Source: Tubulanus polymorphus (lineage: Eukaryota > Animalia > Nemertea). Taken from it: a stretch of DNA of 64,000 nucleotides. Where the stretch lies: contig NC_134028.1 in assembly GCF_964204645.1 (NCBI RefSeq), forward strand, positions 12,819,263 through 12,883,262, in the 5' to 3' direction. The notes beneath the pieces were generated by a model. That model did no database searches, was not told where the DNA came from, and saw only the letters and a list, made by a program, of their open reading frames with translations. Shown piece by piece: positions 1 to 64,000 of the stretch. Position numbers and translations under genes: made by a program. Within the stretch, counting starts at the first letter, position 1. The number at the start of each line of letters is the position of its first letter.

Positions 1-213
1 AGGAATATATTTTTGTTTTTCTAAATAATCAATAGTTAAATTAGATAAAGTAACTGCTAATGTTAATTTTAAAATATCATTTATATCAAATCTATCAACA
101 TTAACACTTCCCATTTTGAATACTTTTTTTAATACCATTGAATAACCAACAGTTCCAACTGATAGTAATGCGCCATTATATAATCCAGTTATTATCCACT
201 TATTATCACTCAT
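1..213 (-). CDS. Small two-helix membrane protein of Polinton/adintovirus type (3' end outside window; not in ORF track)
   Basis: ATG at 213 (TAAATG) opens MSDNKWIITGLLYNGALLSVGTVGYSMVLKKVFKMGSVNVDRFDINDILKLTLAVTLSNLTIDYLEKQKYIP to the window edge. Resembles recalled small adintovirus proteins ending DYLxKQKxIP. Confidence 0.65.
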   Translation of the reverse strand, partial: MSDNKWIITGLYNGALLSVGTVGYSMVLKKVFKMGSVNVDRFDINDILKLTLAVTLSNLTIDYLEKQKYIP

Positions 214-216
214 TTA

Positions 217-570
217 TTAATCAAAAAAATTACTATCTTCAAAATATTTAGTTATCTTAGTGATGATTATTTCAACATTTATTTCATTACTAGTTTCATT
301 TGTATATATTTCAATTATTATTTTTTTAATATCATCGATGATAAAATCTTCATCTAATTCATAAAATCTTAAAGATTCTCTAATTAAATTAGTAATCTTT
401 TCTACATTAAAAGTTTCTTTATCTATTGTTTTTTCATACTTAAATGTTGTTTCATTAGAAAATGCAATATTTTTGATTTGTGTAATTACATCATTAATGT
501 TAAATTTCATTTCTTTCTCACGTTTAAAATCAAATCCAAAACATATACTCGGTCCAACAGTTATATTCAT
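217..570 (-). CDS. Hypothetical viral protein, 117 aa
   Basis: Open ORF with TAAATG start, tightly packed between neighbouring viral ORFs; no recognised domain. Confidence 0.55.
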   Translation of the reverse strand: MNITVGPSICFGFDFKREKEMKFNINDVITQIKNIAFSNETTFKYEKTIDKETFNVEKITNLIRESLRFYELDEDFIIDDIKKIIIEIYTNETSNEINVEIIITKITKYFEDSNFFD

Positions 571-586
571 TTATATAATGAAAAAA

Positions 587-1372
587 TTACTCTCTACATC
601 TTATAACTAATTCATATATCACAGGAAAGTTATTCAAATCAATTAAATATCCATTATGATTTCTTATTTCTAATTTAAAATTATTGAAATGTGGAATACA
701 AGGTTTAAAATCACATTCAGCTAAATTATAATTTATTTGCGTTCCAAATTGTTTAACATTCTTCAATGGTAAAATGTTTAATATACTAGAATTACAAGTT
801 ATATCTTTAGTTGCTTCAAATGTTTTTGTTGGGTCAATCAAATTGCAATAAATATAAAAATGCGTAAAAGGTATTAAATTTGATATACCGTATATGTTTC
901 CAACAATATGTTTATCTGGAGGAATTCCTAACAGTTTAGCAAAAGGTTTTTTTACCACGTAAGCATGTCTTCTTATCATAAATAAAACAGGTTTATAATA
1001 CTCATCATCAAACTTTACTTTAATTTTATTAGAGCTCTCACTTTTTATGAATTTAATATTAAATTTAGAATCACTACCTAACATAATCCGAGCTTTTCTA
1101 TTAATTTCTTGCTCTAATGTTTCTAAATTATATAATCCTGGTGTAATCATAAGTTGAAAATTTTTATTTCTAAGTTTATCAAGAATAAAAAAGCTATGTT
1201 CATCAGTTTTATCCGATATATTGTAAAATGAGTTACATAAACTTATATTTACTAATTTTAAATCTACACAATTCTTAAATTCTATATCTAATTGAACTAG
1301 TAAATTATGTGATTTATAATTTGTAAGTTTTCTAGAATCAACAAATATTCTGTATTCTTTTAATTCTACCAT
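587..1372 (-). CDS. Putative minor capsid (penton, single jelly-roll) protein
   Basis: Motifs IFVDSR, LKLVNISLCNSFYNIS, ITPGLYNLETL, AKLLG, YIYCNLID, SILNILP and FKLEIRNHNGYLIDLN..YEL match the pattern of Polinton/PLV penton proteins. Intact, 261 aa. Confidence 0.7.
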   Translation of the reverse strand: MVELKEYRIFVDSRKLTNYKSHNLLVQLDIEFKNCVDLKLVNISLCNSFYNISDKTDEHSFFILDKLRNKNFQLMITPGLYNLETLEQEINRKARIMLGSDSKFNIKFIKSESSNKIKVKFDDEYYKPVLFMIRRHAYVVKKPFAKLLGIPPDKHIVGNIYGISNLIPFTHFYIYCNLIDPTKTFEATKDITCNSSILNILPLKNVKQFGTQINYNLAECDFKPCIPHFNNFKLEIRNHNGYLIDLNNFPVIYELVIRCRE

Positions 1373-1440
1373 TATTTATAACATAAAAAAATTACCGCTC
1401 ATCACTAAAAATTAATTTTAATAAAATTTTCCCTTAATAA

Positions 1441-4400
1441 ATGGATGAGAAGATACCATGTGAAATTTGTGGTGAACTTCTAAGAAAAAGTAATATGGCT
1501 TGACATATGAAAAAACATGATGTAAATTATAAACCCCCTAAACTAAACTGTCCAAAATGTAATAAATTATTCTCAAGAAATTATGTTAAAAAACATTCAG
1601 AGAAGTGTAAAATTAATGGCGCAACGGCTAATGTTGATAGTAATGAAAGTAATAGTAATTCTGCTGAAGTTGAACCTGAAGTTATTTGGAAAAGACCTTT
1701 CTTATTCTATGATAAGGATAATATAAAAGATCATTTCTGTGAGCCTTGTCGAATGAAATATAACCCTGAAAATATAGAAGATTGGGAGAATCATCAATTT
1801 CGTAAAGCACATATAGATAAAATTTCTAATAAATTTGAAACTGAATTCAATGAAAGAAAAAATAATTTATTAGAAAAAATAAAATATGAGAAAACGTTAC
1901 CAGATAATAAAGAAACAGTTAGAAAAACAATATAATGAATTAACAAGAAAAACATATTATTAGGCCAGCCGTAGGCTGAGCCTATTACTTTACAAATGGA
2001 GCGAATTTAAATGACATGGTTTCCACACAAAAGGCTCTTTTGCTTGCCAAGTGAGGGCATATTCGAACAAATCACGTATTTAAGCGTAATCCATTCTCGG
2101 AATCGTAGCGAGCAGAATTTTGAAATAGGGTCTCATAAAAATGTTTTCTGCATTTTTCACGAAAGTTAAATCGGGAAAATTTCAATTTTTATCAGCCAAT
2201 CAGGAAGTTGTGTCTTCCCTGTGATTGGTTTATCTGAAAATATCAGCAGCTGTTCACGTGAATTATCGCGATTTCATTACTGGCGCTTTTGTGCATGACT
2301 TCATGTATCAACACGCGACAATACTTCCGCGTTCGCTACGTGTTCGCTGATTGGCCCATTTACTGGGAAATTCCACAGAAGCCTAATGTGGTTTGTTACA
2401 AGCGCTGTGATTGGTTCGACCCGATTCTGGCATGGCTTTAGCTTAGTGGGTTCGAATCCCTTGACGGGTGAAGATGATGGATCCTATCAATATCTATTGA
2501 AACTAATAAGTTTCCCGGTTGGGCAGCCGCGGATATCTACCGGAAGTATTCCGGTTCGATATTTCGAGGTTTCTTTGAATTTTGGAGTGATATTGAAATC
2601 CGGTAAATACCAGCGGTAGATTGTGAAAACCCATTGCATGATATTTGTATTACTTAATCAACGAAAAGCGTCGGGGCCGCGCCAGGAGTTTTCGTGATTC
2701 AAGTAGCGCAATAGCCTACTTCTTCGTGTTCGTCCACCTCAATTTTCACTCCGCCGATCTCTGACACGGCTCTGTCCCCGTCGGCGCTGTGATTGCACAT
2801 TCGTACCACCAAAATTTTTTATTTCTATATCAGGGAGGTCTGGAGAATAAAAAAGTCAAAATTTGGATATCACATAGGCCTGATTTCATCGAATAAGTCG
2901 ACCATGGTCGTTCCGTTTCCGTACTTATTACCACCTAAAACCGTCTGAACAATTTTGTCACAACCAACATTTCGTTTACAGAAATCAGGTGTTCACGTGA
3001 ACCCGCGGTATCGTCTACTGTTTTACTTCCTGGTTTTATTTTAAGATTTAAAATTGTATTTACAAGATCGATTTCTATGAAATCTTTAGTTGATTTGGTG
3101 TTTGGGAGGAATTTTTATTTGCTCTACAGAAAATTCATCCTTGACAATTGCGCAAGGTTCGCGAAAAAAAAGGTTTTACCAAATCGGGTGTATGACCTTG
3201 ATATGCTAATTAGCCATGTGCCCGAATTGCAAATTCAATCAAATTTTATTCTGCCAAAAAATGTTAAATACAATTCGCTTTCCGAGAGTTAATGGTATGC
3301 TGCATGGAACAAAGTTGTTTTGAGATGGGTCTTGAAGCTATTTAGGTCGAGAGATAACCATCTAGATAGTTCGTGAGAGTTCCAAAGTTTTGAAGACGCT
3401 TCAAGGTAATGTCTTGATATTTGGTTTATACGTGTATCTATCCTAGACACATCTTCAGGCCAAAAACTGGCCCTGTCAGATTCAAGATGGCGCCAAAATC
3501 AGCACTTTTTACACATTTTTGAAGTTTTCGAGGGAAATTTTGAAGACACTTTTATCAATAACCTTGATCATTCGTATATATTTATATCCCCCGAGGGCCC
3601 ATCGGCATGAGAAAAATTGGGTCGATCGGACTCAAGATGGCCGTACTGTAACCTTTTTTGTTCCCAAAAATGTCAATTTTGGCCTGAATTCTGAGTACTG
3701 TAGCTTTCTAATGGTGTGCCATGTTTCATTGCAATTTGTAATGGGTATTCTTTGGAAAGGGATCTTTTATATCCGAGAGGGTATTTTTGACCAGGCAATT
3801 ATGACGCACTTGCTGGCCATCTTGGGGTCATCAGTACTCATTCGTAGGTGGAAAAAAAGTTTTTCCACATCATAATTGATACTTAAGCATATTTTGCTAC
3901 TATAATCAATTGGAAAGTTGTAGCTCATGACATGTTCTATGATCGAGATGAGTTTCAAGCTCATTGGTTTTTGTTTATGGCCACCAGGGGGCGTTGAACA
4001 ATACAATAACTTAGTATTTCTATATTACATTCATACCTATGCATATTTTGCTACCACAATCAATCGGAAAGTTGTAGCTCATGACATGGTCTATGATCTT
4101 GGTGAGTTTCAAGCTCATTGGTTTTTGTATATGGCCACCAGGGGCGTTGAACAATACAATAACTTAGTATTTCTATATTACATTCGTTCCTGCTGTCTGT
4201 GTTAACACACGATTTTACTATGTAAATGATATTGAGCAGGGAGTGTATATTGATAAATATAACCCACAGATTACATCATTTATAAAAAGCAAATCTGACA
4301 GGCTGGCCATTGTGCCCCTTGGGGCTCTTGTTGTAAATATCATAAATTGATTATTACAACAAGTAATTCAAATCTACATAATAGAACAATAAAACATAAA

Positions 4401-5135
4401 GAAAACGTAAGAAAATACCAGGAGCTTAATGAAGATCTATTACCAATAAATTATAAACAAAAATGCCCACAATGTAATTACGCGACCTTAAGACAAGAAG
4501 GTACTGTGTTATTTTGTGTTGATTGTGGATGGCAAAAGAATTTATGGGGTGAAGAAAAAACTAGAAATTTTCTCATAGATCCAAAATTAAATTATCTAGA
4601 TGAAATTTTTAAAATATTTTCTATAAAAGATCATACACCAGAATATATGCAATGGCTTGAAAAAATGAAAATAATAGAAAATAAAAATGGTGAAATAACT
4701 AAAAAAGATATTATAAAAACAATTATTCCGTCAACATTTAACACAAAACAAAAGAAAATGTATTTATATTTATTATTTAACGATTATTATGAAAAACCTA
4801 AATTAACAGAAGAAGATATGGAAAATATAAAAAAAATATTCAAACAAATATTAATGTATCATTTGGAAAATAGAATAACAGATTCAATTAATTATGAATT
4901 CTTTTTAAATAAGATTGTAAATTATTTAAACATAGATATTATAATTCCATTTGACGAATTAACAAACGAAAAGAAACAAAGGGAGCGAGATGAAATGTGG
5001 CGCAAGATAGAACTTTATTTAAATAAGAAAAATGAAATGGAAGAAGAACCTAAACAAATTATACAAGAACAATTAAATGAAAATGAAGAAGCCAATAGTG
5101 ATTTCGATTATGATGATATTGATTTTATGTTTTAA
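1441..5135 (+). pseudogene. C2H2 zinc finger + VLTF3-like (poxvirus A2 family late transcription factor) fusion gene, split by a HINE insertion
   Basis: ATG 1441: MDEKIPCEICGELLRKSNMA*HMKKH (TGA at 1501), then CPKC..H..C and FCEPC..H..AH fingers, with a frameshift near 1880. Removing 1958-4331 joins ..TRKTY|CKYHKLIITTSNSNLHNRTIKH in frame with ORF 4347-5135. That ORF has CPQC..CVDCG and a VLTF3-like C-terminus, INYEFFLNKI..QRERDEMWRKI. Confidence 0.72.
1958..4331 (+). mobile_element. Non-autonomous Helentron-associated (HINE/DINE-1-like) element with nested repeats
   Basis: 5' subTIR GGCCAGCC plus adjacent inverted copy (taggccagccgtaggctgagcc); 3' subTIR GGCTGGCC followed by hairpin GCCCC-TT-GGGGC and TCTTGT. 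Inserted at a TT site with no TSD (empty site acatat|tgtaaa). Confidence 0.75.
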
Positions 5136-8100
5136 TGACCATAAGGTAATGTTTTTATACCATCATCTGAAATATGTCTTTTATCATCAAATGGATTTAA
5201 ACTAGTTTTTTCAACTTCATTAATGTACATCTCATGATCTTCTGATCTTAAACAATTCATTTTGTGTTTCATTACAATTGAGTTATATAAACACTTTATA
5301 TAATCTTGAAATTCTATATGTTTATCAACCACATGTTTTGTTATTCCTTTTAACTTTTTAGCTTCATGATCTTTTGTTCTGTAACTATACATTTTACTTC
5401 TTATCCCAACAAATTCAATCATTTCATCACCCCCTAATTCATCTTTAAACTTACCAGGAATCTTTTTATTATCATTGCTAAATAGTTCATGATCTTTGGG
5501 ATAATTGCTAAAATCAAAATGATGTTTTAATGTTTTTAAGTCTTTTGTTATATCATTTGTCTTGATTTTTAGTATGTAGGCGTCGGTATTTTTTTGGATT
5601 AATGGGAACCCAGAATTGAATGTTCCATCATCTGTTGATAAATCATAAACATAGTCAGTTGGGTTATATATTTCAAATAAATCTTCTTCTGTTAACTCAT
5701 TTTCTACATGTCTTAAATTAAAGCAATTTGGTTTAGATTTAATCAATCCAATATTCATATTAAATCCTAATGAACTGCATAATATATTCAATCCTGATAT
5801 AGCAACTTTTCCTTTTTGAGCTAAAGATATTGTTTTGCGGTTTTTGAAACTTTTTGAACTATCTGCAGCATAGAATCCAATGAATAACCATTTTCTTAAA
5901 TCATTTTTTGCATTTAATACATAATCTGGAACTATCTTTTCTTTTGTTGAAGTATTACTTTTAACTATTGCATGAATATAGAATTCATCATTATATTTTA
6001 TAGCAAAATCTTTAGGATTATTTACAAGTATTCTATAAACTGGTGTTGATTTCATAACATCCATGATTTTAAATGTTTTATTTGGATAAACTTCTTCACA
6101 GAATTTCTTTATTCTTTCTAATAATTTTAAGTCTTGATTGCATAAATACCAGCAATATTGAGTGCGATTAACATAATTATACACACCTGCTGAACCATCA
6201 CCCATGAAAAATCCTTTGATAAAATATTCTTTTTCTTCTAATGTTTCGGGTTCTATATTATAAATATTATCAATAATTTCATCAAATGACATATGATTCA
6301 TATTCTTTAGAAAAATCTTTTTATGTAATAATTCATCTCCAAATTTTTATATCAGTTGGTTTTATTTCATCGCCATTTCGTTTAATTAAACTATGATCTT
6401 CTGTAACATCTACAAATCCTAATTCAGTTCTAACTCTATAGATTTTCTTATTTGTTTTATGCCTCATAATATTCTTTAATTTTTTCCATCCATTTCTTGT
6501 CCAAACATCCATTAAACCATTTATTTGTATTAATTCTTTTTCTCCATATGAAATATAACATTCATTTTGTTTTGGAATTATTTCTGAAATTCTTCTTATC
6601 AATATTTTATCATTACATTTTAATAATATTGGGGTGTCAGCTGTTACAGAATCAATATATAATATTTCAATATGCTTTTCCCCAAAAAGTGGTTGTAAAA
6701 CATTATAATAAAAATCATACATTAATAATTTTGATACTTCTAAAACAGTTGAGCCAATAAATATAGGTTTATTAAATTTCATTGACGTTCTTTTTAATTC
6801 AACTGCTGTTAAATAATCTTCAAATCTTTTATTTCCTAAATGTCTAGGACTTGATTGTAAATGTCTTAATCTTTGAGAATTATTTACTAATTCAATATTA
6901 TTTCTATTTCTAATATTTTCGCATGTTTTACCATAAAAACTATTATTCATTAATTTGAAGAAATCTTTTTCAAAATCTGTTTTTGATATGGTTCTCTGTT
7001 GAGTATTGAAATCTATATATTTTTCTATCCACTTCGATTGATTAAATTCAATATATCTATGTACTTTCTTTTATTTCATTCCTTGTTTTAGATAAAATTT
7101 TAACATTCTATGAACGATATAATTGTATTTATTATTTTGAGTAAGTATTAATTTTTCTGTAAAAACATGATCTTTCGGTTTTATTTTCTTCTGGTATTCA
7201 CTTAAATAACTATCATCTACAGTTAAATGTTCTGGGGAATAAGGTAAGTTTCTTGTTTTAAACTTTATATTTTCAGGATATTCTAAATCAACTACAAAGA
7301 AATAACCAATTGGTGCTTCATCTTCTAAACTCATAATTGCGCTTTCCCAATTAGTTTTATCATCATTTTCAATTTCTGTTAATATAAAATTTTTATATGG
7401 TTGAGGTTGCATCATTGCCCAACCATATAAATTATTGGCGTCAATATATAATAATTTATATTCATCATTTGCTTTAAAATATCTATCTCCCATAACACCA
7501 CTAATTCCACCTCTAATTGATTTTTCAAATGATAAAACCATATCTGGTTCTTTTAATAAATCTAATTCTACATTTGTATATTTTAAACCACATTGCCAGG
7601 TTAAACCAGGACTAGAGTAGCAATAACAAGGATCAACATTAAAATGATTCAAATTAACCTCTCTCAATTTTTCAAATATGTCAGCCAATATCATAACATC
7701 TGATTTTAAATATAAATCAACTAATTCGCCATGATTTTTCATCTTAAAATGGTTACAAATATTTAATGTTCTATTAAACACTTCATCTTTCACATACTCC
7801 TCTTTTAATTGATCATAAAATTGATCTTTTAATAATTCTGTTACATTAAAATCATCATGTGTTTTAATTGCGCCTTTATATCTCAATAATTTAAAATCTT
7901 GTTCATTTGGATAATAACATCGAGTTCTAACAAAATCATTATCAACTAAACTTTTTGATAAATTATCTAATGAACTTGCTAGAAATCTATAAGAATCTAA
8001 AAATCTAATGCAACCAAATTGAAATGAAATATAATTTTCAGATGTTTTAGCTAATAGTTTAAAATCATATTTTCTTACATTTACACCATTCATAGCATTA

Positions 8101-9930
8101 TATTCTTCTATTTCTTGATTAATTGTGCCCAATTTCCTTGATAATTGTTTTATAAATAGATGGGTATCATAGCCTGTTAAATTATGAAATAATATTGGTA
8201 CGAAATTAACTTTCTTAGCTTGTAAATTGCAATCTTCATGAGCAGCTCCACGATATTTTGAATTTAAATGATTATGATCTCTAACTTTTTTAGCAAATGA
8301 ATAAAAACGTTTTTCACAATAACAACAATGAGTTGCATAATTAAAATCAATTTCATCTTTTTTCATAACTATTCTATTATTTTTGTTTAATGATTTTGCA
8401 AAATCACTTTCTAATTCAATCATTTTGTCACAAAAATCATTAACTACATCTTCACCTCTAAAAGAAATATATTGACTTTCATATAATTCAGGATAATTTG
8501 ATTTTATATAAATTCCATAAGCAGCAGCTCTTTGATGAACTTTTTTAATTGTATTTATAATTGGTGGGTCTTGTATTGTGTCTTCACTTAATTCATTTCC
8601 TTTATCCATTGATTTTAATAATTGCTTTTTGTTATATATTTCTTTTCTATCTTGATCAGTTAATTCTTTATTCAACGATTCAAAATCCCCATAAATTACA
8701 AATGGAACAATATTCTTAAATTTATGATTAGTAAATTTCAAATTATAATCTTTTTCTGTTGGCATTATTAATTTACAAAAATCTTTATTATCACATAATT
8801 CTTTATGTTTTAATAATGTATTCTCAGTCATAAATTTAGATAAACATTTTCTACATAGATGAATTTTATGATGATGATCACTTTCTGTTCTAAAGAATAA
8901 ATCAATTTGTTTTAACCACATATAATGTTCATTTTCATCTTTTTTGTAATATAACAAATCTATAGCATTTTCATCATCATAATATTCTGTTAAATATAAA
9001 GCTTCCAATGTATAATCTTTAATATTTTCACCTTTTGTCTTTGGTAATTGCATTAATTCGAATACATTTATTTTTAAATTATTAACTTTTTCTATTTTAG
9101 AAATCATTTTTATAGTTACTGGATATTGATCAATTTTATATAATGTTTCATATTTCCGATAATCTGTTATTCTACAAACATTTTCCTGTGTTGGATGTAA
9201 GCAACTAATAATTGACCATAGAAAACATTTATTATCTTCATTTTGAATATTTATTACTGCCTTTGTTGTAAATGGTAATTTAATATAAGATGATGCTTTA
9301 ATATCCTTTTCTGTTGTAAAGTTTGAATCATTTTTAAACATTTTATTACTTTTTGATGTTTTATTTCTTTTTGTATTATAAACATTTAAATCTAAATATA
9401 TAATTTCATTCAATGTTAAGCCAGAACCCTCAAAATATCTTTCTTCAATATGACGTTTAAATTCATTAAATATTTTTTCTAACTTCTCTTTTATTTGTGT
9501 TTTTGAAATTATTTCTTCAGAGTGTGTTTGAATATTATAACTCATTTTTTCTTCTGACTTTATAAAACTTACTTTCCCAGAGATACTAATTTTTGGATAT
9601 TCAACATCTGTTATCAAATCTAGTATTTTTTCTATTATTTCATTAAATTTACTATAATCTTCTATTGTTGTTCCTTTGAAAAATCTAAATATAATAGCTG
9701 CAGGACCAATTTTACTATGTAATGTTTCTAAAATTTCAATTGTATCTTTTATTTCTAGTGAATCAATATAATTTCTAACATTTTCCATGTAAGGTTTATT
9801 TGAAATGGATTTAGTTTTTGAAGTTGGTTTTTTTACTTTTTGAGGTTTATCATCGAAATAATCTTTTCCTAAAACATTATTACTCAAATTTTGATGGTGT
9901 TTTTGTGATTCGAGATGTCTATTATAATTC
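5132..9930 (-). pseudogene. polB: Protein-primed family B DNA polymerase (pPolB, Polinton type) with an intein; one nonsense codon and frameshifts
   Basis: ExoI YGDFES, ExoII FHNLTGYD, ExoIII YLKSDV, motif A YIDANNLYGWAM, motif B KLMNNSFYGK, motif C YID|TD, C-terminal GKFKDE..FVGIRSKMYS..KLKG..FDDKR. In-frame TAA at 7071-7073 (GMK*KKVHRYIEF); +1 frameshift at ~6342. Confidence 0.95.
5588..6650 (-). mobile_element. Intein with LAGLIDADG homing endonuclease inserted in PolB motif C (pol-c site)
   Basis: Starts S (SVTADTP) right after YID. Block B VDVTEDHSL; LAGLIDADG motifs YFIKGFFMGDGS and LFIGFYAADS; block F YVYDLST; ends IQKN followed by +1 Thr (TDA). Length 1063 nt = 354 codons plus one extra base. 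Confidence 0.93.
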
Positions 9931-9934
9931 CTTT

Positions 9935-9981
9935 TTGATGGGTTTCGTCGTCAGACGAACCCATCTATGGCATCGTTGTCA

Positions 9982-10013
<32 letters not shown>

Positions 10014-11152
10014 GATGTTTCTTTATGACACAATTTAAGCTGTTTGTGTGGACCCACAATTCTGTAATTTCACACAGGTATTCTCTACTTGATGTAGATG
10101 GTGCAGCTTGGTTTATATTTGATTCCGATGTTTATAAGTGCTCTAATTTGGTTAAAAGATAATTAACGTTACTCGCTAGTTCAAGCCGCTGTATAGCGCG
10201 TTGCTACGACGACGCTCGATCAACATACTGGTACTCGCTGTGTAATACTGAACACGTATATACCTGTAGATATTGATCGTACTAGCACCGGTTTTAGATA
10301 ACGCGCGCGCGCTGATCGGTCTTAACACTTCTCGGAACTGCTGTGCTAAATGCTGAGAGGCCGAATCTATGCGCAATCATTTATTGGGCTCGTCACATTT
10401 GATAGTGAATGGATAAATAACCGGTGTCAATGACGGTCGCTACTCCCCATCAGTATAACTCATCAGTATAAGAAATAATTCTTTCAAGTTTTTTTTTCAA
10501 TCCCCGAACGTGGTTGTTACTATGTTGACCTCGCCGTTTTATAAGCTTACCGATGATTCTTCTAGTATTTTCAGGGTCACAAGACATGACGAAGTTGCAA
10601 AGTTTTGTACAAATTTCACGAAACAAACAATTATTTAGGCGGCACCTGATCTATTGATTAATTATGATAAATAATGTTTATTTCATTAAAAATTTGTTTT
10701 ATTCAAACACTACTTTCATCGCACATAGCGTGATCGGTAGGCCCTACTATTCTACGGTAGGCCATGGACTCTCATGTGGTAGGCCTATTACAAATGATAC
10801 AATCCGCGTGTCCGTGAATAAGTGACACGTGGTGGGGCGGGTTGTGAGGAGCATCGAAACTAATCCGTCACAAATAATAGATAGAAAACAATACCTTAAG
10901 AGGTTAACTTTTATTAACATCATTACCAAATCAAAACCTGCACATCCTATCATAAATAGAAATTCTAAGAATTTATTTCAAAGAATAATAAATTACGTCT
11001 AAATATTGGGATTCGAACTCGTAGCATCGATTCAGGTGCCTTTCCCAAAGCGGGTATCCCGCGGGGAAAACCCATTACTATTTATATCGAGAATCGCCTT
11101 TTTGACAGCGGGTTCGGTGAATGAAACAGAAACAATTACACAGAAACCCATC
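9935..11152 (+). mobile_element. DINE-1/HINE-like insertion in the 5' part of polB
   Basis: 5' GATGGGTTTC..GAACCCATC inverted pair, a (GTCT)n/GTCC microsatellite at ~9983-10010, and 3' subTIR GAAACCCATC at ~11142. Confidence 0.6.
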
Positions 11153-11409
11153 ATGGAAAGTTTCTTTCTGGTTACTATAAATTCATTACAAACTTCACAT
11201 TTTATTTCATCCACATTCATATTTTCTAATCTTTCTTTTCTTTCATTGGAATTTTCTGGAGTTTCAAAATCTATTACATTTTTTATATGATTTGCAGTTT
11301 TTTCATGTCGTGATTTTTGGGATTTATCGATGTATTTTTTACAATATTGGCAATAATATTGATTTTTATTAACATTATTGTTTTCTGGCTGGTGTTCATT
11401 TTCCCCCAT
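11153..11409 (-). pseudogene. Zinc-finger N-terminal segment, probably the true 5' end of polB
   Basis: TAAATG start; YYCQYCKKYIDKSQKSRHEKTANH and KCEVC fingers. Same strand as polB, separated from it only by the 9935-11152 insertion. Confidence 0.55.
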
Positions 11410-11448
11410 TTATTAGGGGAAAAAATTACTTGTGGTGATGAGTGGTGT

Positions 11449-11736
11449 CTCGACCGCTCGACCTCTGATCTGAAAGCCCACTTTTCCAATTACTGGTAGG
11501 CCTATATGTCTTTTCATACCAGAGGTCGAGAGGTCGAGCTCATAAAAATAAAAATAAATTCTCACAGGCTTGAATTCATTTTTATTTTTACTCACTCGCC
11601 CCTCAACCTCTGATATGAAACAACATATACCCTATTACTCTAATAATTTCATATATATGAACATTATATAAATGAATATCATATATATGAAAATCAATTA
11701 TATAGATTTCGAATAAAAAAATATGTAAAATAAATG
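11449..11736. promoter_or_regulatory. Inverted-repeat (hairpin) region between divergent viral genes
   Basis: Arms 11503-11538 / 11595-11629, inner stem 11543-11561 / 11572-11590, extra arm copy 11449-11475. Homologous to 62583-62800. Confidence 0.55.
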
Positions 11737-12279
11737 GTAGAATTAAAAGAATATTAAAAGTAACGAGTAATAAACGAGTTGAAGAAAATATTAATTTCCA
11801 TTAAGAAATTACTAATAAATGAAAGAACAGATACTACATTTCAAAGATATTTACATGAATTAGAAAAATATTTTAGGCCGACAATTAAACATTTTATTCC
11901 TATTCAAGATTTGATTAGAACTGCACGTTTTCGTTTTCAAGTGAGTAATATTACTGAATTAAAGTTTAAAAATTATTATCTAATGATTGAGTTATCGAAT
12001 GAAAAAGATAAAATCTTATTCAATACAATAATTCCAAAATTCACAACATTTAATGAAATAGATAAACATTTGATAATTACAGATGAATTACAATCACTTT
12101 TATATAATGAAAAATCAGATAAATCATTATTTATACACCTACGATATTGCCCTTTCAGAGAATGCTATGTAATGTTTTCAGAGTACAAGAAAAAAGGTTT
12201 ATCCCTGACATTCCAAATGAAAAATCATTTAAAGATACAGGAACTCAATGTAACGAGCAATGTAATGATCATTATTTAA
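11734..12279 (+). pseudogene. Degenerate hypothetical viral ORF
   Basis: TAAATG start, MVELKEY*K*, in frame with ORF 11779-12279. Confidence 0.45.
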
Positions 12280-12399
12280 AGAGTATTACAATGAATCCAT
12301 AAGATAAATATCATATTCTTTACAGAGCACTAGAATAACAATAGGCCCTATAATTCAACTAGAATCCTTAAGTTGTACAGTTTTCGTACTTAGCATTTT

Positions 12400-15360
12400 C
12401 AACCACAGGGTTGTGAGTTTTGCTATCTGTAGCACGCTGGGGATCAATATTTAAATCAGAGTCAGAGTCTGATGAAGTCTCATGAATTTCCTCGTAGGGC
12501 TGATTCATTTCAGGTACCCGTCGGTTTTACCTCTTTACGGGGCTTATTTTGATCTGTCACCTTTGGAAATGGAATAACACCACAAGGCAATAATAAACTC
12601 CATCTTCCCGTTTCACTGAATATACGACATCTCCAAGAGATTTGGTGACCAAATTAACATCAGAACGCCAATGATCAGCTATTTTATGTTTGCCCTTTAG
12701 GCCAACATTACGCAAGAGAACACGTTCACCGTTAGTCCAAACACTTTCTTTCACTCTCTTGTCATAGCGTGCCTTGTTTCGGTCGTTAGACTTATCAGCG
12801 TGACTCAGCGCCGATTTATATGCTTGATCTAGAGATGTCTTTAGGTCTTTCGCATATTTAGAATAGTCTGTGTGCTCGCCTTTACCGGCAGGATGAATGT
12901 TGAAATACCAATCAACCAACAGTCTTGGTTGTCTACCAAACATGAACTCGAAAGGTGAGTGACCTTTAGCATCATTTCGAGTACAGTTATAAGCGTGACT
13001 TAAGAACTTCAAATGCTTAGACCAACTGTCATTGATCTCCTGATCTTGAGTACCAATCATATCCAGTAGTGTTCTGTTGAAGCGTTCACACTGCCCATTG
13101 GAAGGGCTGTGCCATGGACTCGACAGTGACAACCTAATGCCTGTCATTTTCCTAGGAAATCCGAAAGAGTCTTTCCAGGAAAGAGTCTTTCCATAAAACT
13201 TCAGCCACCTGCTTCGTAGTTTCGTTTTTCGTCGCCATCGCTCTGGAATAACGGGTGAAGTGGTCTGTTATTACGAGTACATGTGTTCTCCCGGTCTTAT
13301 CCGGGTCTACACCGAGGAAATTAATACCAACCAAATCCATGGGTCAGGTGGACTGAATATGTAACAGTGGGGCTGATCTTGGGTCTCGTGTTTTCTGCAA
13401 GATATAGTTTCTGCAGTTGCCAATGTGTTTGCTTATGTCGGACTCCATATAAGGCCAGTAGAAACGATTGCGTGCAAGGTCTAAGCTTCGTTCAGTTGCA
13501 AAGTGACCGATATCGTCGTGTATGCCTTGCATGGCCTTTTCCCTGAATTTCTCTGGTACTACCAATCTATGTACCTTCCTACCTCTAAAGACTGATGTTT
13601 TATACAATACATCACTATCAAAGTAAGTTGTGCCTCAGTTTCTTAGCATATTCTGAATGACCTTCGGACATTTACGCCATTTTCTCCTGGGAAGGGGTAG
13701 GGATTCATATTCTAGAATGTTGATGAAATTCCCAATGACTTGGTCATCTCTCTGGGAGACTTTCAGTTCTTCAACCGATAGCGACTGTATCTCATCTTGG
13801 GCAATAATTTCCAAGTCCTGTACTGAATTCAATGTGGCGCTCAAACATTGGGCTATTGGAACGTTCTGAGCTTCCACGACAGCTTGACAGTAGTCTTGAG
13901 CGGATTGGAGTATGGCGACTTCAAGTGCGGGTCTTACCCGATTGACTAATGATGAGATTCTTTCCTCCTGTTCAGTATCTTGGCTGTCCATATCGGGCCT
14001 TCTTTAAAGTAGATCTGCATCGACATTGTGACGCCCAGCACGATATACTATGTCAAAGTCATAGTTGGTTAAAGCGGCTAGCCATCTGTGGCCATCTGTG
14101 ACCAACTAAACGGAGGTCAATATATAAGTTAATGGATTATTATGCGTCAATATCTGGAATTTCTTCGCTTCAGAGAGATAGTCATGAAACTTGTTCTTGA
14201 CTGCCCAGAACCGGGCAAGGAATTCTCGTTTATGTACAGGGTAATTCTTTTCGCTGCTAGACAGGCTTCGGCTAGCATATGCTACTGGGCGCAATGTCCC
14301 TTCCTCTCTCTGATACAGTGCCCAGTGTTCTCCACGGCTCAAATTTATAGCAGGGCGCAGTAAGAAATATTAAACTTATTCTGCATCAACGATGCAAGCA
14401 CATTGCGGGGGTTTGTGGGTCCTCCCCCAAGAAATTTTTTTAATTTAACGCCTCCTCAGAGTGTCTGAGACAGAAAAGCATACTGGAATTCGTGAAAAGT
14501 CACATGTGGTTTTAATGCTGGGACGCCAAATATCACAATATATCTATGGACGAAAACTGGGCAAGTGGCTCAGTTACTATGATGGTTGTCTATTTTTAGA
14601 GAAACTGACAATGACCTACGCACTGGAGAGAATGAATGCATGAACAAACACTTACATGCAATTTTTTAAGAATTTCCTAGAAGTCACCGCAAATGTTTTG
14701 AAATTCATAGCTCAGCCAACTTTTACTCGTAACTAGGTGACTAAAAATATATCTAATTCAACCCACAACTAGAAATCTCATTAAGTTGGGTGCTATTCTG
14801 ATTCCAACTGGAATGTGTACCACAACTTTTCCCCTAACTATATCATAGACAGATATGAATTAGGTCAATAACACTTAAAGTTCAACTGAGAACTGTAATA
14901 ATCTAACCAGAGCTGGATTGCTGAAAAAAGGATGTGATAAAGATGTAGGTTGCTGTTTTTTGAGTTTGTCTCGTTTCCTCTACAATCTCACCTGACAGTA
15001 TTCCTGCCACAAGATAGGGGTGGACTATCTTGCTTGTCCCGAAGAATACTTCAAGATACAAATTACAATTTGGTTAAGCCGATTAGGCCAATTTGAGCCA
15101 AATCGAGCCCCACGTTGGGCGCCAAAAATGTAACGCACTTCCAGATGGTATTGGCAACGTGCGTGCGTGGGGCTAGAAACTCAAAATAAACTTACTGAGA
15201 ACGAACTCAAATCACAACGAACTCTAAAAATAAAATACAATATATATACGTTTATTAAGATGATAAGTAATAGAGCAATGAAATATTATCTAAAACCAAT
15301 CACTAAACCGAACCAAATTTCACCCAAGTTATACCAATCCCAATCATATTGTGTTACCAA
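12400..15360 (-). mobile_element. Degenerate Ty3/Gypsy LTR retrotransposon (RNase H, integrase, PBS, part of the 5' LTR)
   Basis: PVAYASRSLSSSEKNY..EFLA (RNase H), HDDIGH..FYWP (integrase zinc finger), TDHFTRY and NGQCERFNRTL (integrase core); multiple stops. Confidence 0.88.
15107..15124 (-). promoter_or_regulatory. Primer-binding site, tRNA-Lys(CTT)
   Basis: Minus strand reads ..GTTACA TTTT TGGCGCCCAACGTGGGGC: the LTR end followed by the 18-nt Lys1,2 PBS. Confidence 0.85.
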
Positions 15361-16244
15361 CAGTGTTGCCAGACTTCCGGAAATTTCCGGAGTTCCGGAA
15401 ATCAAAACTTTCAAAAAAAAAATCCGGAAATTTTCTTCTCCGTACTGCGCGAAAATGCCGTTAATTTTTATTAGAACGGCCACCCATACGCATTCGCTGT
15501 GATGATTGCAACACCACCAATCGTCATGACGACGCAGCGCAGCTCTGCGGTCGAGCGGCTTTTGTCTAAGTATACAGAGTAGTGCTTATAACTTTATTGA
15601 TTTTATACTCGAATGTGTATTGTAAAATTTTGGAGTTCAATAAACTTCTGTACTGTAACCACGACTTGACTTGCTGATGCGCCGCGCTTGTATTAGATCA
15701 TCTTTATCAGAGCATTCGTAGGTACGTCCCTTCAAGTTACACATCTATGATCATCTATATAGGCTTAGGCCTAAACTATCTATGATCCGTCCTTTTTTGA
15801 ATGTTCCATTTTCAATAGGCCCGTATGCGATAGTTCCCCGGAAAATGAGTTGCATAATATTCACGGATAAATTGATTATTAACGAAATTTTAAATATTTC
15901 CTTGCCAACTAAGCGCTCAAGCGCTACGATCTTGAATTTGTGAGCGTTCATCGGCGCATTTGAACTGCAATAATTCAGGACTCGACCCGTAATACGTGAG
16001 AAGATGCTGATCGTCAACGAATCAGGATGTGCCACATTGGAAATAGCCATTACCTTCCAGAATATAATAAGGTGTTCATGGGTTCACGATCGCTGTAAGT
16101 GCTCGGAAAACGCTTCTAATTTCTGAAATTTTCTTGGGGGGACCCCCAAACCCCCCCAAACGGCTTCGCGCCTTCGGCGCTCGCAAGTTTGTGTATGTCA
16201 ATAAATACTTCCGGAAATAGCAAAGCTAGGTGCTGGCAACACTG
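15361..16244. mobile_element. MITE with CAGTGTTGCCAG TIR
   Basis: 12-bp TIR CAGTGTTGCCAG / CTGGCAACACTG; near 6-bp TSD TACCAA/AACCAA. Confidence 0.75.
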
Positions 16245-16445
16245 AACCAAATATCAACTCAAAATTAACCCAACTAGTTACAAAATATAAACTTTTTTCG
16301 ATGTATTATTTCCTGAATAATTTTATCTAAGAACAATTAAATTGAAGTTGTCGAATAAACACTATAATCCGTGTAAACTGTAGATAAATGAAGAAATCCC
16401 ACACTTCGAATTTGAAATTATACGATCAAATTTATTATTACGAAA

Positions 16446-16487
16446 CCACAACGTTTCAGCTGTTGACTAACAGCCATCATCAGGTGG
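16446..16487 (-). ncRNA. Minimal type I hammerhead ribozyme (Penelope pLTR type)
   Basis: Minus strand: CCAC CTGATGA T GGCTGTT-AGTC-AACAGCT GAAA C GTT GTGG, giving stem I, the conserved core, stem II and an NUH triplet. Confidence 0.7.
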
Positions 16488-19400
16488 AATGACCAGAAAA
16501 ACAAGTAACAAAGCATATAAACTCACAGGATCTAAAATAGAAGCAGTGTGTCAAAACTAAAGATAAACAGACCAAGCAATAAAACATCAAGGGGTACCGT
16601 GGAAACCACAGCAATTCTAAACAGTTCAGAGTAAAAACAAATTATGTAACTATGTGAAGTGGACCGAAGAGGGTGGCGATAACAGTATAATTAAAGACAT
16701 TTGAATTAAAGATATTTGAATTAAAAATACTCAACAACAGTGTCCAAATACAATTGCGCTGTCAAACCGCAACATGTCACTCCTTGCGTAATTACAGAAT
16801 TTGGAAATATGGAAGATTAGAGTTCTGGCCTGATCACCAACTCACCAATGCCAAAATACACGGGAATAGTACGATAAACCAATAGTAGTTGAAAACGAAT
16901 TACGAACCAGTTTAGTTGAACCAATAGTCTCTGGTAGTAGACGACGAATTAACAAATCGATCCTCCGCATATGACGACGATCACGAAATTCGGATCGCTT
17001 TTTAAATCGGAATAAAATCCATATAACTTGCAAATGTCTACATGAGCATCATCAAAAATTCATAAAGACTTAGAATTTTGGTGTCGTAGAACAGTATGAT
17101 TTAAGTAGTCGCATGTCTTTACTACTGACATGATATTCACAGTTATAGATTATCTAGCTAAAACTGCTATTATAAAAGAATTGTCGCTATTGCAAAACTT
17201 CTCTTGTAGAGAAAACTTCACTTTATCATGGAATGTCCATCTTCAATAATCCAGCTAACAACGATGAATAAAGATCCCTTCAAAAATCCATGATTCAGTA
17301 CAGCGATTAAGAATCAGTTAATCCTTTGATAGGAATAAAATTAAAATAGCGGGAAGCTGTGTGGCAACCCCTGCTGCTGTTTCAAGATCCAAAAAACCAC
17401 TCCCTCACCTCAGTCTAACAGGATGTCACATGCCCTTGAAATTCGGAGAAATCTAAGTAGCACTCAGAAATAGAGTAAAATAGTTCAAACTAAAAATGAT
17501 GAAATACATATCAAATATAGCACCAAGTGTAGGTTCTGTGATGAAAAAATAAAAGTAACTAATTGGAAAATCTTAGAAATATATGAAGATTATTTAAAAC
17601 CCAGAATTATTGAAATGTACTAATACAAAACATAGTACCATGCCTAAAAAGGATAATCGGCTGATACTGCAAAGCTGCATCCCAGCCATCGGATTCCGAA
17701 AATATGCAATAACTCACCAAAGGGAGAACAGCAGTTACCCACCCAAGATTGCGAATACCGGGTTAGATTCAAATCCCCGGAAAAATATACCTAGTATATA
17801 TCCTACTAGCTATTACTTTTTATTGTAGATTATATAAATGAACTAATCCTATCTACCTCAATAAAAATACACCTTTAATTGACAAGGGTCACACAGAGGC
17901 ATACATTGTTATCACAACCAATCGCAAAATTGTAGCTGCTGACATGTTCTATGATTGTGGTGAGTTCAAGGTGGTTTTTGTGTGTGGTCACCAGGGGGCG
18001 TTGAATATTCAAATTGTTAGATTGAGCATTTGACACCACTTTCCAAGTGGGCATGGTGTCCCTGGACCCCTAGTTTATGGCAGTCCTACATCGTTCATGT
18101 CGTTACATTGCCAAGTGTTCATTGCATATGGTCGTTTTGAATGGACTGGACTGGTTCCGGGTCCGCATTTGTGTGATTGGTTTTCCCGAAGTAATAAAGT
18201 GAAAGTTGTGAAAATCACTATTAAAATTCTAGTTAAACCGTACTCTGATTGTGCCCAGAACGCGTCTCCGCGTGGCCTAATTTAAAAAGATTTCGGGGGA
18301 AGACAAAATGGACAAATTACGCGATTTTACTGCAATTGCAACAATGGTTAACATTGTTGCAATTCAATTGTTTGCAAGACGTAGTAATAAGCGGTCCAAT
18401 ACATGTTCGAAGACTTTAGGCAAGTTTGAGGACATTTGGAATGTCACAAAAGACCCAACGCTCAAAATACCGGTACCTGACGGACGAAGAACGCAGATTT
18501 GAATTGCTGTTACCATAGAAACCAATAAACAGTTCATCCCGATATTGACCAAGCACATACGAGTTATAAGTAAGTTTAAAGAAATATCAAAATAATCAAC
18601 AAAAAACATTAACATCATCACTGTTTGAGCCAATAACCTTAAAAATGAATATTTTATATGAAATTGCTATTTTCAAGTGAATATAACACGATTGTTGCTG
18701 CTGTAACTAGGTAACAAATGAATGTACACATAAAAGTAACGTTGCGCTATATGCGCTGCAATCCCCCAACTCAGAAAAGGTTTAGATTGTAAAATTACCC
18801 CAAACCTTAGATGAGATATTCGAATTATTAAGCAAAAGTAGTTTAAAGTGTATTTCCTTGCCAAATGAAAATGAAGATGTTTAAATTTCAAAATGTTTGA
18901 CTTTAACGCCCCCTGTAGGCCAAAAACGAAAAAATTGTTAAAGGCATCCTCCACACATGATAGCCCACATACTCTGCTATCAAATGAGCCCGGATGCCAA
19001 ACTGTAACAAAAAATTCTGTGATCATCGAATTTTCCATGATTGGCTGGCTGACTAAAATACGGATTTGTTTTATCTTCCTGTATGAAAATATGGCTATAG
19101 TATATCATCACATCTGTGAATACGGTTATGAACTTTCAAAAACTGGAATATGGGTTCGTGTACTTCTACTGCTCATAAATCGGGTCAGAGTATTTATCAG
19201 CACTGAGTTATGGCAGTGGCGTACAGGGGCGTCTATCTATTCTTTCACTGCATTGCTGCTGCGTGTGATCAATATAATCTCTACACACACTATGCACAGT
19301 CACTCGTGCAGCACACCAATGTTCACATTGGCGCGCGCGTTATGATTACGTATTCATGCAGTGTTTCAATGAAAAGTTTTTGAAATAAATTAACTTTCAA

Positions 19401-21208
19401 TGAATATTTTATCGTGACCTGAAAAAATACTAATTAGTAGACAAGTATGATTAAACATCGAGATAAATATTTCTTCAGCTGGTAAAACCCGGGGTTAAAG
19501 AATCATTGACTTAACAGTGGTTTTTTAATGTATTTCGTGTGGCCAGGCTTTTTTATTTTGAAGGTAGGTTTAATGTCGGAAGGCAAAATAAAAATGAAAT
19601 AGTTTTTTGTATTTTCTTTCTAAATGATTATTTTCCGGACTTAAGATATTTTCACCCTTGGGGAAACCCACTACTCAACCTTTCATCACCTGATTGTGGC
19701 AGCACCTGCCTGGGGCTTAATTGGAAACTACTAACAGACAAATATTCATTAAAACTACTGATGTGGCTTATTTTTTCTGAGATGAATATGCAATACTACT
19801 GGTGTTGAAATTTTGGGGTAAGCAGGTCTGGTCTATGTTGTTGATATGAATCTTGTAGGCAGAGGTGCTGAAATTGTTTTATTAAATGGGGTTTTGTATC
19901 CAAATTGATATAAATATCTTGGCTGAATGGATAACATCAGAATAAACTAGTTTTTTCTTTAACAGAATTGCATCAATGAGGTTTGACAATACAAATAACG
20001 TGGCTGAATCGTTCGGCAGAAAAATTAAATTTGTTTTCAGCATCAATGAAAGTCATACATTAAGACCATAAGTCTGTGGTACTCCCAATCAACATCGTCG
20101 TAGACCATTTGCCGGCAGATGTAAAATATAAACCACTTAATACCTTACCACCGTATAATCCACCAATGCTTCAAGTCCGTTCGGCCTCTTGTTCTGCAAC
20201 TAGAATTTATTATTTCATTATTATTATGGAAAACAGAAAGATTTGAAATATATGATGGAAAACCATCAAAAATAAAAATTGTTGTTTCGTTTTGGAAGTT
20301 TTATATAAACCTTTGTAGGTCACCTTGTCTATCATGCGACAGTATGCAATTCTGAGAAATGGCGAAATTTGTTGATTAATCGCTCGAAACATACATAAAA
20401 TTGGATCATTTCGAAAGCTACCTGTGTTAGTCTGTGAATTAAGCCATTAATTGTGGACTGAAGTCAATAGAAAGTATATTTTCAAAGTGTTACTTTTTTC
20501 AAACCGTTTTTTGGCCCTTGTCATCCCTAACGTAGGTATTAGCCCATCCAATTTCAAAAAGCTTACCACCAACTTACTAGGCGCAATGAACCCTTTTAAA
20601 GCTGTTTTAAATGTTTTTGAATGGGTGAAGCGAGGATATGTTGCCGTAAAAGGGTTTTTCTGGAAGTAAAAAGCCTTAAAAGTGCTTCTTATATGGCCTT
20701 GAAATTTGGTTGGTATTGAGGCTATGAGCCCTCTATCTTAATATGATTACCCGGCATTGAACATTGAAAATTTCTGTTTGTTAAGCATTTCAAACCATTT
20801 CCCAAGTGGGCAAGGTGTCCTTGGACCCCTAGTTGTAAACGGTCACCAGGGGCATTGAATAGCCGAATAGGTTAGTATTGAATGAATGAACTTATTTTCT
20901 CAAATATATGAACATGGGTATAACAATTTTGTTTGATTATTACACATGAATTGAAATTTTACATATTTGAGGAGGACATCCCCGAGCCGTAATGGCCGTA
21001 CCTAAAGGGGGGATGCCCTCTAATTATGTATTTATGAACATGTCGAGCTGCAATTTTGCATTTGATTGTGGTAACAAAATATGCTAGTTACCAACATAAT
21101 GTGGAAATACTGAGTTATTCCTCTCTATAACGCCCCCTGGTGACCATTTACAAAACCTATGGCCATGGACTTCTAGTTTCTATAATTAATGATTCAGATT
21201 CTTTTCAG

Positions 21209-24200
21209 GTGGTACACAAGGAAGCGCAGAGGCAGTAAAAGATGAAGAAGGTGCTCCATCTCACTCTGGAAATTTAATACTGTGTTCAAAAGATGTAGAT
21301 GAAATTGATAATACTCCACCCTCAGATCAACCCTCAGATCAGGAATTGGTCAATTTCAAGATAGTCTTTAAAAAAAGGTCTTTTGATGTGTCTTTTCCTC
21401 TTGATGAAAAAATATCCTCATTGAAAATAAAGATTCAGGAACTCACAAGTAAGTTACTTCTTAGCTCAACCCCTACTGTTTAGTGGAACTGATTGGTTTT
21501 TAGCGGGCTATTGCATTCACCTTTTGTCACATTTGATTTATTTGAGCACGTTTTTTTATGCAGCATCTTTAACTGTCCAATATTACACATGTGTAAATTC
21601 AATGCTATTTGCGTTGGAAGATCTTTATCTTGTCAAAATCCGATGCTTTGTTCGGTAGTTATGGGTTTTCAAGGACAAAAACCCTAAAAATCTTGGTTAT
21701 ATATAATTTGTGTTGACCTGTTTTGACCTCCCTCATGGCGTCATAGCCAGGTGTGCGTCAAGTAATGAATACAGTGGCTGCACAATTGAATAGGTTGATA
21801 TTCATCGTTGCTAGTGCGATTACTGATACTCAAGGCGTATCGTACAACGATTTATTGTGTGAAATGTGTTAAATGATTCATCTCATTTTGAAATTCCGTG
21901 CATAAGGTAACGTTGCATCAAGATATCTGTCAAAAATCTGGGTTCAAAATCATGATAATGCAGAAATTTACTTTCATGTTAGCCACATGGGCGCGGCTGA
22001 TTGATTAATAGCGTCAAAATTTTTAGTCTGATATTAGCACGACTGGAATACTTGTTTTATTGTCAGTAATTCAAATCATTTAATGGAAGCGATCCATTTT
22101 AGAGCCTGGTTATCTGTATTAGTTTGTTACCTTCGGCACAGTGAGTAGTACACTTGCGGTACAGTCGCGTCAGCAATATCGCCTTATACTCTCCGATTCT
22201 TTGTTCAGTAGTTATGGACTTTCAAAGACGAAACTCCTCAAAATCTTGGTTATTTAAAATTTGTGTTGACCTGGTTTGACCTCCCTTATGACATCATAGC
22301 CAGGTGTGCGTCAAGTGTTAAGTAAAATGGCTGCACAATTGAATAGGTTGATATTCATCGTTGCTAGTGCGATAACTGATACTCAAGGCGTGTCGTACAA
22401 CAATTTATTGTCTGAAATGTGTTAAATGAAGAGTCATTTCATGGAAGTTCGCATAGCGATCCATTTTAGAGCCTGGTTAGTTTGTTATTTTCGGCACAGT
22501 GAGTAGTGTGCGTGGGGTACAGTTGCGGCAGGAATATCGCCTTATACTCTTCCCTTCACCACATGTATTTATCAGTAATAGATAACGTGCGCCATATTGT
22601 AGGTCGCGCATGCCACGTACACCAACGATGCTTGAGTCACTTTGTTTTTAAGCTTCGTACACTTAGCCTATGCCTGCCCACTAAAAACAATTCTATCGTA
22701 ATACTATTGAAAACCATGTCAGTCGATAATCTTCATTTCGTCAGTAACTGGCACTGCCCTAAAGTTTGAAGAACTTGGAGCTTCGGTCTTGATTGGTTTT
22801 ACATGTATTATTGTCTGTATGATTAATGAAGAACCTCCGATGAGGTCAGGCAATCAACAAGTTTGTACCTGGTACCATATTTTAACTGGTCACTCATACT
22901 TTCTCCTAGTTTTAGTTGTTTTATGTCATTCGCGAGATGTATTAAAATTATGAATATTAAGCCATCCCAAATTAATTGTGTGTTTACCGTACACCGACTC
23001 AGTTTTCAGGATGAGTCGGTAGGTAGGTAGAACAATTTTTTGTGCAAAATTTTAGGGCAAAAAAACCCAACATATTAATCACCTGTTTTATGTGAAAATA
23101 ATATCACAAATCTGCGTTGTGCACAGGAACTTAGTCTAATTTGCCTAGATTTCAAGAATAATTCTAACTTCGTCCGGAGCTCATCTCTGTGTTCAAAATG
23201 AAATATAATTTAATTGAATATATGCGCGCTATAACATAATCAGCTTCAATATAGTCACTAGAAATGAATGGCAGCCTATTGGTACACTGCCAGTTTCCTG
23301 GAAAGCTTAAACTAGGTCACCATGTCGAGGCATGTTTTCACACGATGCACACTTGACTTTAAGCATATGATTCTCATACATCGGCAATGAGTCGGTCGTT
23401 CGGCCATTTTATCAAAAATATAAATGTGTTTCAATGAATCCCAGAAAAAAGTTTTCACTCGGTACCTTTGAAGTTGTGTCGGTCGGGTTAAGGCAAACAG
23501 ACCATTATTTTGAGATGGCCTCAGTTGAATGTTAAGTTCCCATAATCAATCTTTCGAAGATTCCAGTTATCAAAAGTTCTTTTCTTGTTTAATTTTCAAA
23601 GAAGAATTTTTGCATAGGCCTACAGCGTGACAGACTTACTTCAGACAGTTTGGCGAGCCGCTGGACCATTTGGCCTTTATTCAAGTTTTGAAGGAAATTT
23701 TCAAGACCCTTTGATCAATAACCTTGATCTTTTGTATGTAATTGTCCTTTTTTGTGCCCAAAAATGTCCATTTTTGGTCTGAATCCTGATTCCTGTAGTT
23801 TCCTACTGGTTTGCCATTTTTCATTGAAATTTGTGTTGGGTATTCTATGGAAAGGGATTTTTTATACATCAGAAGTTATTTTTTATCAGCCAATTATAAC
23901 GCAATTGGCAGCCATCTTAGTGTCATTAGTACTCATTCGTAGGTGGAAAAAGGTTTTTGAGAAAAATATCAAAGAGATTTTAACTTATAGTCTTGATATT
24001 TGATGGTTATTGGCACTGTCATAAGATACATCTCCTCACTTGGAATTTGAATCACCTAATCAGGCGCAGATTCAGGATTTTTTCCAGGAGGGGGTTCATA
24101 CAGAATGTTAATGTTAAACCGCTGACTAAAATCTCTAATGAATGGGGGCCTATACTGCATATTGTTTGACCAAAGATATGGTAACCGATTATGTTGTACT

Positions 24201-27200
24201 GTTCGCCTGCTTTGTCTTGAGTAAATTCCTTCGAGAAAATGATTAGAAAATGATTTTGGTAGCTGAAAAACCCCCCTCTCGATCCGGGCCTGTTAATTCT
24301 TTGTTCTTACCACCAGGGGGAGTGAAATATTGAATGATATATAATTTGTCTATTCATATTGGTACCTAAGCAAATTTTGTTACCATAATCAATTGCAAAT
24401 TTTTAGCTCATAACATGTTCTTTAGTGTTGAGTTTCAATGTCATTGGTTTTTGCATATGGCCTCCAAGAGGCATTGAGTATTGTTAATCAGCATAATCAT
24501 CTGACACAAGATAGTGTGCTTTATGTATTTTTTGCTCCTTAAAGGTTATTTTAGGTCTGAATTCTTAGCCCTGTAACATCATGACGTTAGATTTCAGAGA
24601 AATGGGTACCAATATTTACTTAAGGGATGAATTATTTTTGGCCAGAGAATTCAAGTAAACTAACTAAGAATGCAGTATTGCCTTTTTTCCGATGCTTTCA
24701 TATCGCGGAATCAGGGATTTGCAAAATTTTCCAAATCATGGAATTTCGTCGCTTTCACTATAGATATTGCAAATTTTGCAAATCCCTGATTCTGTGATAT
24801 GAAAGCATGGTTTTGCATACGGTCACCAGGGGACTTTGAATAGTAGTATAATAACTTAGTATTTCCATATATTATATTGGTACCTAGGCATATTTTGTTG
24901 TCAGAATCGATTACAAGTCGTATCCGCTGACATGTTCTATGATTGTGGTGAGTTTCAAGGTCATTAGGTTTTGCATATGGTCACCTGGGGGTATTGAATA
25001 GTAGAATAACTTAGTATTTCCATATTGAATTGGTAACGAGGCATATTTTGTTATCACAATCGATTACAAAATCGTAGCTGCTGACATTATCTATGATTGT
25101 GGTGAGTTTCAAGGTCATTGGTTGTTGTATATGGTCACCAGGGGGCGTTGAATATTGAAATTGTTAGATTGTTGAGCATTTGGAACCACTTCCCCAGTGG
25201 GCAGGATAAATAGATAACTATTCTGCTAACTATTACGGCTAATTCGTGCTCCTTTTTTCAATAAGTCACATCTTAGGTCGCTATATGTATACTTAAGTTT
25301 CTTCTGGTTAAGAAATCGCGGAAAGTACAATTTTGATGGCATTTGCCTTTTAAGACAATTTACATTTTCACCACTTCTCTGATGTTATTTGAAACAGTGT
25401 TTGTAAGTTAATTTGATGTGCTTTTTTCAGGTTTAACTCCTGCTATGCAAAAGGTTATGTTCAGAGGTAAGATAATGAGGATGAAGTTATAGATATCATG
25501 AGCTACAATTGATTGGTAGTAACAATCGATCTAAGCGTCTTCAACATTTCCCATTTGAAACCTCTGCAAAAGTGCTGATTTTGCCAAAATGGACACAATT
25601 CGGTCATCTTGTTTTCCAATCTGGCTGAAGATAAGGTTAACGGTACAAATATACATAACTAACTAGGCCCTATTGAGACCATACATAAAAGCGTATCAAA
25701 AACTTCCTAAGAAGACAAATGAAATTAGAAATAGGATTGTCAAACATGTTATGTTCAGAGGTAAGCCTTACATCAAGATCAAATTGACAGTCAAGTGAAT
25801 TTACTCCTAACTAAAGCTAAGCCAAGGTCGACTTACGACCCGACCGGTCTGTGATTTTTGGAACGGTCTGCGATTTTTTTCATCAGGAACCTTTTCAATG
25901 CGAGTGGGCTTATGACTGCGACGGATTGGTTGCAGACCCGTCGTAAGCCGAATTGCAAGGATAGAAATATGGGTGAATTTAAATGACATATCTGGATCGG
26001 CAGTACGTTATTTCATTTTCATGTCGAGTAGAGAGTTTGCAGGATCGAATGGATGACTATTCTTGTCGGTATCGGCAATTTCTTCGCTACATTCAAAAAA
26101 TTCTACCAGTTGTTTTCAGATAGCTATCACTTATCATTGTTCAATGCGTTTTGTAGTGGTTAGTAAACTGAGCTGATATCACTCTCCCCGATTGGTTATT
26201 TTCGGGGCAATCCTCTTTTTGACTGAGGCAGAGACCAATCTCAAGGTCATTGGGTAAAATAATGAATAAAAGGATTAGAAATTGACGAATGGCAAATCCT
26301 TTACCTAGTTCGGTCTCTCCATACGCCTATTTGTCATAAGATCATTCAACGAATACATTAAAAAAAATTCTAGCCCACGAATTCAGAGCGCTAATGCTCA
26401 CCACTTTGATAAGTGTTTATTACTTAGTAGATCGAATCTGAGAGAAGATACATTTTTCATTGAAAATAAAGTGGATAAATAATAATCACTACTATTACGA
26501 TAGGGTTTTCTGTGAAACAACAGAAAACCCTACCAAGTTCTTTTTCTACGACCCAATTCGATGATACAGAAGATACCAAGGATACCTGTCTTAGAACCAG
26601 TTACCTGCAGACCGGCCAAGTGTTACGATTCTTCCGTATTTGTTAGGAATGTGACCATGAAAATACGATGTTACGATCAGCACAAAATTACTATGGAATT
26701 TTTCAAAATTTTTACGAAATTACGACTTTTGCAAATAAACTACGTTTTTTGATAGAGCAAAATGTTATGTTTCCTTACGAAATGTAAGAAAATTTGGTCA
26801 CAAACGATCGGTGGTTAGAAATATATCCGCCATCAGATAGCGCTAGTGAATGGCCAGCAGATCAACAAAGAATTAAATTTAGTTGGTAGTGGTTGCTCCA
26901 TTGAATATTCTCGGAGCCACCCACATTGAGTCTTTTTTAGCCCACTTTAATCCCAGTGGGCTATTGCGTTCACTTTTCGTCCGTCGTTCGTCCGTCTGTA
27001 GACGGAGTCCAGTTATTTTGGGAAGTTTTGAAGACGCTTCACAATATAATGTCTTGATATTTGGTTTATACATGTATCTACCCTAGACACATCTTCAGCC
27101 CAAAAACTGGCCCTATCAGAATCAAGATGGCCGACTGGCAGCCATTGTTGTTCAGCACTTTTTACACAGTTTTGAAGTTTTTGAGGGAAATTTTGAAGAC

Positions 27201-30200
27201 GCTTTGATGAATTACCTTGATCTTTCATATATATTTGAATCTTGGGCCCATCAGCGTAACAAAAATTGGGTCAATCAGACTCAAGATGGCCGTCCTATGA
27301 CCTTTTTAGTGCCCAAAAATGTCAATTTTCGCTGGAATTCTGGGTCCTGTGGCTTCCTACTAGTTTGCCATTTCTCATTTCTATTTGTGATGGGTATTCT
27401 TTGGAAAGGGATGTTTTATGCCTGAGACAGGTATTTTTGATCAGCCAATTATGATGCAATTGGTGGCCATCTTGGTGTCATCAGTACTCATACGTAGGTT
27501 GGAAAAAGTTTTTCCACATTAAATTGATACCTAAGCATAATGTGTCACTATAATCAATTGGAAAGTTGTAACCCATAACTTGTTCTCTGATTTTCTTGAG
27601 TTTCGAGGTCATTGGTTTTTGTATATGGCCACCAGGGGGCGTTGAATAATACAATAGCTTGGTATTTCTATATTAGGCCTATATTTGTACCTATGCATAT
27701 TTTGTAACCACAATCTTTTGCAAAGTTGTAGCTCATGACATCGTCTATGATTGTGGTGAGTTTTATGGTTATAAGATGGTAGTGAGTCGATGACGTCATT
27801 TTCGTGTCGCCACTTATAACTTGTTGGTGGGAGTTCAGAGGAAGATTTGACAAACGAATAGATACTTTAATCTTATTTATGCAGTGTGAAATTTAGCTTT
27901 TTTAAAATATTTCCCTAAATTATTAGAAAATGCCGATAGTAAGATCGTGGGAAAGTTTTTATCGTTGAATGGGCGAATCACGGCGGCAGAGTGCACCTGT
28001 GATAAGGCAGAAATAGTTCCATGTGAAGGCAAAGCTTTTAAATGATTAGACAGTCGGAGGTGGTTTATTAACTTTTTTCAATTATGGTGCTGCTAATTTC
28101 CCAATCAAATTGCTAGATTTCGATCGTTTCTATGGTGGCTGATTCGGGCCATGTAATAAAAAAATCACAAACGTTACAAATTTTTTTTTGCGGACGCTTT
28201 AAAGTCGGTTTATTGCGCGATTAAACGAAAATTACCATGTTAAATTGAGAAATTACCGCGATAAAACGAGAAAAAGTCGTTTTATCGCGCGATTAAATGA
28301 ACTTTTTCGTTTTATTGCCACGTTAAAACAAAAAATAGCGCTATAAAACGAAAATTACCGCGTTAAAACGAGAAAAAGTCGTTTTATTGCGCAATAAAAC
28401 GAGAAAAAGTCGTTTTATCACGCGATAAAACGACTTTCGTTTTATTGCCATGTTAAAAACAAAAAATAGCGCGATAAAATGAAAATTACCGCGATAAAAC
28501 GAGAAAAAGTCGTTTTATCGCGCGATTAAACGAACTTTTTCGTTTTATTGCCACGTTAAAACGAAAAATAGCGCGATAAAACGAGAAAAAGTCGTTTTAT
28601 CGCGCGATAAAACGAACTTTTTCGTTTTATTGCCATGTTAAAACGAAAAATAGCGCGATAAAACGAATTTTTCGTTTTATTGCCACGTTAAAACAAAAAA
28701 TAGCGCGATAAAACGAAAATTACCGAGATAAATCAAGAGAAAGTCGTTTTATTGCGAAATAAGACGAACTTTTTCGTTTTATTGCCACGTTAAAACGAAA
28801 TAATTCTTTTTAGTCCTTTTTTTCTTCAACAAAAAGTTGAGTACGTCCTCATTGTGGGAACTGACGCGGAACGCTACACTCGACGCTTGCTGGGAATGTA
28901 TGCACCATAGTAAGTAAAGCATACCATATAAGCCTACGGCTGTGCCACATTTAGGGTGTTACGTCGGGGGGGGGGGGGTGTCGGCCGGGACTAGTAACTG
29001 ACCCACTTTTGAAATTTAAGTCCCGCTTATCTTACGAGGTCACTCTTCTACTTTCAGTCGGGTAAAGTGCAATGTGGCTCTTTCGCTGCAAATAGCCCAT
29101 ACATATATTATTGATCTGGTTTAGTGTCACAGAACTGCATTAGCCTTGATGTAAGCTTGCAAATATAACCACAACCAATTTCCTCAACACTACAGTGTTG
29201 CCACTTCTCCGGATTTCTCCGGAATTCCGGATTTTAAAAAAATCCAATTTCATTTCCGGATTTTCGGGAGAAGTCAAATAACCACAAAAGAAAACATCGC
29301 GAAAAAAATAAAATCAATTCGGGATTCGACCCTAAACATCAAAACGTAGTGGCAACAACCCGGCAGTACACGATTAAACCAAGATGACGCGACGATCGAA
29401 ATCGATTGACGCTTCGTTTGTTTTTTGGCTCTCTGGTTTATGTATGAGGTGTATTTGACGGAACCAATCGCTTTTTGAAAAAAAGATCTATAGGCGGTAA
29501 TGAAAGTGAGGCCTATAACGCGTATTGCGCCAGAACGCATCTCCTGGCGTTGTAATTTCAAAAAAATTTTGGGGGAGGGCCCCCAGACCCCCGACTTATT
29601 TTCCGGATCTTTAGCTTCACGTAAGTGGCAACTCTGACACTATTGCTGTCTTTCTAGAATATGTTTGATGAAATCCTGGAAGAATTAGGTATGGGTTCCC
29701 TCATACCTATTTTTCGTGAAAACAAGGTACGGTATAGGCCATCTAAGTTGCACCCGCTGGGGCTGTACATATGGATTCCCTTTTGGTTCTGAAGAAAGGG
29801 AAGTTGTTGGTTTGTGGCGTGTGAGTGGAGTGCTTCAATACGCAGGTGTCCTCTAAATCCGAGGGTCTTCAAAATACGGGTGATGCCAAGTTACTTGCTA
29901 CACCAGGTGGTTCAGTTCCACAGTTCCGGGGTTAAGATTTGACTCAGAGTTAACTCATTGAAAATGAACAACTGTGGAACTGGGCCCAGGATCCAGTTCC
30001 ACAGTTGTGAGTCACAAGAGTAAAATTTGAGTTAAAATCAGTGCATTTTCATTGTTTTTATTCAGAATCACATCTAAACTCATCTGTGAAACTGGACCCA
30101 CGTAAATGAGGTCCGTTTATTTAAGACAATATAATGCCTTTTTCTTAATTTGGCACATCCGTGGGGGACAATTCCCTGCATGACCTAATTTTTTTTCACT

Positions 30201-33200
30201 TGGTATAAAGCCAAAGATATTTTCGCGCCGCGAAGTCATGCAACAATGAATGTCAGTAGATTGCCAAAAAGTCTCGTATTTGTTGAATATTGTAAGCAAG
30301 CTTATCTGTATATCCTGTTGTTACGGTTTATGGTCGAGTTAGTTCACGGTTTATTACTCACATTATTTGTACCTTATATAAATACAGTATTGGGAATAAA
30401 TTCTATATCATTTGTATCTGCGATATACGTGTGTGTGTTATTGGTATTTGGTGCGCCCGTTTAAGGGCCTGATCGTCGCAGAGTTTTCTACATTTTGGTC
30501 CCTCGAGTCCTGGAGCCTGGAAGTACGTGATGGCAGAAGACGGACGGCAAAGCGAAGGCTACAAAGGCCTTGTGCGGAAGAGGACAGCCCAGCGGGGACA
30601 AGTCACGATGATTTTGAATGACGCAGATTCGGTGGTCAACTCAAGAACAACTCAGGCGCCGGACATCGCGAAACTCGAACGATTTGTGCAGCGACTCGAG
30701 ATCAAGATCACGCTTCTGACTGACATAAATGAAGAAATGTTGGTGATGATAAAAGATGACAGCGTCTACATGCAAGTTTCGAATGAAGCAGAAGAGGCCA
30801 TTTCGAATGCCACTGATCGTAAGTTGTTTTATGAACAATATTTGAAAAATGCGACGTTAACCGCTACTAAAGTTAGAACTGAAGGATTTCAGAAATCCAC
30901 ACTTCCGACGCTTAAATTGCCCACGTTTACTGGGAATCTGCTTGAATGGTCTACCTTTTGGGGGTTGTTTGAATCAACAGTGCATAATAATTCAGCGTTT
31001 TCTAACATTGAGAAATATAGTTATTTGCTCGGTCAAATTAGTGGTGACGCTAGAAGTTGTATTGACCGTCTTCCTATGACTTCAGAAAACTATGATAGTG
31101 CCGTTGAATTATTACAAAATCGTTTTGGTCAGACGCACCGTTTGTCAAAAGCATATTTGCAGGCTTTAACTGAATTGAATCCGCCAACAGCTGAAGTTTC
31201 GTCATTAAGGCATTTTTATGATAGTTCTGAAACGTATATTCGACATCTCGGTTCAATTGGTATTTATACTGAATCCTACGGCGTGATGCTTGTTCCAGCT
31301 ATGTTGGACAAGTTACCTTACGATGTTAAAATGTCTATGGCAATTATGTGTAATAAACCTGATAGTGATTGGTGTTTATCTGAGCTCAGTGAAGCTTTAC
31401 TTGTTCAAATTCAATTAAAGGAATCATGCATGTCACCAGAAACGAACGCGCCTATTCAATCGTTGCATTTAAATATCAATTCAAAACAATCTGTTAATTC
31501 GAAACCCGTCAGGAATGTTACTTGAAACTGTGTGTACTGTTGTAAATCTCATTTGCCATCAGATTGTTTTTATGTTACCGACGTTAGGAAGAGAAAGGAC
31601 ATCGTTCAGAAGGCAGGCATATGTTTTAATTGCCTTGGAAAGCATAGAGTGAGTAATTGTCGGTCAGAAGTTTTATGTAAGTTTTGCAAAAAACGACACC
31701 ACAGTAGTTTGTGTTTTGCCGTATCCCGCATGGGGCCTGGTACCGGAAATCAGGCTGACATGAGCTTTAGTGAACCGGGTAGAGTTAAGCAAAGAAGATT
31801 AATCGTATCTAATTCAGGAACTCAAACTAATTCAGTGGTTGAAAGTGGAACCTGTCAATCAAACCGAAATATATCCTTGATAGAATTTGAAACCACAGCT
31901 GTAACCACTAATGCAAAGTTATTAGATACTGTTATGTTAAAAACTGCGGTGACGGAAGTTTCCGGTACTGATAAAACAATCATTGCTAATTTGCTTTTTG
32001 ACGATGGGGCGCAACGGACGTTTATTACGTCTCAATTAGCCAAACATTTAGGGCTTCCAATCACTAGGAAAGAGACAGTAAGCATGTCTGTTTTTGGATC
32101 TGATAAACGTAGTGTACATCATTTGCCTATATCTCGAATCACAGAAGTACCATGCTTTCATTTCACAGGCGTGGATTATCTGGGGCCTTTGTTCGTAAGA
32201 TCGAAAAGTGGAGATTATGTGAAAACACACGTTTGTTTGTTTACATGCGCGGTGAGCCGTGCAGTTCATTTGGAGCTTGTGTCAGATCTTACTACGGAAC
32301 AATTTATATTAGCATTTAAGAGATTTGTGTCACGTACCTAGACAGCTCATTTCTGATAATGCATCTACGTTCACTTGTGCTAATGATATTCTGATCCGCA
32401 TTTTTTCTGCAGTAGAATTTTCGACATATTCATCCCAACAAGGGATTATTTGGAAATTCATTCCAAAACGTGCGCCGTGGCACGGCGGATTTTATGAACG
32501 ATTAGTATCTTTGGTGAAATCATCAATTTATAAGGTGCTAGGTAGAACCTCCGTGACATTTGATGAGTTGCATACTTTAGTTACGCAGATTGAAAGTCGA
32601 TTAAAAGACCGTCCAATTACGTATATATCTGATGATGTACGCAACCCGGAACCTCTGACTCCGTCCATGCTCCTTTGTGGACACCGTCTTACTTCTGTTC
32701 TGGTTGCAGATTTTGATAATACTGATCCAGACTTTCGTGTTGATATTGAGAAATTTGTGAAAAGATATAATTATTTGGATACATTGATTACACAATTTTG
32801 GAATAGATGGAAAGGTGAATTTGTGTTAAGTTTACGTGAGTTTCACCGTACTACGGGCCATAATTGTTGTGATATTAAGGTCGGTTCAGTAGTTCAAATT
32901 CACGATAGCGGTCCTCGTTTAAGGTGGCGTCTAGGTGTAGTTACTAAATTACATCTGGGAAATGATGGCCACGTGAGATCCGCATCTCTTAAAACATCAA
33001 CCGGATTTACGAATAGAGCTATAAGTTGTTTGTATCGGTTAGAGGTTTGCGCTAAGGAACCCGTAATAAGTTCTTCAGTGAGTGATGCTCCAGAATCAAC
33101 ACGTCCGAAAAGAGCAGCGGCAGTTGCAGCAGAAGCAAAAATTCGTCAACTTTCGCGCCGGGCGTAGGAGTCGGATGATGATTAATTGCGCTCTTGAAAT

Positions 33201-36200
33201 ATTTATAATACTTGCTGTTTAAATCGAATTTAATTATTGTATGTATATCTGTATTTTTATTTGAGGTAAACTTGAATGGTGTAAGAAAATGAAATTGTTA
33301 TATCAAATTTGAGATTTATATATTTTGCGGCGGGAGAAATGTTGAATATTGTAAGCAAGCTTATCTCTATATCCTGTTGTTACGGTTTACGGTCGAGTTA
33401 GTTCACGGTTTATTACTCACATTATTTGTACCTTATATAAATACAGTATTGGGAATAAATTCTATGTCATTTGTATCTGCGATATACGTGTGTGTGTTAT
33501 TGGTATTTGGTGCGCCCGTTTAAGGGCCCGATCGTCGCAGAGTTTTCTACAGTATTATCATTTTTCATTTCTAATCAAAACCTTTTTATGACCCTTTTGA
33601 ATGAGACTTTTTGGCAATCATCCAATACAGTGTAAAATAGATACAAAAACTATATCCATAAAAGATGCTTTATTTTTATCTGTGCTGGTCCTTTTGAGAT
33701 ACCGGTATTAGGCTACCTACTACCAGAACTGACTGAGCTAGGCCACCAGTCTGCCAAAATAAGTTGAAATAGACTGATTACTTGTGATTTCATGAAATTT
33801 TCTAAATTTCTACTTTTTCAGATTGAATTGAACGATATCCCTCTCTTGACTGATGCAGATTTTTCGCGGTTAGGTGTAACGGCAGTGGGAGACCGCCTGA
33901 GACTTCGACATAAGTGTCGAAGTACGGAACATGGTAATTATTATGAAAATATAGGACTGTGGCCTTTTTGGAGCGTGATCCATCCATGCACCTTTAAATG
34001 TTAAGTGAATTTTGTATGGCTTATTTGAATAAACACAGGTATTTGTATCTTTTGCCTGTACATACGACAATTTTTCTTCATAGAGTGGGATAGCACAAGT
34101 TCTAGCAGTATTAATGGCAGCGCAGGCATACTCAATAGATTAAGGACTTCACTCAAAAAGAATTCAAAAGCTACATCCAAGCTCAACAAGAAAGGAAGTA
34201 CCGGTCCTGAATCGAAACTAGAGAATAAAAACGCATTTAAGAATTCTCGTCGCATTAAAGTTTGTTGGAAGCACTACAATTGTTCCAAGAAATGCTTTGA
34301 ACTTGTGCCCCAGTCGAAAGGTGGCGGGTCACATCCCATCGATGTTGATAAGAGTTTGACAAAAACGGAGCTACATAGAATTTGTTGCGAACTATTTCTT
34401 CCATCTGGTAAATCAATAGCTAAGCAGTTGCGTCTCAAAGACTTAGATATTTTCTTGGCAAATTTCACTGGTATGGAATTGCCTGATACGCTTTCATCAG
34501 GAGAGCAGTTTACAGTGAATGGTTACATCAGTCAGCATTGTTCTTTAACACAAGTGCCTAGAATATACTTGCACACAAAGGTAAGTTGCATTTTCCGGCC
34601 CAATTTGGACATTATGTACTTTGTCCTATAAGCTAAAATTTTGTTTTTCTCGGAATATTCAGAATAAAGATTCGGATGATATGGACGATTCAACCCAACA
34701 AACGACAAGATCCGATGAACGTGCATCGGAATCACATGGTAGAACGCTTGGTAATCGAGTCCCTGAAGATGAACCGGTGTTACCGGTTGCCGCTACACAG
34801 GAAGCCGATATTTCAGAATTTCTTCAAACACTTGAAGCGCCGGACACTCCAACAATCCAGTTTCGGTTACCTGTCAACATAGCCAGTAACTATGATCTGA
34901 CACTGCTGCATGATATTCCAGATATCGATGTATTTATCCCACCAGAAGAACTTGTTCTTGTCATAAGAAGGTCGCTCATTGTTCACGATATGCTTTTAGC
35001 ATTTAACGACCAGAATATACTGAAAAGAAATATCACTATCCGTTTGGTTTTGCCAAATGGTGAGGTTGAGGCAGGTGAGGGAGTAGGGGTTTTTGCTGAT
35101 GCACTAACTGATTTTTGGGAACAATTCAAGAAAGAGATGGGCGGGAATTCACAAATGGTGCCACAGTTACGCCATGACTATGGCGTAGATACGTGGCAAG
35201 CAGTTGCCAAAATCATAGTATCGGGCTATAGAGCTACCGGGTATTTCCCAGTCTTCATAGCACGGCCATTTCTGGAAATGTGTCTCTTTGGCAATGATGT
35301 AGGTGGCCTAGAGTTAGTTGATTCCTTCTTACATTACGTCTCACCATCTGAATCGATTGTGCTGAAGAGAGCAATAGAGAACTTTGATGATGAGCGCAAC
35401 GATTTTGATGAAATACTTGACATTTTGAATGGTTATGATTGCAAAAAGATCCCTACAAAACTTAATTTTCAAACTTTGATCCGCGAGATTAGCCATAAGG
35501 AAATAATTCAGAAGAGTATGTTCATAGTAGTCTGCATGAGGGAAGTATTTCGTAAAAATCTAATGTTGACTCATGAAGAGTTGTTAAAACTGTATGATGA
35601 TTTGAAACCGTCCCCTAGGAAAATAGTCAGTATCTTGACGTTCCCAGATGATATGAACAACCTACAGGTATCTGTATCGACGTTCTTGAAGCGTTATATT
35701 CGTTCTCTGGACGAAAAACAACAGCAAAAATTCTTACGCTTTTGCACGAGATCAGACCTATTCAATGAAGCGAAAATTAAGGTAATGTTTAACCAGACCC
35801 CCAATGGGTTAGCGAGAGCTCCTACAGGTAGAACATGTGCGAAGATACTTGAATTGCCGGATTCTTATGAATCATTCACTGAATTAAGGCAGGAATTTGA
35901 TGCAATATTAGCCAGCAATGTTTGGGTTATGGATGTCATTTAATTGTCACATTTAAACTTGTTATCATTTGCATTAATTCTGGAAAGTGCATGTTAATTT
36001 GCAAAAATATATTGCAGACCATTTAGTTTTCTTAAATTTGAACTACGTAACTACGAAATTTTAATTTCACTGAACAATATGGATTGTCGTCATTGCACAT
36101 TGCGTTTTAACGAATCTTGAAAGTTGTTGAACTTTAATGTTTGTGTAGCTGAATGAGCTAATCAGTTTATCATTTTATGTTGAATTATTTTAACCTCGCA

Positions 36201-39200
36201 AAGTTGCTCGAGCTTAACTACGGCAGCATTCGTTGCACATAAACGTGATTATCAATTATAACGTTGTTGTAATATCTCGAATTATGTATCTTTGATGAAA
36301 GACAATAGATTTTGTTTTATTTCTATAGTCTCTGATTTTCAGACAAATACGTAATTTTATGTCATTACGTATGCTTAATAGTTTCTGCGCATACACCAAG
36401 CGATATGGAGTATTTTCATTAAACAATATATTTTGGACTGATTTTATGATAATAAATGTAAGAAATTGCAATAAATACGTAATAGTTTTTTGTTTAAGTT
36501 ATTGTGTCTTATATCTACGGAACTCATGTACAACGGACAAGAGTGATATCATATCACGATGAGATTATTTCGAGAAAGCGACAGTATACGGAAATGTATT
36601 TGGAACTCATGTAAATCCATCTGAAGGAAATATACGGAAGCGATAAAGTACGGAAGCTTATTTGGAAAAACGCGAAAAAACGCGATATATCGCGATTTAT
36701 CGACATAATTAAGTCGATATATTGTGATATATCACGTTTTTTCGACAGGAATATGTCGACATATCATGACGTTTTCACGACAAATTTCGCCTTTTCGTAC
36801 GGAAGCGATAATTGGCCTCGAGATGTCGCGTTCCAACTCGGACAAGTTGTCATATTTAAGTCGACATACCGCAATATATCGCGTCAAGTCGACATGAACA
36901 TGTCGACATATTGTGACGTTTTCACGACTAATTTCGCTTTTTTGCCCATTTTCCACTGGACAAGCCGTCATTTGAAGACATGTCTAAATGTAAGATGAGG
37001 ACACCAGTGATATGACGACTGAGTTTCAAGTCGTCATGATTATGTCGACTAGTCGCGAGGAAAGTGGTCGAGAAAACGAAATATATCATCAAAACGTCAC
37101 GATATGTCGACATATTCATGTCGACTTGACGCGATATATCGCGATATGTCGACATAGATATACCGACTTGTCGAGTTGGAACGCGACAACTGGAGGCCCC
37201 TTATCGCTTCCGTTACATCTCTTCTTTTTATGATGACGACAAATGAAAACAAATTTGGAAAATAAGTGGATGAGAATTTTATTCTATATAAATCACAATG
37301 TCTAAAACTGAGAGAGCAACCAGTTATAGAGATTGCAAGCTTCGGTAGGCGATGAAGGTTGTCTTAAATTGTTGTTCTCGATTAACTCGCCGCATACGTC
37401 TGCAAATTCTGGATCGCATCCTCTTGTATCATTTGGTTTAGTGCAGAATTCTTCACGTATTTGATTCAATATGCCAATGTCATCGATTGAGGTCTTGTAG
37501 TCAATCGTGCCTAAAAGAAAGATTTAGCATGCGATGATAATTGTATTCAAAACGAAATAGAACTATACCATGCCTACATGTCACAAAGCTACCATACGCT
37601 TCTGGTGTGAAGTATAACAGATCTGGTTTTCCATGGGGGCTGTCAACATTTCGTTGGTGCCGGATTGTGTGAGTGTTCCACTCCTTTGCGAAGTCGTTCA
37701 AATCATTCCTTATCAAATCCATGAAGCAGTAACGTAATGTCTCTCTGCAAAGCAAACCGAAAACATGACACTTTACAGCTTTTTTCGAATACCCAGCAAG
37801 TTATGATCGTCCTATGCTTTAAATCAATCCAGAAAACTCTCAATTGGAAACATACATGTGTACGGGATCAGCGGTAGAAAAAATACAACTGTCTGCCATA
37901 TCTTTGAATAGATTCATCCAGAATTGTCCTAGAGAATGGCGTAAAGTACGCCACCATCTTTCAATTCTCTGAAAAAAATCAGTCAACAAATGAAACTCAT
38001 TTTGACATCGTATTTTGTAACTTGAACATTTCTACTTTAGTATTCACAATGAAACGGTTGTTAATTTTCACTGGAATTCCTGTTCACGTTTTAGTTGAAT
38101 GCCTCACTTGATTATGTGTCGATCTTCCAACGACGACACTCGCTGTCTCATCAACATCTTCAAACCTGAATGATTCCTGTATTGCCCGTAGTTTACCGTT
38201 TTCAGTACCTGCGTCAATTCTTATGCACATAGGAACACCTATGTCGTTATGTCACGAAGACGTTAATTACTTTTTTATTCAAACAAATGTAGCCTAAATT
38301 CCCCTTAGTATCCACAATATATAAGCCTATAACTGGAATTAACCGATTGTTTCCCGCCTTCGAAAATCTATGCACAATAAAAGTTAGGTCGGAAATATGC
38401 AATTTTGCTGTAAATAACAATATTGTTTACACTATCAGATTTATCAATCAGTTGTGTACGTCAGTGTCTGCAGCACTATGAAAGGTCGCATTTTGACTAA
38501 TCACATCATTGAAGAGGATGACCAATGAGCAACGATCAAAATTACATCTAGTAGTCGATGAAATCCAGATGTGAAATTTAATTACGGACTCGATTTTGCT
38601 ACAAGTTTAAAAGTCTAAATGCACAGTGGTTAAATAGTCCGCCGAAAGTTTTGATCATACCACCAAATTACATACCACCAAATTACATACCACCAAATAA
38701 TGAGTTTGCAGTTTCTTATGAACAACCGATAGCTGTTGTGTTCATTCACAAAGTTATATACCTTTTATTTCTTGCTAGAAATCAATGAAATACCAACCAA
38801 TCGTGTGGGGATCGTTGTTGGTGTTGCCAACTTTCAGCCACAATATGCGTCGCGAGTAACGGTATGAAATCAACAAATTTTGCCAAAGATATTGAATATT
38901 ATTTTTCAAACATGGTATTCAGCATTAACTTTACCCATCTATAGCTGCATGTATGGCGAAACCATATGGCTTTAGCTTATCATGGCCATCTACATGAATT
39001 AAGTAATTCGGACCTTTTGATGAGTATTTTCGGTATATATTTATATATATATCGACTGTATGGCACTTTACCAGGACAGCCGCAACTGCAGTATTCAAAC
39101 AGAAATTCTTGTTTCTTTTCAACCCCATTCCTTGCAAACGCCGTTTCAAGGTACGCTCACTATAAATTTTACAAGAAAGTACCTTCGACTTGGTCACAAG

Positions 39201-42200
39201 GTTCGTAGGGATCCTGGAAAGTACTTAATAGTGCTTGAATCACAAAATGCGTTTTCAAGGCCTTGAAAATGCTTGAATTTTCAAAATTTCAGTAAAAATC
39301 ATTGGAAGTCCGTAGGAACTAGTTTACTCAAAAACATCTTACCTCATTTGAAGTCCGAAAAAACCAGATAACGAATTGCATATCTCTTTATTTGTGAATC
39401 CATCATTAAAGAGCTGTTGAATTAAACCATGAACTATCAGGAAAGATAGGGTAATATACTTAATTGTTCATGGACCTAGATAAAAAGGGTGGAAATTAAT
39501 ATAAAGATTAAAAACATAATACCAATGTTCTCCGAATTGAGGAAAGATGACATCATTTATAGTCTTTCGCCGTGCATATATATATATGGTCATATGTTTA
39601 AAGGTATGAAGGAAATGATCCCGAAAGATTGTAAAGCATCTGCTGCATGCTATCATCGTATGACCCAATTATGAAGGTGCGATGATGAAAAACGCCCACG
39701 TTGTGCATGGCGATAAAACGACTTTTTCTCGTTTTATCGCGCGATGAAACGACTTTTTCTCGTTTTATCGCGCGATGAAACGACTTTTTCTTGTTTTATT
39801 GCGCAATAAAACGACTTTTTCTCGTTTTATCGCGGTAATTTTCGTTTTATCGCGCTATTTTTCGTTTTAACGTGGCAATAAAATGAAAAGTTCGTTTTAT
39901 CACGGTAATTTTCGTTTTATTGTGCTATTTTTCGTTTTAACGTGTCAATAAAACGAAAAAGTTCGTTTTATCGCGGGTGCGGTTGTATCAGCTGTTGAAG
40001 ACGTACGATGTAAAGAATAATTTTAACAACGTGCGCGACGAAAATAGGGATTTTAATTGACTCGTATTGTATAGGCCTAAGCCAGGCCCTCCTGAATTGA
40101 ATTGAATTCGACACAGTAATTCGCCTGTAATTTGCGATGAATCTTTTTGAAAATATGCTTGAAGATTGGGTCTGGCGAGATGTCCACCCCTATTGTAAAA
40201 AATTGTCATTGGTGATCAAATATTGCTGCCATTTGGGTGGCCATCTTGAATTTCTTGTTTGCACGATGCAGCCTTCAATTCTTGATGGATTATCACAAAA
40301 TTTGGTGTGAGGATCAGGGTAGGTAAGCTGTCCATGCCTTTAGTATTTGGAGGTCATCGGCTATCAAATATGGCCACCAGGTCAGCCATCTTGAATTTCT
40401 AGTACGAAACGGCCTGCAATTCTTGATGCATTTCCATGATACTAGGTGTAAGAATTTATGTAGGTGAAATGTCTACCCCTTATTGAAAATTGAGTTCAAG
40501 TATGGCCACCAGGATTGCCATCCATCTTGGATTTCTTTTCAGCACGATGCCTACATTGTCCAATTGTTGATGCACTTTTTCATGTAGTGTGATCTTTGGG
40601 GCAGCTAAAATGGGCTTGTCTTTTCGTGTAAGGATATATTAACAGAAAATGAACATTATCGTCACATAGCCTATACCATCTTAACTACAATGTCAATCTT
40701 TCTGTAAAACTTTGGATACTGAATCATTCTTCTTCTAGGCCTACTGCGTCATGAAGGTATAAGGCCCGTGGGCCTTTGTTTCTGTATTGTCACCAGGGGG
40801 CGTTGGATAGTAGAATTACTGAGTATATCTTTATTAATATTAGGCATATTTTGTTACCATGATCAATTGCAAGGTTTTAGTTCATGACATGTTCTATGAT
40901 TTTGGTGCGTTTCCAGGTCATTTGGTTTTGCATATGGTCCCCAAGGGGTGCTGAATAGAAGAATAAGTTAGTATTTCTAATCAAATTGGTAACATGCATA
41001 TTTTGTTATCACAATCAATTCTAATAGCTGCTGACGTGTTCTATGATTGTGGTGAGTTTCAAGGTCATTGGTTTTTGTATATGGCCACCAGGGGGCGTTG
41101 AATATAAAAATTGGTAGATTGTTAGGCATTTGAAACCACTTCCCAAGTGGGCATGGTGTCCCTGGACCCCTAGTTTCCATAACGTTAAAGTAAGTACAAT
41201 TTATTACACAAATAACAGTCGTATTTTTCATGTACTTGCTTTTGCTGAAAATCATGCCAGATTGAATTTTTAACGATCTTAAGCGGAACACTGACGTCTT
41301 TGTGACCGCTATTGTAAAGTTTCATATGTAGAATCGAAAATGGCGTCTAGTGTGGATAATTCTGTCAAGTCTGATGCCAAGTTCTCTTCAGATCCATCAT
41401 CTCAATCTGAGCCTCATGACACACATGATTCCCCCTGCTCAACTTAAGTCATATACATTTACCCCCGTCTGAGTACGCCACCGCCGTCGCAAGTGACGTT
41501 TACAGTCTAGAGGCCGTTGACCGATTGTTTTCAAATTTGGTACACATGAAAAATGACGTTAAAGGCCTAGAGGCCGCAATTGTTGCCCGATCCATTTTGA
41601 ATTTGTTACACATGTAGGATATCACTTGGGCTTTTCTTGATATTTTCTGTCCTTATTTTCGGTCGGTAACAAGTCACTTTTCTCCCATCATTAGAATTCA
41701 TTCCATAAGTTATCAGTCCTTTTCATTTGTTCTCAAATCTCCAGAGTACCAATGTGTAATTTTGATGCTGATTAAACATACACTAATGTAAATTTAGGAG
41801 AGTCCATATTAAGAATTTCGTTTCTTGTTTAGGGTGTTATCCTACAAGCACTGCTTCTTTATAACTTCCCTACTGATATATTGTAGTATTCTATATGATT
41901 ATTCTTTATTTGAATTTTGTATCGATTTTTATTATATATATCGTACTACAATTTACAGGAAATAGATAATTATTAAAAAAATGAAATATATATAGATATT
42001 AGAAATTTATTACAGGGATGAAAATCTTCCGTTCAAAGACGGATTTCCGACTTTTCAGTTTCACTTCCATCATTGAAAACAGTGTAAATCTGGGTCACAA
42101 AGTTCTGAGATCGGTAGATCACAGCAGCCGTAAAAACGCTGCGAACCGCAGAAGCTTTCATTATATGTTTTCCATCACAGCGGCCGTAAAAACGCGAACC

Positions 42201-45200
42201 GCAGAAGCTTTCATTATATGTTTTCCCAATCTCCATTCAAGAAGACAGTACAAATTGAATCAATAATCGTATCTATTTGAATCGTAAACATTGTGTTGAT
42301 TGTACGCGTGACACAGAAAAAGCCAATCACGGACGCAGAACCGGCCCGTGTATCTGACGTCTGGCCGACTGTGACCATATTTCAGATGCTACCGGCTATA
42401 TTCAATTCAATAGTTGATTTTGTGGCTCAACTTCGTGGAAATTGTGTCAATTAATGGTAAATTTTCTAAACACGAGGGGAGGGGGACAGCTCTTGAGGAA
42501 TGAGAGAGCTATTACGAGCGTGTCGGCATTGTGTTGACCAAAGCACACCATTTTTACTGGCATTGAATTAACGAAGACTCCAATTAATGGGGTTAAATAC
42601 GCTGCAAAATAGATCTGGCAACTTTGTATTCAAGATTATTTCACATTATATTGGGCTGAATGGTGAAAGAAGTTGATCACAATAATATTAAGATTTTTTA
42701 ATAATATTTTATCAATAATTCGTTCGGATAAATTTGTTTTACAAGCTGAATTAATATGCGGATGACCACATCACTTGGCAGGAATGGGCACCTTGCACCA
42801 AAGGTTGGTACTGCAGCGGTTTTAAATTCCTTGTTTTGTGCTGGGAAAGTGAGTGGGAGTCCTTAAATTTGAAAAGTTGGCAGACAATGTCCCTGAAAGC
42901 CTTTAATTTTTACTTTTAGACGGAAACATAGATGTATAAACTAGTTTATACGTCCATGACCTAAATTATTGCAAAATTGTATGGCAGTTTGGCGTGCTTT
43001 CCTCGTTAACGGGGTTCCCTATGCATCGCAACAACCAATTCGAGCTACGCGCACCTGCTACGGAATCCTGTCGATAGACTGTTTAGTAACACATTTTCCT
43101 TGCCAAACTTGTATTCTTAATCTATATTGTATGAAAATAGAAATAATAATTTGAAAGTATTTTGCATTCTAAAATTGATTTTTGGTGCACCAGTGCTTAT
43201 TTTGGTGAATATAATGTGCGTATGAATATTCGGATGAATTATACGCAATATTAGTCTTATTTACATATATAGAAAACAGCGAACTGGCGAATTGTTTAGG
43301 ATATAAGTAATCGTCATTCTATGCCACGGCACGGCTCATCCGTGGCGATCCTGCTTTGCATGGGCATCATGTGGGGAGAATGAGTGTTGTGAATGCATTT
43401 CGTCATGATGCTCTGATTCCGGGCTGTGGCTGCGACAGTCTCTATCCACAACACGCAGACATCCGCAACACGCTGATGTAGCTGCTATGGTTCATTCTTC
43501 TAACCGAGAACGAATCTACTCATATATTACAAATTGCGTCCTTCTATCGTTTACCTGTAATTTGAACTTCGACAAATCATCTCATCGCTGCACTGGGAAT
43601 GATGAGATTTGGCGATTGGGCAGATGATAGATACAGGTCTTCGACTCTAGTAGTGGTTTAATTTTTGTTTATTGAAAATTCTCAATAATTGATCGCAAAC
43701 TTGCGACCGACTTTATTTACTTATGCCTCTAAGCTGGTCTGCAACTTCATTGCCTCCATGGTTGAAGAAAGAGCTCTTCTGATGTCTGCTCCATCATGAG
43801 TTCGAGCATATCGTGTGGCCTAGCCAGCCGGCCCGGGCCCGGGCCACAGGTCTGGCTGTTACTCGATATCCTAGAGTCTTGAGTCTGGGTTGAAGTAGAC
43901 ATTGTCATTTAAAATAACATGTTTATGTTGTTCTGTATGAATTACCCGTGTGTCATGTATGTTGTATTTTCTTATTTTAAAATTTGTATTTATTGAATTT
44001 GGGAATTTTATCCCTGAATTTCAATGTTATAAGGATCAATAAAGAATTGAATTGAATTGTCACCTAATACACATGCCATCAGAGGATGCGGAGTCGTATA
44101 TGACAGCTATGCTATTATAAATCGCTAATCTCACGAAACCTGCATACTCCTAATATCGAACATATTTTCTAAAACATTTGAATATTGAAATTGTATGTTT
44201 ACACATTTTCATATTGACTGCTTGTAGCCACTGATGAAATTCACGCCGTCCCTACACACATCGTAGATAGCTTCGTCATTCCACCAGCATCCCCACGTCA
44301 GGGTCTGACTTTTATTATATCAGACTTCCGCATCGTGTATACATCCGCCATTTAACCGAATAATCCGATTTACTTATCATTTCGATTTATGCCTGCCGCT
44401 TCTGATATAATCATACATCCTTTACTATTACAAGACGTCTTCTAATGATATTCAATGCAATATAACATTTCGACGTTCAAATATAGGTCATTATATAATC
44501 ACAGGAAGCCATTCTACATCTATGTCAATAATATTTTGCCAAATAGCATGTTTGTGTACACATAGACCTGTGACGTTTTGCACATCGATTTACGGCTGTC
44601 GTTTGTAAAATGACGCTGAATGGTTAACATTGTGTTTAGGTTTCATAATGGTAACGATTTATAAGGCGTCAAAAAAGTCTTTGAAAGTGATAGACATTGG
44701 TCCTATAACCGGCCATATTTCACTCTAAAGTTTAAAGCAAAACAAATCGATCTGACGTATTTGTTCCTGTCTACCACTGTCCGAGGCGTCAAGCCTCACT
44801 GTAGTGCCCAGGGACTGTTGATACGGTTGTCATTGCAACGGACACCAATAACAATAATGAAGAACCAGAAACTGTCCATCCTCGAGGTCACATATTGTCA
44901 AATACATAGGTAACAATTTTCTTGGGTCTGAAATTATACCCCAATGAAACCCCTTACATCCGGCCTTCCGACATATCGGTGGAAAAGTGGGTAAATGAGT
45001 AGAAAAATAAATTTTTTAGTTCTATTGCTTTGAAATTTTTACTACATAAAGTAAGGATATATGGCACACAATTTCAGTTGGAATTGAAAAGATCAGTGCA
45101 TTTTGCTGGGAGACAGTTTATCTGAAACTTTTTCGTGAATTGTTTTCATGGCGGCCATCTTGGAGTATATGACCTTGACCTCAAGTTCACTTATACCCAC

Positions 45201-48200
45201 ATTATTTATGTCTACTTTGTTGGCCCAAAGGATATCAACAACATGCTATATAATTTTTCTGTGTCGGATACCTTGGTAACTATTCTATGAAGCCTCAAAT
45301 ATACCCCTATAAACCCCCAAATTCCCTCCGGTACAGCAGCGGAGACACTATGTGGTATTGAAAGGGTTAATGATGTTGTATGAATAATTCTCGCTGATTG
45401 CTTTTAAGGCTTGGCTAAAGATGAATGCACACTTCGTGAGCTCAATGTATCCAAGGGAGCAAAATTAATGGTTGTAGGGTCAACATTAAATGATGTACTA
45501 TCAGTGACAGCACCTGATCCTAAGGAATTAAAAGAAGAAAAGCCACACACTAAATCGAAGGAACCTTTATGTCAAGATAAAGTGAGTGTTTTTGCGAATC
45601 TTTACATGATATCTAAATGAGAACTTAGTGGCTGTACTATTGTGAGTCTGGCTCCCTCACAATTATACTACATATATATATTCATTCTTTATTTTGCTAA
45701 TAAACATGAATTAAATATAAATTACATAATTTTTTTTTTTAAACATATATTAGCAGGGTGAACCTGTTAAAAGTTTTCACTTGTAGCAACAGGTACCCAA
45801 ATACACACTTCACTCTCACCCACACATTCATACTTTCGCATTCACACATGATTTTCTACTGCTACAGGCATACAAAAATAGGTATATAATAGTAAGATGA
45901 TATAGGTACAGTTACATTGTTTGATTAATTCATTGGGGTTTTTTTCTTAATAATGATTAATAATTACTAATTATGAATTTCTTATAAGCTGACTTAAAGA
46001 TCTCTAGGGAAGGTGATGATTTGAAAATATTACTCATTTCATTCCAAAGTTTTGGGCCATTGTAACTAAGGAAATTTCGGCTTAAGTTATTTCGGCATAA
46101 GGGTAGTACAAATTATGAGGATTATATGAAAATTACTGGAGTTAATTAACATATAGGGCTTCAAATTCTGATGGGGTGCCCACTCATCTGGACCATATGA
46201 TAAACATGGCTGAATGCTTAAAATGGCGGGCAAAAAATATGTAGGTTGTGTTTTGCTATAGAGTATACTGTATTAGGTGAAAAATCAGACAATAAGAGTT
46301 TTGACGTGACCTATATTTGCCGGACAGCTATGATTGCTCAACTAAGTAAAGAATGAAGTTTATTGCTAGCTCGGCCGAGTGAAACTGCCGAATTTAATCA
46401 GTCACTCACCCGAGTAGATAGGCTAATTCTATCATATACTCGGGCGAGTAAAGAACTTGACTTTCACTAAGCTCGGCCAAGTGGATTGTCGAATTCAATC
46501 AATCATTCGGCCAAGTAAAGAACTTTCTGATATATTACTTGGGCGAGTAAATGCCCGAGTAACTTGTCAATTGGGACCGTATTCTATAACTCGGTGATGT
46601 AATGAATGAATTGAGCATGTACATCATGGACAATCTCTGAAATCTCTGAAATAGTAACCACCAATATCTTCATATTCAAATATGATTTACACAACTTTTA
46701 AATATTTCAAATAGATTTGGATTCTAAATTACATTAAACTCATTTGAGAATAAACCTTTTTTGGCCAAACAATGAAGACATTTTTTGGGATATTTTCAAG
46801 TGAGTGATAACCTATTTGTATCTGGTAGAAAGATGTTTTCGGGGCTTTTGTTAGTGGTGATCATGCCCAGATTCAGTTTCTACTTGAGGTTTCTTATGCA
46901 TTGTTGGTTCCCATGGCAACCAAAGCCTCTAAGTAACACATTTTGCTTTCCATGATTTGATTTTTCCATAGATTCATAAGAAAGTCCTTGAAAAATATGG
47001 AAAACCTGAAGACTGTATGCCTGGTATGAAAAATAGAAAGGAACCTTTACCTCCTGTTCCTCTGAGTGGTATGATAAATAAATCAGGTGGGAAAGTACGT
47101 CTCACATTTAAAATGGAAGTTGATCAACTTTGGATAGGAACTAAAGGTAAAATTCATTGCTGTTGCATGATTCAATGTGGGACAGATCAAGCGTTTAGCA
47201 TGTTTATGTTGTAGATGGTTGTTAAGACTGGTGTATAACCCAGGTTATATGTAAGCAAGACATAAGGCAGCAATCACCATGAATAATTGCATTCAGCAGA
47301 TATGATCTTAAAGATCAAGGGTAGCCATTTCGTCAAAATGATCTCATTCAATAGAAAACTAACCCATAACAAAAAGTTATTATTTCGATAAACACTGAGC
47401 TTGAATAAATATATGGTTTTGAAAAATAAATAGCAACGCATGAATTTTTTGAATGTGCACTGACTATTTGTTATACACATGACGGGCCTTACGGTGAATA
47501 AAACGTGTGCTAGACACGCATTATCAGTGTAAGTATTCTTGGTTTGTGGTTTACCTTTTTTAGCGATATTGAAGTTGGCATTGAGCCAATTATGTAAAAT
47601 GGCAGTACATTTTTTTATGTGAGCATTTGTTTCATTGGTTCTCGGCTTAAACGACGTATAATCGATGCGATCGAAGACATGGCGAACCTCCATCGATGAC
47701 ATGTTCAACTTTGTTATGTTAATATTCTATGAAAAACTGTTATTGGCGGGAAAATTTTTAGCTCGTGCAAATAAAATTGCAATGACCTCGATTGAGGGGG
47801 CATTGTCTCTACGAGCAAATGTGTATACACTACTATATATAGTGATACTGTAATAATGCTGCTTGCTGGCGCGTGCACGTTTGACATGAAAATAAGCTTT
47901 CATCCAAACTATTATAGCAGAAGATGAGCGCTGTGTTTTCTGTTTGATAGAATTTGTAATAAATGTAATTTCTTGTGACCTGAAAATACTTAGCAGCAAA
48001 CTATAGGTATAGGTCGAATATTTTAGTGGTATTAAAACGATCTACTGACATACACCGATTTTTAATTACGATACCTGGTTTTGTAGCTTCCGCAGCAATA
48101 CATTGGAAAAGATTGTCAAGACTACTTAGACACTCTCTGATTTGTGATAGCATATGAATTTTATTCAAATAATTTTCATTTTGAGAATATTATTTTTTTT

Positions 48201-51200
48201 AAAATATAGAATAGTTTTCCTGTCTACATGTGCCCTACAAAATCTTGGACGTGGACTGTAAACAAATGTTTTTTTGGCCTTGATTTGACTACAAAATAAT
48301 TATTTGCCAATGGGCAATTTATTCCTATTCAATGCCAACTGAATTTATTACTAAGCATTGGTTTTTTTTTTTGAGACTGTGCATGCGCTAGTTACCGATT
48401 GCAATCGTGCTGAGCTCTGACAAAAACCTAAATTTCTGTATTACGATGGCCTCGAACTTCCAGGATCAGCGATGTATTGTGGAAAAAGGGTCTATACCCA
48501 TATGATCCCATATGAAAAAGTCGCAACCGTCAAGATTTAATGACTATATAATGAATATACTCAGGTTTGTTTACAAACCGTTGGCATGGAAATTGTCACT
48601 TCCGCCGGTGGAATGCCTACTGTTGGCAATGAATTAACCATGAAGAATAGTAACATTAGCTTATCGTCGTATTTACAACCTGTCGCTGTTCCGCAAGTTA
48701 ACGATAACATTTCAATCAATCTGAATACAGGCCTAAGAGACTCTATGGATCCATATTTACCTCAACATCCAGCATCAATGCCATTTTCCGGCATTTACCG
48801 CAATGTGAAGCTGCACCTGGTAGCAGACGACACATTAGCCATTCCCATAAGCCTAGAAATAGACAACTCAGTGCCTCATCGTCTAGGAATGGCTCCGACT
48901 AATTCATCTGACTTACGTTCAGGATTATGCAATCCTCCTACTACCAATACCATAGCTGTCGATCAAAACAATGTCGATCTGTCCACCTTATACTTTTGCA
49001 CCTTTTAGAGATCACCCACCTGCTTCATCACCAAACTCTCCTATCTCTCCTAACCCGTGTAATTCTAATGCATCTCAGTGTTATATTTGTACAGACACCA
49101 GTGTTATATTTGATAGACCCCAATGAAGCAATGTGTTGTAACGGGTGTGATAACCTTATTTGTTAAAACTGCTCTGAAACGACGATTAATGGCCGCAAAT
49201 ATGCTATAAACAGAGGTTTCCTCTGATTCCGTCCAATATGCCATAAGCCTGCTTTAAGTGTCACTAAATCTGCCTGCAAAGTCGAAAAGCAATGCAAAAT
49301 GTATTTTATTGTCTATGAAAAAACGATTGGAGACCATTGAATGCAATTTTAGGGCACATAACCAAAGATTCGAAAACTTATGAGGGTGCCCCAGCTAAAA
49401 GAACCACAGTAGATAATGTCCAAAAACAAATTAAATCCACTCTCAAATTTAATCCAAGCCAGGACATATTTCCTAAAAAAGAAGCGGTTGCATCTCTAGT
49501 TGATCAAAAATTTGAAGACCACAAAAAAGAGATCAGATCTCTAGTTTCGGACCATGAAGAAAGGCGCAACCGGGAATTAAATCTAATTATCCACAACCTG
49601 CCCGAATCTACTCACGAAAACCGCATAAATAATCTCATGGATGACCTGAACAACCTAAGATCTATCATTGTGAAGTTTCTGAGCATACCCATACTCGAAG
49701 GATCCATCAAAGACGCTTTCAGGCTAAAAGGAGTTTTTAGTCGTAAAAAACTCAGGCGTGAGATCCTAATCCACTCGATCAAATTTAGGGACATAGTTCC
49801 CGACCTCGCAGGTAGTGAGTCATTAACAGCGAGTAAGCTCTACATTACCCGAGATCTTACGCCCATGGAACAAAATGAGCTCAGAGAACTTTGGAATGAG
49901 TTGAAATGCAGAATGGACAACGGCGAGAAAAATCTACGTATTTACAGGGGGAAAATCATCGAGTCATCAAACTTGCCCAGAAAACGAACTTATGACCATC
50001 AGCCCTTTCTCGCAAGTGGGAGGCCATAACCCTCCCGTTTCAAACTACGCTGCCACACTCTACTGATAAAACTGTGGCAAAACCTTGAACTACATTTTTT
50101 GCCGGAAGAATTTATGGCCAGAACAACAAAAACTGAACCCAGATATAATAGGGCTATGTGAAGTTTATCCAAAATATGGGCAGACCTTCAATGTAGACGC
50201 ATTAGTACCATCAGATTACCTAGCCATAGAACCTCCTGCTAACGGCCCCCTCAGCGTCGCTCTCTTTGTCAAGAACTACTTTAACCCCTTGCAAATTTTT
50301 CCGGCTATTACAACACCCTTCCATGAATCAGTGTAGTGTGAACTCAACATGCCCGGCAACAAACTGCTATGTGGATGCTTATATCGCAGCCCGTAGAGTT
50401 CCCCTCAGAACAATCACCAATTAATTGAAGAACTACCTATCATGTCGTCACTAAAGTATGATAACTTTCTAGTCGTGGGAGACTTCAATTTGGGCAATAT
50501 TAATTGGAGAAGGTTATCAGCCCCTGACTCGGACGTATTAGCGTGTGACTTGACTGGGAACAATGTTAAACAGCACGTTCAAGAACCGACACGCTTCAGA
50601 GGTTCAAACATCCCTAGCCTCCTAAACCTCGTTCTCACAAAAATCGAACCCCAAATAATCTCAACAGATATAAAACCACCCCTCAGTACAAGTGACCACT
50701 GTGCAATTGTAAACAAACTTTGTTGCTATGACTCCACCAACGAACGCTTGGAACTGTCACAGAAACCTGCTGTCAGGAAACTATGACCAAATCAAACAAA
50801 ACCTTCAATCCATACCGTGGGATGACACACTAAACAACAAAGATAAACAGGAATCATGGAACGCGAATCGGAAGAGAACGGAGGAGAATCGTCCGAAATC
50901 GACAGTTTGAGTAAAATTTACCGAAATTAACGAACTATAAACCATAAAGAGCCACCGGGCACTGAAGATTGAAGTATTTTATAATTTTTCAGTCTACTGT
51001 TATATGCCTTTGATTCCTGAAAAAAATACTTGAAGATAAATCAGCATTGCAATAACAAGACAATAATCGCTGTTACAGGCCATAGATGGCAGCACTATAC
51101 GGTCATTATTATCAGATATTTTTGGAAACTACCTACCATTATAATCTTGAAGATATGAAGGAGTTAACCATGTAAGTTAGAACAATGAATGATACCAATA

Positions 51201-54200
51201 AAACGAGAAAATAACAGAATTATGACTGTTAAACTGTAGATGTTGAGATTCTATCACGAAGCTGCGGCAAGCAAGTATACGTGTTGCATAGGTTCTCATG
51301 TGATGGTTTAGACTTCTCCGATAAAATCATCTAAAAGAGCTACGAAACCAATTCAAAATATAGTTTTGATCATCTCAACAAAATAAAGCACTTGGAACCT
51401 TCTAGAATTTGGAGTTTGCAAGAGTAGGGGATCTCTGTTTAAATGTAGTTCTTGGATGAATACAAAAGTCACCCAATTTCAATGCATTTTGCCTTTGAGG
51501 TAGGTGACCCAACGCTAGCACCACTAACGGCGGTGGCTAACATTAAAATCATCTGAATAGAAGTATTACGTGAGGAATAGGACATCGACACATGACAGCT
51601 GCGAAGCTGGAACAGGTTGATGGAAAACCCTTAGTGTCTACGATCCATGAAAAGGCAACGGTCTTGAAGAACTCCTTTGCCCCGGTCTTTAGTGTGGAAA
51701 ATGTAATAGATATGCCAATACTTGATAGAGACCCAATCACCAATGTGACAGATAAACATACAGACACATTCGATTGATTAAAAACAGTTTATGATAATGC
51801 ACGACTGGCTGTTTGGTGAATAGAACGTTGTGACGATATCTACCATGTCAAGAATTACCCGCTTACAATGAAAATCCTCGCTGTAAGAAAATTCATATCT
51901 AATATGACCGTACGACCAACACTATTGAAAACTATAAATAAAATGTCCATAAGCCTATACAAATCAAACAGAAACCTGTTAGAAAAAAGGAATATAGAAA
52001 TGCGAGCAGAGCCAAGTTTCGATCACACGAACTACTGCATATCAGACCAGCACGTTACCCGCTGTGCTATTGGGTGTATTCACTCAGCCACTCGTAAAGT
52101 TATTATGTGATAGGACACAACGTAGCTTAGATATTAGAATCATGCCTACATACATTCTTGTTCGCTCTTCTGACATGGTAAAATTCTTTTACGCAAGATT
52201 CAATCATAGTAAATTACGATACGCGAATTCGAAACGGTCGGATGCTAAGTTATATTTCTGTCAGAATTGAAAATTACGTTTATAACCTGTCAGTAGTCAA
52301 ATCAAAGTGGAGTTATATTTTATGAAAAAATTTGTCTGGAAAGTGGAAAAGAAATAATCAGTAGATTTACAAGAGGGTTTCCCTTCATGTACATTCCCTG
52401 CAAAACATCATACCCAGTAACCTTAGCTTGCTGGAATAACCACCCATCTTGTCAACTTGGCCTACTACCACCTGCCGGTGGCCCTACCGGAAATACGCTC
52501 ATATAATTCTTGGCGGGGTGGCATTGTTTATGTCATCGAGCTGGTTTCCCGTTTCTTTGCATCGGGTTGTTCCCTCAGGTCGGCCCCATTTGCGTTTTCA
52601 ATCGGCAAAATTGATTAATTATTTTAGGCACCCTATTTGGAATCATTTCTCTGTTTTGAGTTGTTGCATTTTTTAGGGAATGTCCAGTTCACCTCTAGCC
52701 CCCAAAGGGCAGAAAAGGTGTTTCGAACAAGGGCTGTGGCCCGCGCACACAGTCCTGCATCAAGATGAACGGTCTCGTCCAGCCGCTTCACGGTCAAAAG
52801 CGACCGGTAACCAACGGGAGGGTTCAAGTAACCCGCCCCATCCCTTCAGCAGGGTGGGGGCCGGTGTGGCTTCATCCAGCCCTGCCCATGCACCTGGTCA
52901 GACCTAATGCCTAGAGAACTGTCTAGGATGGCGGCAGCGGTGCCCATGTGCCTCTGCGGGCATGGTCCAAGAACTGTATCTCAGACAGCCCATCCAAGGT
53001 TGATGGTGCCTCGTTACCACATCGCGGTGACGGGATCCATGTTCACCAGATCCACGGTGACGGGATCCATGGTGATGGGATCCACGGTCACGGGATCCAC
53101 GTTTAGGCAGTACCGGTCATGGGACTACCAGTCTCGGTCGCATAACGCAAGAGTTCTAGCCTGAGGAAGAGGCATTCCACTTGAGGGAGTTCAAGCAGTA
53201 GCCGGTCGATGAAAGCCCATAAGGCACGGTCTAAGAACCGTAAGCTCCACAAACGCTCTCAATGTTGTTCCGAGCCCTGAACTGACCCGAGGTCTCCTAG
53301 GCTGGTGAGAGATTACAGGCGTTACTTTCATTGCGGAACCACTCCCCTTCCACAGGGTCACAATGACCCCAGTGCAGAGGAGTTTAAATCTTTTATGGTG
53401 GATGCCCTGTCGATAGATTGGGGGGGGGGGGGGGGCCTGCAAGCTTATGCGTTTCCATCCTCTCCTCTGCTGAAGCAGGTATTTTTCAAGATCGAGGACA
53501 AAGAGTCATGCGACATTCTCCTGATAGCTTCTTGCTGGCCAGCTCAGTCATGGTTCGTGAGGCAGTTACATCTCCTCTGCGACCATCCCAGGGATGATAA
53601 TTTTCCGACCTTAGTCGGATTTCCGACCTTTTTGATTCATTTTGATCATCCCGGTGATCAATGCAGAACCACATTTAGAATTTTTGTTTTTCTTGGGTAT
53701 GCGATGTTGGCTAGTTGTTCAGGTAGGACAGAGGGAGCTCCCCCGTAATTCCTTTAACCCTTAGAGGGTCTCAGCATAGAGACCCTCTAAGGGTTAAAGG
53801 AAGAAGTTGAGCATAGTTCTCCTTTGCCACTAAGCCTTGCCCTTGCCAAAGCAAAACATATAGGCTACCAGTACTGTATTTTAGGTAGACTAAAAAAGTC
53901 TTAACTTGACAAAGTTTTAGCAAACACAATAGCAACTGCCAGTCTAAATCTTACTGAAGATGTAAGCTCGCCTGCTTACTAAAAGCAATCCTATCGTGAA
54001 ATAATTGAAAACCATGTCAGTCGATTAACTTTATTTCGTCAGTAACTGGCACTGGTCTCAGATGTGCATAAACTTGGTCACTCATGGTTTTGGTTGTTTA
54101 TATGACATTCCAGGGTGGTATTAAAATAAAAATTAATTTGTTGAGACAAAAATTCCCATGCTCAATTTTTCGAAGGTTTCATTCTCGTTAAAAAGTCAGC

Positions 54201-55945
54201 TATCACTGACCAAAATTAAGTCCTTTTTGATATATTTTTTCTTTTTTAATTTTCAATGAAATGATTTTTTGCGTACTTTTTTTTTAGTAGCCTATACATA
54301 CAAATTTTTTTCTTCACACCAGTTTAGCGAGTCATTGGACCATTGGTCCTTTATGAGGATTAGTTCTGTGTTGCCTGTCATAAGTGCTACACGAGACGGA
54401 AGATTCGTGATTTGTATACTGATGATATCTAATTATTGTAGAACGAACAGAGAAAGTAAATATGGGATTTATAAAACATGTTGTGAGTGAACCAATCGAA
54501 GGCCATGAGGAGTACCACATCATGGTAAGCAATTCTTTTACACTGTGTTGCAAATCTTGACAGGGTATGTAAACTGCAATGTGCGAGGACCTAAGTTCCA
54601 GTTCCAGAACTTTTATGTACATGTATGTTATCAATATGATCAGAGGCATTTATGCCTTTGTTATGGTTTGTTGATTCAATGATTTTTTGCCTACTTGGCT
54701 GGTGTCACATTCATTTTTTGTCCATCATCCATGTGGTTGTTCATTCATTCCTCTTACCGTATGTGGAATCCAGTTATTTTTGGAAGTTTGAAGGTACTTC
54801 TACTACTGGATTCCTTGGTAGTCAGTTTGTACGTGTATCTACCCTGTAAATTTACAGCCCACAATGTAATATGTTAATGTACTATAATGTCTTACTGGAT
54901 TTTGTGGTAGAATTACGAATGTTTCACATCATCTCTTATACTGGGGCAGTCTGTTACATGGTAGGCCTACTGATATGCTGAAGAGAGTGTGACTGGAAAT
55001 TTTTGGAAATCGTAATGGTGGTCAGGAAGATGATTTACAAAACTTCTCAGAACTTCTTAGAGTTGGATTTGCTAAAAAAAAATATAGCAAGGACGATTAC
55101 ATTATGATATATTGATATTATATTAGTATGTACACTTGTGGATTTAGGAACTTTTATCCCGTAGTCAATTCTCCCGAAAAACCAATGACTTGTCATCTAA
55201 AGGTTTAACTTGTGTTTCTAAAGTTCATTATGCAAGCTGTGATATTTTATGCATCATCTTTCCAATAATTTGATACACTGCTCAATGGTACTCATTGTTT
55301 AGATTTTATATAGTGACATTTCATTGGATGCCAGCAAAAGTTAAAAGGTCACTGCTCATTTATTAGTAAAGGCTTTGGGTTTCCCTGATTCAAGAATGTT
55401 GACAACATATGTCAATTAGTGGCTTTTAACTCAATGACTACGTTAAGCCGCTGTCAGCGGCTCGCTGGTATTTACCGTTGCATACGCAAAGCCGCTGAGA
55501 GCGGCTTTCAAGACGTTACAAATGTAAACACTGCCTACGTTTGAACTACGCTTGATTTTAACCAATCAGAATGCAAGGAAACAATATTATCATAAATTAT
55601 GTGAGGGAATTCCATGGGATCCCATATGCAACGCGTCATAGACACTATTGATCATGGGAATTACCAGAGGGGAATCCTTTGTTAACCAAAAATGGCGGAA
55701 ATTCCGTATGCTGCGCGCGATTTTAGATTTGGGTATTCCGGAGTGAATGAGTTAATGCACAAACTTATATGTACTCTTTTTCTTTTTAGGGCCTACAACT
55801 AGGAACAACTTATATGTACTCTTTTTCTTTTTAGGGCCTACAACTAGGAACAACTGAACAATCTAGATACTGGGTGTATTGGATACCAGCTCAATATGTA
55901 GACTCTATCAAAGATGCTATTTTAGGAAAGTGGCCTTCGTTCTAG
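21209..55945 (+). CDS. UBFD1: Ubiquitin domain-containing protein UBFD1 (host gene; 5' exon(s) not located)
   Basis: Phase-consistent GT-AG exons 21209-21448, 25431-25466, 45409-45581, 46972-47146, 54442-54524, 55835-55945. They give ELVNFKIVF..FPLDE..SLTPAMQKVMFRGLAKDECTLREL..GAKLMVVGSTLNDVL..PLSGMINKSGGKVRLTFK..LWIGTKERTEK..SEPIEGHEEYHIMGLQLGTTEQSRYWVYWIPAQYVDSIKDAILGKWPSF*. Confidence 0.95.
21670..22550 (+). repeat. Diverged tandem duplication inside a HINE-like repeat
   Basis: aaaatcttggttat..gccaggtgtgcgtcaagt..gatactcaaggcgt..agcgatccattttagagcctggtta occurs from ~21690 and again from ~22240. Confidence 0.75.
22959..23521. mobile_element. MITE with ~40-bp imperfect TIR
   Basis: aagccatcccaaattaattgtgtgtttaccgtacaccgac vs gtcggtcgggttaaggcaaacagaccattattttgagatggcct. 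A related repeat copy at ~54010-54300 lacks the insert. Confidence 0.6.
24693..24808. repeat. Short foldback MITE
   Basis: atgctttcatatcgcggaatcagggatttgcaaaattt / aaattttgcaaatccctgattctgtgatatgaaagcat. Confidence 0.7.
26935..27770 (+). repeat. Copy of the dominant HINE-like family (other pieces at ~3370-4190, 17900-18075, 20790-20835, 23680-25200, 40790-41176, 56205-56420)
   Basis: 5' tttagcccactt..agtgggctattgc and GTCC repeats; family 3' end aagtgggc..ggtgtccctggacccctagtt; internal tandem units containing CACCAGGGGGCG. Confidence 0.7.
29193..29636. mobile_element. MITE, CAGTGTTGCCA family
   Basis: TIR CAGTGTTGCCACTT / AAGTGGCAACTCTG; perfect 6-bp TSD ACACTA. Confidence 0.85.
29661..35943 (+). 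CDS. Transposon accessory gene: SAM domain + HECT-like E3 ligase domain (4 exons)
   Basis: Exons 29661-29726, 33822-33933, 34084-34580, 34663-35943 splice in frame. MFDEILEELGMGSLIPIFRENK|IELNDIPLLTDADFSRLGVTAVGDRLRL is SAM-like; EAGEGVGV..FW..FLRFCT..PTGRTCAKILELPDSY is HECT-like with its Cys retained. Confidence 0.8.
29905..30100. repeat. Two adjacent short MITEs (CAGTTCCACAG TIR)
   Basis: cagttccacagtt..aactgtggaactg followed by ccagttccacag..ctgtgaaactgg. Confidence 0.6.
30281..33551 (+). mobile_element. BEL/Pao LTR retrotransposon, internally deleted (no RT/RNase H)
   Basis: 212-bp LTRs at 30281-30492 and 33340-33551 (TG..CA, 4 differences); 5-bp TSD GTATT; PBS TGGTCCCTCGAG (tRNA-Tyr-like); PPT GGCGGGAGAAA. 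Gag (DUF1759-like, zinc knuckles), protease LFDDGAQRTF, integrase GVDYLGP..SDNA..GGFYERL. Confidence 0.95.
36798..37215. mobile_element. Non-autonomous IS3EU-like MITE
   Basis: Long TIRs starting TACGGAAGCGATAA..GTCGCGTTCCAACTCG and ending CGAGTTGGAACGCGAC..TTATCGCTTCCGTT. Confidence 0.7.
37302..39435 (-). pseudogene. IS3EU-type DDE transposase, multi-exon, probably internally deleted
   Basis: Spliced pieces: GFTNKEIC..SERTLKRRLQGMGL; KGPNYLIHVDGHDKLKPYGFAIHAAIDG; YSRRILWLKVGNTNNDP; GVPMCIRIDAGTEN..GRSTHNQ; RIERWW; EWNTHTIR..GKPDLLY. The segment expected between VAAVL and YRKY appears to be missing. Confidence 0.82.
48450..51780 (+). mobile_element. Degenerate CR1-clade LINE (ORF1 + APE endonuclease; RT absent)
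   Basis: ORF1 NLIIHNLPES..KLYITRDLT..GEKNLRI; APE motifs PDIIGLCE, LYRSP, VGDFN, QHVQEPTR, SDH; EKATVLKNSFAPVFS. Many stops. Confidence 0.85.
52380..53588 (+). mobile_element. DIRS-like retrotransposon remnant
   Basis: VDALSIDW..AYAFPSSPLLKQV..ILLIASCWPAQSWF matches the DIRS methyltransferase-like region; preceded by GC-rich gag-like repeats. Confidence 0.6.
53749..53802. repeat. Perfect 24-bp inverted repeat (mini piggyBac-like, TTAA-CCCTT..AAGGG-TTAA)
   Basis: TTCCTTTAACCCTTAGAGGGTCTC-AGCATA-GAGACCCTCTAAGGGTTAAAGGAA. Confidence 0.8.
55430..55751. mobile_element. TTAA-flanked (piggyBac-like) MITE
   Basis: TTAA|CTCAATGACTACG ... CGGAGTGAATGAG|TTAA. Confidence 0.55.
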
Positions 55946-56673
55946 ATTAAATGTGAACTTGATTGTGTTCATTGAGTTGTTCATGTATGGATGGTGCAAA
56001 TAAAATCGTTTTGGCTGCTCGGAATAATTCTTTATAGAAAGAAAAATGCTGTAGATGCAGGCTCGTAGGTGGCCATTAGCTCTATTAAAAGTATAGGCAT
56101 CTTATGAGAAATTAATTGCAACTTAAGTGATCAGTTATAGTTATTGTTATTGATATCACATTAACTAATAGTATTCCTTCACTCATTTTATTAAACTTGG
56201 GACTTTAGTCTCAGTGGGCTATTGCATTCACTTTTCGTCATTCATCTGTCCATAGACAGGATCCAGTTATTTGGATAGCACTTGAATTTTTGTCTTGATA
56301 TTTGAGTTATACATGTATCAACTCTAGACACACCTGTAGCCTAATACTGGCCCATTCAGATTCAAGATTGCTGACTGGTGGCCATTATATTCACCAAAGT
56401 CAGCACTTTTTACTCATTTTTTCAAGGGAAACTCTTAAGAGGCTTAGTCCAAAATGGCCCGTTGCAATGGCGTGTTATCTATATGGATGTGGCGCTTTAT
56501 CGTGAATGCGACTGCAGGCCTGTTCTAAAAACTGAATCTTTGCTTGGAACAATGTCTGAGCTCACCCCCTTTCCATCCTTGATAGAATACTTTCACTGGA
56601 AGTGCTGGTATGCCAAATTCGCAACCTCAGTATTGTTTGTGTGAACACTGAAATCACAGTCACTGACCAATAC

Positions 56674-56805
56674 TAATACAATACAATACAATACAATACA
56701 ATACATTGTATACGATACACCGATACCGATACCGATACCGATACCGATACCGATACCGATACCGATACCGATACCGATACCGATACCGATACGATACGAT
56801 ACAAT
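56674..56805. repeat. Compound microsatellite (AATAC)n-(GATACC)n
   Basis: Directly visible tandem units. Confidence 0.95.
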
Positions 56806-57049
56806 AGAACTTAATCGAACTCTATCAGGGATGAAAATCTTCCGCGGATTTCCACGGTTGGAGGTCCATTTTTATCATTCTTGAGATCGATGTAGATCCG
56901 TTGAGAAAATGATAGGGGTTTAGGGTCTTGGGGAAAAGTTGATGTTAGATAGTAGCGTTCTTAAAGAACAGACCGTAAAAGCGTCTCATGAATCCGGTGC
57001 TGCGAACTCAAATCTATTTTTACAACATCATTGCGAAACACCGCTATTG

Positions 57050-59650
57050 TCTGGAACCACTGTGCAGATCAATGATTAGGACGGCTTGAGATAGGAGGAA
57101 CATGAGGTTGAACTGCAACATTGTCAGGAGCAGAAATATGATGTGGTTCAGCAATGTGTGGCTCAGTAATGACATCATCATCAGGCTCATACCCGGAAGG
57201 ATCTTTACGAGTACTAACAGGACGGAAATGGCTAACATTCCTCGCCTTGATTTCATTGCCACGCTGAGCAACAACCATAGAACCCTTTTTATCAATTACA
57301 TTAAAAGGATCCTTCTGGAAACTCTGGAACCTTGGAGTACACTTTCCAAGATTAACCACATCTTTCATTAACACTTTATCACCTATATCTATAGGACTTT
57401 TCCTAATGTTCCTTCTATCTTCAGCGTACATTTTCATTTTGTCTTTAGAAACTTCATCTTTTTTAACAAACATAACTAGAAGTAGGGTCAACATAAGACA
57501 ATTCAGGAAGCTTGACCTTCAAAGCTTGTCCATTTAAAATTGTGCCAGGAGGAATACCGGTTGATGAGTGAGGGGTAGCCCGGTAATTTCGTAAAAATGT
57601 AAACAATTCCTGTTTCCAGGGTTTTCCCTCAGCTGTTGCAGCTTTACAGACTTTACCAATAGTCTTCATAAAACGTTCTGCCATGCCATTGGCCTCTGGG
57701 TGATATGGCGTAATACGTTGGTGTTTAAAAGCAAGATGATTTGCAAACTGCTTAAAATCATGACTCTGAAAAGGAGTACCATTATCAGTTTTAAGTTTGA
57801 CCGGTGTTCCTCGTGATGCAAATACTTTATCTAAGACTGGCATAACCGTAGAAGCTGACAGAGATCTTATAATGAAATGGTATCTGCCTATGACGCTGAG
57901 CCACAGGGGGTACAGATTTATCGATGTGAAGGTGTACTTTGAAGTCCTTCAACTTACCAATACCCGTAAATACACCAGGGTATTTCTGCATATCCTCAGA
58001 AGACACTGAACTGCATGATTAGCTACCTTAAGAAACCCTAACTGACGACTGGCGTCTACACCTAACAAATTACCATATTTCCCTTTTGTGACGTAAAAAG
58101 TATCAATAATAGAAAATTCACCACATTTCACTCTAGAAACAAATTTGTACCACAGTGCTGATACTTGTGCCTCCATATGCATTCAGTTTATCTCTACATC
58201 CATCAAGCTTCATATCAAAATTGGATAAATAGTTTTGATGGATGAATATGTTTCTTCGTCGAGTATATTGCAGGTAGCACCACAGTCAGCAGTCATGAAA
58301 ATAGAACATTTGTCAAACTCAATCAGAAACTTGGGTGGTTTTTTCGTTACACTTCTACTATTAACATGATTTACAGCAAAAACATAGTCATCATCACTGG
58401 ACGCATTTTGTACCTCGTGTACTTGACGCTGTTTTTTCTGTTTACAAAATTTAGCAAAATGATTTTTGCTGTTACAATTATGACATATTTTCCCAAAAGC
58501 AGGACACTTTTTATATCCACCAAAATGTGGATAGGATTTACCAGTTAAAACACTTTTTAGTTTCAACTCTATTCCCATTTCTCGGGGGTTGTCTATGGCC
58601 CTGGCGTTGGCCAGCTGTTGACGATGACGGTGGTCTCCACTTAAGCTTATTTTGATGTGACACTTTGTTAACCTGCTGTCCTGGGACTAAGTCCTTTTCC
58701 ATCTCCGAGTTTTGTTCTTGCGCTAATTCGTTATTACGACCCATATCAAGAATGTTCTTGAGTATTAATCCGTCCGTTTTTAACCCATATTTTCGCAATT
58801 TGGAGTCACTAGTTGCTTGAATAATATGCGATCGCAACTCTCCTTCAACATCAGCGAATCCACAGCTTCCAGCGGCCTGACGTAACCTGGTGTGATAAGA
58901 ATCAATTTTTTCACCATCATTCTGCCTCAATCTGCGAAACACTGCACGTTCATATTCGATATTGACCTTAGGCTTAAAATAATTGGTCAAAGCGGTCTTT
59001 GCTTCGGCGTATGTTTCACCACGATCAGGAAGGTTTGTAAAAATATCAAAAGTTTTAGCCCCGACGGCGTAACAAAGCACGTTGACGATTGTCGACATCG
59101 ACGTTAACGGCAACTAAATAGTTCTCAAATCTACATAACCATTTATCCCATTTAGGTCCAAGGGCAGTTTCACTTTCACCTACCTCGGCATCAAAAGATG
59201 TCACCAAGTCAACACTCGGTACGGCCATGTTTCCAGTGTTGTTTACCTTAACGTATGAAATCACTAGGTAAAACCGGCGTATGTATTAATATATATACAG
59301 TTACTATACACTTGTATTTCATAGTACGATGCGCTCTATCTTCAACAGCATCGAGTGTCGCAGGCATTGCAACATACTGACGAGCCAACGTGGCAACACG
59401 TGTGTAACTCAATAAAATCGGATTTTACGTATTACGAGTAAATGAGACCGTCAAGACGAATCTCCCCGATCAGCAGCAATATATTCCCACACTGTTTACA
59501 AAGACACGGTCGCCAAATGTAATTTTCAAAAAAACCGACGACCGATTTAGCGAACAAACACAATGGAGTCCATTATTATAGCTCTACCTTTATTCTTCTA
59601 TAATAGGTGGCGACACGAGCCGATACAAGATATAAGTAGTGAATATTACA
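57050..59650 (-). mobile_element. Gypsy LTR retrotransposon, internally deleted (no RT), 3' LTR not seen
   Basis: Putative LTR 59518-59650 (TGTAAT..ATTACA); PBS TGGCGACCGTG at 59505-59515 (tRNA-Arg-like). Gag W.KW..RFENY, zinc knuckles CPAFGKICHNCNSKNHFAKFC, protease ADCGATCN, integrase TDNG..NGMAERFM..YRATPHSSTG. Confidence 0.85.
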
Positions 59651-59722
59651 ACGTGTTAAGAATTTCGTCCCAAGTAAGACAATTTAATCAGGGGTTGCAA
59701 TTGGCAACCAATTTTTTTTAAA

Positions 59723-60088
59723 TAGGGATGAAAATCTTCCGACCATAGACGGATTTCCGACCTTTTCTAACATTTTCTTTATTCCTGAGAACAGTGTAAA
59801 TCACCTCAATCGCTTTAATCACCTAAATCGCGGGCGTCACATCGGAGCGCTCGGTAGTTAGGAGTGCTCGTTAAGACGGTTTTCGGCAGTTGTTAGCACA
59901 ACTGTGAGTCGGAGAAACCAATATGGCGTCTCATTCAAAAAGCGGCTCTAATTCAGGCCCAAACTATTAACATTTTGACCAAAAGGAAGTACGTTTTTGG
60001 CTAAAAGTTACTGATTTTTGTTCCCCAACAAAATTCTTTTTTTGAAAATATTTTCCGACTTTTTCAATATGGGCCGTTTTCATCCCTG
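59723..60088. mobile_element. hAT-like MITE (YAGGGATGAAAA TIR); related 5' ends at ~42013, ~53589, ~56826
   Basis: TAGGGATGAAAA ... TTTTCATCCCTG. Confidence 0.65.
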
Positions 60089-61490
60089 AAATATGGTATA
60101 CTACTAGGGTATGGCTTTGGACAGAACCTTAAATTGGGTTGATGTGGTTCACACTATGGTCACCAGGGGGGCCGACATGATAAACGACATTAATCGTCTA
60201 GTGGCCGTAATTGTGGACTAATTTTCTCAAAACTTAATTACACGAGTAGGGCTTTACTTAAGGCAGAATTCTATTAAAGATTAAGTTGATGCGATTAGAA
60301 TTATGGCCAAAACAGCCTAGAGGCTACAACTGTTGATAAATTTTTTACACTTTCTACGCATGTCTAATACCATTCTTATTGAAATAATTGACAATGAAAC
60401 ATGTCCCTGGACCCCTAGTTTAATTTTAAAGGTATAAGGGTCTCATCAAGATTGACTCAATTTCACTAAAATGAACTACAGAGCGAGGTGACTATTTATT
60501 TGATTAGATTACTGGTTACACTTATCAAAACTCGTCTACTATGTCTACATTAACTTGTTGAGCCAACAATTTCGTCGTCGCTGGTTTGAAGCAAGTAGTG
60601 TCTTACTGGGTTGCAGAAGTACAGATCCTTCAAGGTCAAGGTCGGTTTTGGAGCTGGATTACTAGTCCATATCTTCTTTCAATCACTGTGTACACAAGAA
60701 AAATTCAGTTGTACACTGGTTTTATGCAGAATGACCCCTTCTTTTCAAGAAGGGATTTAAAACCCGGGTAATTGCGAAAAGCAGTGCATTTGTCCACTCG
60801 TTTTAGCGTAGTGTTGATGCATTTACCTGGGTAAGAGAAGCACATGTAGACGTGGCTTTAGATTTGCTGTCAAGTTTAGACATGATTATGTATTTACTAA
60901 TGGTTTAAAGGGCAAATGCTATCAAAATTGTACTTTGCGCGATTACTTAACCAGAAGACACTTAAGTATATACGTAACGGCCTGAGTAATGACTGATTGA
61001 AGAAAGTATCTCTAATAAGCCATAATTAGTTATTTGTATATCCAACACTTCGTGCCTATGGTTCACATACTACCTGTAGTGCGGTGTTGTCATATCACAG
61101 AATTTCAGAATTTTCCAAAAAGACGGAATTTCTTTATTTTTGCTGTAAATATTAACCAGGTTACCGCTGGGATACTCTGATTTGGACATTGCACTGGACG
61201 CATGTTTTCACTACCAGTACGCGGTATGTGATAATTTGGTACTATCGTCACTCAACGAATTTTTTATACTCCTCAACGGGATAAATGCAGAACCTAGGCA
61301 ATTCTATCAACGTTGACTGCTGAGCCCACACTGACTTGTGTATCAGGGTTGTACCCTAGTGTCAACAAATGGTGCACTATTAGGTCATTGGAGATCAAAT
61401 ATGGCTGCCAGTAGGGCAGCCATCTTGAATTACTTGTTTACTCGATGCAGCCTACAATTCTCAATGGATTTCCTCAAAACTGGCTTCTAT

Positions 61491-62857
61491 CATGAATCAT
61501 GAACAATTTATGCTCAATAGTTTTATCGGATACATTTTAAAAAGAGTAATATAAACTTACATTTACTAATTTTAAATGTACACAATTTTTAAAATTATCT
61601 AATTGTACAAGTAAATTATGTCATCTATAATTTGTAAGTCTTCTAGAATCAACATATAATCTTTATTCTTTTAATTTATCTTGCATTTATTTTACATATT
61701 TTTTTCTATTCGAAATCTATATCATGGTGCCCTTTTTCATTCTTACCTTAATAATGTGAATTAAAAATCGCCAGAACATAATTCTTGAATATCTTCACTA
61801 GATAATCTATGATATCGATCTGGTAGATACGCTCTGAATTTATATTTATTTCCCTTCAGCCCCTCGTATTCAAAATGGATTTTAAATTTATTACCATGTC
61901 TATTTGTAGTTGATTCAATGTTTGTAATTAAATATTTTTTATAAATTGTTAACTCAGCTTTTTGAATTTATAATCTACAGATTTTAAAGAAACTTTAATT
62001 CTATCTAGGAATGATTTATTGTTCTCACTGTGTACTTGTTTACTCTCCATTTAAATATATAATTTTTTATTAAAATTGCTTTCATTAATATTAATATAAT
62101 ATTCATAAATATGATATTCATATATATGGAATAACCTAGTAAGTGTAGTTAGGTCGTTTCAGGTCAGAGGTTGAAATAAGAGTGAATAAAGTGTGAATAA
62201 GAGTGAATAAAGAAAACAAATATAAAAAGTAATTTTACTTTCTAACTATAATATATATTCATAGTCGTGTGTATTCCTAGGTAATAATTATCAGAATAAA
62301 TTAATATAATTAGAATAGATTTAATTATTTAAATCTATTCTATTGTGTATTGAAATTAAATCAGTTGAAAGCGGAGCAATTGATTTAATTGATCTCATTT
62401 ATCATTCGAAAGGGAATATTAAAGAGACACGTATTTTGACCTATTTACAACTATTGTGACATGATACGTGTGTGTGTGCGTCTGTGCCCGCGTGTGCGTG
62501 TATCTAGGAGGGAATTGTGAGGAGAAAAGCCATTATCTAAATCGGGACTAATATCTGAGTGACGAGTAATTTGGGCAGACTCAGTAATAGGGAATATGGG
62601 GGTTCAGGCCAAAGGTCGAAGGGTCGAGCTCATAAGAAATGAAAAATAAATTCTCCCACGCTCGAATTTATTTTTTTTTACTCACTCACCCCTTTAACCT
62701 GAACCCCCATATTCCCTATTACTCCTAATAATTTCATATAAATGAATATTTTATAAATGAATAACTTCTAAAATCAATTTTAATAAAAAATTTGATATTA
62801 AAATGGAAGCAAATAAGAAGTACTACTGTCCAACATGTAAAAAAGAAATACATAAAT
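61491..62857. mobile_element. Second relic of the same Polinton-like family
   Basis: Minus 61686-61491 reads MQDKLKE*RLYVDSRRLTNYR*HNLLVQLDNFKNCVHLKLVNVSL (paralogue of ORF 587-1372). Also a degenerate ORF from 62050 (-), the hairpin module 62583-62723, and a zinc-finger ORF start MEANKKYYCPTCKK at 62803 (+). Confidence 0.8.
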
Positions 62858-63189
62858 GTGATACAACTGACACAGGCCTAACATTCACCAAGAATCTTAG
62901 TGTCTGATGTACCACATGATGTTGGTTACACTAGGATCGTTAGAGCGACGGAGATCACAGGTGGAGACAACCACTGCCAGTGCTGGGTGAAGCCTAACAC
63001 TGTTTGTCAACTGTCTGTGTATTTCGTAGTAGGCTATCGATAATCACCTGATACTTTTCTGTTGTTTCTTTTCTCTCTGAATGTAGTCGAACGTAATTCT
63101 AGTGGCCACCCGCGACTCAACGACCTTGATTAAAACTTGATCAATTCAAAATGTATTTTAAGATAAAATCCCACTATTTTACAGATTAA

Positions 63190-63890
63190 AAGAATTTAAA
63201 AACCAGAATTTATTTATTCAATCAAAAATATATAAAAGACACGACGTTTCGATCTCACCCTAGAGATCATCGTCAGGTGTGAGATTAAGATTAAAAACGG
63301 GGGTATATATACAGAGGAGGACAGGTTAATTGAGTAAATTGGTGAGTGAGTAAATAATTAGTGTTTGGCAAGGCATGAAGTAATATACTTAGAAAGAAGG
63401 GAATTATGCGTAGAAAGCCATTATTTAAATTGGTACTAATATCTGAGTGACGAGTAATTAGGGCAGACTCAACTATGTGGCGTTTAGTGTAATTGCTGGA
63501 AGTATAAATAATTTCGGCTTTATCAAAATTAAAACGATGACCAGTGTTCCAAACGTGATTGGCTACGCCACTAGCCGGTTTTTGATTTATTATATCCTTT
63601 TTGTGTTCCGAAATTTGAGTTTTTAAACGACCAGTTTCTCCAAAGTAAATTTTATCACAGCCAAAAAAAGGAATTTTGTAAACTCCGCAGTCCATAGGTT
63701 TAGATTGATTGTTTTTAACCAAAGTCTTACTAATTTTGTTTTCATGCGTGAAAATGATTTGTTTATCCAATAAAGGGAGAGAGTGACGAAACTTTTCCAA
63801 AACAGGTACATACGGAACTAAAATGAACTCTGAAATGTGTTTTTTATTTTCTGGAGGTTTAGAATTGAATAACCATTATAAAAACATAAT
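63190..63890 (-). mobile_element. Penelope-like element 3' part (GIY-YIG endonuclease + pLTR); related ~85-bp fragment at 62500-62583
   Basis: GVYKIP..CDKIYFGETGR..R/QISEH..S.VANHVWNTGHRFNFD..IVESALI..N.NNG. Confidence 0.9.
63239..63280 (-). ncRNA. Minimal type I hammerhead ribozyme in the Penelope pLTR
   Basis: Minus strand: ACAC CTGACGA T GATCTC-TAGGGT-GAGATC GAAA C GTC GTGT, immediately downstream of the GIY-YIG stop codon. Confidence 0.8.
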
Positions 63891-64000
63891 CACGAACGGT
63901 ACCATCACTCCCCATTACTGACTGTCACTGCATTATGAGAATGCCGGTGTGCTAGCGTATGTATTTAACACCCGTATTGCTCGGGTTAATTTTACTACGA

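Follow-up and report, generated by a model that had tools for sequence, protein, structure and literature searches.

The present locus bears on how animal Polintons are transcribed, and on whether any of them need a helper, through a shared start motif and a gene for a dedicated candidate factor. The locus occupies the first 12300 nt of the window (the whole 64,000-nt stretch that was analysed) and represents one decayed member of a Polinton family with many copies. A sequence-only reading had taken its pol-c intein, VLTF3-like gene and TAAATG gene starts for three independent signatures of one poxvirus or NCLDV helper and had proposed an undescribed virus family. We asked which of these features stand and what they say about transcription.

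Read depth over the element is about 20–60 times that of its flank, indicating many germ-line copies, and a second relic (61495–62880) has 86% nucleotide identity to the 5' end of the penton gene over 171 nt, so that repeated integration, as claimed, is borne out. The reads used were this species' own (run X7, plus a contig from X2); independent reads cover all parts of the element at similar depth and bridge two host insertions. One of these (1960–4330, skipped by 190 reads of run X7, with pieces found repeatedly elsewhere in the window) lies within the zinc-finger–VLTF3 gene and the other (9935–11171, skipped by 320 X7 reads) splits the 5' part of the polymerase gene. Run X5 contributes a small share, from which nothing follows about habitat. 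On the minus strand at the left edge lie a small hydrophobic ORF clipped by the window (1–213, start motif at 212–232) and a 117-aa ORF (217–570, start motif at 569–589). Domain and family searches recognised no family for either, nor for a plus-strand penton-like 5' stub followed by a 171-codon frame (11734–12279), which has lower read depth and looks rearranged. As first noted, the window shows neither a recognisable major capsid gene nor one for an ATPase or a Polinton integrase, and the left part of the element lies beyond it. An rve match at 12560–13267 was considered as the integrase and set aside, its GC content and neighbouring ORFs pointing to a flanking retrotransposon fragment.

Correction of the gene model places the start of the pPolB gene at 11409, past the 1237-nt insertion, and the gene runs in pieces over 5132–11409 of the minus strand, with its bipartite start motif at 11408–11428 (motif scan). 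The product shows 29–35% identity over 670–930 residues to most of 21 IMG/VR pPolB loci and groups beside ordinary Mavericks in the extein tree, which by sequence upholds the original call of a protein-primed PolB of Polinton/Maverick type. Because of this position we regard the element as a variant lineage and not as the new virus family proposed. Neighbours of the nearest IMG/VR polymerases (L001–L003) include rve, A32 ATPase and DJR capsid genes. The relatives P0124 and P0141 carry Endonuclease_7, and P0141 also matches DNA_pol_B_2. Metagenome contigs hold at least five distant loci related to the element, and searches of viral contigs with the window polymerase, the VLTF3 and penton alignments, P0178 and P0124 returned no close relative with DNA context. 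The penton (587–1372, minus strand, open frame of 261 aa, motif at 1374–1394), was confirmed by fold as a predicted minor capsid protein with one jelly roll: a single-sequence model was unusable (pLDDT 31) and a five-sequence model (pLDDT 63) matched the mavirus penton in Foldseek (E 1e-7). Its Atlas match scored 0.98 and four relatives were found at 40–43%; a sequence search against the PDB gave no match. Its predicted-structure matches take in virophage, MELD and adintovirus pentons, and the best ones include giant-virus minor capsids.

By a second gene-model correction the VLTF3 piece belongs with the zinc-finger ORF at 1441 to one plus-strand gene, interrupted by the 2371-nt insertion. The 5' part (1441–1959, motif at 1422–1442) carries C2H2-type fingers, a stop and a frameshift, and matches the N-terminal half of P0178 (E 1e-19); the 3' part (4331–5135), with a Zn ribbon and a VLTF3-like domain, is 46% identical to P0178, and the fusion is conserved in relatives. 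The fingers resemble CTCF-type DNA-binding fingers (E 2e-4). Pox_VLTF3 (PF04947) was matched at 27.4 bits (cutoff 25, E 3e-6) on 4647–5132, and was not returned at E ≤ 0.1 for the longer piece 4350–5132; Atlas feature matches are to VLTF3 clusters at 0.95–0.96, and the nearest canonical member found (P0181) is 26% identical over the domain. By these sequence matches the element appears to possess the VLTF3 marker of Mriyaviricetes and Nucleocytoviricota. The gene is thus present as first read; its use as the signature of an NCLDV helper did not hold up, since VLTF3 is known from polintoviruses and from putatively nuclear mriyaviruses and is not diagnostic. The available text of the sources reports it already in coral polintoviruses, in two Zephyr PLV clusters (about 30%), and in mriyaviruses that have no RNA polymerase and are predicted to be nuclear (PMC11253617; see also the statement on VLTF3 by Krupovic and Koonin, 2016, as given in the accessible part of PMC11131425). 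Nor did we accept VLTF3 as proof of cytoplasmic life.

The pol-c intein (6650–5588, minus strand) lies between the YxD and TD of polymerase motif C, and the call is secured by exact alignment to empty alleles, as the intein-less relatives P0013 and P0074 read straight through the insertion site, and by a LAGLIDADG_3 match (E 8e-6). It begins with Ser, ends in Lys-Asn and is followed by Thr as +1 residue; being in frame at a conserved site, with these end residues and blocks B and F, it has the sequence features of a class 1 intein. The Intein_splicing Pfam model is weak on the window piece (E 0.038) and reaches E 4e-7, under the curated cutoff, on P0124, a natural open frame of 1476 aa; the window copy is frameshifted and its second LAGLIDADG motif differs from the relatives at one residue. 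Empty and filled alleles coexist among sister copies: at the intein a net 1063 nt is passed over by 40 X7 reads and by one X2 contig, and read depth is 337–743 beside it as against 125–263 inside. Outside this species' reads, a 99%-identical pair, P0138 (filled) and P0141 (empty), shares 571 of 574 residues upstream. It is likely that the intein, as predicted from its sequence, splices out post-translationally and its endonuclease cuts empty sites, so spreading between copies. None of the 21 IMG/VR pPolB relatives has an intein at motif C; related inteins are present in several other Polinton polymerases.

The nearest relatives of the window intein are giant-virus PolB inteins (mostly GVMAG-named), and 74 of the 79 viral loci found carry a relative at PolB motif C. 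Motif-C inteins of Mimiviridae, Phycodnaviridae and relatives share the site, the Ser...[His/Lys]-Asn ends, the Thr +1 and LAGLIDADG, at 33–45% identity, and differ in that the window intein sits in the protein-primed polymerase of an endogenous element. In two trees built on hand-picked subsets (46 and 52 rows; 6 of 80 viral starts without a clear C-terminus were dropped and identical rows merged) the pPolB inteins form one clade (100/99-100), which nests inside the giant-virus inteins with moderate support (84/99, 94/86, 85/91). From the 66 loci of a prokaryotic scan 20 were looked at, and 17 of these went into the tree; 15 separate at 100/100 and two archaeal PolB inteins fall within the virus-type clade. 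The intein piece had no match in phages. A topology with the pPolB inteins as the sister group of the whole virus-type set survives the AU test (p 0.19), so the direction of transfer is unproven. The trees do support gene exchange with giant viruses, as suggested at the outset, and we consider it probable that a giant-virus PolB intein entered this polymerase lineage once, at the same conserved motif, when the two DNAs shared one cell. A poxvirus donor was rejected, the pPolB inteins nesting among those of giant viruses and not of poxviruses. We found no paper describing giant-virus-type inteins in Polinton polymerases, and the accessible parts of two surveys (PMC5784728, PMC10710043) assign viral inteins to four families of giant viruses and nuclear ones to fungi, algae and protists, polintons being unmentioned there. 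Carried by many Polinton copies in what is likely an animal genome, a mobile intein of giant-virus type would widen the known eukaryotic range of inteins and would record that Polintons of animals have been in physical contact with giant viruses.

The TAAATG starts proved more specific than first claimed. TAAATG marks five of six chosen gene starts, as against 21 of the 396 remaining ATGs of the viral segments, and a fixed-spacing motif, TAAWWWWTT-N7-TAAAT, has six matches in the 64 kb, all six at element gene starts and on both strands. It should be noted that this motif was defined after inspection of the gene starts and that n is 6; local shuffles of the window gave a mean of 0.34 matches and none of 500 reached 6, and nine other spacers gave three matches altogether as against six for the 7-nt spacer. 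At the penton gene the TAAAT keeps its spacing though it lies three bases ahead of the ATG, so the motif is not merely a stop–start overlap, and a plain TAA-ATG overlap was rejected as its cause. Three other starts have an A-rich variant without T at −10. The layout resembles, at the sequence level, the vaccinia late promoter, for which the available text of PMC11980589 gives a consensus of TAAAT with a T ten bases upstream among T residues; very probably the motif is a promoter. It is rare in the 21 related elements (seven matches in 254 kb) and in the nearest intein-donor loci (10 matches in 872 kb, with TAA-ATG starts at 7 of 72 ORFs). Since the intein donors rarely use TAA-ATG and VLTF3 is not diagnostic, the reading of the three features as independent signatures of one helper is not supported, and the donors of promoter and intein need not be identical. 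An exact-motif scan of IMG/VR viral contigs gave at least 120 matches; among those listed, 11 open an ORF of at least 60 aa, and none involves a matching helper or a protein related to the family's own. Neither AATAAA nor T5NT gave an informative depletion signal in the coding strands.

As the genes start at a common poxvirus-like motif, the element may borrow its RNA polymerase from a co-infecting large virus; this is our preferred reading, drawn from promoter shape, and we give it slightly less than even credence. TAAAT would serve as initiator, and transcripts without a leader or with a poly(A) leader would come from a poxvirus-type polymerase not visibly encoded by the element, a step on which our opinion is evenly balanced, and the zinc-finger–VLTF3 protein would aim the helper polymerase at element promoters. 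The analogy is with virophages and helper-dependent PLVs (mavirus, Sputnik, PgVV/Gezel-14T), which share the penton fold and one viral-type promoter before many genes; in Sputnik and mavirus the use of helper late promoters is read, in the accessible text of 10.1101/2022.07.28.501842, as use of the helper polymerase. They differ in that the host here is likely an animal, the motif is pox-like and not mimivirus-like, and a helper is only inferred. Poxvirus late and intermediate promoters served by the A2/VLTF3 factor have the same TAAAT overlapping ATG and T-rich upstream region, whereas the window VLTF3 domain is fused to zinc fingers, and no poxvirus gene was identified for the window element. 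In its fullest form, which we hold only tentatively, the element would be an endogenous virophage of a poxvirus-type virus, with pox late-style promoters for all genes including the polymerase, a zinc-finger–VLTF3 protein redirecting the helper RNA polymerase, and a still-homing giant-virus intein ferried into the animal germ line. On the helper reading the host should harbour a large DNA virus that has so far gone unseen; no helper virus or RNA polymerase gene was observed in the data examined.

The many germ-line copies mean regular access to the nucleus, which argues against a helper and for an autonomous nuclear Polinton. In that account the zinc-finger–VLTF3 protein brings host RNA polymerase II to the T-rich box that it binds, and the intein is a one-off capture in a chance co-infection. 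This is the main rival and somewhat less likely than the helper reading; the CTCF-type likeness of the fingers and the position of the polymerase next to Mavericks that carry genes for integrase, A32 ATPase and capsid agree with it. Against it, 7 nt separate the box from a TAAAT which itself overlaps or adjoins the ATG, so that a transcript beginning at TAAAT would have hardly any leader; the TATA boxes of Pol II genes are situated about 30 nt upstream. The rarity of the motif in related elements also speaks against it, as do TAAAT-type initiators, which the available text of PMC6211774 ties to viral-polymerase slippage in vaccinia and yeast elements. Occurrence of VLTF3 in coral polintoviruses and, unaccompanied by RNA polymerase, in mriyaviruses fits the nuclear account (both from partial texts). 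Group 2 Maverick-Polintons (pPolB2 Polintons, Polintoviricetes) share the EndoVII/HNH-type pPolB insert (found here in relatives; accessible text of 10.1101/2023.08.22.554363), the penton, many nuclear copies and VLTF3 in coral members; they differ from the window family, which has the intein at motif C, VLTF3 fused to C2H2 fingers and the fixed-spacing TAAAT motif, and which shows no major capsid, ATPase or integrase in the part in view.

It is unlikely that the family has a poxvirus-type RNA polymerase gene of its own beyond the window and transcribes itself in the cytoplasm as yeast virus-like linear elements do. The pGKL1/2 elements are linear pPolB replicons and are not known to include a penton; their RNA polymerase is self-encoded, and they differ further in using an ATNTGA upstream box. 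They do share a TAAAN initiator (PMC6211774, in the part available), and the element extends leftwards past the window. No polymerase subunit occurs in the window, however, and a relative's penton and zinc-finger–VLTF3 genes (P0183 and P0187) lie on 16,883-nt contigs, apparently the same contig judged by length, a normal Polinton size with little spare room. Still less probable is a small Nucleocytoviricota relative (mriyavirus or Zoravirus grade) that acquired a Polinton polymerase, to which VLTF3 and the giant-virus minor capsids among the best penton matches would point. The Maverick-type pPolB, where that group has either no polymerase and HUH or an RNA-primed PolB, and the likeness of the penton to virophage, MELD and adintovirus pentons stand against it, and mriyaviruses, which lack a DNA polymerase, have VLTF2, HUH and RuvC (PMC11253617, accessible text), none of which was recognised in the window. 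Splitting by host repeats and the apparent rearrangement at 11734–12279 might suggest a chance mosaic or assembly artefact of unrelated relics, but this is largely refuted, and very improbable, given the even, bridging read coverage, the single motif on both strands and the conserved fusion gene.

Between the divergent gene clusters lies a conserved 144-nt DNA hairpin (11497–11640, plus strand, z −10.3) with AGT...ACT ends, of which a 79% copy lies at 62603–62782; it may be a terminus, junction or origin. In the second relic the minus-strand part (61495–62210) holds half a hairpin, a decayed ORF with a start motif at 62049–62069 and the penton 5' end, and the plus-strand part (62583–62880) a complete hairpin together with the beginning of a zinc-finger ORF, with a likeness, judged by eye, to the pPolB N-terminus. 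The hairpin sits between divergent genes in both relics, with one element side only in the window.

The element at 1-12300 consists of three AT-rich segments (GC 22-27% versus about 37% in the surroundings) that are kept apart by host repeats and hold two small ORFs, a penton gene, a zinc-finger-VLTF3 gene, the protein-primed polymerase gene (pPolB) with its intein, a hairpin and a stub. Among reads of run X7, whose species label is identical to that of the best-matching read sets, 190 leave out 1960-4330 and 320 leave out 9935-11171 on mapping. This indicates sister copies without either insertion, in which the zinc-finger ORF at 1441 and the VLTF3 piece are continuous and the polymerase has its start at 11409. 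As its breaks are missing from most reads, the window copy has decayed further than the rest of its family. Read depth is 162-544 over 4341-9982 versus 8.5 at 12587-13000, a ratio which suggests perhaps tens of copies. The host is likely an animal, since DUF1759, DUF1758 and DUF5641 retrotransposon domains occur in the window, a set that we take to be of BEL/Pao type and largely animal.

The sequence-only reading had placed an intein at the pol-c site, and this is borne out: the insert at 6650-5588 breaks motif C at the exact point where two intein-less polymerases, P0013 and P0074, read through in alignment. Other pPolBs carry the same insert (41-49% identity), in the intein-bearing P0124 the frame is naturally open over 1476 aa, and the exteins of P0138 and P0141 are 99% identical, one being filled and one empty. 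Within Tubulanus polymorphus a net 1063-nt skip at the site is seen in 10, 11 and 19 reads and one contig, loose read ends lie at the two borders (129 and 92 reads) and depth inside the intein is roughly half of that outside or lower. Occupancy can be put only roughly, at a third to a half, with part of the empty signal coming from more diverged subfamilies. P0013, the nearest intein-less polymerase, reads on into a deoxynucleoside-kinase fragment, and a contig of equal length (12,994 nt) carries the VLTF3-like P0180.

A scan of viral contigs gave 178 intein relatives, from which 79 loci were kept; the intein lies at PolB motif C in 74 and in a non-PolB protein, presumably topoisomerase II, in five. 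These five (L086, L089, L090, L095 and L099) have the intein family at a D|TDG site of this topoisomerase II-like protein, an instance of an intein moving between unrelated genes. A single viral PolB (L055) contains a pair of related inteins in separate motifs (positions 4405 and 6022). All three trees recover the pPolB inteins as a single clade (100; 100/100; 100/99). Closest to them are the inteins of eight viral PolBs, of which seven lie on GVMAG-named contigs; genes for Hsp70, a ubiquitin protease and RING proteins occur nearby, and we infer that these carriers are mimivirus-order viruses. When 17 prokaryotic inteins were added, 15 separated at 100/100 and two archaeal ones fell among the viral inteins. 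AU tests rejected a clade of viral inteins alone (p 0.026, partly owing to the two archaeal rows) and did not reject pPolB inteins as sister to all virus-type inteins (p 0.19). Tree placement and AU results together make shared ancestry of the pPolB and giant-virus inteins firm, and transfer from giant virus to Polinton likely but unproven. The DNA flanking the site matches twelve giant-virus sites at 10-12 of 18 bases, which is compatible with one capture and then retargeting. In archaeal genomes L106 and L107 (1501-2500), one of them Promethearchaeota, PolB motif C is occupied by an intein of the giant-virus type, and in close archaeal polymerases (L112 and L114) this site holds an intein of another kind.

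Of the results of this analysis, the intein is the one that is both new and firm. No description of a motif-C intein in a Polinton, nor of the start motif treated below, was found in the open article text searched, and a published intein case may lie beyond it. In the available text, one sentence suggests that pPolB endonuclease inserts stem from intein invasions (PMC11071308), inteins or homing endonucleases are named only generally or for other genes (PMC12220804, PMC5718144, PMC5499653, PMC13768754), and two intein surveys lack the word 'polinton' (PMC5784728, PMC10710043).

The suggested pPolB phylogeny gave a 38-row tree with the window pPolB (5132..11409, minus strand) inside a 13-row clade (SH-aLRT 99) in which all three intein-bearing rows lie among seven empty rows; the viral loci L001-L003 are next outside, at weak support (83). 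With the polymerase profile 21 IMG/VR loci were recovered, none (0/21) with an intein or VLTF3 match by tblastn. Genes for rve, A32, DJR capsid and adenoviral protease lie beside related polymerases (Pfam, run over 25 proteins that were picked from 8 of the 21 loci). Going by the EndoVII/HNH insert of related polymerases (compare 10.1101/2023.08.22.554363 and 10.64898/2026.06.19.733378), the element is probably a Group 2 / pPolB2 Polinton. The penton ORF (587-1372, minus strand; 261 aa) has four relatives at 40-43% identity, and a five-sequence model (pLDDT 63) matches mavirus, Sputnik and PBCV-1 capsid chains (E 1e-7 to 9e-6) as well as many viral minor capsids, with low TM-scores of about 0.3-0.4.

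The VLTF3-like gene is real, and is a zinc-finger fusion like P0178 and P0179, both of which have C2H2 fingers N-terminal to the VLTF3 domain. Its 3' piece has only four matches at E<=0.001 among 1.84 billion protein representatives; P0178 (697 aa) is 46% identical to it and also matches the 1507-1932 piece, and P0181, a canonical VLTF3, is 26% identical to the window VLTF3 piece. As a sign of helper dependence VLTF3 does not suffice; it is reported from coral polintoviruses (PMC11131425), a MELD-virus figure legend (PMC8502044), Zephyr PLVs (10.64898/2026.06.19.733378) and mriyaviruses, which are predicted to be nuclear (PMC11253617).

All four copies of GTAATTTTT in the 64 kb lie ahead of element gene starts at a constant distance from TAAAT, and the relaxed pattern TAAWWWWTT-N7-TAAAT, chosen after the gene starts had been inspected, has six matches, 6/6 at gene starts of the two relics (block shuffles of the viral segments: mean 0.34, maximum 3, 500 shuffles; spacers of 3 to 12 other than 7: three matches altogether). 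In giant-virus loci the pattern is rare (10 in 872 kb), as it is in related Mavericks (7 in 254 kb). Starts 11734, 61686 and 62804 have an A-rich variant outside the pattern, and position -10 is T in 6/9 starts and A in 3/9. The former resemble vaccinia late promoters, described as TAAAT plus a T, ten bases before it, that is surrounded by other T residues; the latter resemble intermediate promoters, which lack T at -10 and are A-rich further upstream (PMC11980589). Fixed spacing and vaccinia consensus raise the odds that the element, copied by its own pPolB, would be transcribed at TAAAT by the RNA polymerase of a co-infecting large virus, with zinc-finger-VLTF3 supplying promoter preference, a reading that we hold tentatively, at somewhat short of even chances. 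The main rival, in which the same protein would recruit host Pol II, is rather less probable and still a serious contender. Under transcription by a co-infecting virus, the intein would likely have been caught in such shared cells and spread by homing. Of the virophage-like, pox/NCLDV-helped Polinton first proposed, the observed features are confirmed and the interpretation is supported in part only; a virophage lifestyle is a testable hypothesis.

A DNA hairpin of ~140 nt (11497-11640 and 62583-62724; z about -10) is kept in both relics with differing arm sequences, between the divergent pPolB-type start and the penton cluster. Read depth there is about three times that of the rest of the element. 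The hairpin could represent a terminus, the joint between two ends, or an origin. Elsewhere in the window lie a BEL/Pao-type LTR retrotransposon (30281-33551; 212-nt direct repeats, 98% identity) and, among repeats, a HECT-domain ORF (34029-35943; E 3.5e-6) that is probably transposon cargo. Both are flanked by inverted arrays of 31-nt subrepeats (28200-28800 and 39680-39975; about 11 kb apart, 90-95% complementary), possibly the ends of a foldback-type transposon.

Follow-up and report, generated by a model that had tools for sequence, protein, structure and literature searches.

Sequence comparison indicates that a fusion of four N-terminal zinc fingers to a VLTF3-like domain is real. The gene encoding it lies, as a broken copy, in a Polinton-type element within the window (the whole stretch of 64,000 nucleotides analysed here), among genes that begin at poxvirus-style motifs.

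Positions 1 to ~12,300 of the window form an AT-rich (23-24% GC), intronless element; the surrounding DNA has 38% GC, and retrotransposon remnants and host-like DNA flank the element within the 64 kb. The window starts inside the element, leaving the left part beyond its edge and one end visible. This left part might encode the element's own polymerase. A broken polymerase gene, apparently of family B, and three small ORFs occupy the minus strand, and the VLTF3-like gene converges on the polymerase gene from the plus strand, the two standing tail to tail. The visible 9-10 kb consist of the polymerase, VLTF3 and small genes, and no RNA polymerase, VLTF1 or VLTF2 gene was seen in this visible part. 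The element is multi-copy and integrated, in a genome that the flanking DNA suggests to be that of an animal, with reads 85-100% alike and many segregating differences, and a second element remnant was found in the window at ~61500-62860.

The 5' part of the VLTF3-like gene (1441..1959, plus strand) encodes finger 1, a C2H2 finger (~1459-1518; zf-C2H2 E 4e-4 with X read at the stop), finger 2, a C2HC finger (~1549-1608) followed by a low-complexity linker, and finger 3 (~1735-1812), followed by a helix. Finger 4 is split by a HINE-like non-coding insert (1960..4331), the ends of which are uncertain by ~2 nt in a T/A run. On the plus strand beyond the insert are the remainder of this U1/matrin-like finger (4332..4400; zf-U1 E 0.035), a CxxC-13-CxxCG zinc ribbon that aligns with the A2L-type ribbon (4464..4529), and a helical VLTF3-like domain with a predicted cyclin-box-like fold, assigned by profile alignments and predicted structure (4563..5042). 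An acidic tail and stop codon (5043..5135) overlap the end of the convergent polymerase gene.

In two relatives, P0002 (697 aa, locus L001) and P0003 (446 aa, locus L002), the four fingers, the ribbon and the helical domain lie in a single frame. Alignment with P0002 recovers the two halves of the window gene in the right order (E 8e-16, 2e-17 and 6e-65), and its gene stands, as in the window, tail to tail with an intact gene for a 1336-aa polymerase. Both loci hold the right part of their elements only. The ribbon and the C-terminal motifs are kept in all three elements, the mutual identity of which is only 36-47%. These data bear out the finger-VLTF3 fusion claimed in the initial annotation, and the ribbon and C-terminal motifs quoted there are both present in 4332-5135. 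The added fingers had been described as DNA-binding. For fingers 1-2 the match is to C2H2 fingers of the CTCF type (E 1.6e-5), for finger 4, with the family profile, to the RNA-binding protein ZFa (E 1.1e-5), and for finger 3, as it stands in P0003, to the dsRNA-binding JAZ family (E 6.6e-6). The fingers thus look mixed, 1-2 being of the DNA-type C2H2 class and 3-4 of the U1/matrin/JAZ RNA type, with binding roles predicted from these classes, and the description fits the first two fingers and not the last two.

The protein encoded by 4332-5135 is almost certainly a homologue of poxvirus A2/VLTF3, divergent and below the Pfam cut-off. A phmmer search over 1.84 billion protein representatives returned four matches, one of which is a Pfam Pox_VLTF3 protein (E 1.2e-4). 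When the family profile, which contained no annotated VLTF3, was compared by hhalign with five entomopoxvirus-type VLTF3 proteins, 96.3% was obtained over 180 columns, and an independent set of 24 giant-virus VLTF3 proteins, three of them confirmed with Pfam, gave 96.7%. The profile score was 30.7 bits, as against no more than 6.7 in 2,000 shuffles, and all four ribbon Cys align with the A2L position in both profile comparisons. The segment between the ribbon and the C-terminal helices, which is conserved in giant-virus VLTF3, aligns poorly with the family. PF04947 gave no match at E <= 1 for P0001, P0002 or P0003, which places them below the Pfam curated cut-off; the PF08792 ribbon profile did not match the ribbon, and no VLTF3 match for P0001 was obtained in Pfam, PHROGs or NCBIfam. 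Word-based protein searches found nothing with P0001, no more than the two known homologues with the family profile, and no more than entomopoxvirus VLTF3 with a wider profile, the last result being circular because P0005 was inside that profile. Scans of viral contigs for the finger-VLTF3 family found no locus. In Atlas, Pox_VLTF3 clusters ranked first at 0.81, which is no more than a lead. P0004 (E 1e-6) was left out of the family, having no ribbon at the matching place.

Predicted structures gave the same assignment. The best named Foldseek match was cowpox VLTF3 both for the model of 4332-5132 (pLDDT 70.5, E 3e-6), the underlying alignment of which included one VLTF3, and for that of P0003 (pLDDT 62.6, E 6.7e-6), the alignment of which included no annotated VLTF3. 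Matches at E <= 0.001 that were named VLTF3 or late factor numbered 5 of 9 and 4 of 6 for the two models, and the TM to the cowpox model was 0.52/0.60. The VLTF3 homology claimed initially was therefore upheld by phmmer, hhalign, the shuffles and Foldseek, and the profile and structure check against Pox_VLTF3 that had been proposed with it was negative for Pfam and positive for profile-profile alignment and predicted fold. The proposed phylogeny against giant-virus homologues was built with 33 rows (3 element, 6 entomopoxvirus and 24 giant-virus proteins, the last chosen from 120), sampled without chordopox, asfar, irido, mriyavirus, PLV and coral sequences. In this tree the family is not placed within the poxviruses. 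Long branches meet in it and composition is uneven; a donor claim for the VLTF3 gene was rejected on these grounds.

In a comparison with solved structures, the top-scoring chain came from the yeast Pol II initiation complex (Z 6.9, rmsd 3.5, 94 aligned), and we take it to be TFIIB. Cyclins and an ORC subunit shared this Z score, which is below the tool's distinctive level; the neighbours of the top-scoring chain were TFIIB, cyclin and Rb chains, and Foldseek against the PDB gave no match at E <= 0.001. The predicted TFIIB likeness of the VLTF3-like domain is thus a lead only. If true, the model would suggest that VLTF3, the structure of which is unsolved in the searched library, is a one-repeat TFIIB-like factor.

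The gene copy in the window is broken at three places, namely by a stop codon, a frame change and the HINE-like insert, although a single break by a HINE had been claimed. The insert itself is well supported. It spans ~2.37 kb (~1958/1960-4331) with 39.5% GC as against 23-24% around it, and contains an 8-bp sub-terminal inverted repeat (1963 and 4301), a 3' hairpin, T-rich ends and internal 154-nt repeats; relatives of it occur elsewhere in the 64-kb window. In raw DNA run X6, of which ~12% was read, 187 reads (104 starts) skip from 1959 to 4331 and so represent the empty site, with a flank depth of ~250-265 and a depth inside the insert of ~1,900-5,700. Non-autonomous Helentrons of the HINE / DINE-1 type, as far as they are described in the available text of PMC4067079, likewise have no coding capacity, a sub-terminal inverted repeat, a 3' palindrome, central tandem repeats, T-rich ends and empty sites, but their inverted repeat is 12-15 bp whereas that of the window insert is a perfect 8 bp.

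The insert is not the sole break. The frame that opens at 1441 is interrupted by a stop codon (1501-1503) and closes at 1933-1938. Codons adjoining the insert lie in another frame, which indicates a frame change near 1916 too. At 1501, 229 of 236 reads differ from the window, and at 1916 a length difference was found in 101 of 182. Since most reads of other copies lack each break, the stop and the frame change look private to the window copy or to a minority of copies. The codons that had been quoted across the insert junction are in a different frame from that of 1441, and the His codon quoted with them, at 4341, is also private to the window copy, as all 262 reads differ there. The longest read or contig bridge in the gene is 316 nt and none spans the whole gene; we thus infer that some copy of the window family has an uninterrupted frame. 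As for the uninterrupted copies that the initial annotation had proposed to look for, the natural relatives P0002 and P0003 are uninterrupted, and no gene-spanning read was found in the window family itself.

The convergent gene (5132..11409, minus strand) encodes a putative family-B DNA polymerase of the Polinton type with a U1-type finger at its N-terminus (E 8e-7), and contains an intein (~5591-6650) and a second insert (~9975-11030). Motifs that we take to be those of PolB are visible. The product is 69% identical to the intact polymerase of L001 over 1225 columns and 31-37% identical to proteins of 1,200-1,360 aa in 10 of 12 small viral contigs; the intact L001 polymerase had no DNA_pol_B_2, PHROG or PDB match. 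The 261-aa ORF (587..1372, minus) gave 0.98 in Atlas to unnamed viral clusters, with DUF5901 on 12% of the members of one cluster, and a weak direct match to DUF5901 (E 0.028). From these matches it is a candidate minor capsid protein, with a putative capsid label. The other two small ORFs on the minus strand are one of 117 aa (217-570) and one that continues past the left edge of the window (1-213).

Two classes of motif at the gene starts mirror the intermediate and late promoters of vaccinia virus, and a promoter role is predicted for both. The VLTF3-like gene has a predicted intermediate-like promoter (1417..1443, plus), consisting of the A-rich TTTAATAAAA 24 nt before the ATG, a short T-run and TAAATG on the start codon. 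On the minus strand, a T-run with TAAATG precedes the polymerase gene (11408..11429), the 117-aa ORF (569..590) and the ORF at 1-213 (212..233, inside the end of the upstream ORF), and a T-run with TAAAT precedes the 261-aa ORF (1374..1395). TAAATG was found at 7 of 8 true gene 5' ends in the three VLTF3-bearing elements (five in the window, two in L001 and one in L002, excluding three starts in remnants and those of internal fragments), the eighth reading TAAATAATG, and a T stands ten bases before TAAAT in 7 of the 8. The background of TAAATG among ATGs was 20/344, 24/300 and 5/64. The pattern GTAATTTTTT-N-TAAAT occurs four times in the 64 kb, every time at a gene start, against an expectation of 0.03 that is optimistic because the pattern was drawn from its own test sites. 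The out-of-sample check with L001 and L002 gave TAAATG at 3 of 3 starts, compared with a background of ~8%. An entomopoxvirus stretch had TAAATG at 7 of 18 starts.

Poxvirus-style promoters are rare in related elements without VLTF3. In 12 polymerase-bearing loci on viral contigs, which had been selected through a polymerase motif in common and in which three profiles detected no VLTF3, TAAATG was present at 6 of 111 ORF starts (Fisher p 2e-7, a value that overstates independence because there are only three VLTF3-bearing elements, with shared ancestry); these controls are incomplete loci of lower AT content (26-41% GC), with near-duplicates among them. The -3 position is T in the TAAATG starts and mostly A in the control elements. 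TTTAATAAAA lies exactly 24 nt before the ATG in every VLTF3-like gene (3 of 3) and in no other gene (0 of 5), but this A-rich block also precedes two gene remnants at the far end of the window (62803, plus; ~62050, minus), so the block is not VLTF3-specific. According to the accessible part of PMC11980589, vaccinia late promoters have TAAAT(G) overlapping the start codon and a T ten bases upstream, and intermediate promoters are A-rich upstream, A2L being listed as an intermediate gene. A G8R promoter oligonucleotide shown in PMC12917281, which carried an artificial mismatch, has a similar block 25 nt before the ATG in the portion available. No other observation supports a transcription role as strongly as the poxvirus-type promoters at the gene starts, which the initial annotation had missed.

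In its layout the element follows the intermediate-to-late cascade of poxviruses, although its visible part contains no RNA polymerase. The poxvirus-style signals at the gene starts suggest that the element likely borrows the transcription enzyme of a pox-like helper, and we give roughly even chances to the proposal that finger-VLTF3, in intact elements, is the element's own late factor, by which the RNA polymerase of such a helper would be steered to the TAAATG promoters. The A-rich promoter of the VLTF3 gene would be read first by the helper's intermediate machinery, and the product would then activate the T-run promoters of the polymerase and candidate capsid genes. The ribbon and the helical domain might act in a TFIIB-like manner by contacting the polymerase, fingers 1-2 might hold promoter DNA so that the element template is favoured over that of the helper, and fingers 3-4 may be RNA-binding. 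On this view the way of life of the element would resemble that of Mavirus, in which the helper's late promoter is found on all genes (PMC6723459, in the part accessible), but with an animal host and a pox-like helper. The wider proposal, in which an animal Polinton lives as a virophage on a pox-like virus still to be discovered and captures the helper polymerase by its own DNA-targeted late factor and a two-step promoter code, is tentative and falls somewhat short of even chances.

The main rival is transcription by host Pol II, because giant-virus relatives without an RNA polymerase retain VLTF2/VLTF3 and a TFIIB (10.64898/2026.08.29.747986, as far as its available text goes), from which VLTF3 can probably work with a host polymerase. 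A nuclear finger-VLTF3, sequence-specific and TFIIB-like, would recruit Pol II to the motifs of the element, the fingers replacing VLTF1/G8 and VLTF2/A1. Integration of the element in the host genome, the classical C2H2 type of fingers 1-2, the first rank of TFIIB chains in the fold search and the lack of a known helper are all consistent with this reading, but it is rather unlikely in view of the starts themselves. TAAATG on the start codon would yield a near-leaderless mRNA, and an initiator overlapping the ATG, which leaves no leader, suits slippage of the poxvirus polymerase and not Pol II scanning. Position -3 is occupied by T, a poor Kozak context, whereas A predominates there in the controls. 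The spacing of the motifs is vaccinia-like and not that of TATA geometry, the A-rich block standing too near the ATG for a TATA box.

A self-sufficient cytoplasmic element, in which VLTF3 serves a compact RNA polymerase and a capping enzyme encoded in the unseen left part, is improbable. A polymerase of their own and transcripts with 5' poly(A) leaders are indeed described for the linear virus-like elements of yeast (PMC6211774 and PMC6831550, in the parts available), and the window begins within the element; however, the visible 9-10 kb have the gene content given above, and Polintons described so far, in the accounts at hand, are 15-20 kb and have no RNA polymerase or capping genes. It is equally improbable that the VLTF3 domain is a decoy jamming the helper's late machinery, or that the fingers have turned it into a replication factor that binds RNA or termini. 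The long branches, the position under the Pfam cut-off, the poorly aligning segment after the ribbon and the U1 finger of the same kind on the polymerase speak for such a reading; retention of the ribbon and C-terminal motifs in three such dissimilar elements and the matching promoters that accompany the gene speak against it.

The borrowed-helper reading bears on how animal Polintons are expressed and whether they need a helper; no particle of them has been seen so far in the accounts available, and the promoter code makes the mode of expression testable. From the reading one would expect pox-like helpers even in hosts not known to have any. If it is true, genome copies would indicate that pox-like viruses occur in this group of animals, and might protect their host. 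VLTF3 also serves as a giant-virus marker in genomes and metagenomes, in which such elements can cause false calls.

Compared with poxvirus A2L/VLTF3 (PF04947 with PF08792), including entomopoxvirus VLTF-3, the window protein has a ribbon followed by the same helical domain, the same C-terminal motifs and the same predicted fold, and its gene resembles an intermediate gene in the A-rich TAAATG promoter before it. It differs in an identity of only ~25%, in the added four N-terminal fingers and acidic tail, and in its place in a small integrating element without visible RNA polymerase, VLTF1 or VLTF2. TFIIB and other cyclin-box proteins likewise have an N-terminal ribbon and then a helical bundle, and the modelled window domain aligns with the first cyclin repeat, but with one repeat only, 11% identity and the non-distinctive score given above, and membership is not claimed. 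Mavirus and Sputnik, in the accessible text of PMC6723459, have a helper-type late promoter before all or most genes, comparable to the window motifs, and Mavirus integrates and has its own DNA polymerase like the window element; in contrast, their hosts are protists, their helpers are of the mimivirus type, and the late factor is ascribed to the helper and not to the virophage. VLTF3 has been noted in polintons before as a curiosity without a mechanism, and here it occurs with matching poxvirus-style promoters. It is already published for coral polintoviruses, where Krupovic and Koonin 2016 are cited (PMC11131425), for polinton-like viruses including protist ones (PMC8502044), and for ~30% of two Zephyrvirus clusters (10.64898/2026.06.19.733378), each as given in the part of the source available, whereas VLTF3 went undetected outside Nucleocytoviricota according to the available part of PMC11253617. 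In coral polintoviruses and polinton-like viruses VLTF3 is an accessory gene of a Polinton-type element, as here, but their descriptions, so far as available, include neither a zinc-finger fusion nor poxvirus-type promoters. Among the openly accessible papers listed, no finger-VLTF3 fusion, animal-Polinton TAAATG promoters or TFIIB-like VLTF3 was found described. The gene class is thus known, and its fusion to zinc fingers and the matching promoter code appear to be new.

A palindromic stretch at window 11500-11760 is possibly a terminus of the Polinton-like element. It is partly common to the related locus L001, where the counterpart of part of it sits just before the end of the element, and in the window it is followed at 11734 by a second occurrence of the beginning of the 261-aa ORF, the candidate minor capsid gene. 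Past the end of the L001 element, positions 6400-6508 of that contig resemble a RhoGAP exon by motif, which suggests that this element integrated in an animal gene.

A remnant of a related element was found at about 61500-62860. It matches the start of the 261-aa ORF (86%) as well as window 11513-11702, and two gene starts within it are preceded by the A-rich motif of the VLTF3-like genes. Judged by their motifs, the segments 30527-33167, 12557-14342, 57069-59113, and 34621-35943 are presumed to be remnants of BEL/Pao-like and Gypsy-like retrotransposons and a HECT-like ORF without introns.

Two 281-aa proteins, P0004 and P0008, have VLTF3-like C-terminal helices but lack a ribbon at the place matching that of the VLTF3-like proteins.

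The polymerase gene carries two inserts. One, at about 9975-11030, has a GC content of 38.6% and contains a short tandem run. It splits off the 5' end of the gene (11032-11409, minus strand), which encodes the U1-type finger; no further copy of this insert was found elsewhere in the window. The other is an intein at about 5591-6650 (minus strand), which matched TIGR01445 above cut-off (E 1.1e-7) and LAGLIDADG_3 (E 3e-5), and contains a frame break. The polymerase of L001 lacks this intein. Its insertion point is the catalytic DTD-type motif, presumably the site used by inteins of giant-virus DNA polymerases; such a common site would hint at shared cells.

Follow-up and report, generated by a model that had tools for sequence, protein, structure and literature searches.

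Inteins at the pol-c site (position III) of DNA polymerases are described from Mimivirus, from the PolBs of other Nucleocytoviricota, and from archaeal PolI (Ogata 2005; PMC549080). The intein reported here resembles them in its placement in motif C (YGD/TDS in Mimivirus), in its length of about 350 aa, and in possessing Ser1, a TxxH motif, a terminal Asn, a +1 Thr, and a LAGLIDADG domain. It differs in that its host is the protein-primed polymerase of an integrating element and in that it belongs to a long-branched clade of its own, to which the pol-c inteins of RNA-primed PolBs form the sister group on trees, with a best identity of 39-50%. PMC10710043 describes DNA polymerases of viral appearance that bear inteins and lie on nuclear scaffolds of Klebsormidium, Tetrabaena, and a labyrinthulomycete, as well as inteins of Anaeramoeba. 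There too a viral polymerase intein was brought into a eukaryotic nucleus by endogenisation, but those hosts are not animals and the genes are of giant-virus type; the words Polinton, animal, and metazoa are absent from the portions of its text and supplements that were searched.

The polymerases of Polintons (Mavericks) are protein-primed PolBs (pPolBs) that fall into Beta (group 1) and Alpha (group 2) classes in PMC8502044, and the extein examined here is a Beta pPolB. Nuclease inserts of the HNH or VSR type have been found in pPolBs, and LAGLIDADG is not mentioned in the accessible text of that work (10.1101/2023.08.22.554363). Unlike the present insert, those nucleases are described as permanent, without a splicing domain, and away from motif C (10.1101/2023.08.22.554363 and PMC11161782), and PMC11161782 only suggests that they arose from intein invasions. 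The Chilo iridescent virus intein, as cited in PMC549080, is likewise an intein in a virus of animals, but it is of the glutamine type and resides in a non-integrating iridovirus that is not inherited by the host. Metazoan genomes are stated to be without inteins in the review PMC8529194, and the supplement of a 2018 survey (PMC5784728) counts 0 for Metazoa and does not mention Polintons; an earlier note on this DNA held inteins to be essentially unreported from animal nuclear genes. No description of an intein in a Polinton polymerase was present in the literature searched, which lacks most subscription journals and Repbase reports, nor in the accessible parts of PMC12220804, PMC3671162, and PMC13768754.

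Here we describe a locus in a window of 64,000 nt from the nemertean Tubulanus polymorphus (NC_134028.1:12,819,263-12,883,262, forward strand), within which all coordinates are given. We interpret it as a decayed LAGLIDADG intein in motif C of a Polinton pPolB in an animal genome, one of a family that likely stems from a single capture from giant-virus-type polymerases and likely spreads by homing between Polintons, and we assign this reading a probability of roughly 0.7. The term giant-virus-type denotes the RNA-primed PolB type as a whole and not any particular virus family. The kind of intein is known, but its host class and location are apparently undescribed; the finding is the family, with its intact, empty, and target-altered alleles, of which the copy in the window is a fossil.

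On the minus strand of the window, motif C of the polymerase is split (junctions marked here by a slash) as YID/SVTADTP at 6650 and KN/TDA at 5588, with boundaries set by comparison with the empty alleles P0316 and P0435. Block B (TEDH) lies at approximately 6393-6404, the LAGLIDADG motifs at approximately 6194-6214 and 5858-5878, and a block-F-like YVYDLST close to the C-terminus. Ser1, TEDH, the terminal Asn, and the +1 Thr are all present. The N-terminal piece is 67% identical to the P0001 intein and 59% identical to that of P0062. It passed the cut-off of TIGR01445 (intein_Nterm) and fell below that of Pfam Intein_splicing (14.4 versus 35.8), while the C-terminal piece passed PF14528 (LAGLIDADG_3). 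The intein spans 1,063 nt and is therefore out of frame, the break lying within 6333-6346. Thus the principal claims of the earlier note were borne out: a LAGLIDADG intein recognizable by profiles in motif C of the polymerase, the splicing residues it had listed, and a frame break near 6342.

Features of the intein, its host element, and related clusters. Positions are those of the 64,000-nt window.
Feature	Position	Strand	Remarks
Intein gene, pol-c site in motif C	5588..6650	minus	Hint splicing domain and LAGLIDADG endonuclease; frame broken
Intein N-piece: Ser1 (block A), TEDH (block B)	6342..6650	minus	TIGR01445 35.2 bits (cut-off 24.5)
Intein C-piece: two LAGLIDADG motifs, block F, terminal Lys-Asn	5588..6346	minus	PF14528 26.1 bits (cut-off 22.5)
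C-extein, beginning with the +1 Thr of motif C	5132..5587	minus	84% to P0316, 150 aa
N-extein flank, motif B (KLMNNSFYGK) through YID	6651..7070	minus	89% to empty P0316, 140 aa
Premature in-frame stop in polymerase	7071..7073	minus	Comparison with intact relatives
Polymerase main body, Beta-type (group 1) protein-primed PolB	7074..9950	minus	54% to P0001 over 426 aa, 76% to P0316
Insert of about 1.2 kb splitting polymerase 5' end	9936..11153		Perfect 11-bp inverted repeat at bounds, GTCT microsatellite
Polymerase 5' end, zinc finger	11167..11409	minus	64% to P0435 residues 5-76; zf-U1 29.2 bits
Neighbouring ORF, candidate VLTF3-like (lead only)	4299..5135	plus	Atlas features 0.87, mark 0.9; 10/10 best matches same family
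Host repeat inside element	3385..4191		747 bp at 83% to 27023-27763; more copies out to 41 kb
262-aa ORF	587..1375	minus	Putative Polinton minor capsid likeness
Complete pPolB intein clusters, n=11	P0001-P0005, P0053, P0054, P0057-P0059, P0062		No break
Partial pPolB intein clusters, n=4	P0063, P0302, P0333, P0427		

The penultimate residue of the window intein is Lys, the usual His being missing. A penultimate His is common in class 1 inteins and is not obligatory. Among the RNA-primed PolB inteins compared, 141 of 238 end in Lys-Asn and 81 have the penultimate His. The missing His and the Pfam Intein_splicing score below cut-off would be expected if the insert were a non-splicing Hint or endonuclease domain resembling the HNH and VSR inserts of Polinton polymerases, and nuclease inserts are indeed known in pPolBs (10.1101/2023.08.22.554363). 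The insert nevertheless splits the catalytic DTD motif and retains Ser1, TxxH, Asn, and the +1 Thr, the window copy passes TIGR01445, its relative P0002 passes the Pfam Intein_splicing cut-off, and a Lys-Asn terminus is common among the RNA-primed PolB inteins. On the split motif, the splice residues, and the two profile matches, we rejected a non-splicing domain as extremely improbable.

The polymerase gene starts at 11409. None of its pieces matched a PolB family in Pfam, and its identity as a pPolB follows from its similarity to P0001, which matches PF03175; relatives carry PF03175 and PF02945. Weak PF03175 scores combined with PF02945 in these relatives would fit the divergent Beta class, and by the class names in PMC8502044 the window polymerase is a Beta-class member of the protein-primed PolBs, the host type proposed in the earlier note. 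The closest polymerases, P0316 and P0435 (flanks 84-89% identical), are empty at the exact intein site. An endogenous giant virus of the Nucleocytoviricota was rejected as the source of the gene, there being no PF00136 match and the flanks being unlike P0006 and P0066. At two other loci, L002 and L003, intein-free polymerase homologs adjoin what we take to be integrase- and ATPase-like genes. In the window, which opens inside the element, no integrase, packaging ATPase, protease, or major capsid gene of the element was identified, and no terminal inverted repeat was found in 1-30000, the left end of the element lying outside the window. The ORF at 587-1375 may resemble a Polinton minor capsid protein; this assignment drew no support from Pfam, PHROG, or PDB, and the single-sequence fold had a pLDDT of 32. 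The 64-kb window contained no second polymerase and no second intein.

A repeat situated between ORFs of the element (3385-4191) belongs to a family with seven further sites in the window, where eight occurrences of its core motif compare with 0 expected. Host repeats thus lie inside the element, which is therefore integrated, and the earlier note's proposal that the intein is carried in the host genome holds. The low G+C of the element (0.24 versus 0.38) might be expected if a giant-virus or protist contig had contaminated the assembly or been wrongly joined to it, but the host repeats within the element, the second insert that splits the gene, the decay of that gene, and exteins of the pPolB rather than the PF00136 type led us to reject this explanation as very improbable. 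G+C and GC3 do not set the intein apart from the extein (0.25 versus 0.22-0.26), so composition shows no recent foreign origin of the intein.

Several other features were observed around the element. A decayed LTR retrotransposon with RNase H and integrase (12557-14369, minus strand) adjoins it on the right and appears to be the source of the integrase at 12557-13267. Upstream of the polymerase, a palindromic A+T-rich stretch at 11503-11753 is 79% identical to 62603-62782 and matches two nearby pieces; the region 61664-62907, near a short zinc-finger-like frame, is possibly the remnant of a second element. Five exon-like pieces on the plus strand extend over about 35 kb (21355-55900), and we take them to be a UBFD1-like gene, although the UBFD1 label used in the earlier note obtained no confirming family match. 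Enclosed by these pieces are a BEL/Pao-type retrotransposon with DUF1759 and DUF5641 (30473-33167) and an intronless ORF with a HECT domain (34585-35943). BEL/Pao retrotransposons are essentially animal-specific, and together with the exon-like pieces this one makes an animal host likely.

The window copy has accumulated many different lesions. In addition to the frameshift, the intein has a 2-codon deletion near 5683, and its second LAGLIDADG motif departs from the pattern found in all 18 relatives that were read unambiguously (3 more were unresolved). The polymerase has short in-frame deletions near 7865 and 7109, and, at 7071-7073, where the earlier note had asked for the raw reads to be checked, a premature in-frame stop and not a frameshift. 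The first ~80 codons are separated from the main body by the insert of about 1.2 kb, which is likely a non-autonomous transposon of the host and which has no second copy in the 64-kb window. Any single break may be a sequencing error, but given so many different lesions it is unlikely that all of them are. Judged from the reading frames, the window copy is dead and incapable of working.

The earlier note was right that the window intein is real, but it missed that this is one decayed member of an old family: at least 15 further 90% protein clusters carry the same intein in a pPolB, among the matches listed, and one such intein has jumped between the Alpha and Beta classes. The set was assembled from searches that gave 15 matches, the best 120 of 1,273, and the best 150 of 3,104, together with cluster listings; from the 309 proteins collected, 282 full-length inteins were cut out. 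Their hosts were 253 RNA-primed PolBs, 19 Beta pPolBs, and 10 unclassified proteins, the last including one that we read as an Alpha pPolB (P0062, PF03175 at 110.9 bits) and four that we read as topoisomerase II-like. In 11 relative clusters the intein shares the reading frame of its host protein, a frame that has been lost in the window copy. P0302 is 77% identical to the window. The P0062 intein is 41-59% identical to that of the window whereas the exteins do not match significantly (E 0.3-5), a contrast indicative of lateral transfer. The pPolB intein relatives lie on contigs of 1.7 kb to 1 Mb. Searches for intein-bearing loci returned none on viral contigs with P0001, P0002, P0435, P0062, and A3 as queries, none on metagenome contigs with the window C-piece and P0001, and none on genome contigs with P0057 and A3; query A2 gave three loci, all matched through exteins only.

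Two side observations concern the proteins collected. The same broad intein lineage occurs in the topoisomerase II-like proteins P0055, P0277, and P0305, at a D/TDG-type motif that mimics the pol-c junction, and P0055 carries two inteins. The Polinton polymerases P0057 and P0326 carry bacterial source names in their records, one a Candidatus Thiodiazotropha bin and the other a Sulfurimonas entry, and are likely mis-binned host or viral contigs.

For the intein trees, rows were gathered by a profile of pPolB inteins and comprised no archaeal rows; of the window intein, only the unbroken C-piece entered the trees. With FastTree (285 rows), all 23 pPolB rows formed one clade with a support of 100, sister to 71 RNA-primed PolB inteins. 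With IQ-TREE, on 45 rows picked from the 285, all 13 pPolB rows again formed one clade (100/100), now nested among the RNA-primed PolB pol-c inteins, in a tree whose outgroup did not fall on one side of a branch. P0062 was placed beside the window group (92/86), and its placement as sister to the Beta inteins, rather than nested, was not rejected by the AU test (p 0.147). Two of the RNA-primed intein hosts are labelled only 'viral metagenome'. In a fold-family check based on a model of the P0001 intein with a pLDDT of 61 and a weak C-terminus, Foldseek searches of BFVD gave polymerases of phycodnavirus, Pandoravirus, Marseillevirus, and Megavirus origin among the leading matches, and those of PDB returned intein homing endonucleases.

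These trees agree with the viral-type likeness that the earlier note had seen in the pol-c insertion. Its further proposal, that an intein of NCLDV type had moved into a pPolB, is likely for the family, whose clade is nested in the inteins of RNA-primed PolBs, but probably not for the window copy itself. That copy is one member of an old family, and its direct donor was therefore most likely another Polinton and not a giant virus.

Filled and empty alleles of the intein site, which the earlier note had proposed to look for, were present side by side in the protein sets. Motif C was empty in 75, filled in 3, and unreadable in 42 of 120 proteins, a set limited to 1,679 aa in which filled alleles are consequently under-counted. 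In 26 of the 75 empty Beta polymerases motif C reads YMDCDS or YTDCDS, with Cys at the usual Thr; these alleles are possible homing-escape or lineage variants. The filled P0036 and the empty P0039 are identical at 740 of 746 extein residues. The P0002 cluster of 136 members includes filled as well as empty genes that are unbroken, on contigs measuring between 95 kb and 1 Mb, and among the 15 members listed, 7 are filled, 6 are empty, and 2 end short of the site. Measured against the filled P0002, each of the six listed empty alleles has 8-9 changed residues among the 20 that surround the site, but diverges by 1-5% elsewhere (Fisher p <=5e-6, the alleles being related and not independent). This local divergence, as read from the protein sequences, would fit either escape alleles or the arrival of new flanks together with the intein. 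The sole empty allele of the P0005 cluster, by contrast, has an unchanged protein flank.

The distribution was also read on a 45-row polymerase tree (36 of 82 empty alleles and 9 filled rows, with seven short or unalignable filled rows omitted). Intein presence required 8 changes, 7 of them forced by starred branches, versus a shuffle mean of 8.4, so that carriers, in contrast to the single clade of their inteins, are scattered over the polymerases and no more clustered than in shuffles. Change counts cannot separate gain from loss, and the tree counts thus do not polarise the two. This leaves room for one old insertion in an ancestor of Beta Polintons, inherited vertically and lost precisely many times, with little or no homing and a single old jump to Alpha. 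Judged by eye, the intein tree and the polymerase tree share their deep branching, and repeated loss from an old insertion would accordingly explain part of the pattern. As a full account we consider this unlikely. Both endonuclease motifs are retained across relatives only 45-50% identical, which by established reasoning on the intein life cycle is expected only with continued homing; 75 of the 78 readable relatives are empty, which would necessitate very many precise losses; and divergence in the P0002 cluster is concentrated at the target.

Under the homing reading, which we prefer, intact copies would undergo class 1 splicing (acyl shift at Ser1, attack by the +1 Thr, and cyclisation of Asn) that restores motif C, and from this chemistry an intact element would depend on splicing to replicate. 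The freed endonuclease would then cut the empty motif C of other Polintons in the same nucleus, repair templated by the filled copy would move the intein into the empty site, and target-site variants would escape cutting. Conservation of the motif C sequence is what likely allowed the intein to pass from RNA-primed polymerases to protein-primed ones, and also to cross between Alpha and Beta polymerases. The first capture would have required a cell containing both a Polinton and a genome of giant-virus type, the co-infection proposed in the earlier note. PMC549080 holds direct homing between distant PolBs to be implausible, so that such capture was probably rare.

Where homing takes place bears on a bolder proposal, to which we give a little less than even odds: that animal germlines host a natural homing-endonuclease drive acting at the level of a protein, in which an intein derived from giant viruses converts integrated empty Polintons, selects escape alleles in catalytic motif C, and has crossed the two major polymerase classes. 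Homing might instead be confined to free Polinton viruses that meet in co-infections, perhaps of protists or of somatic tissue, with no intein active in the germline and animal genomes merely collecting the fossils. The dead copy in the window fits this, and its closest relatives, on contigs of 1.7-17 kb, may be free viruses. The contigs of the P0002 cluster, however, far exceed a Polinton in length, and this suggests young integrated copies. Restriction to free viruses fits most of the main explanation, differing just in where homing occurs, and we regard it as possible but distinctly short of an even chance.

The intein family described here is an exception to the absence of inteins from metazoans, though the gene that it occupies belongs to a virus-like element and not to the host itself. 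In this family, exchange of DNA between Polintons and polymerases of giant-virus type has left a physical trace, which bears on the open question of whether Polintons replicate alongside helper giant viruses. With filled, empty, and target-altered alleles available at 95-99% identity, homing and escape are directly testable, and the intact relatives offer candidates for new inteins and meganucleases out of elements associated with animals. If the proposed germline drive is true, inteins would be live residents of metazoan nuclear genomes.
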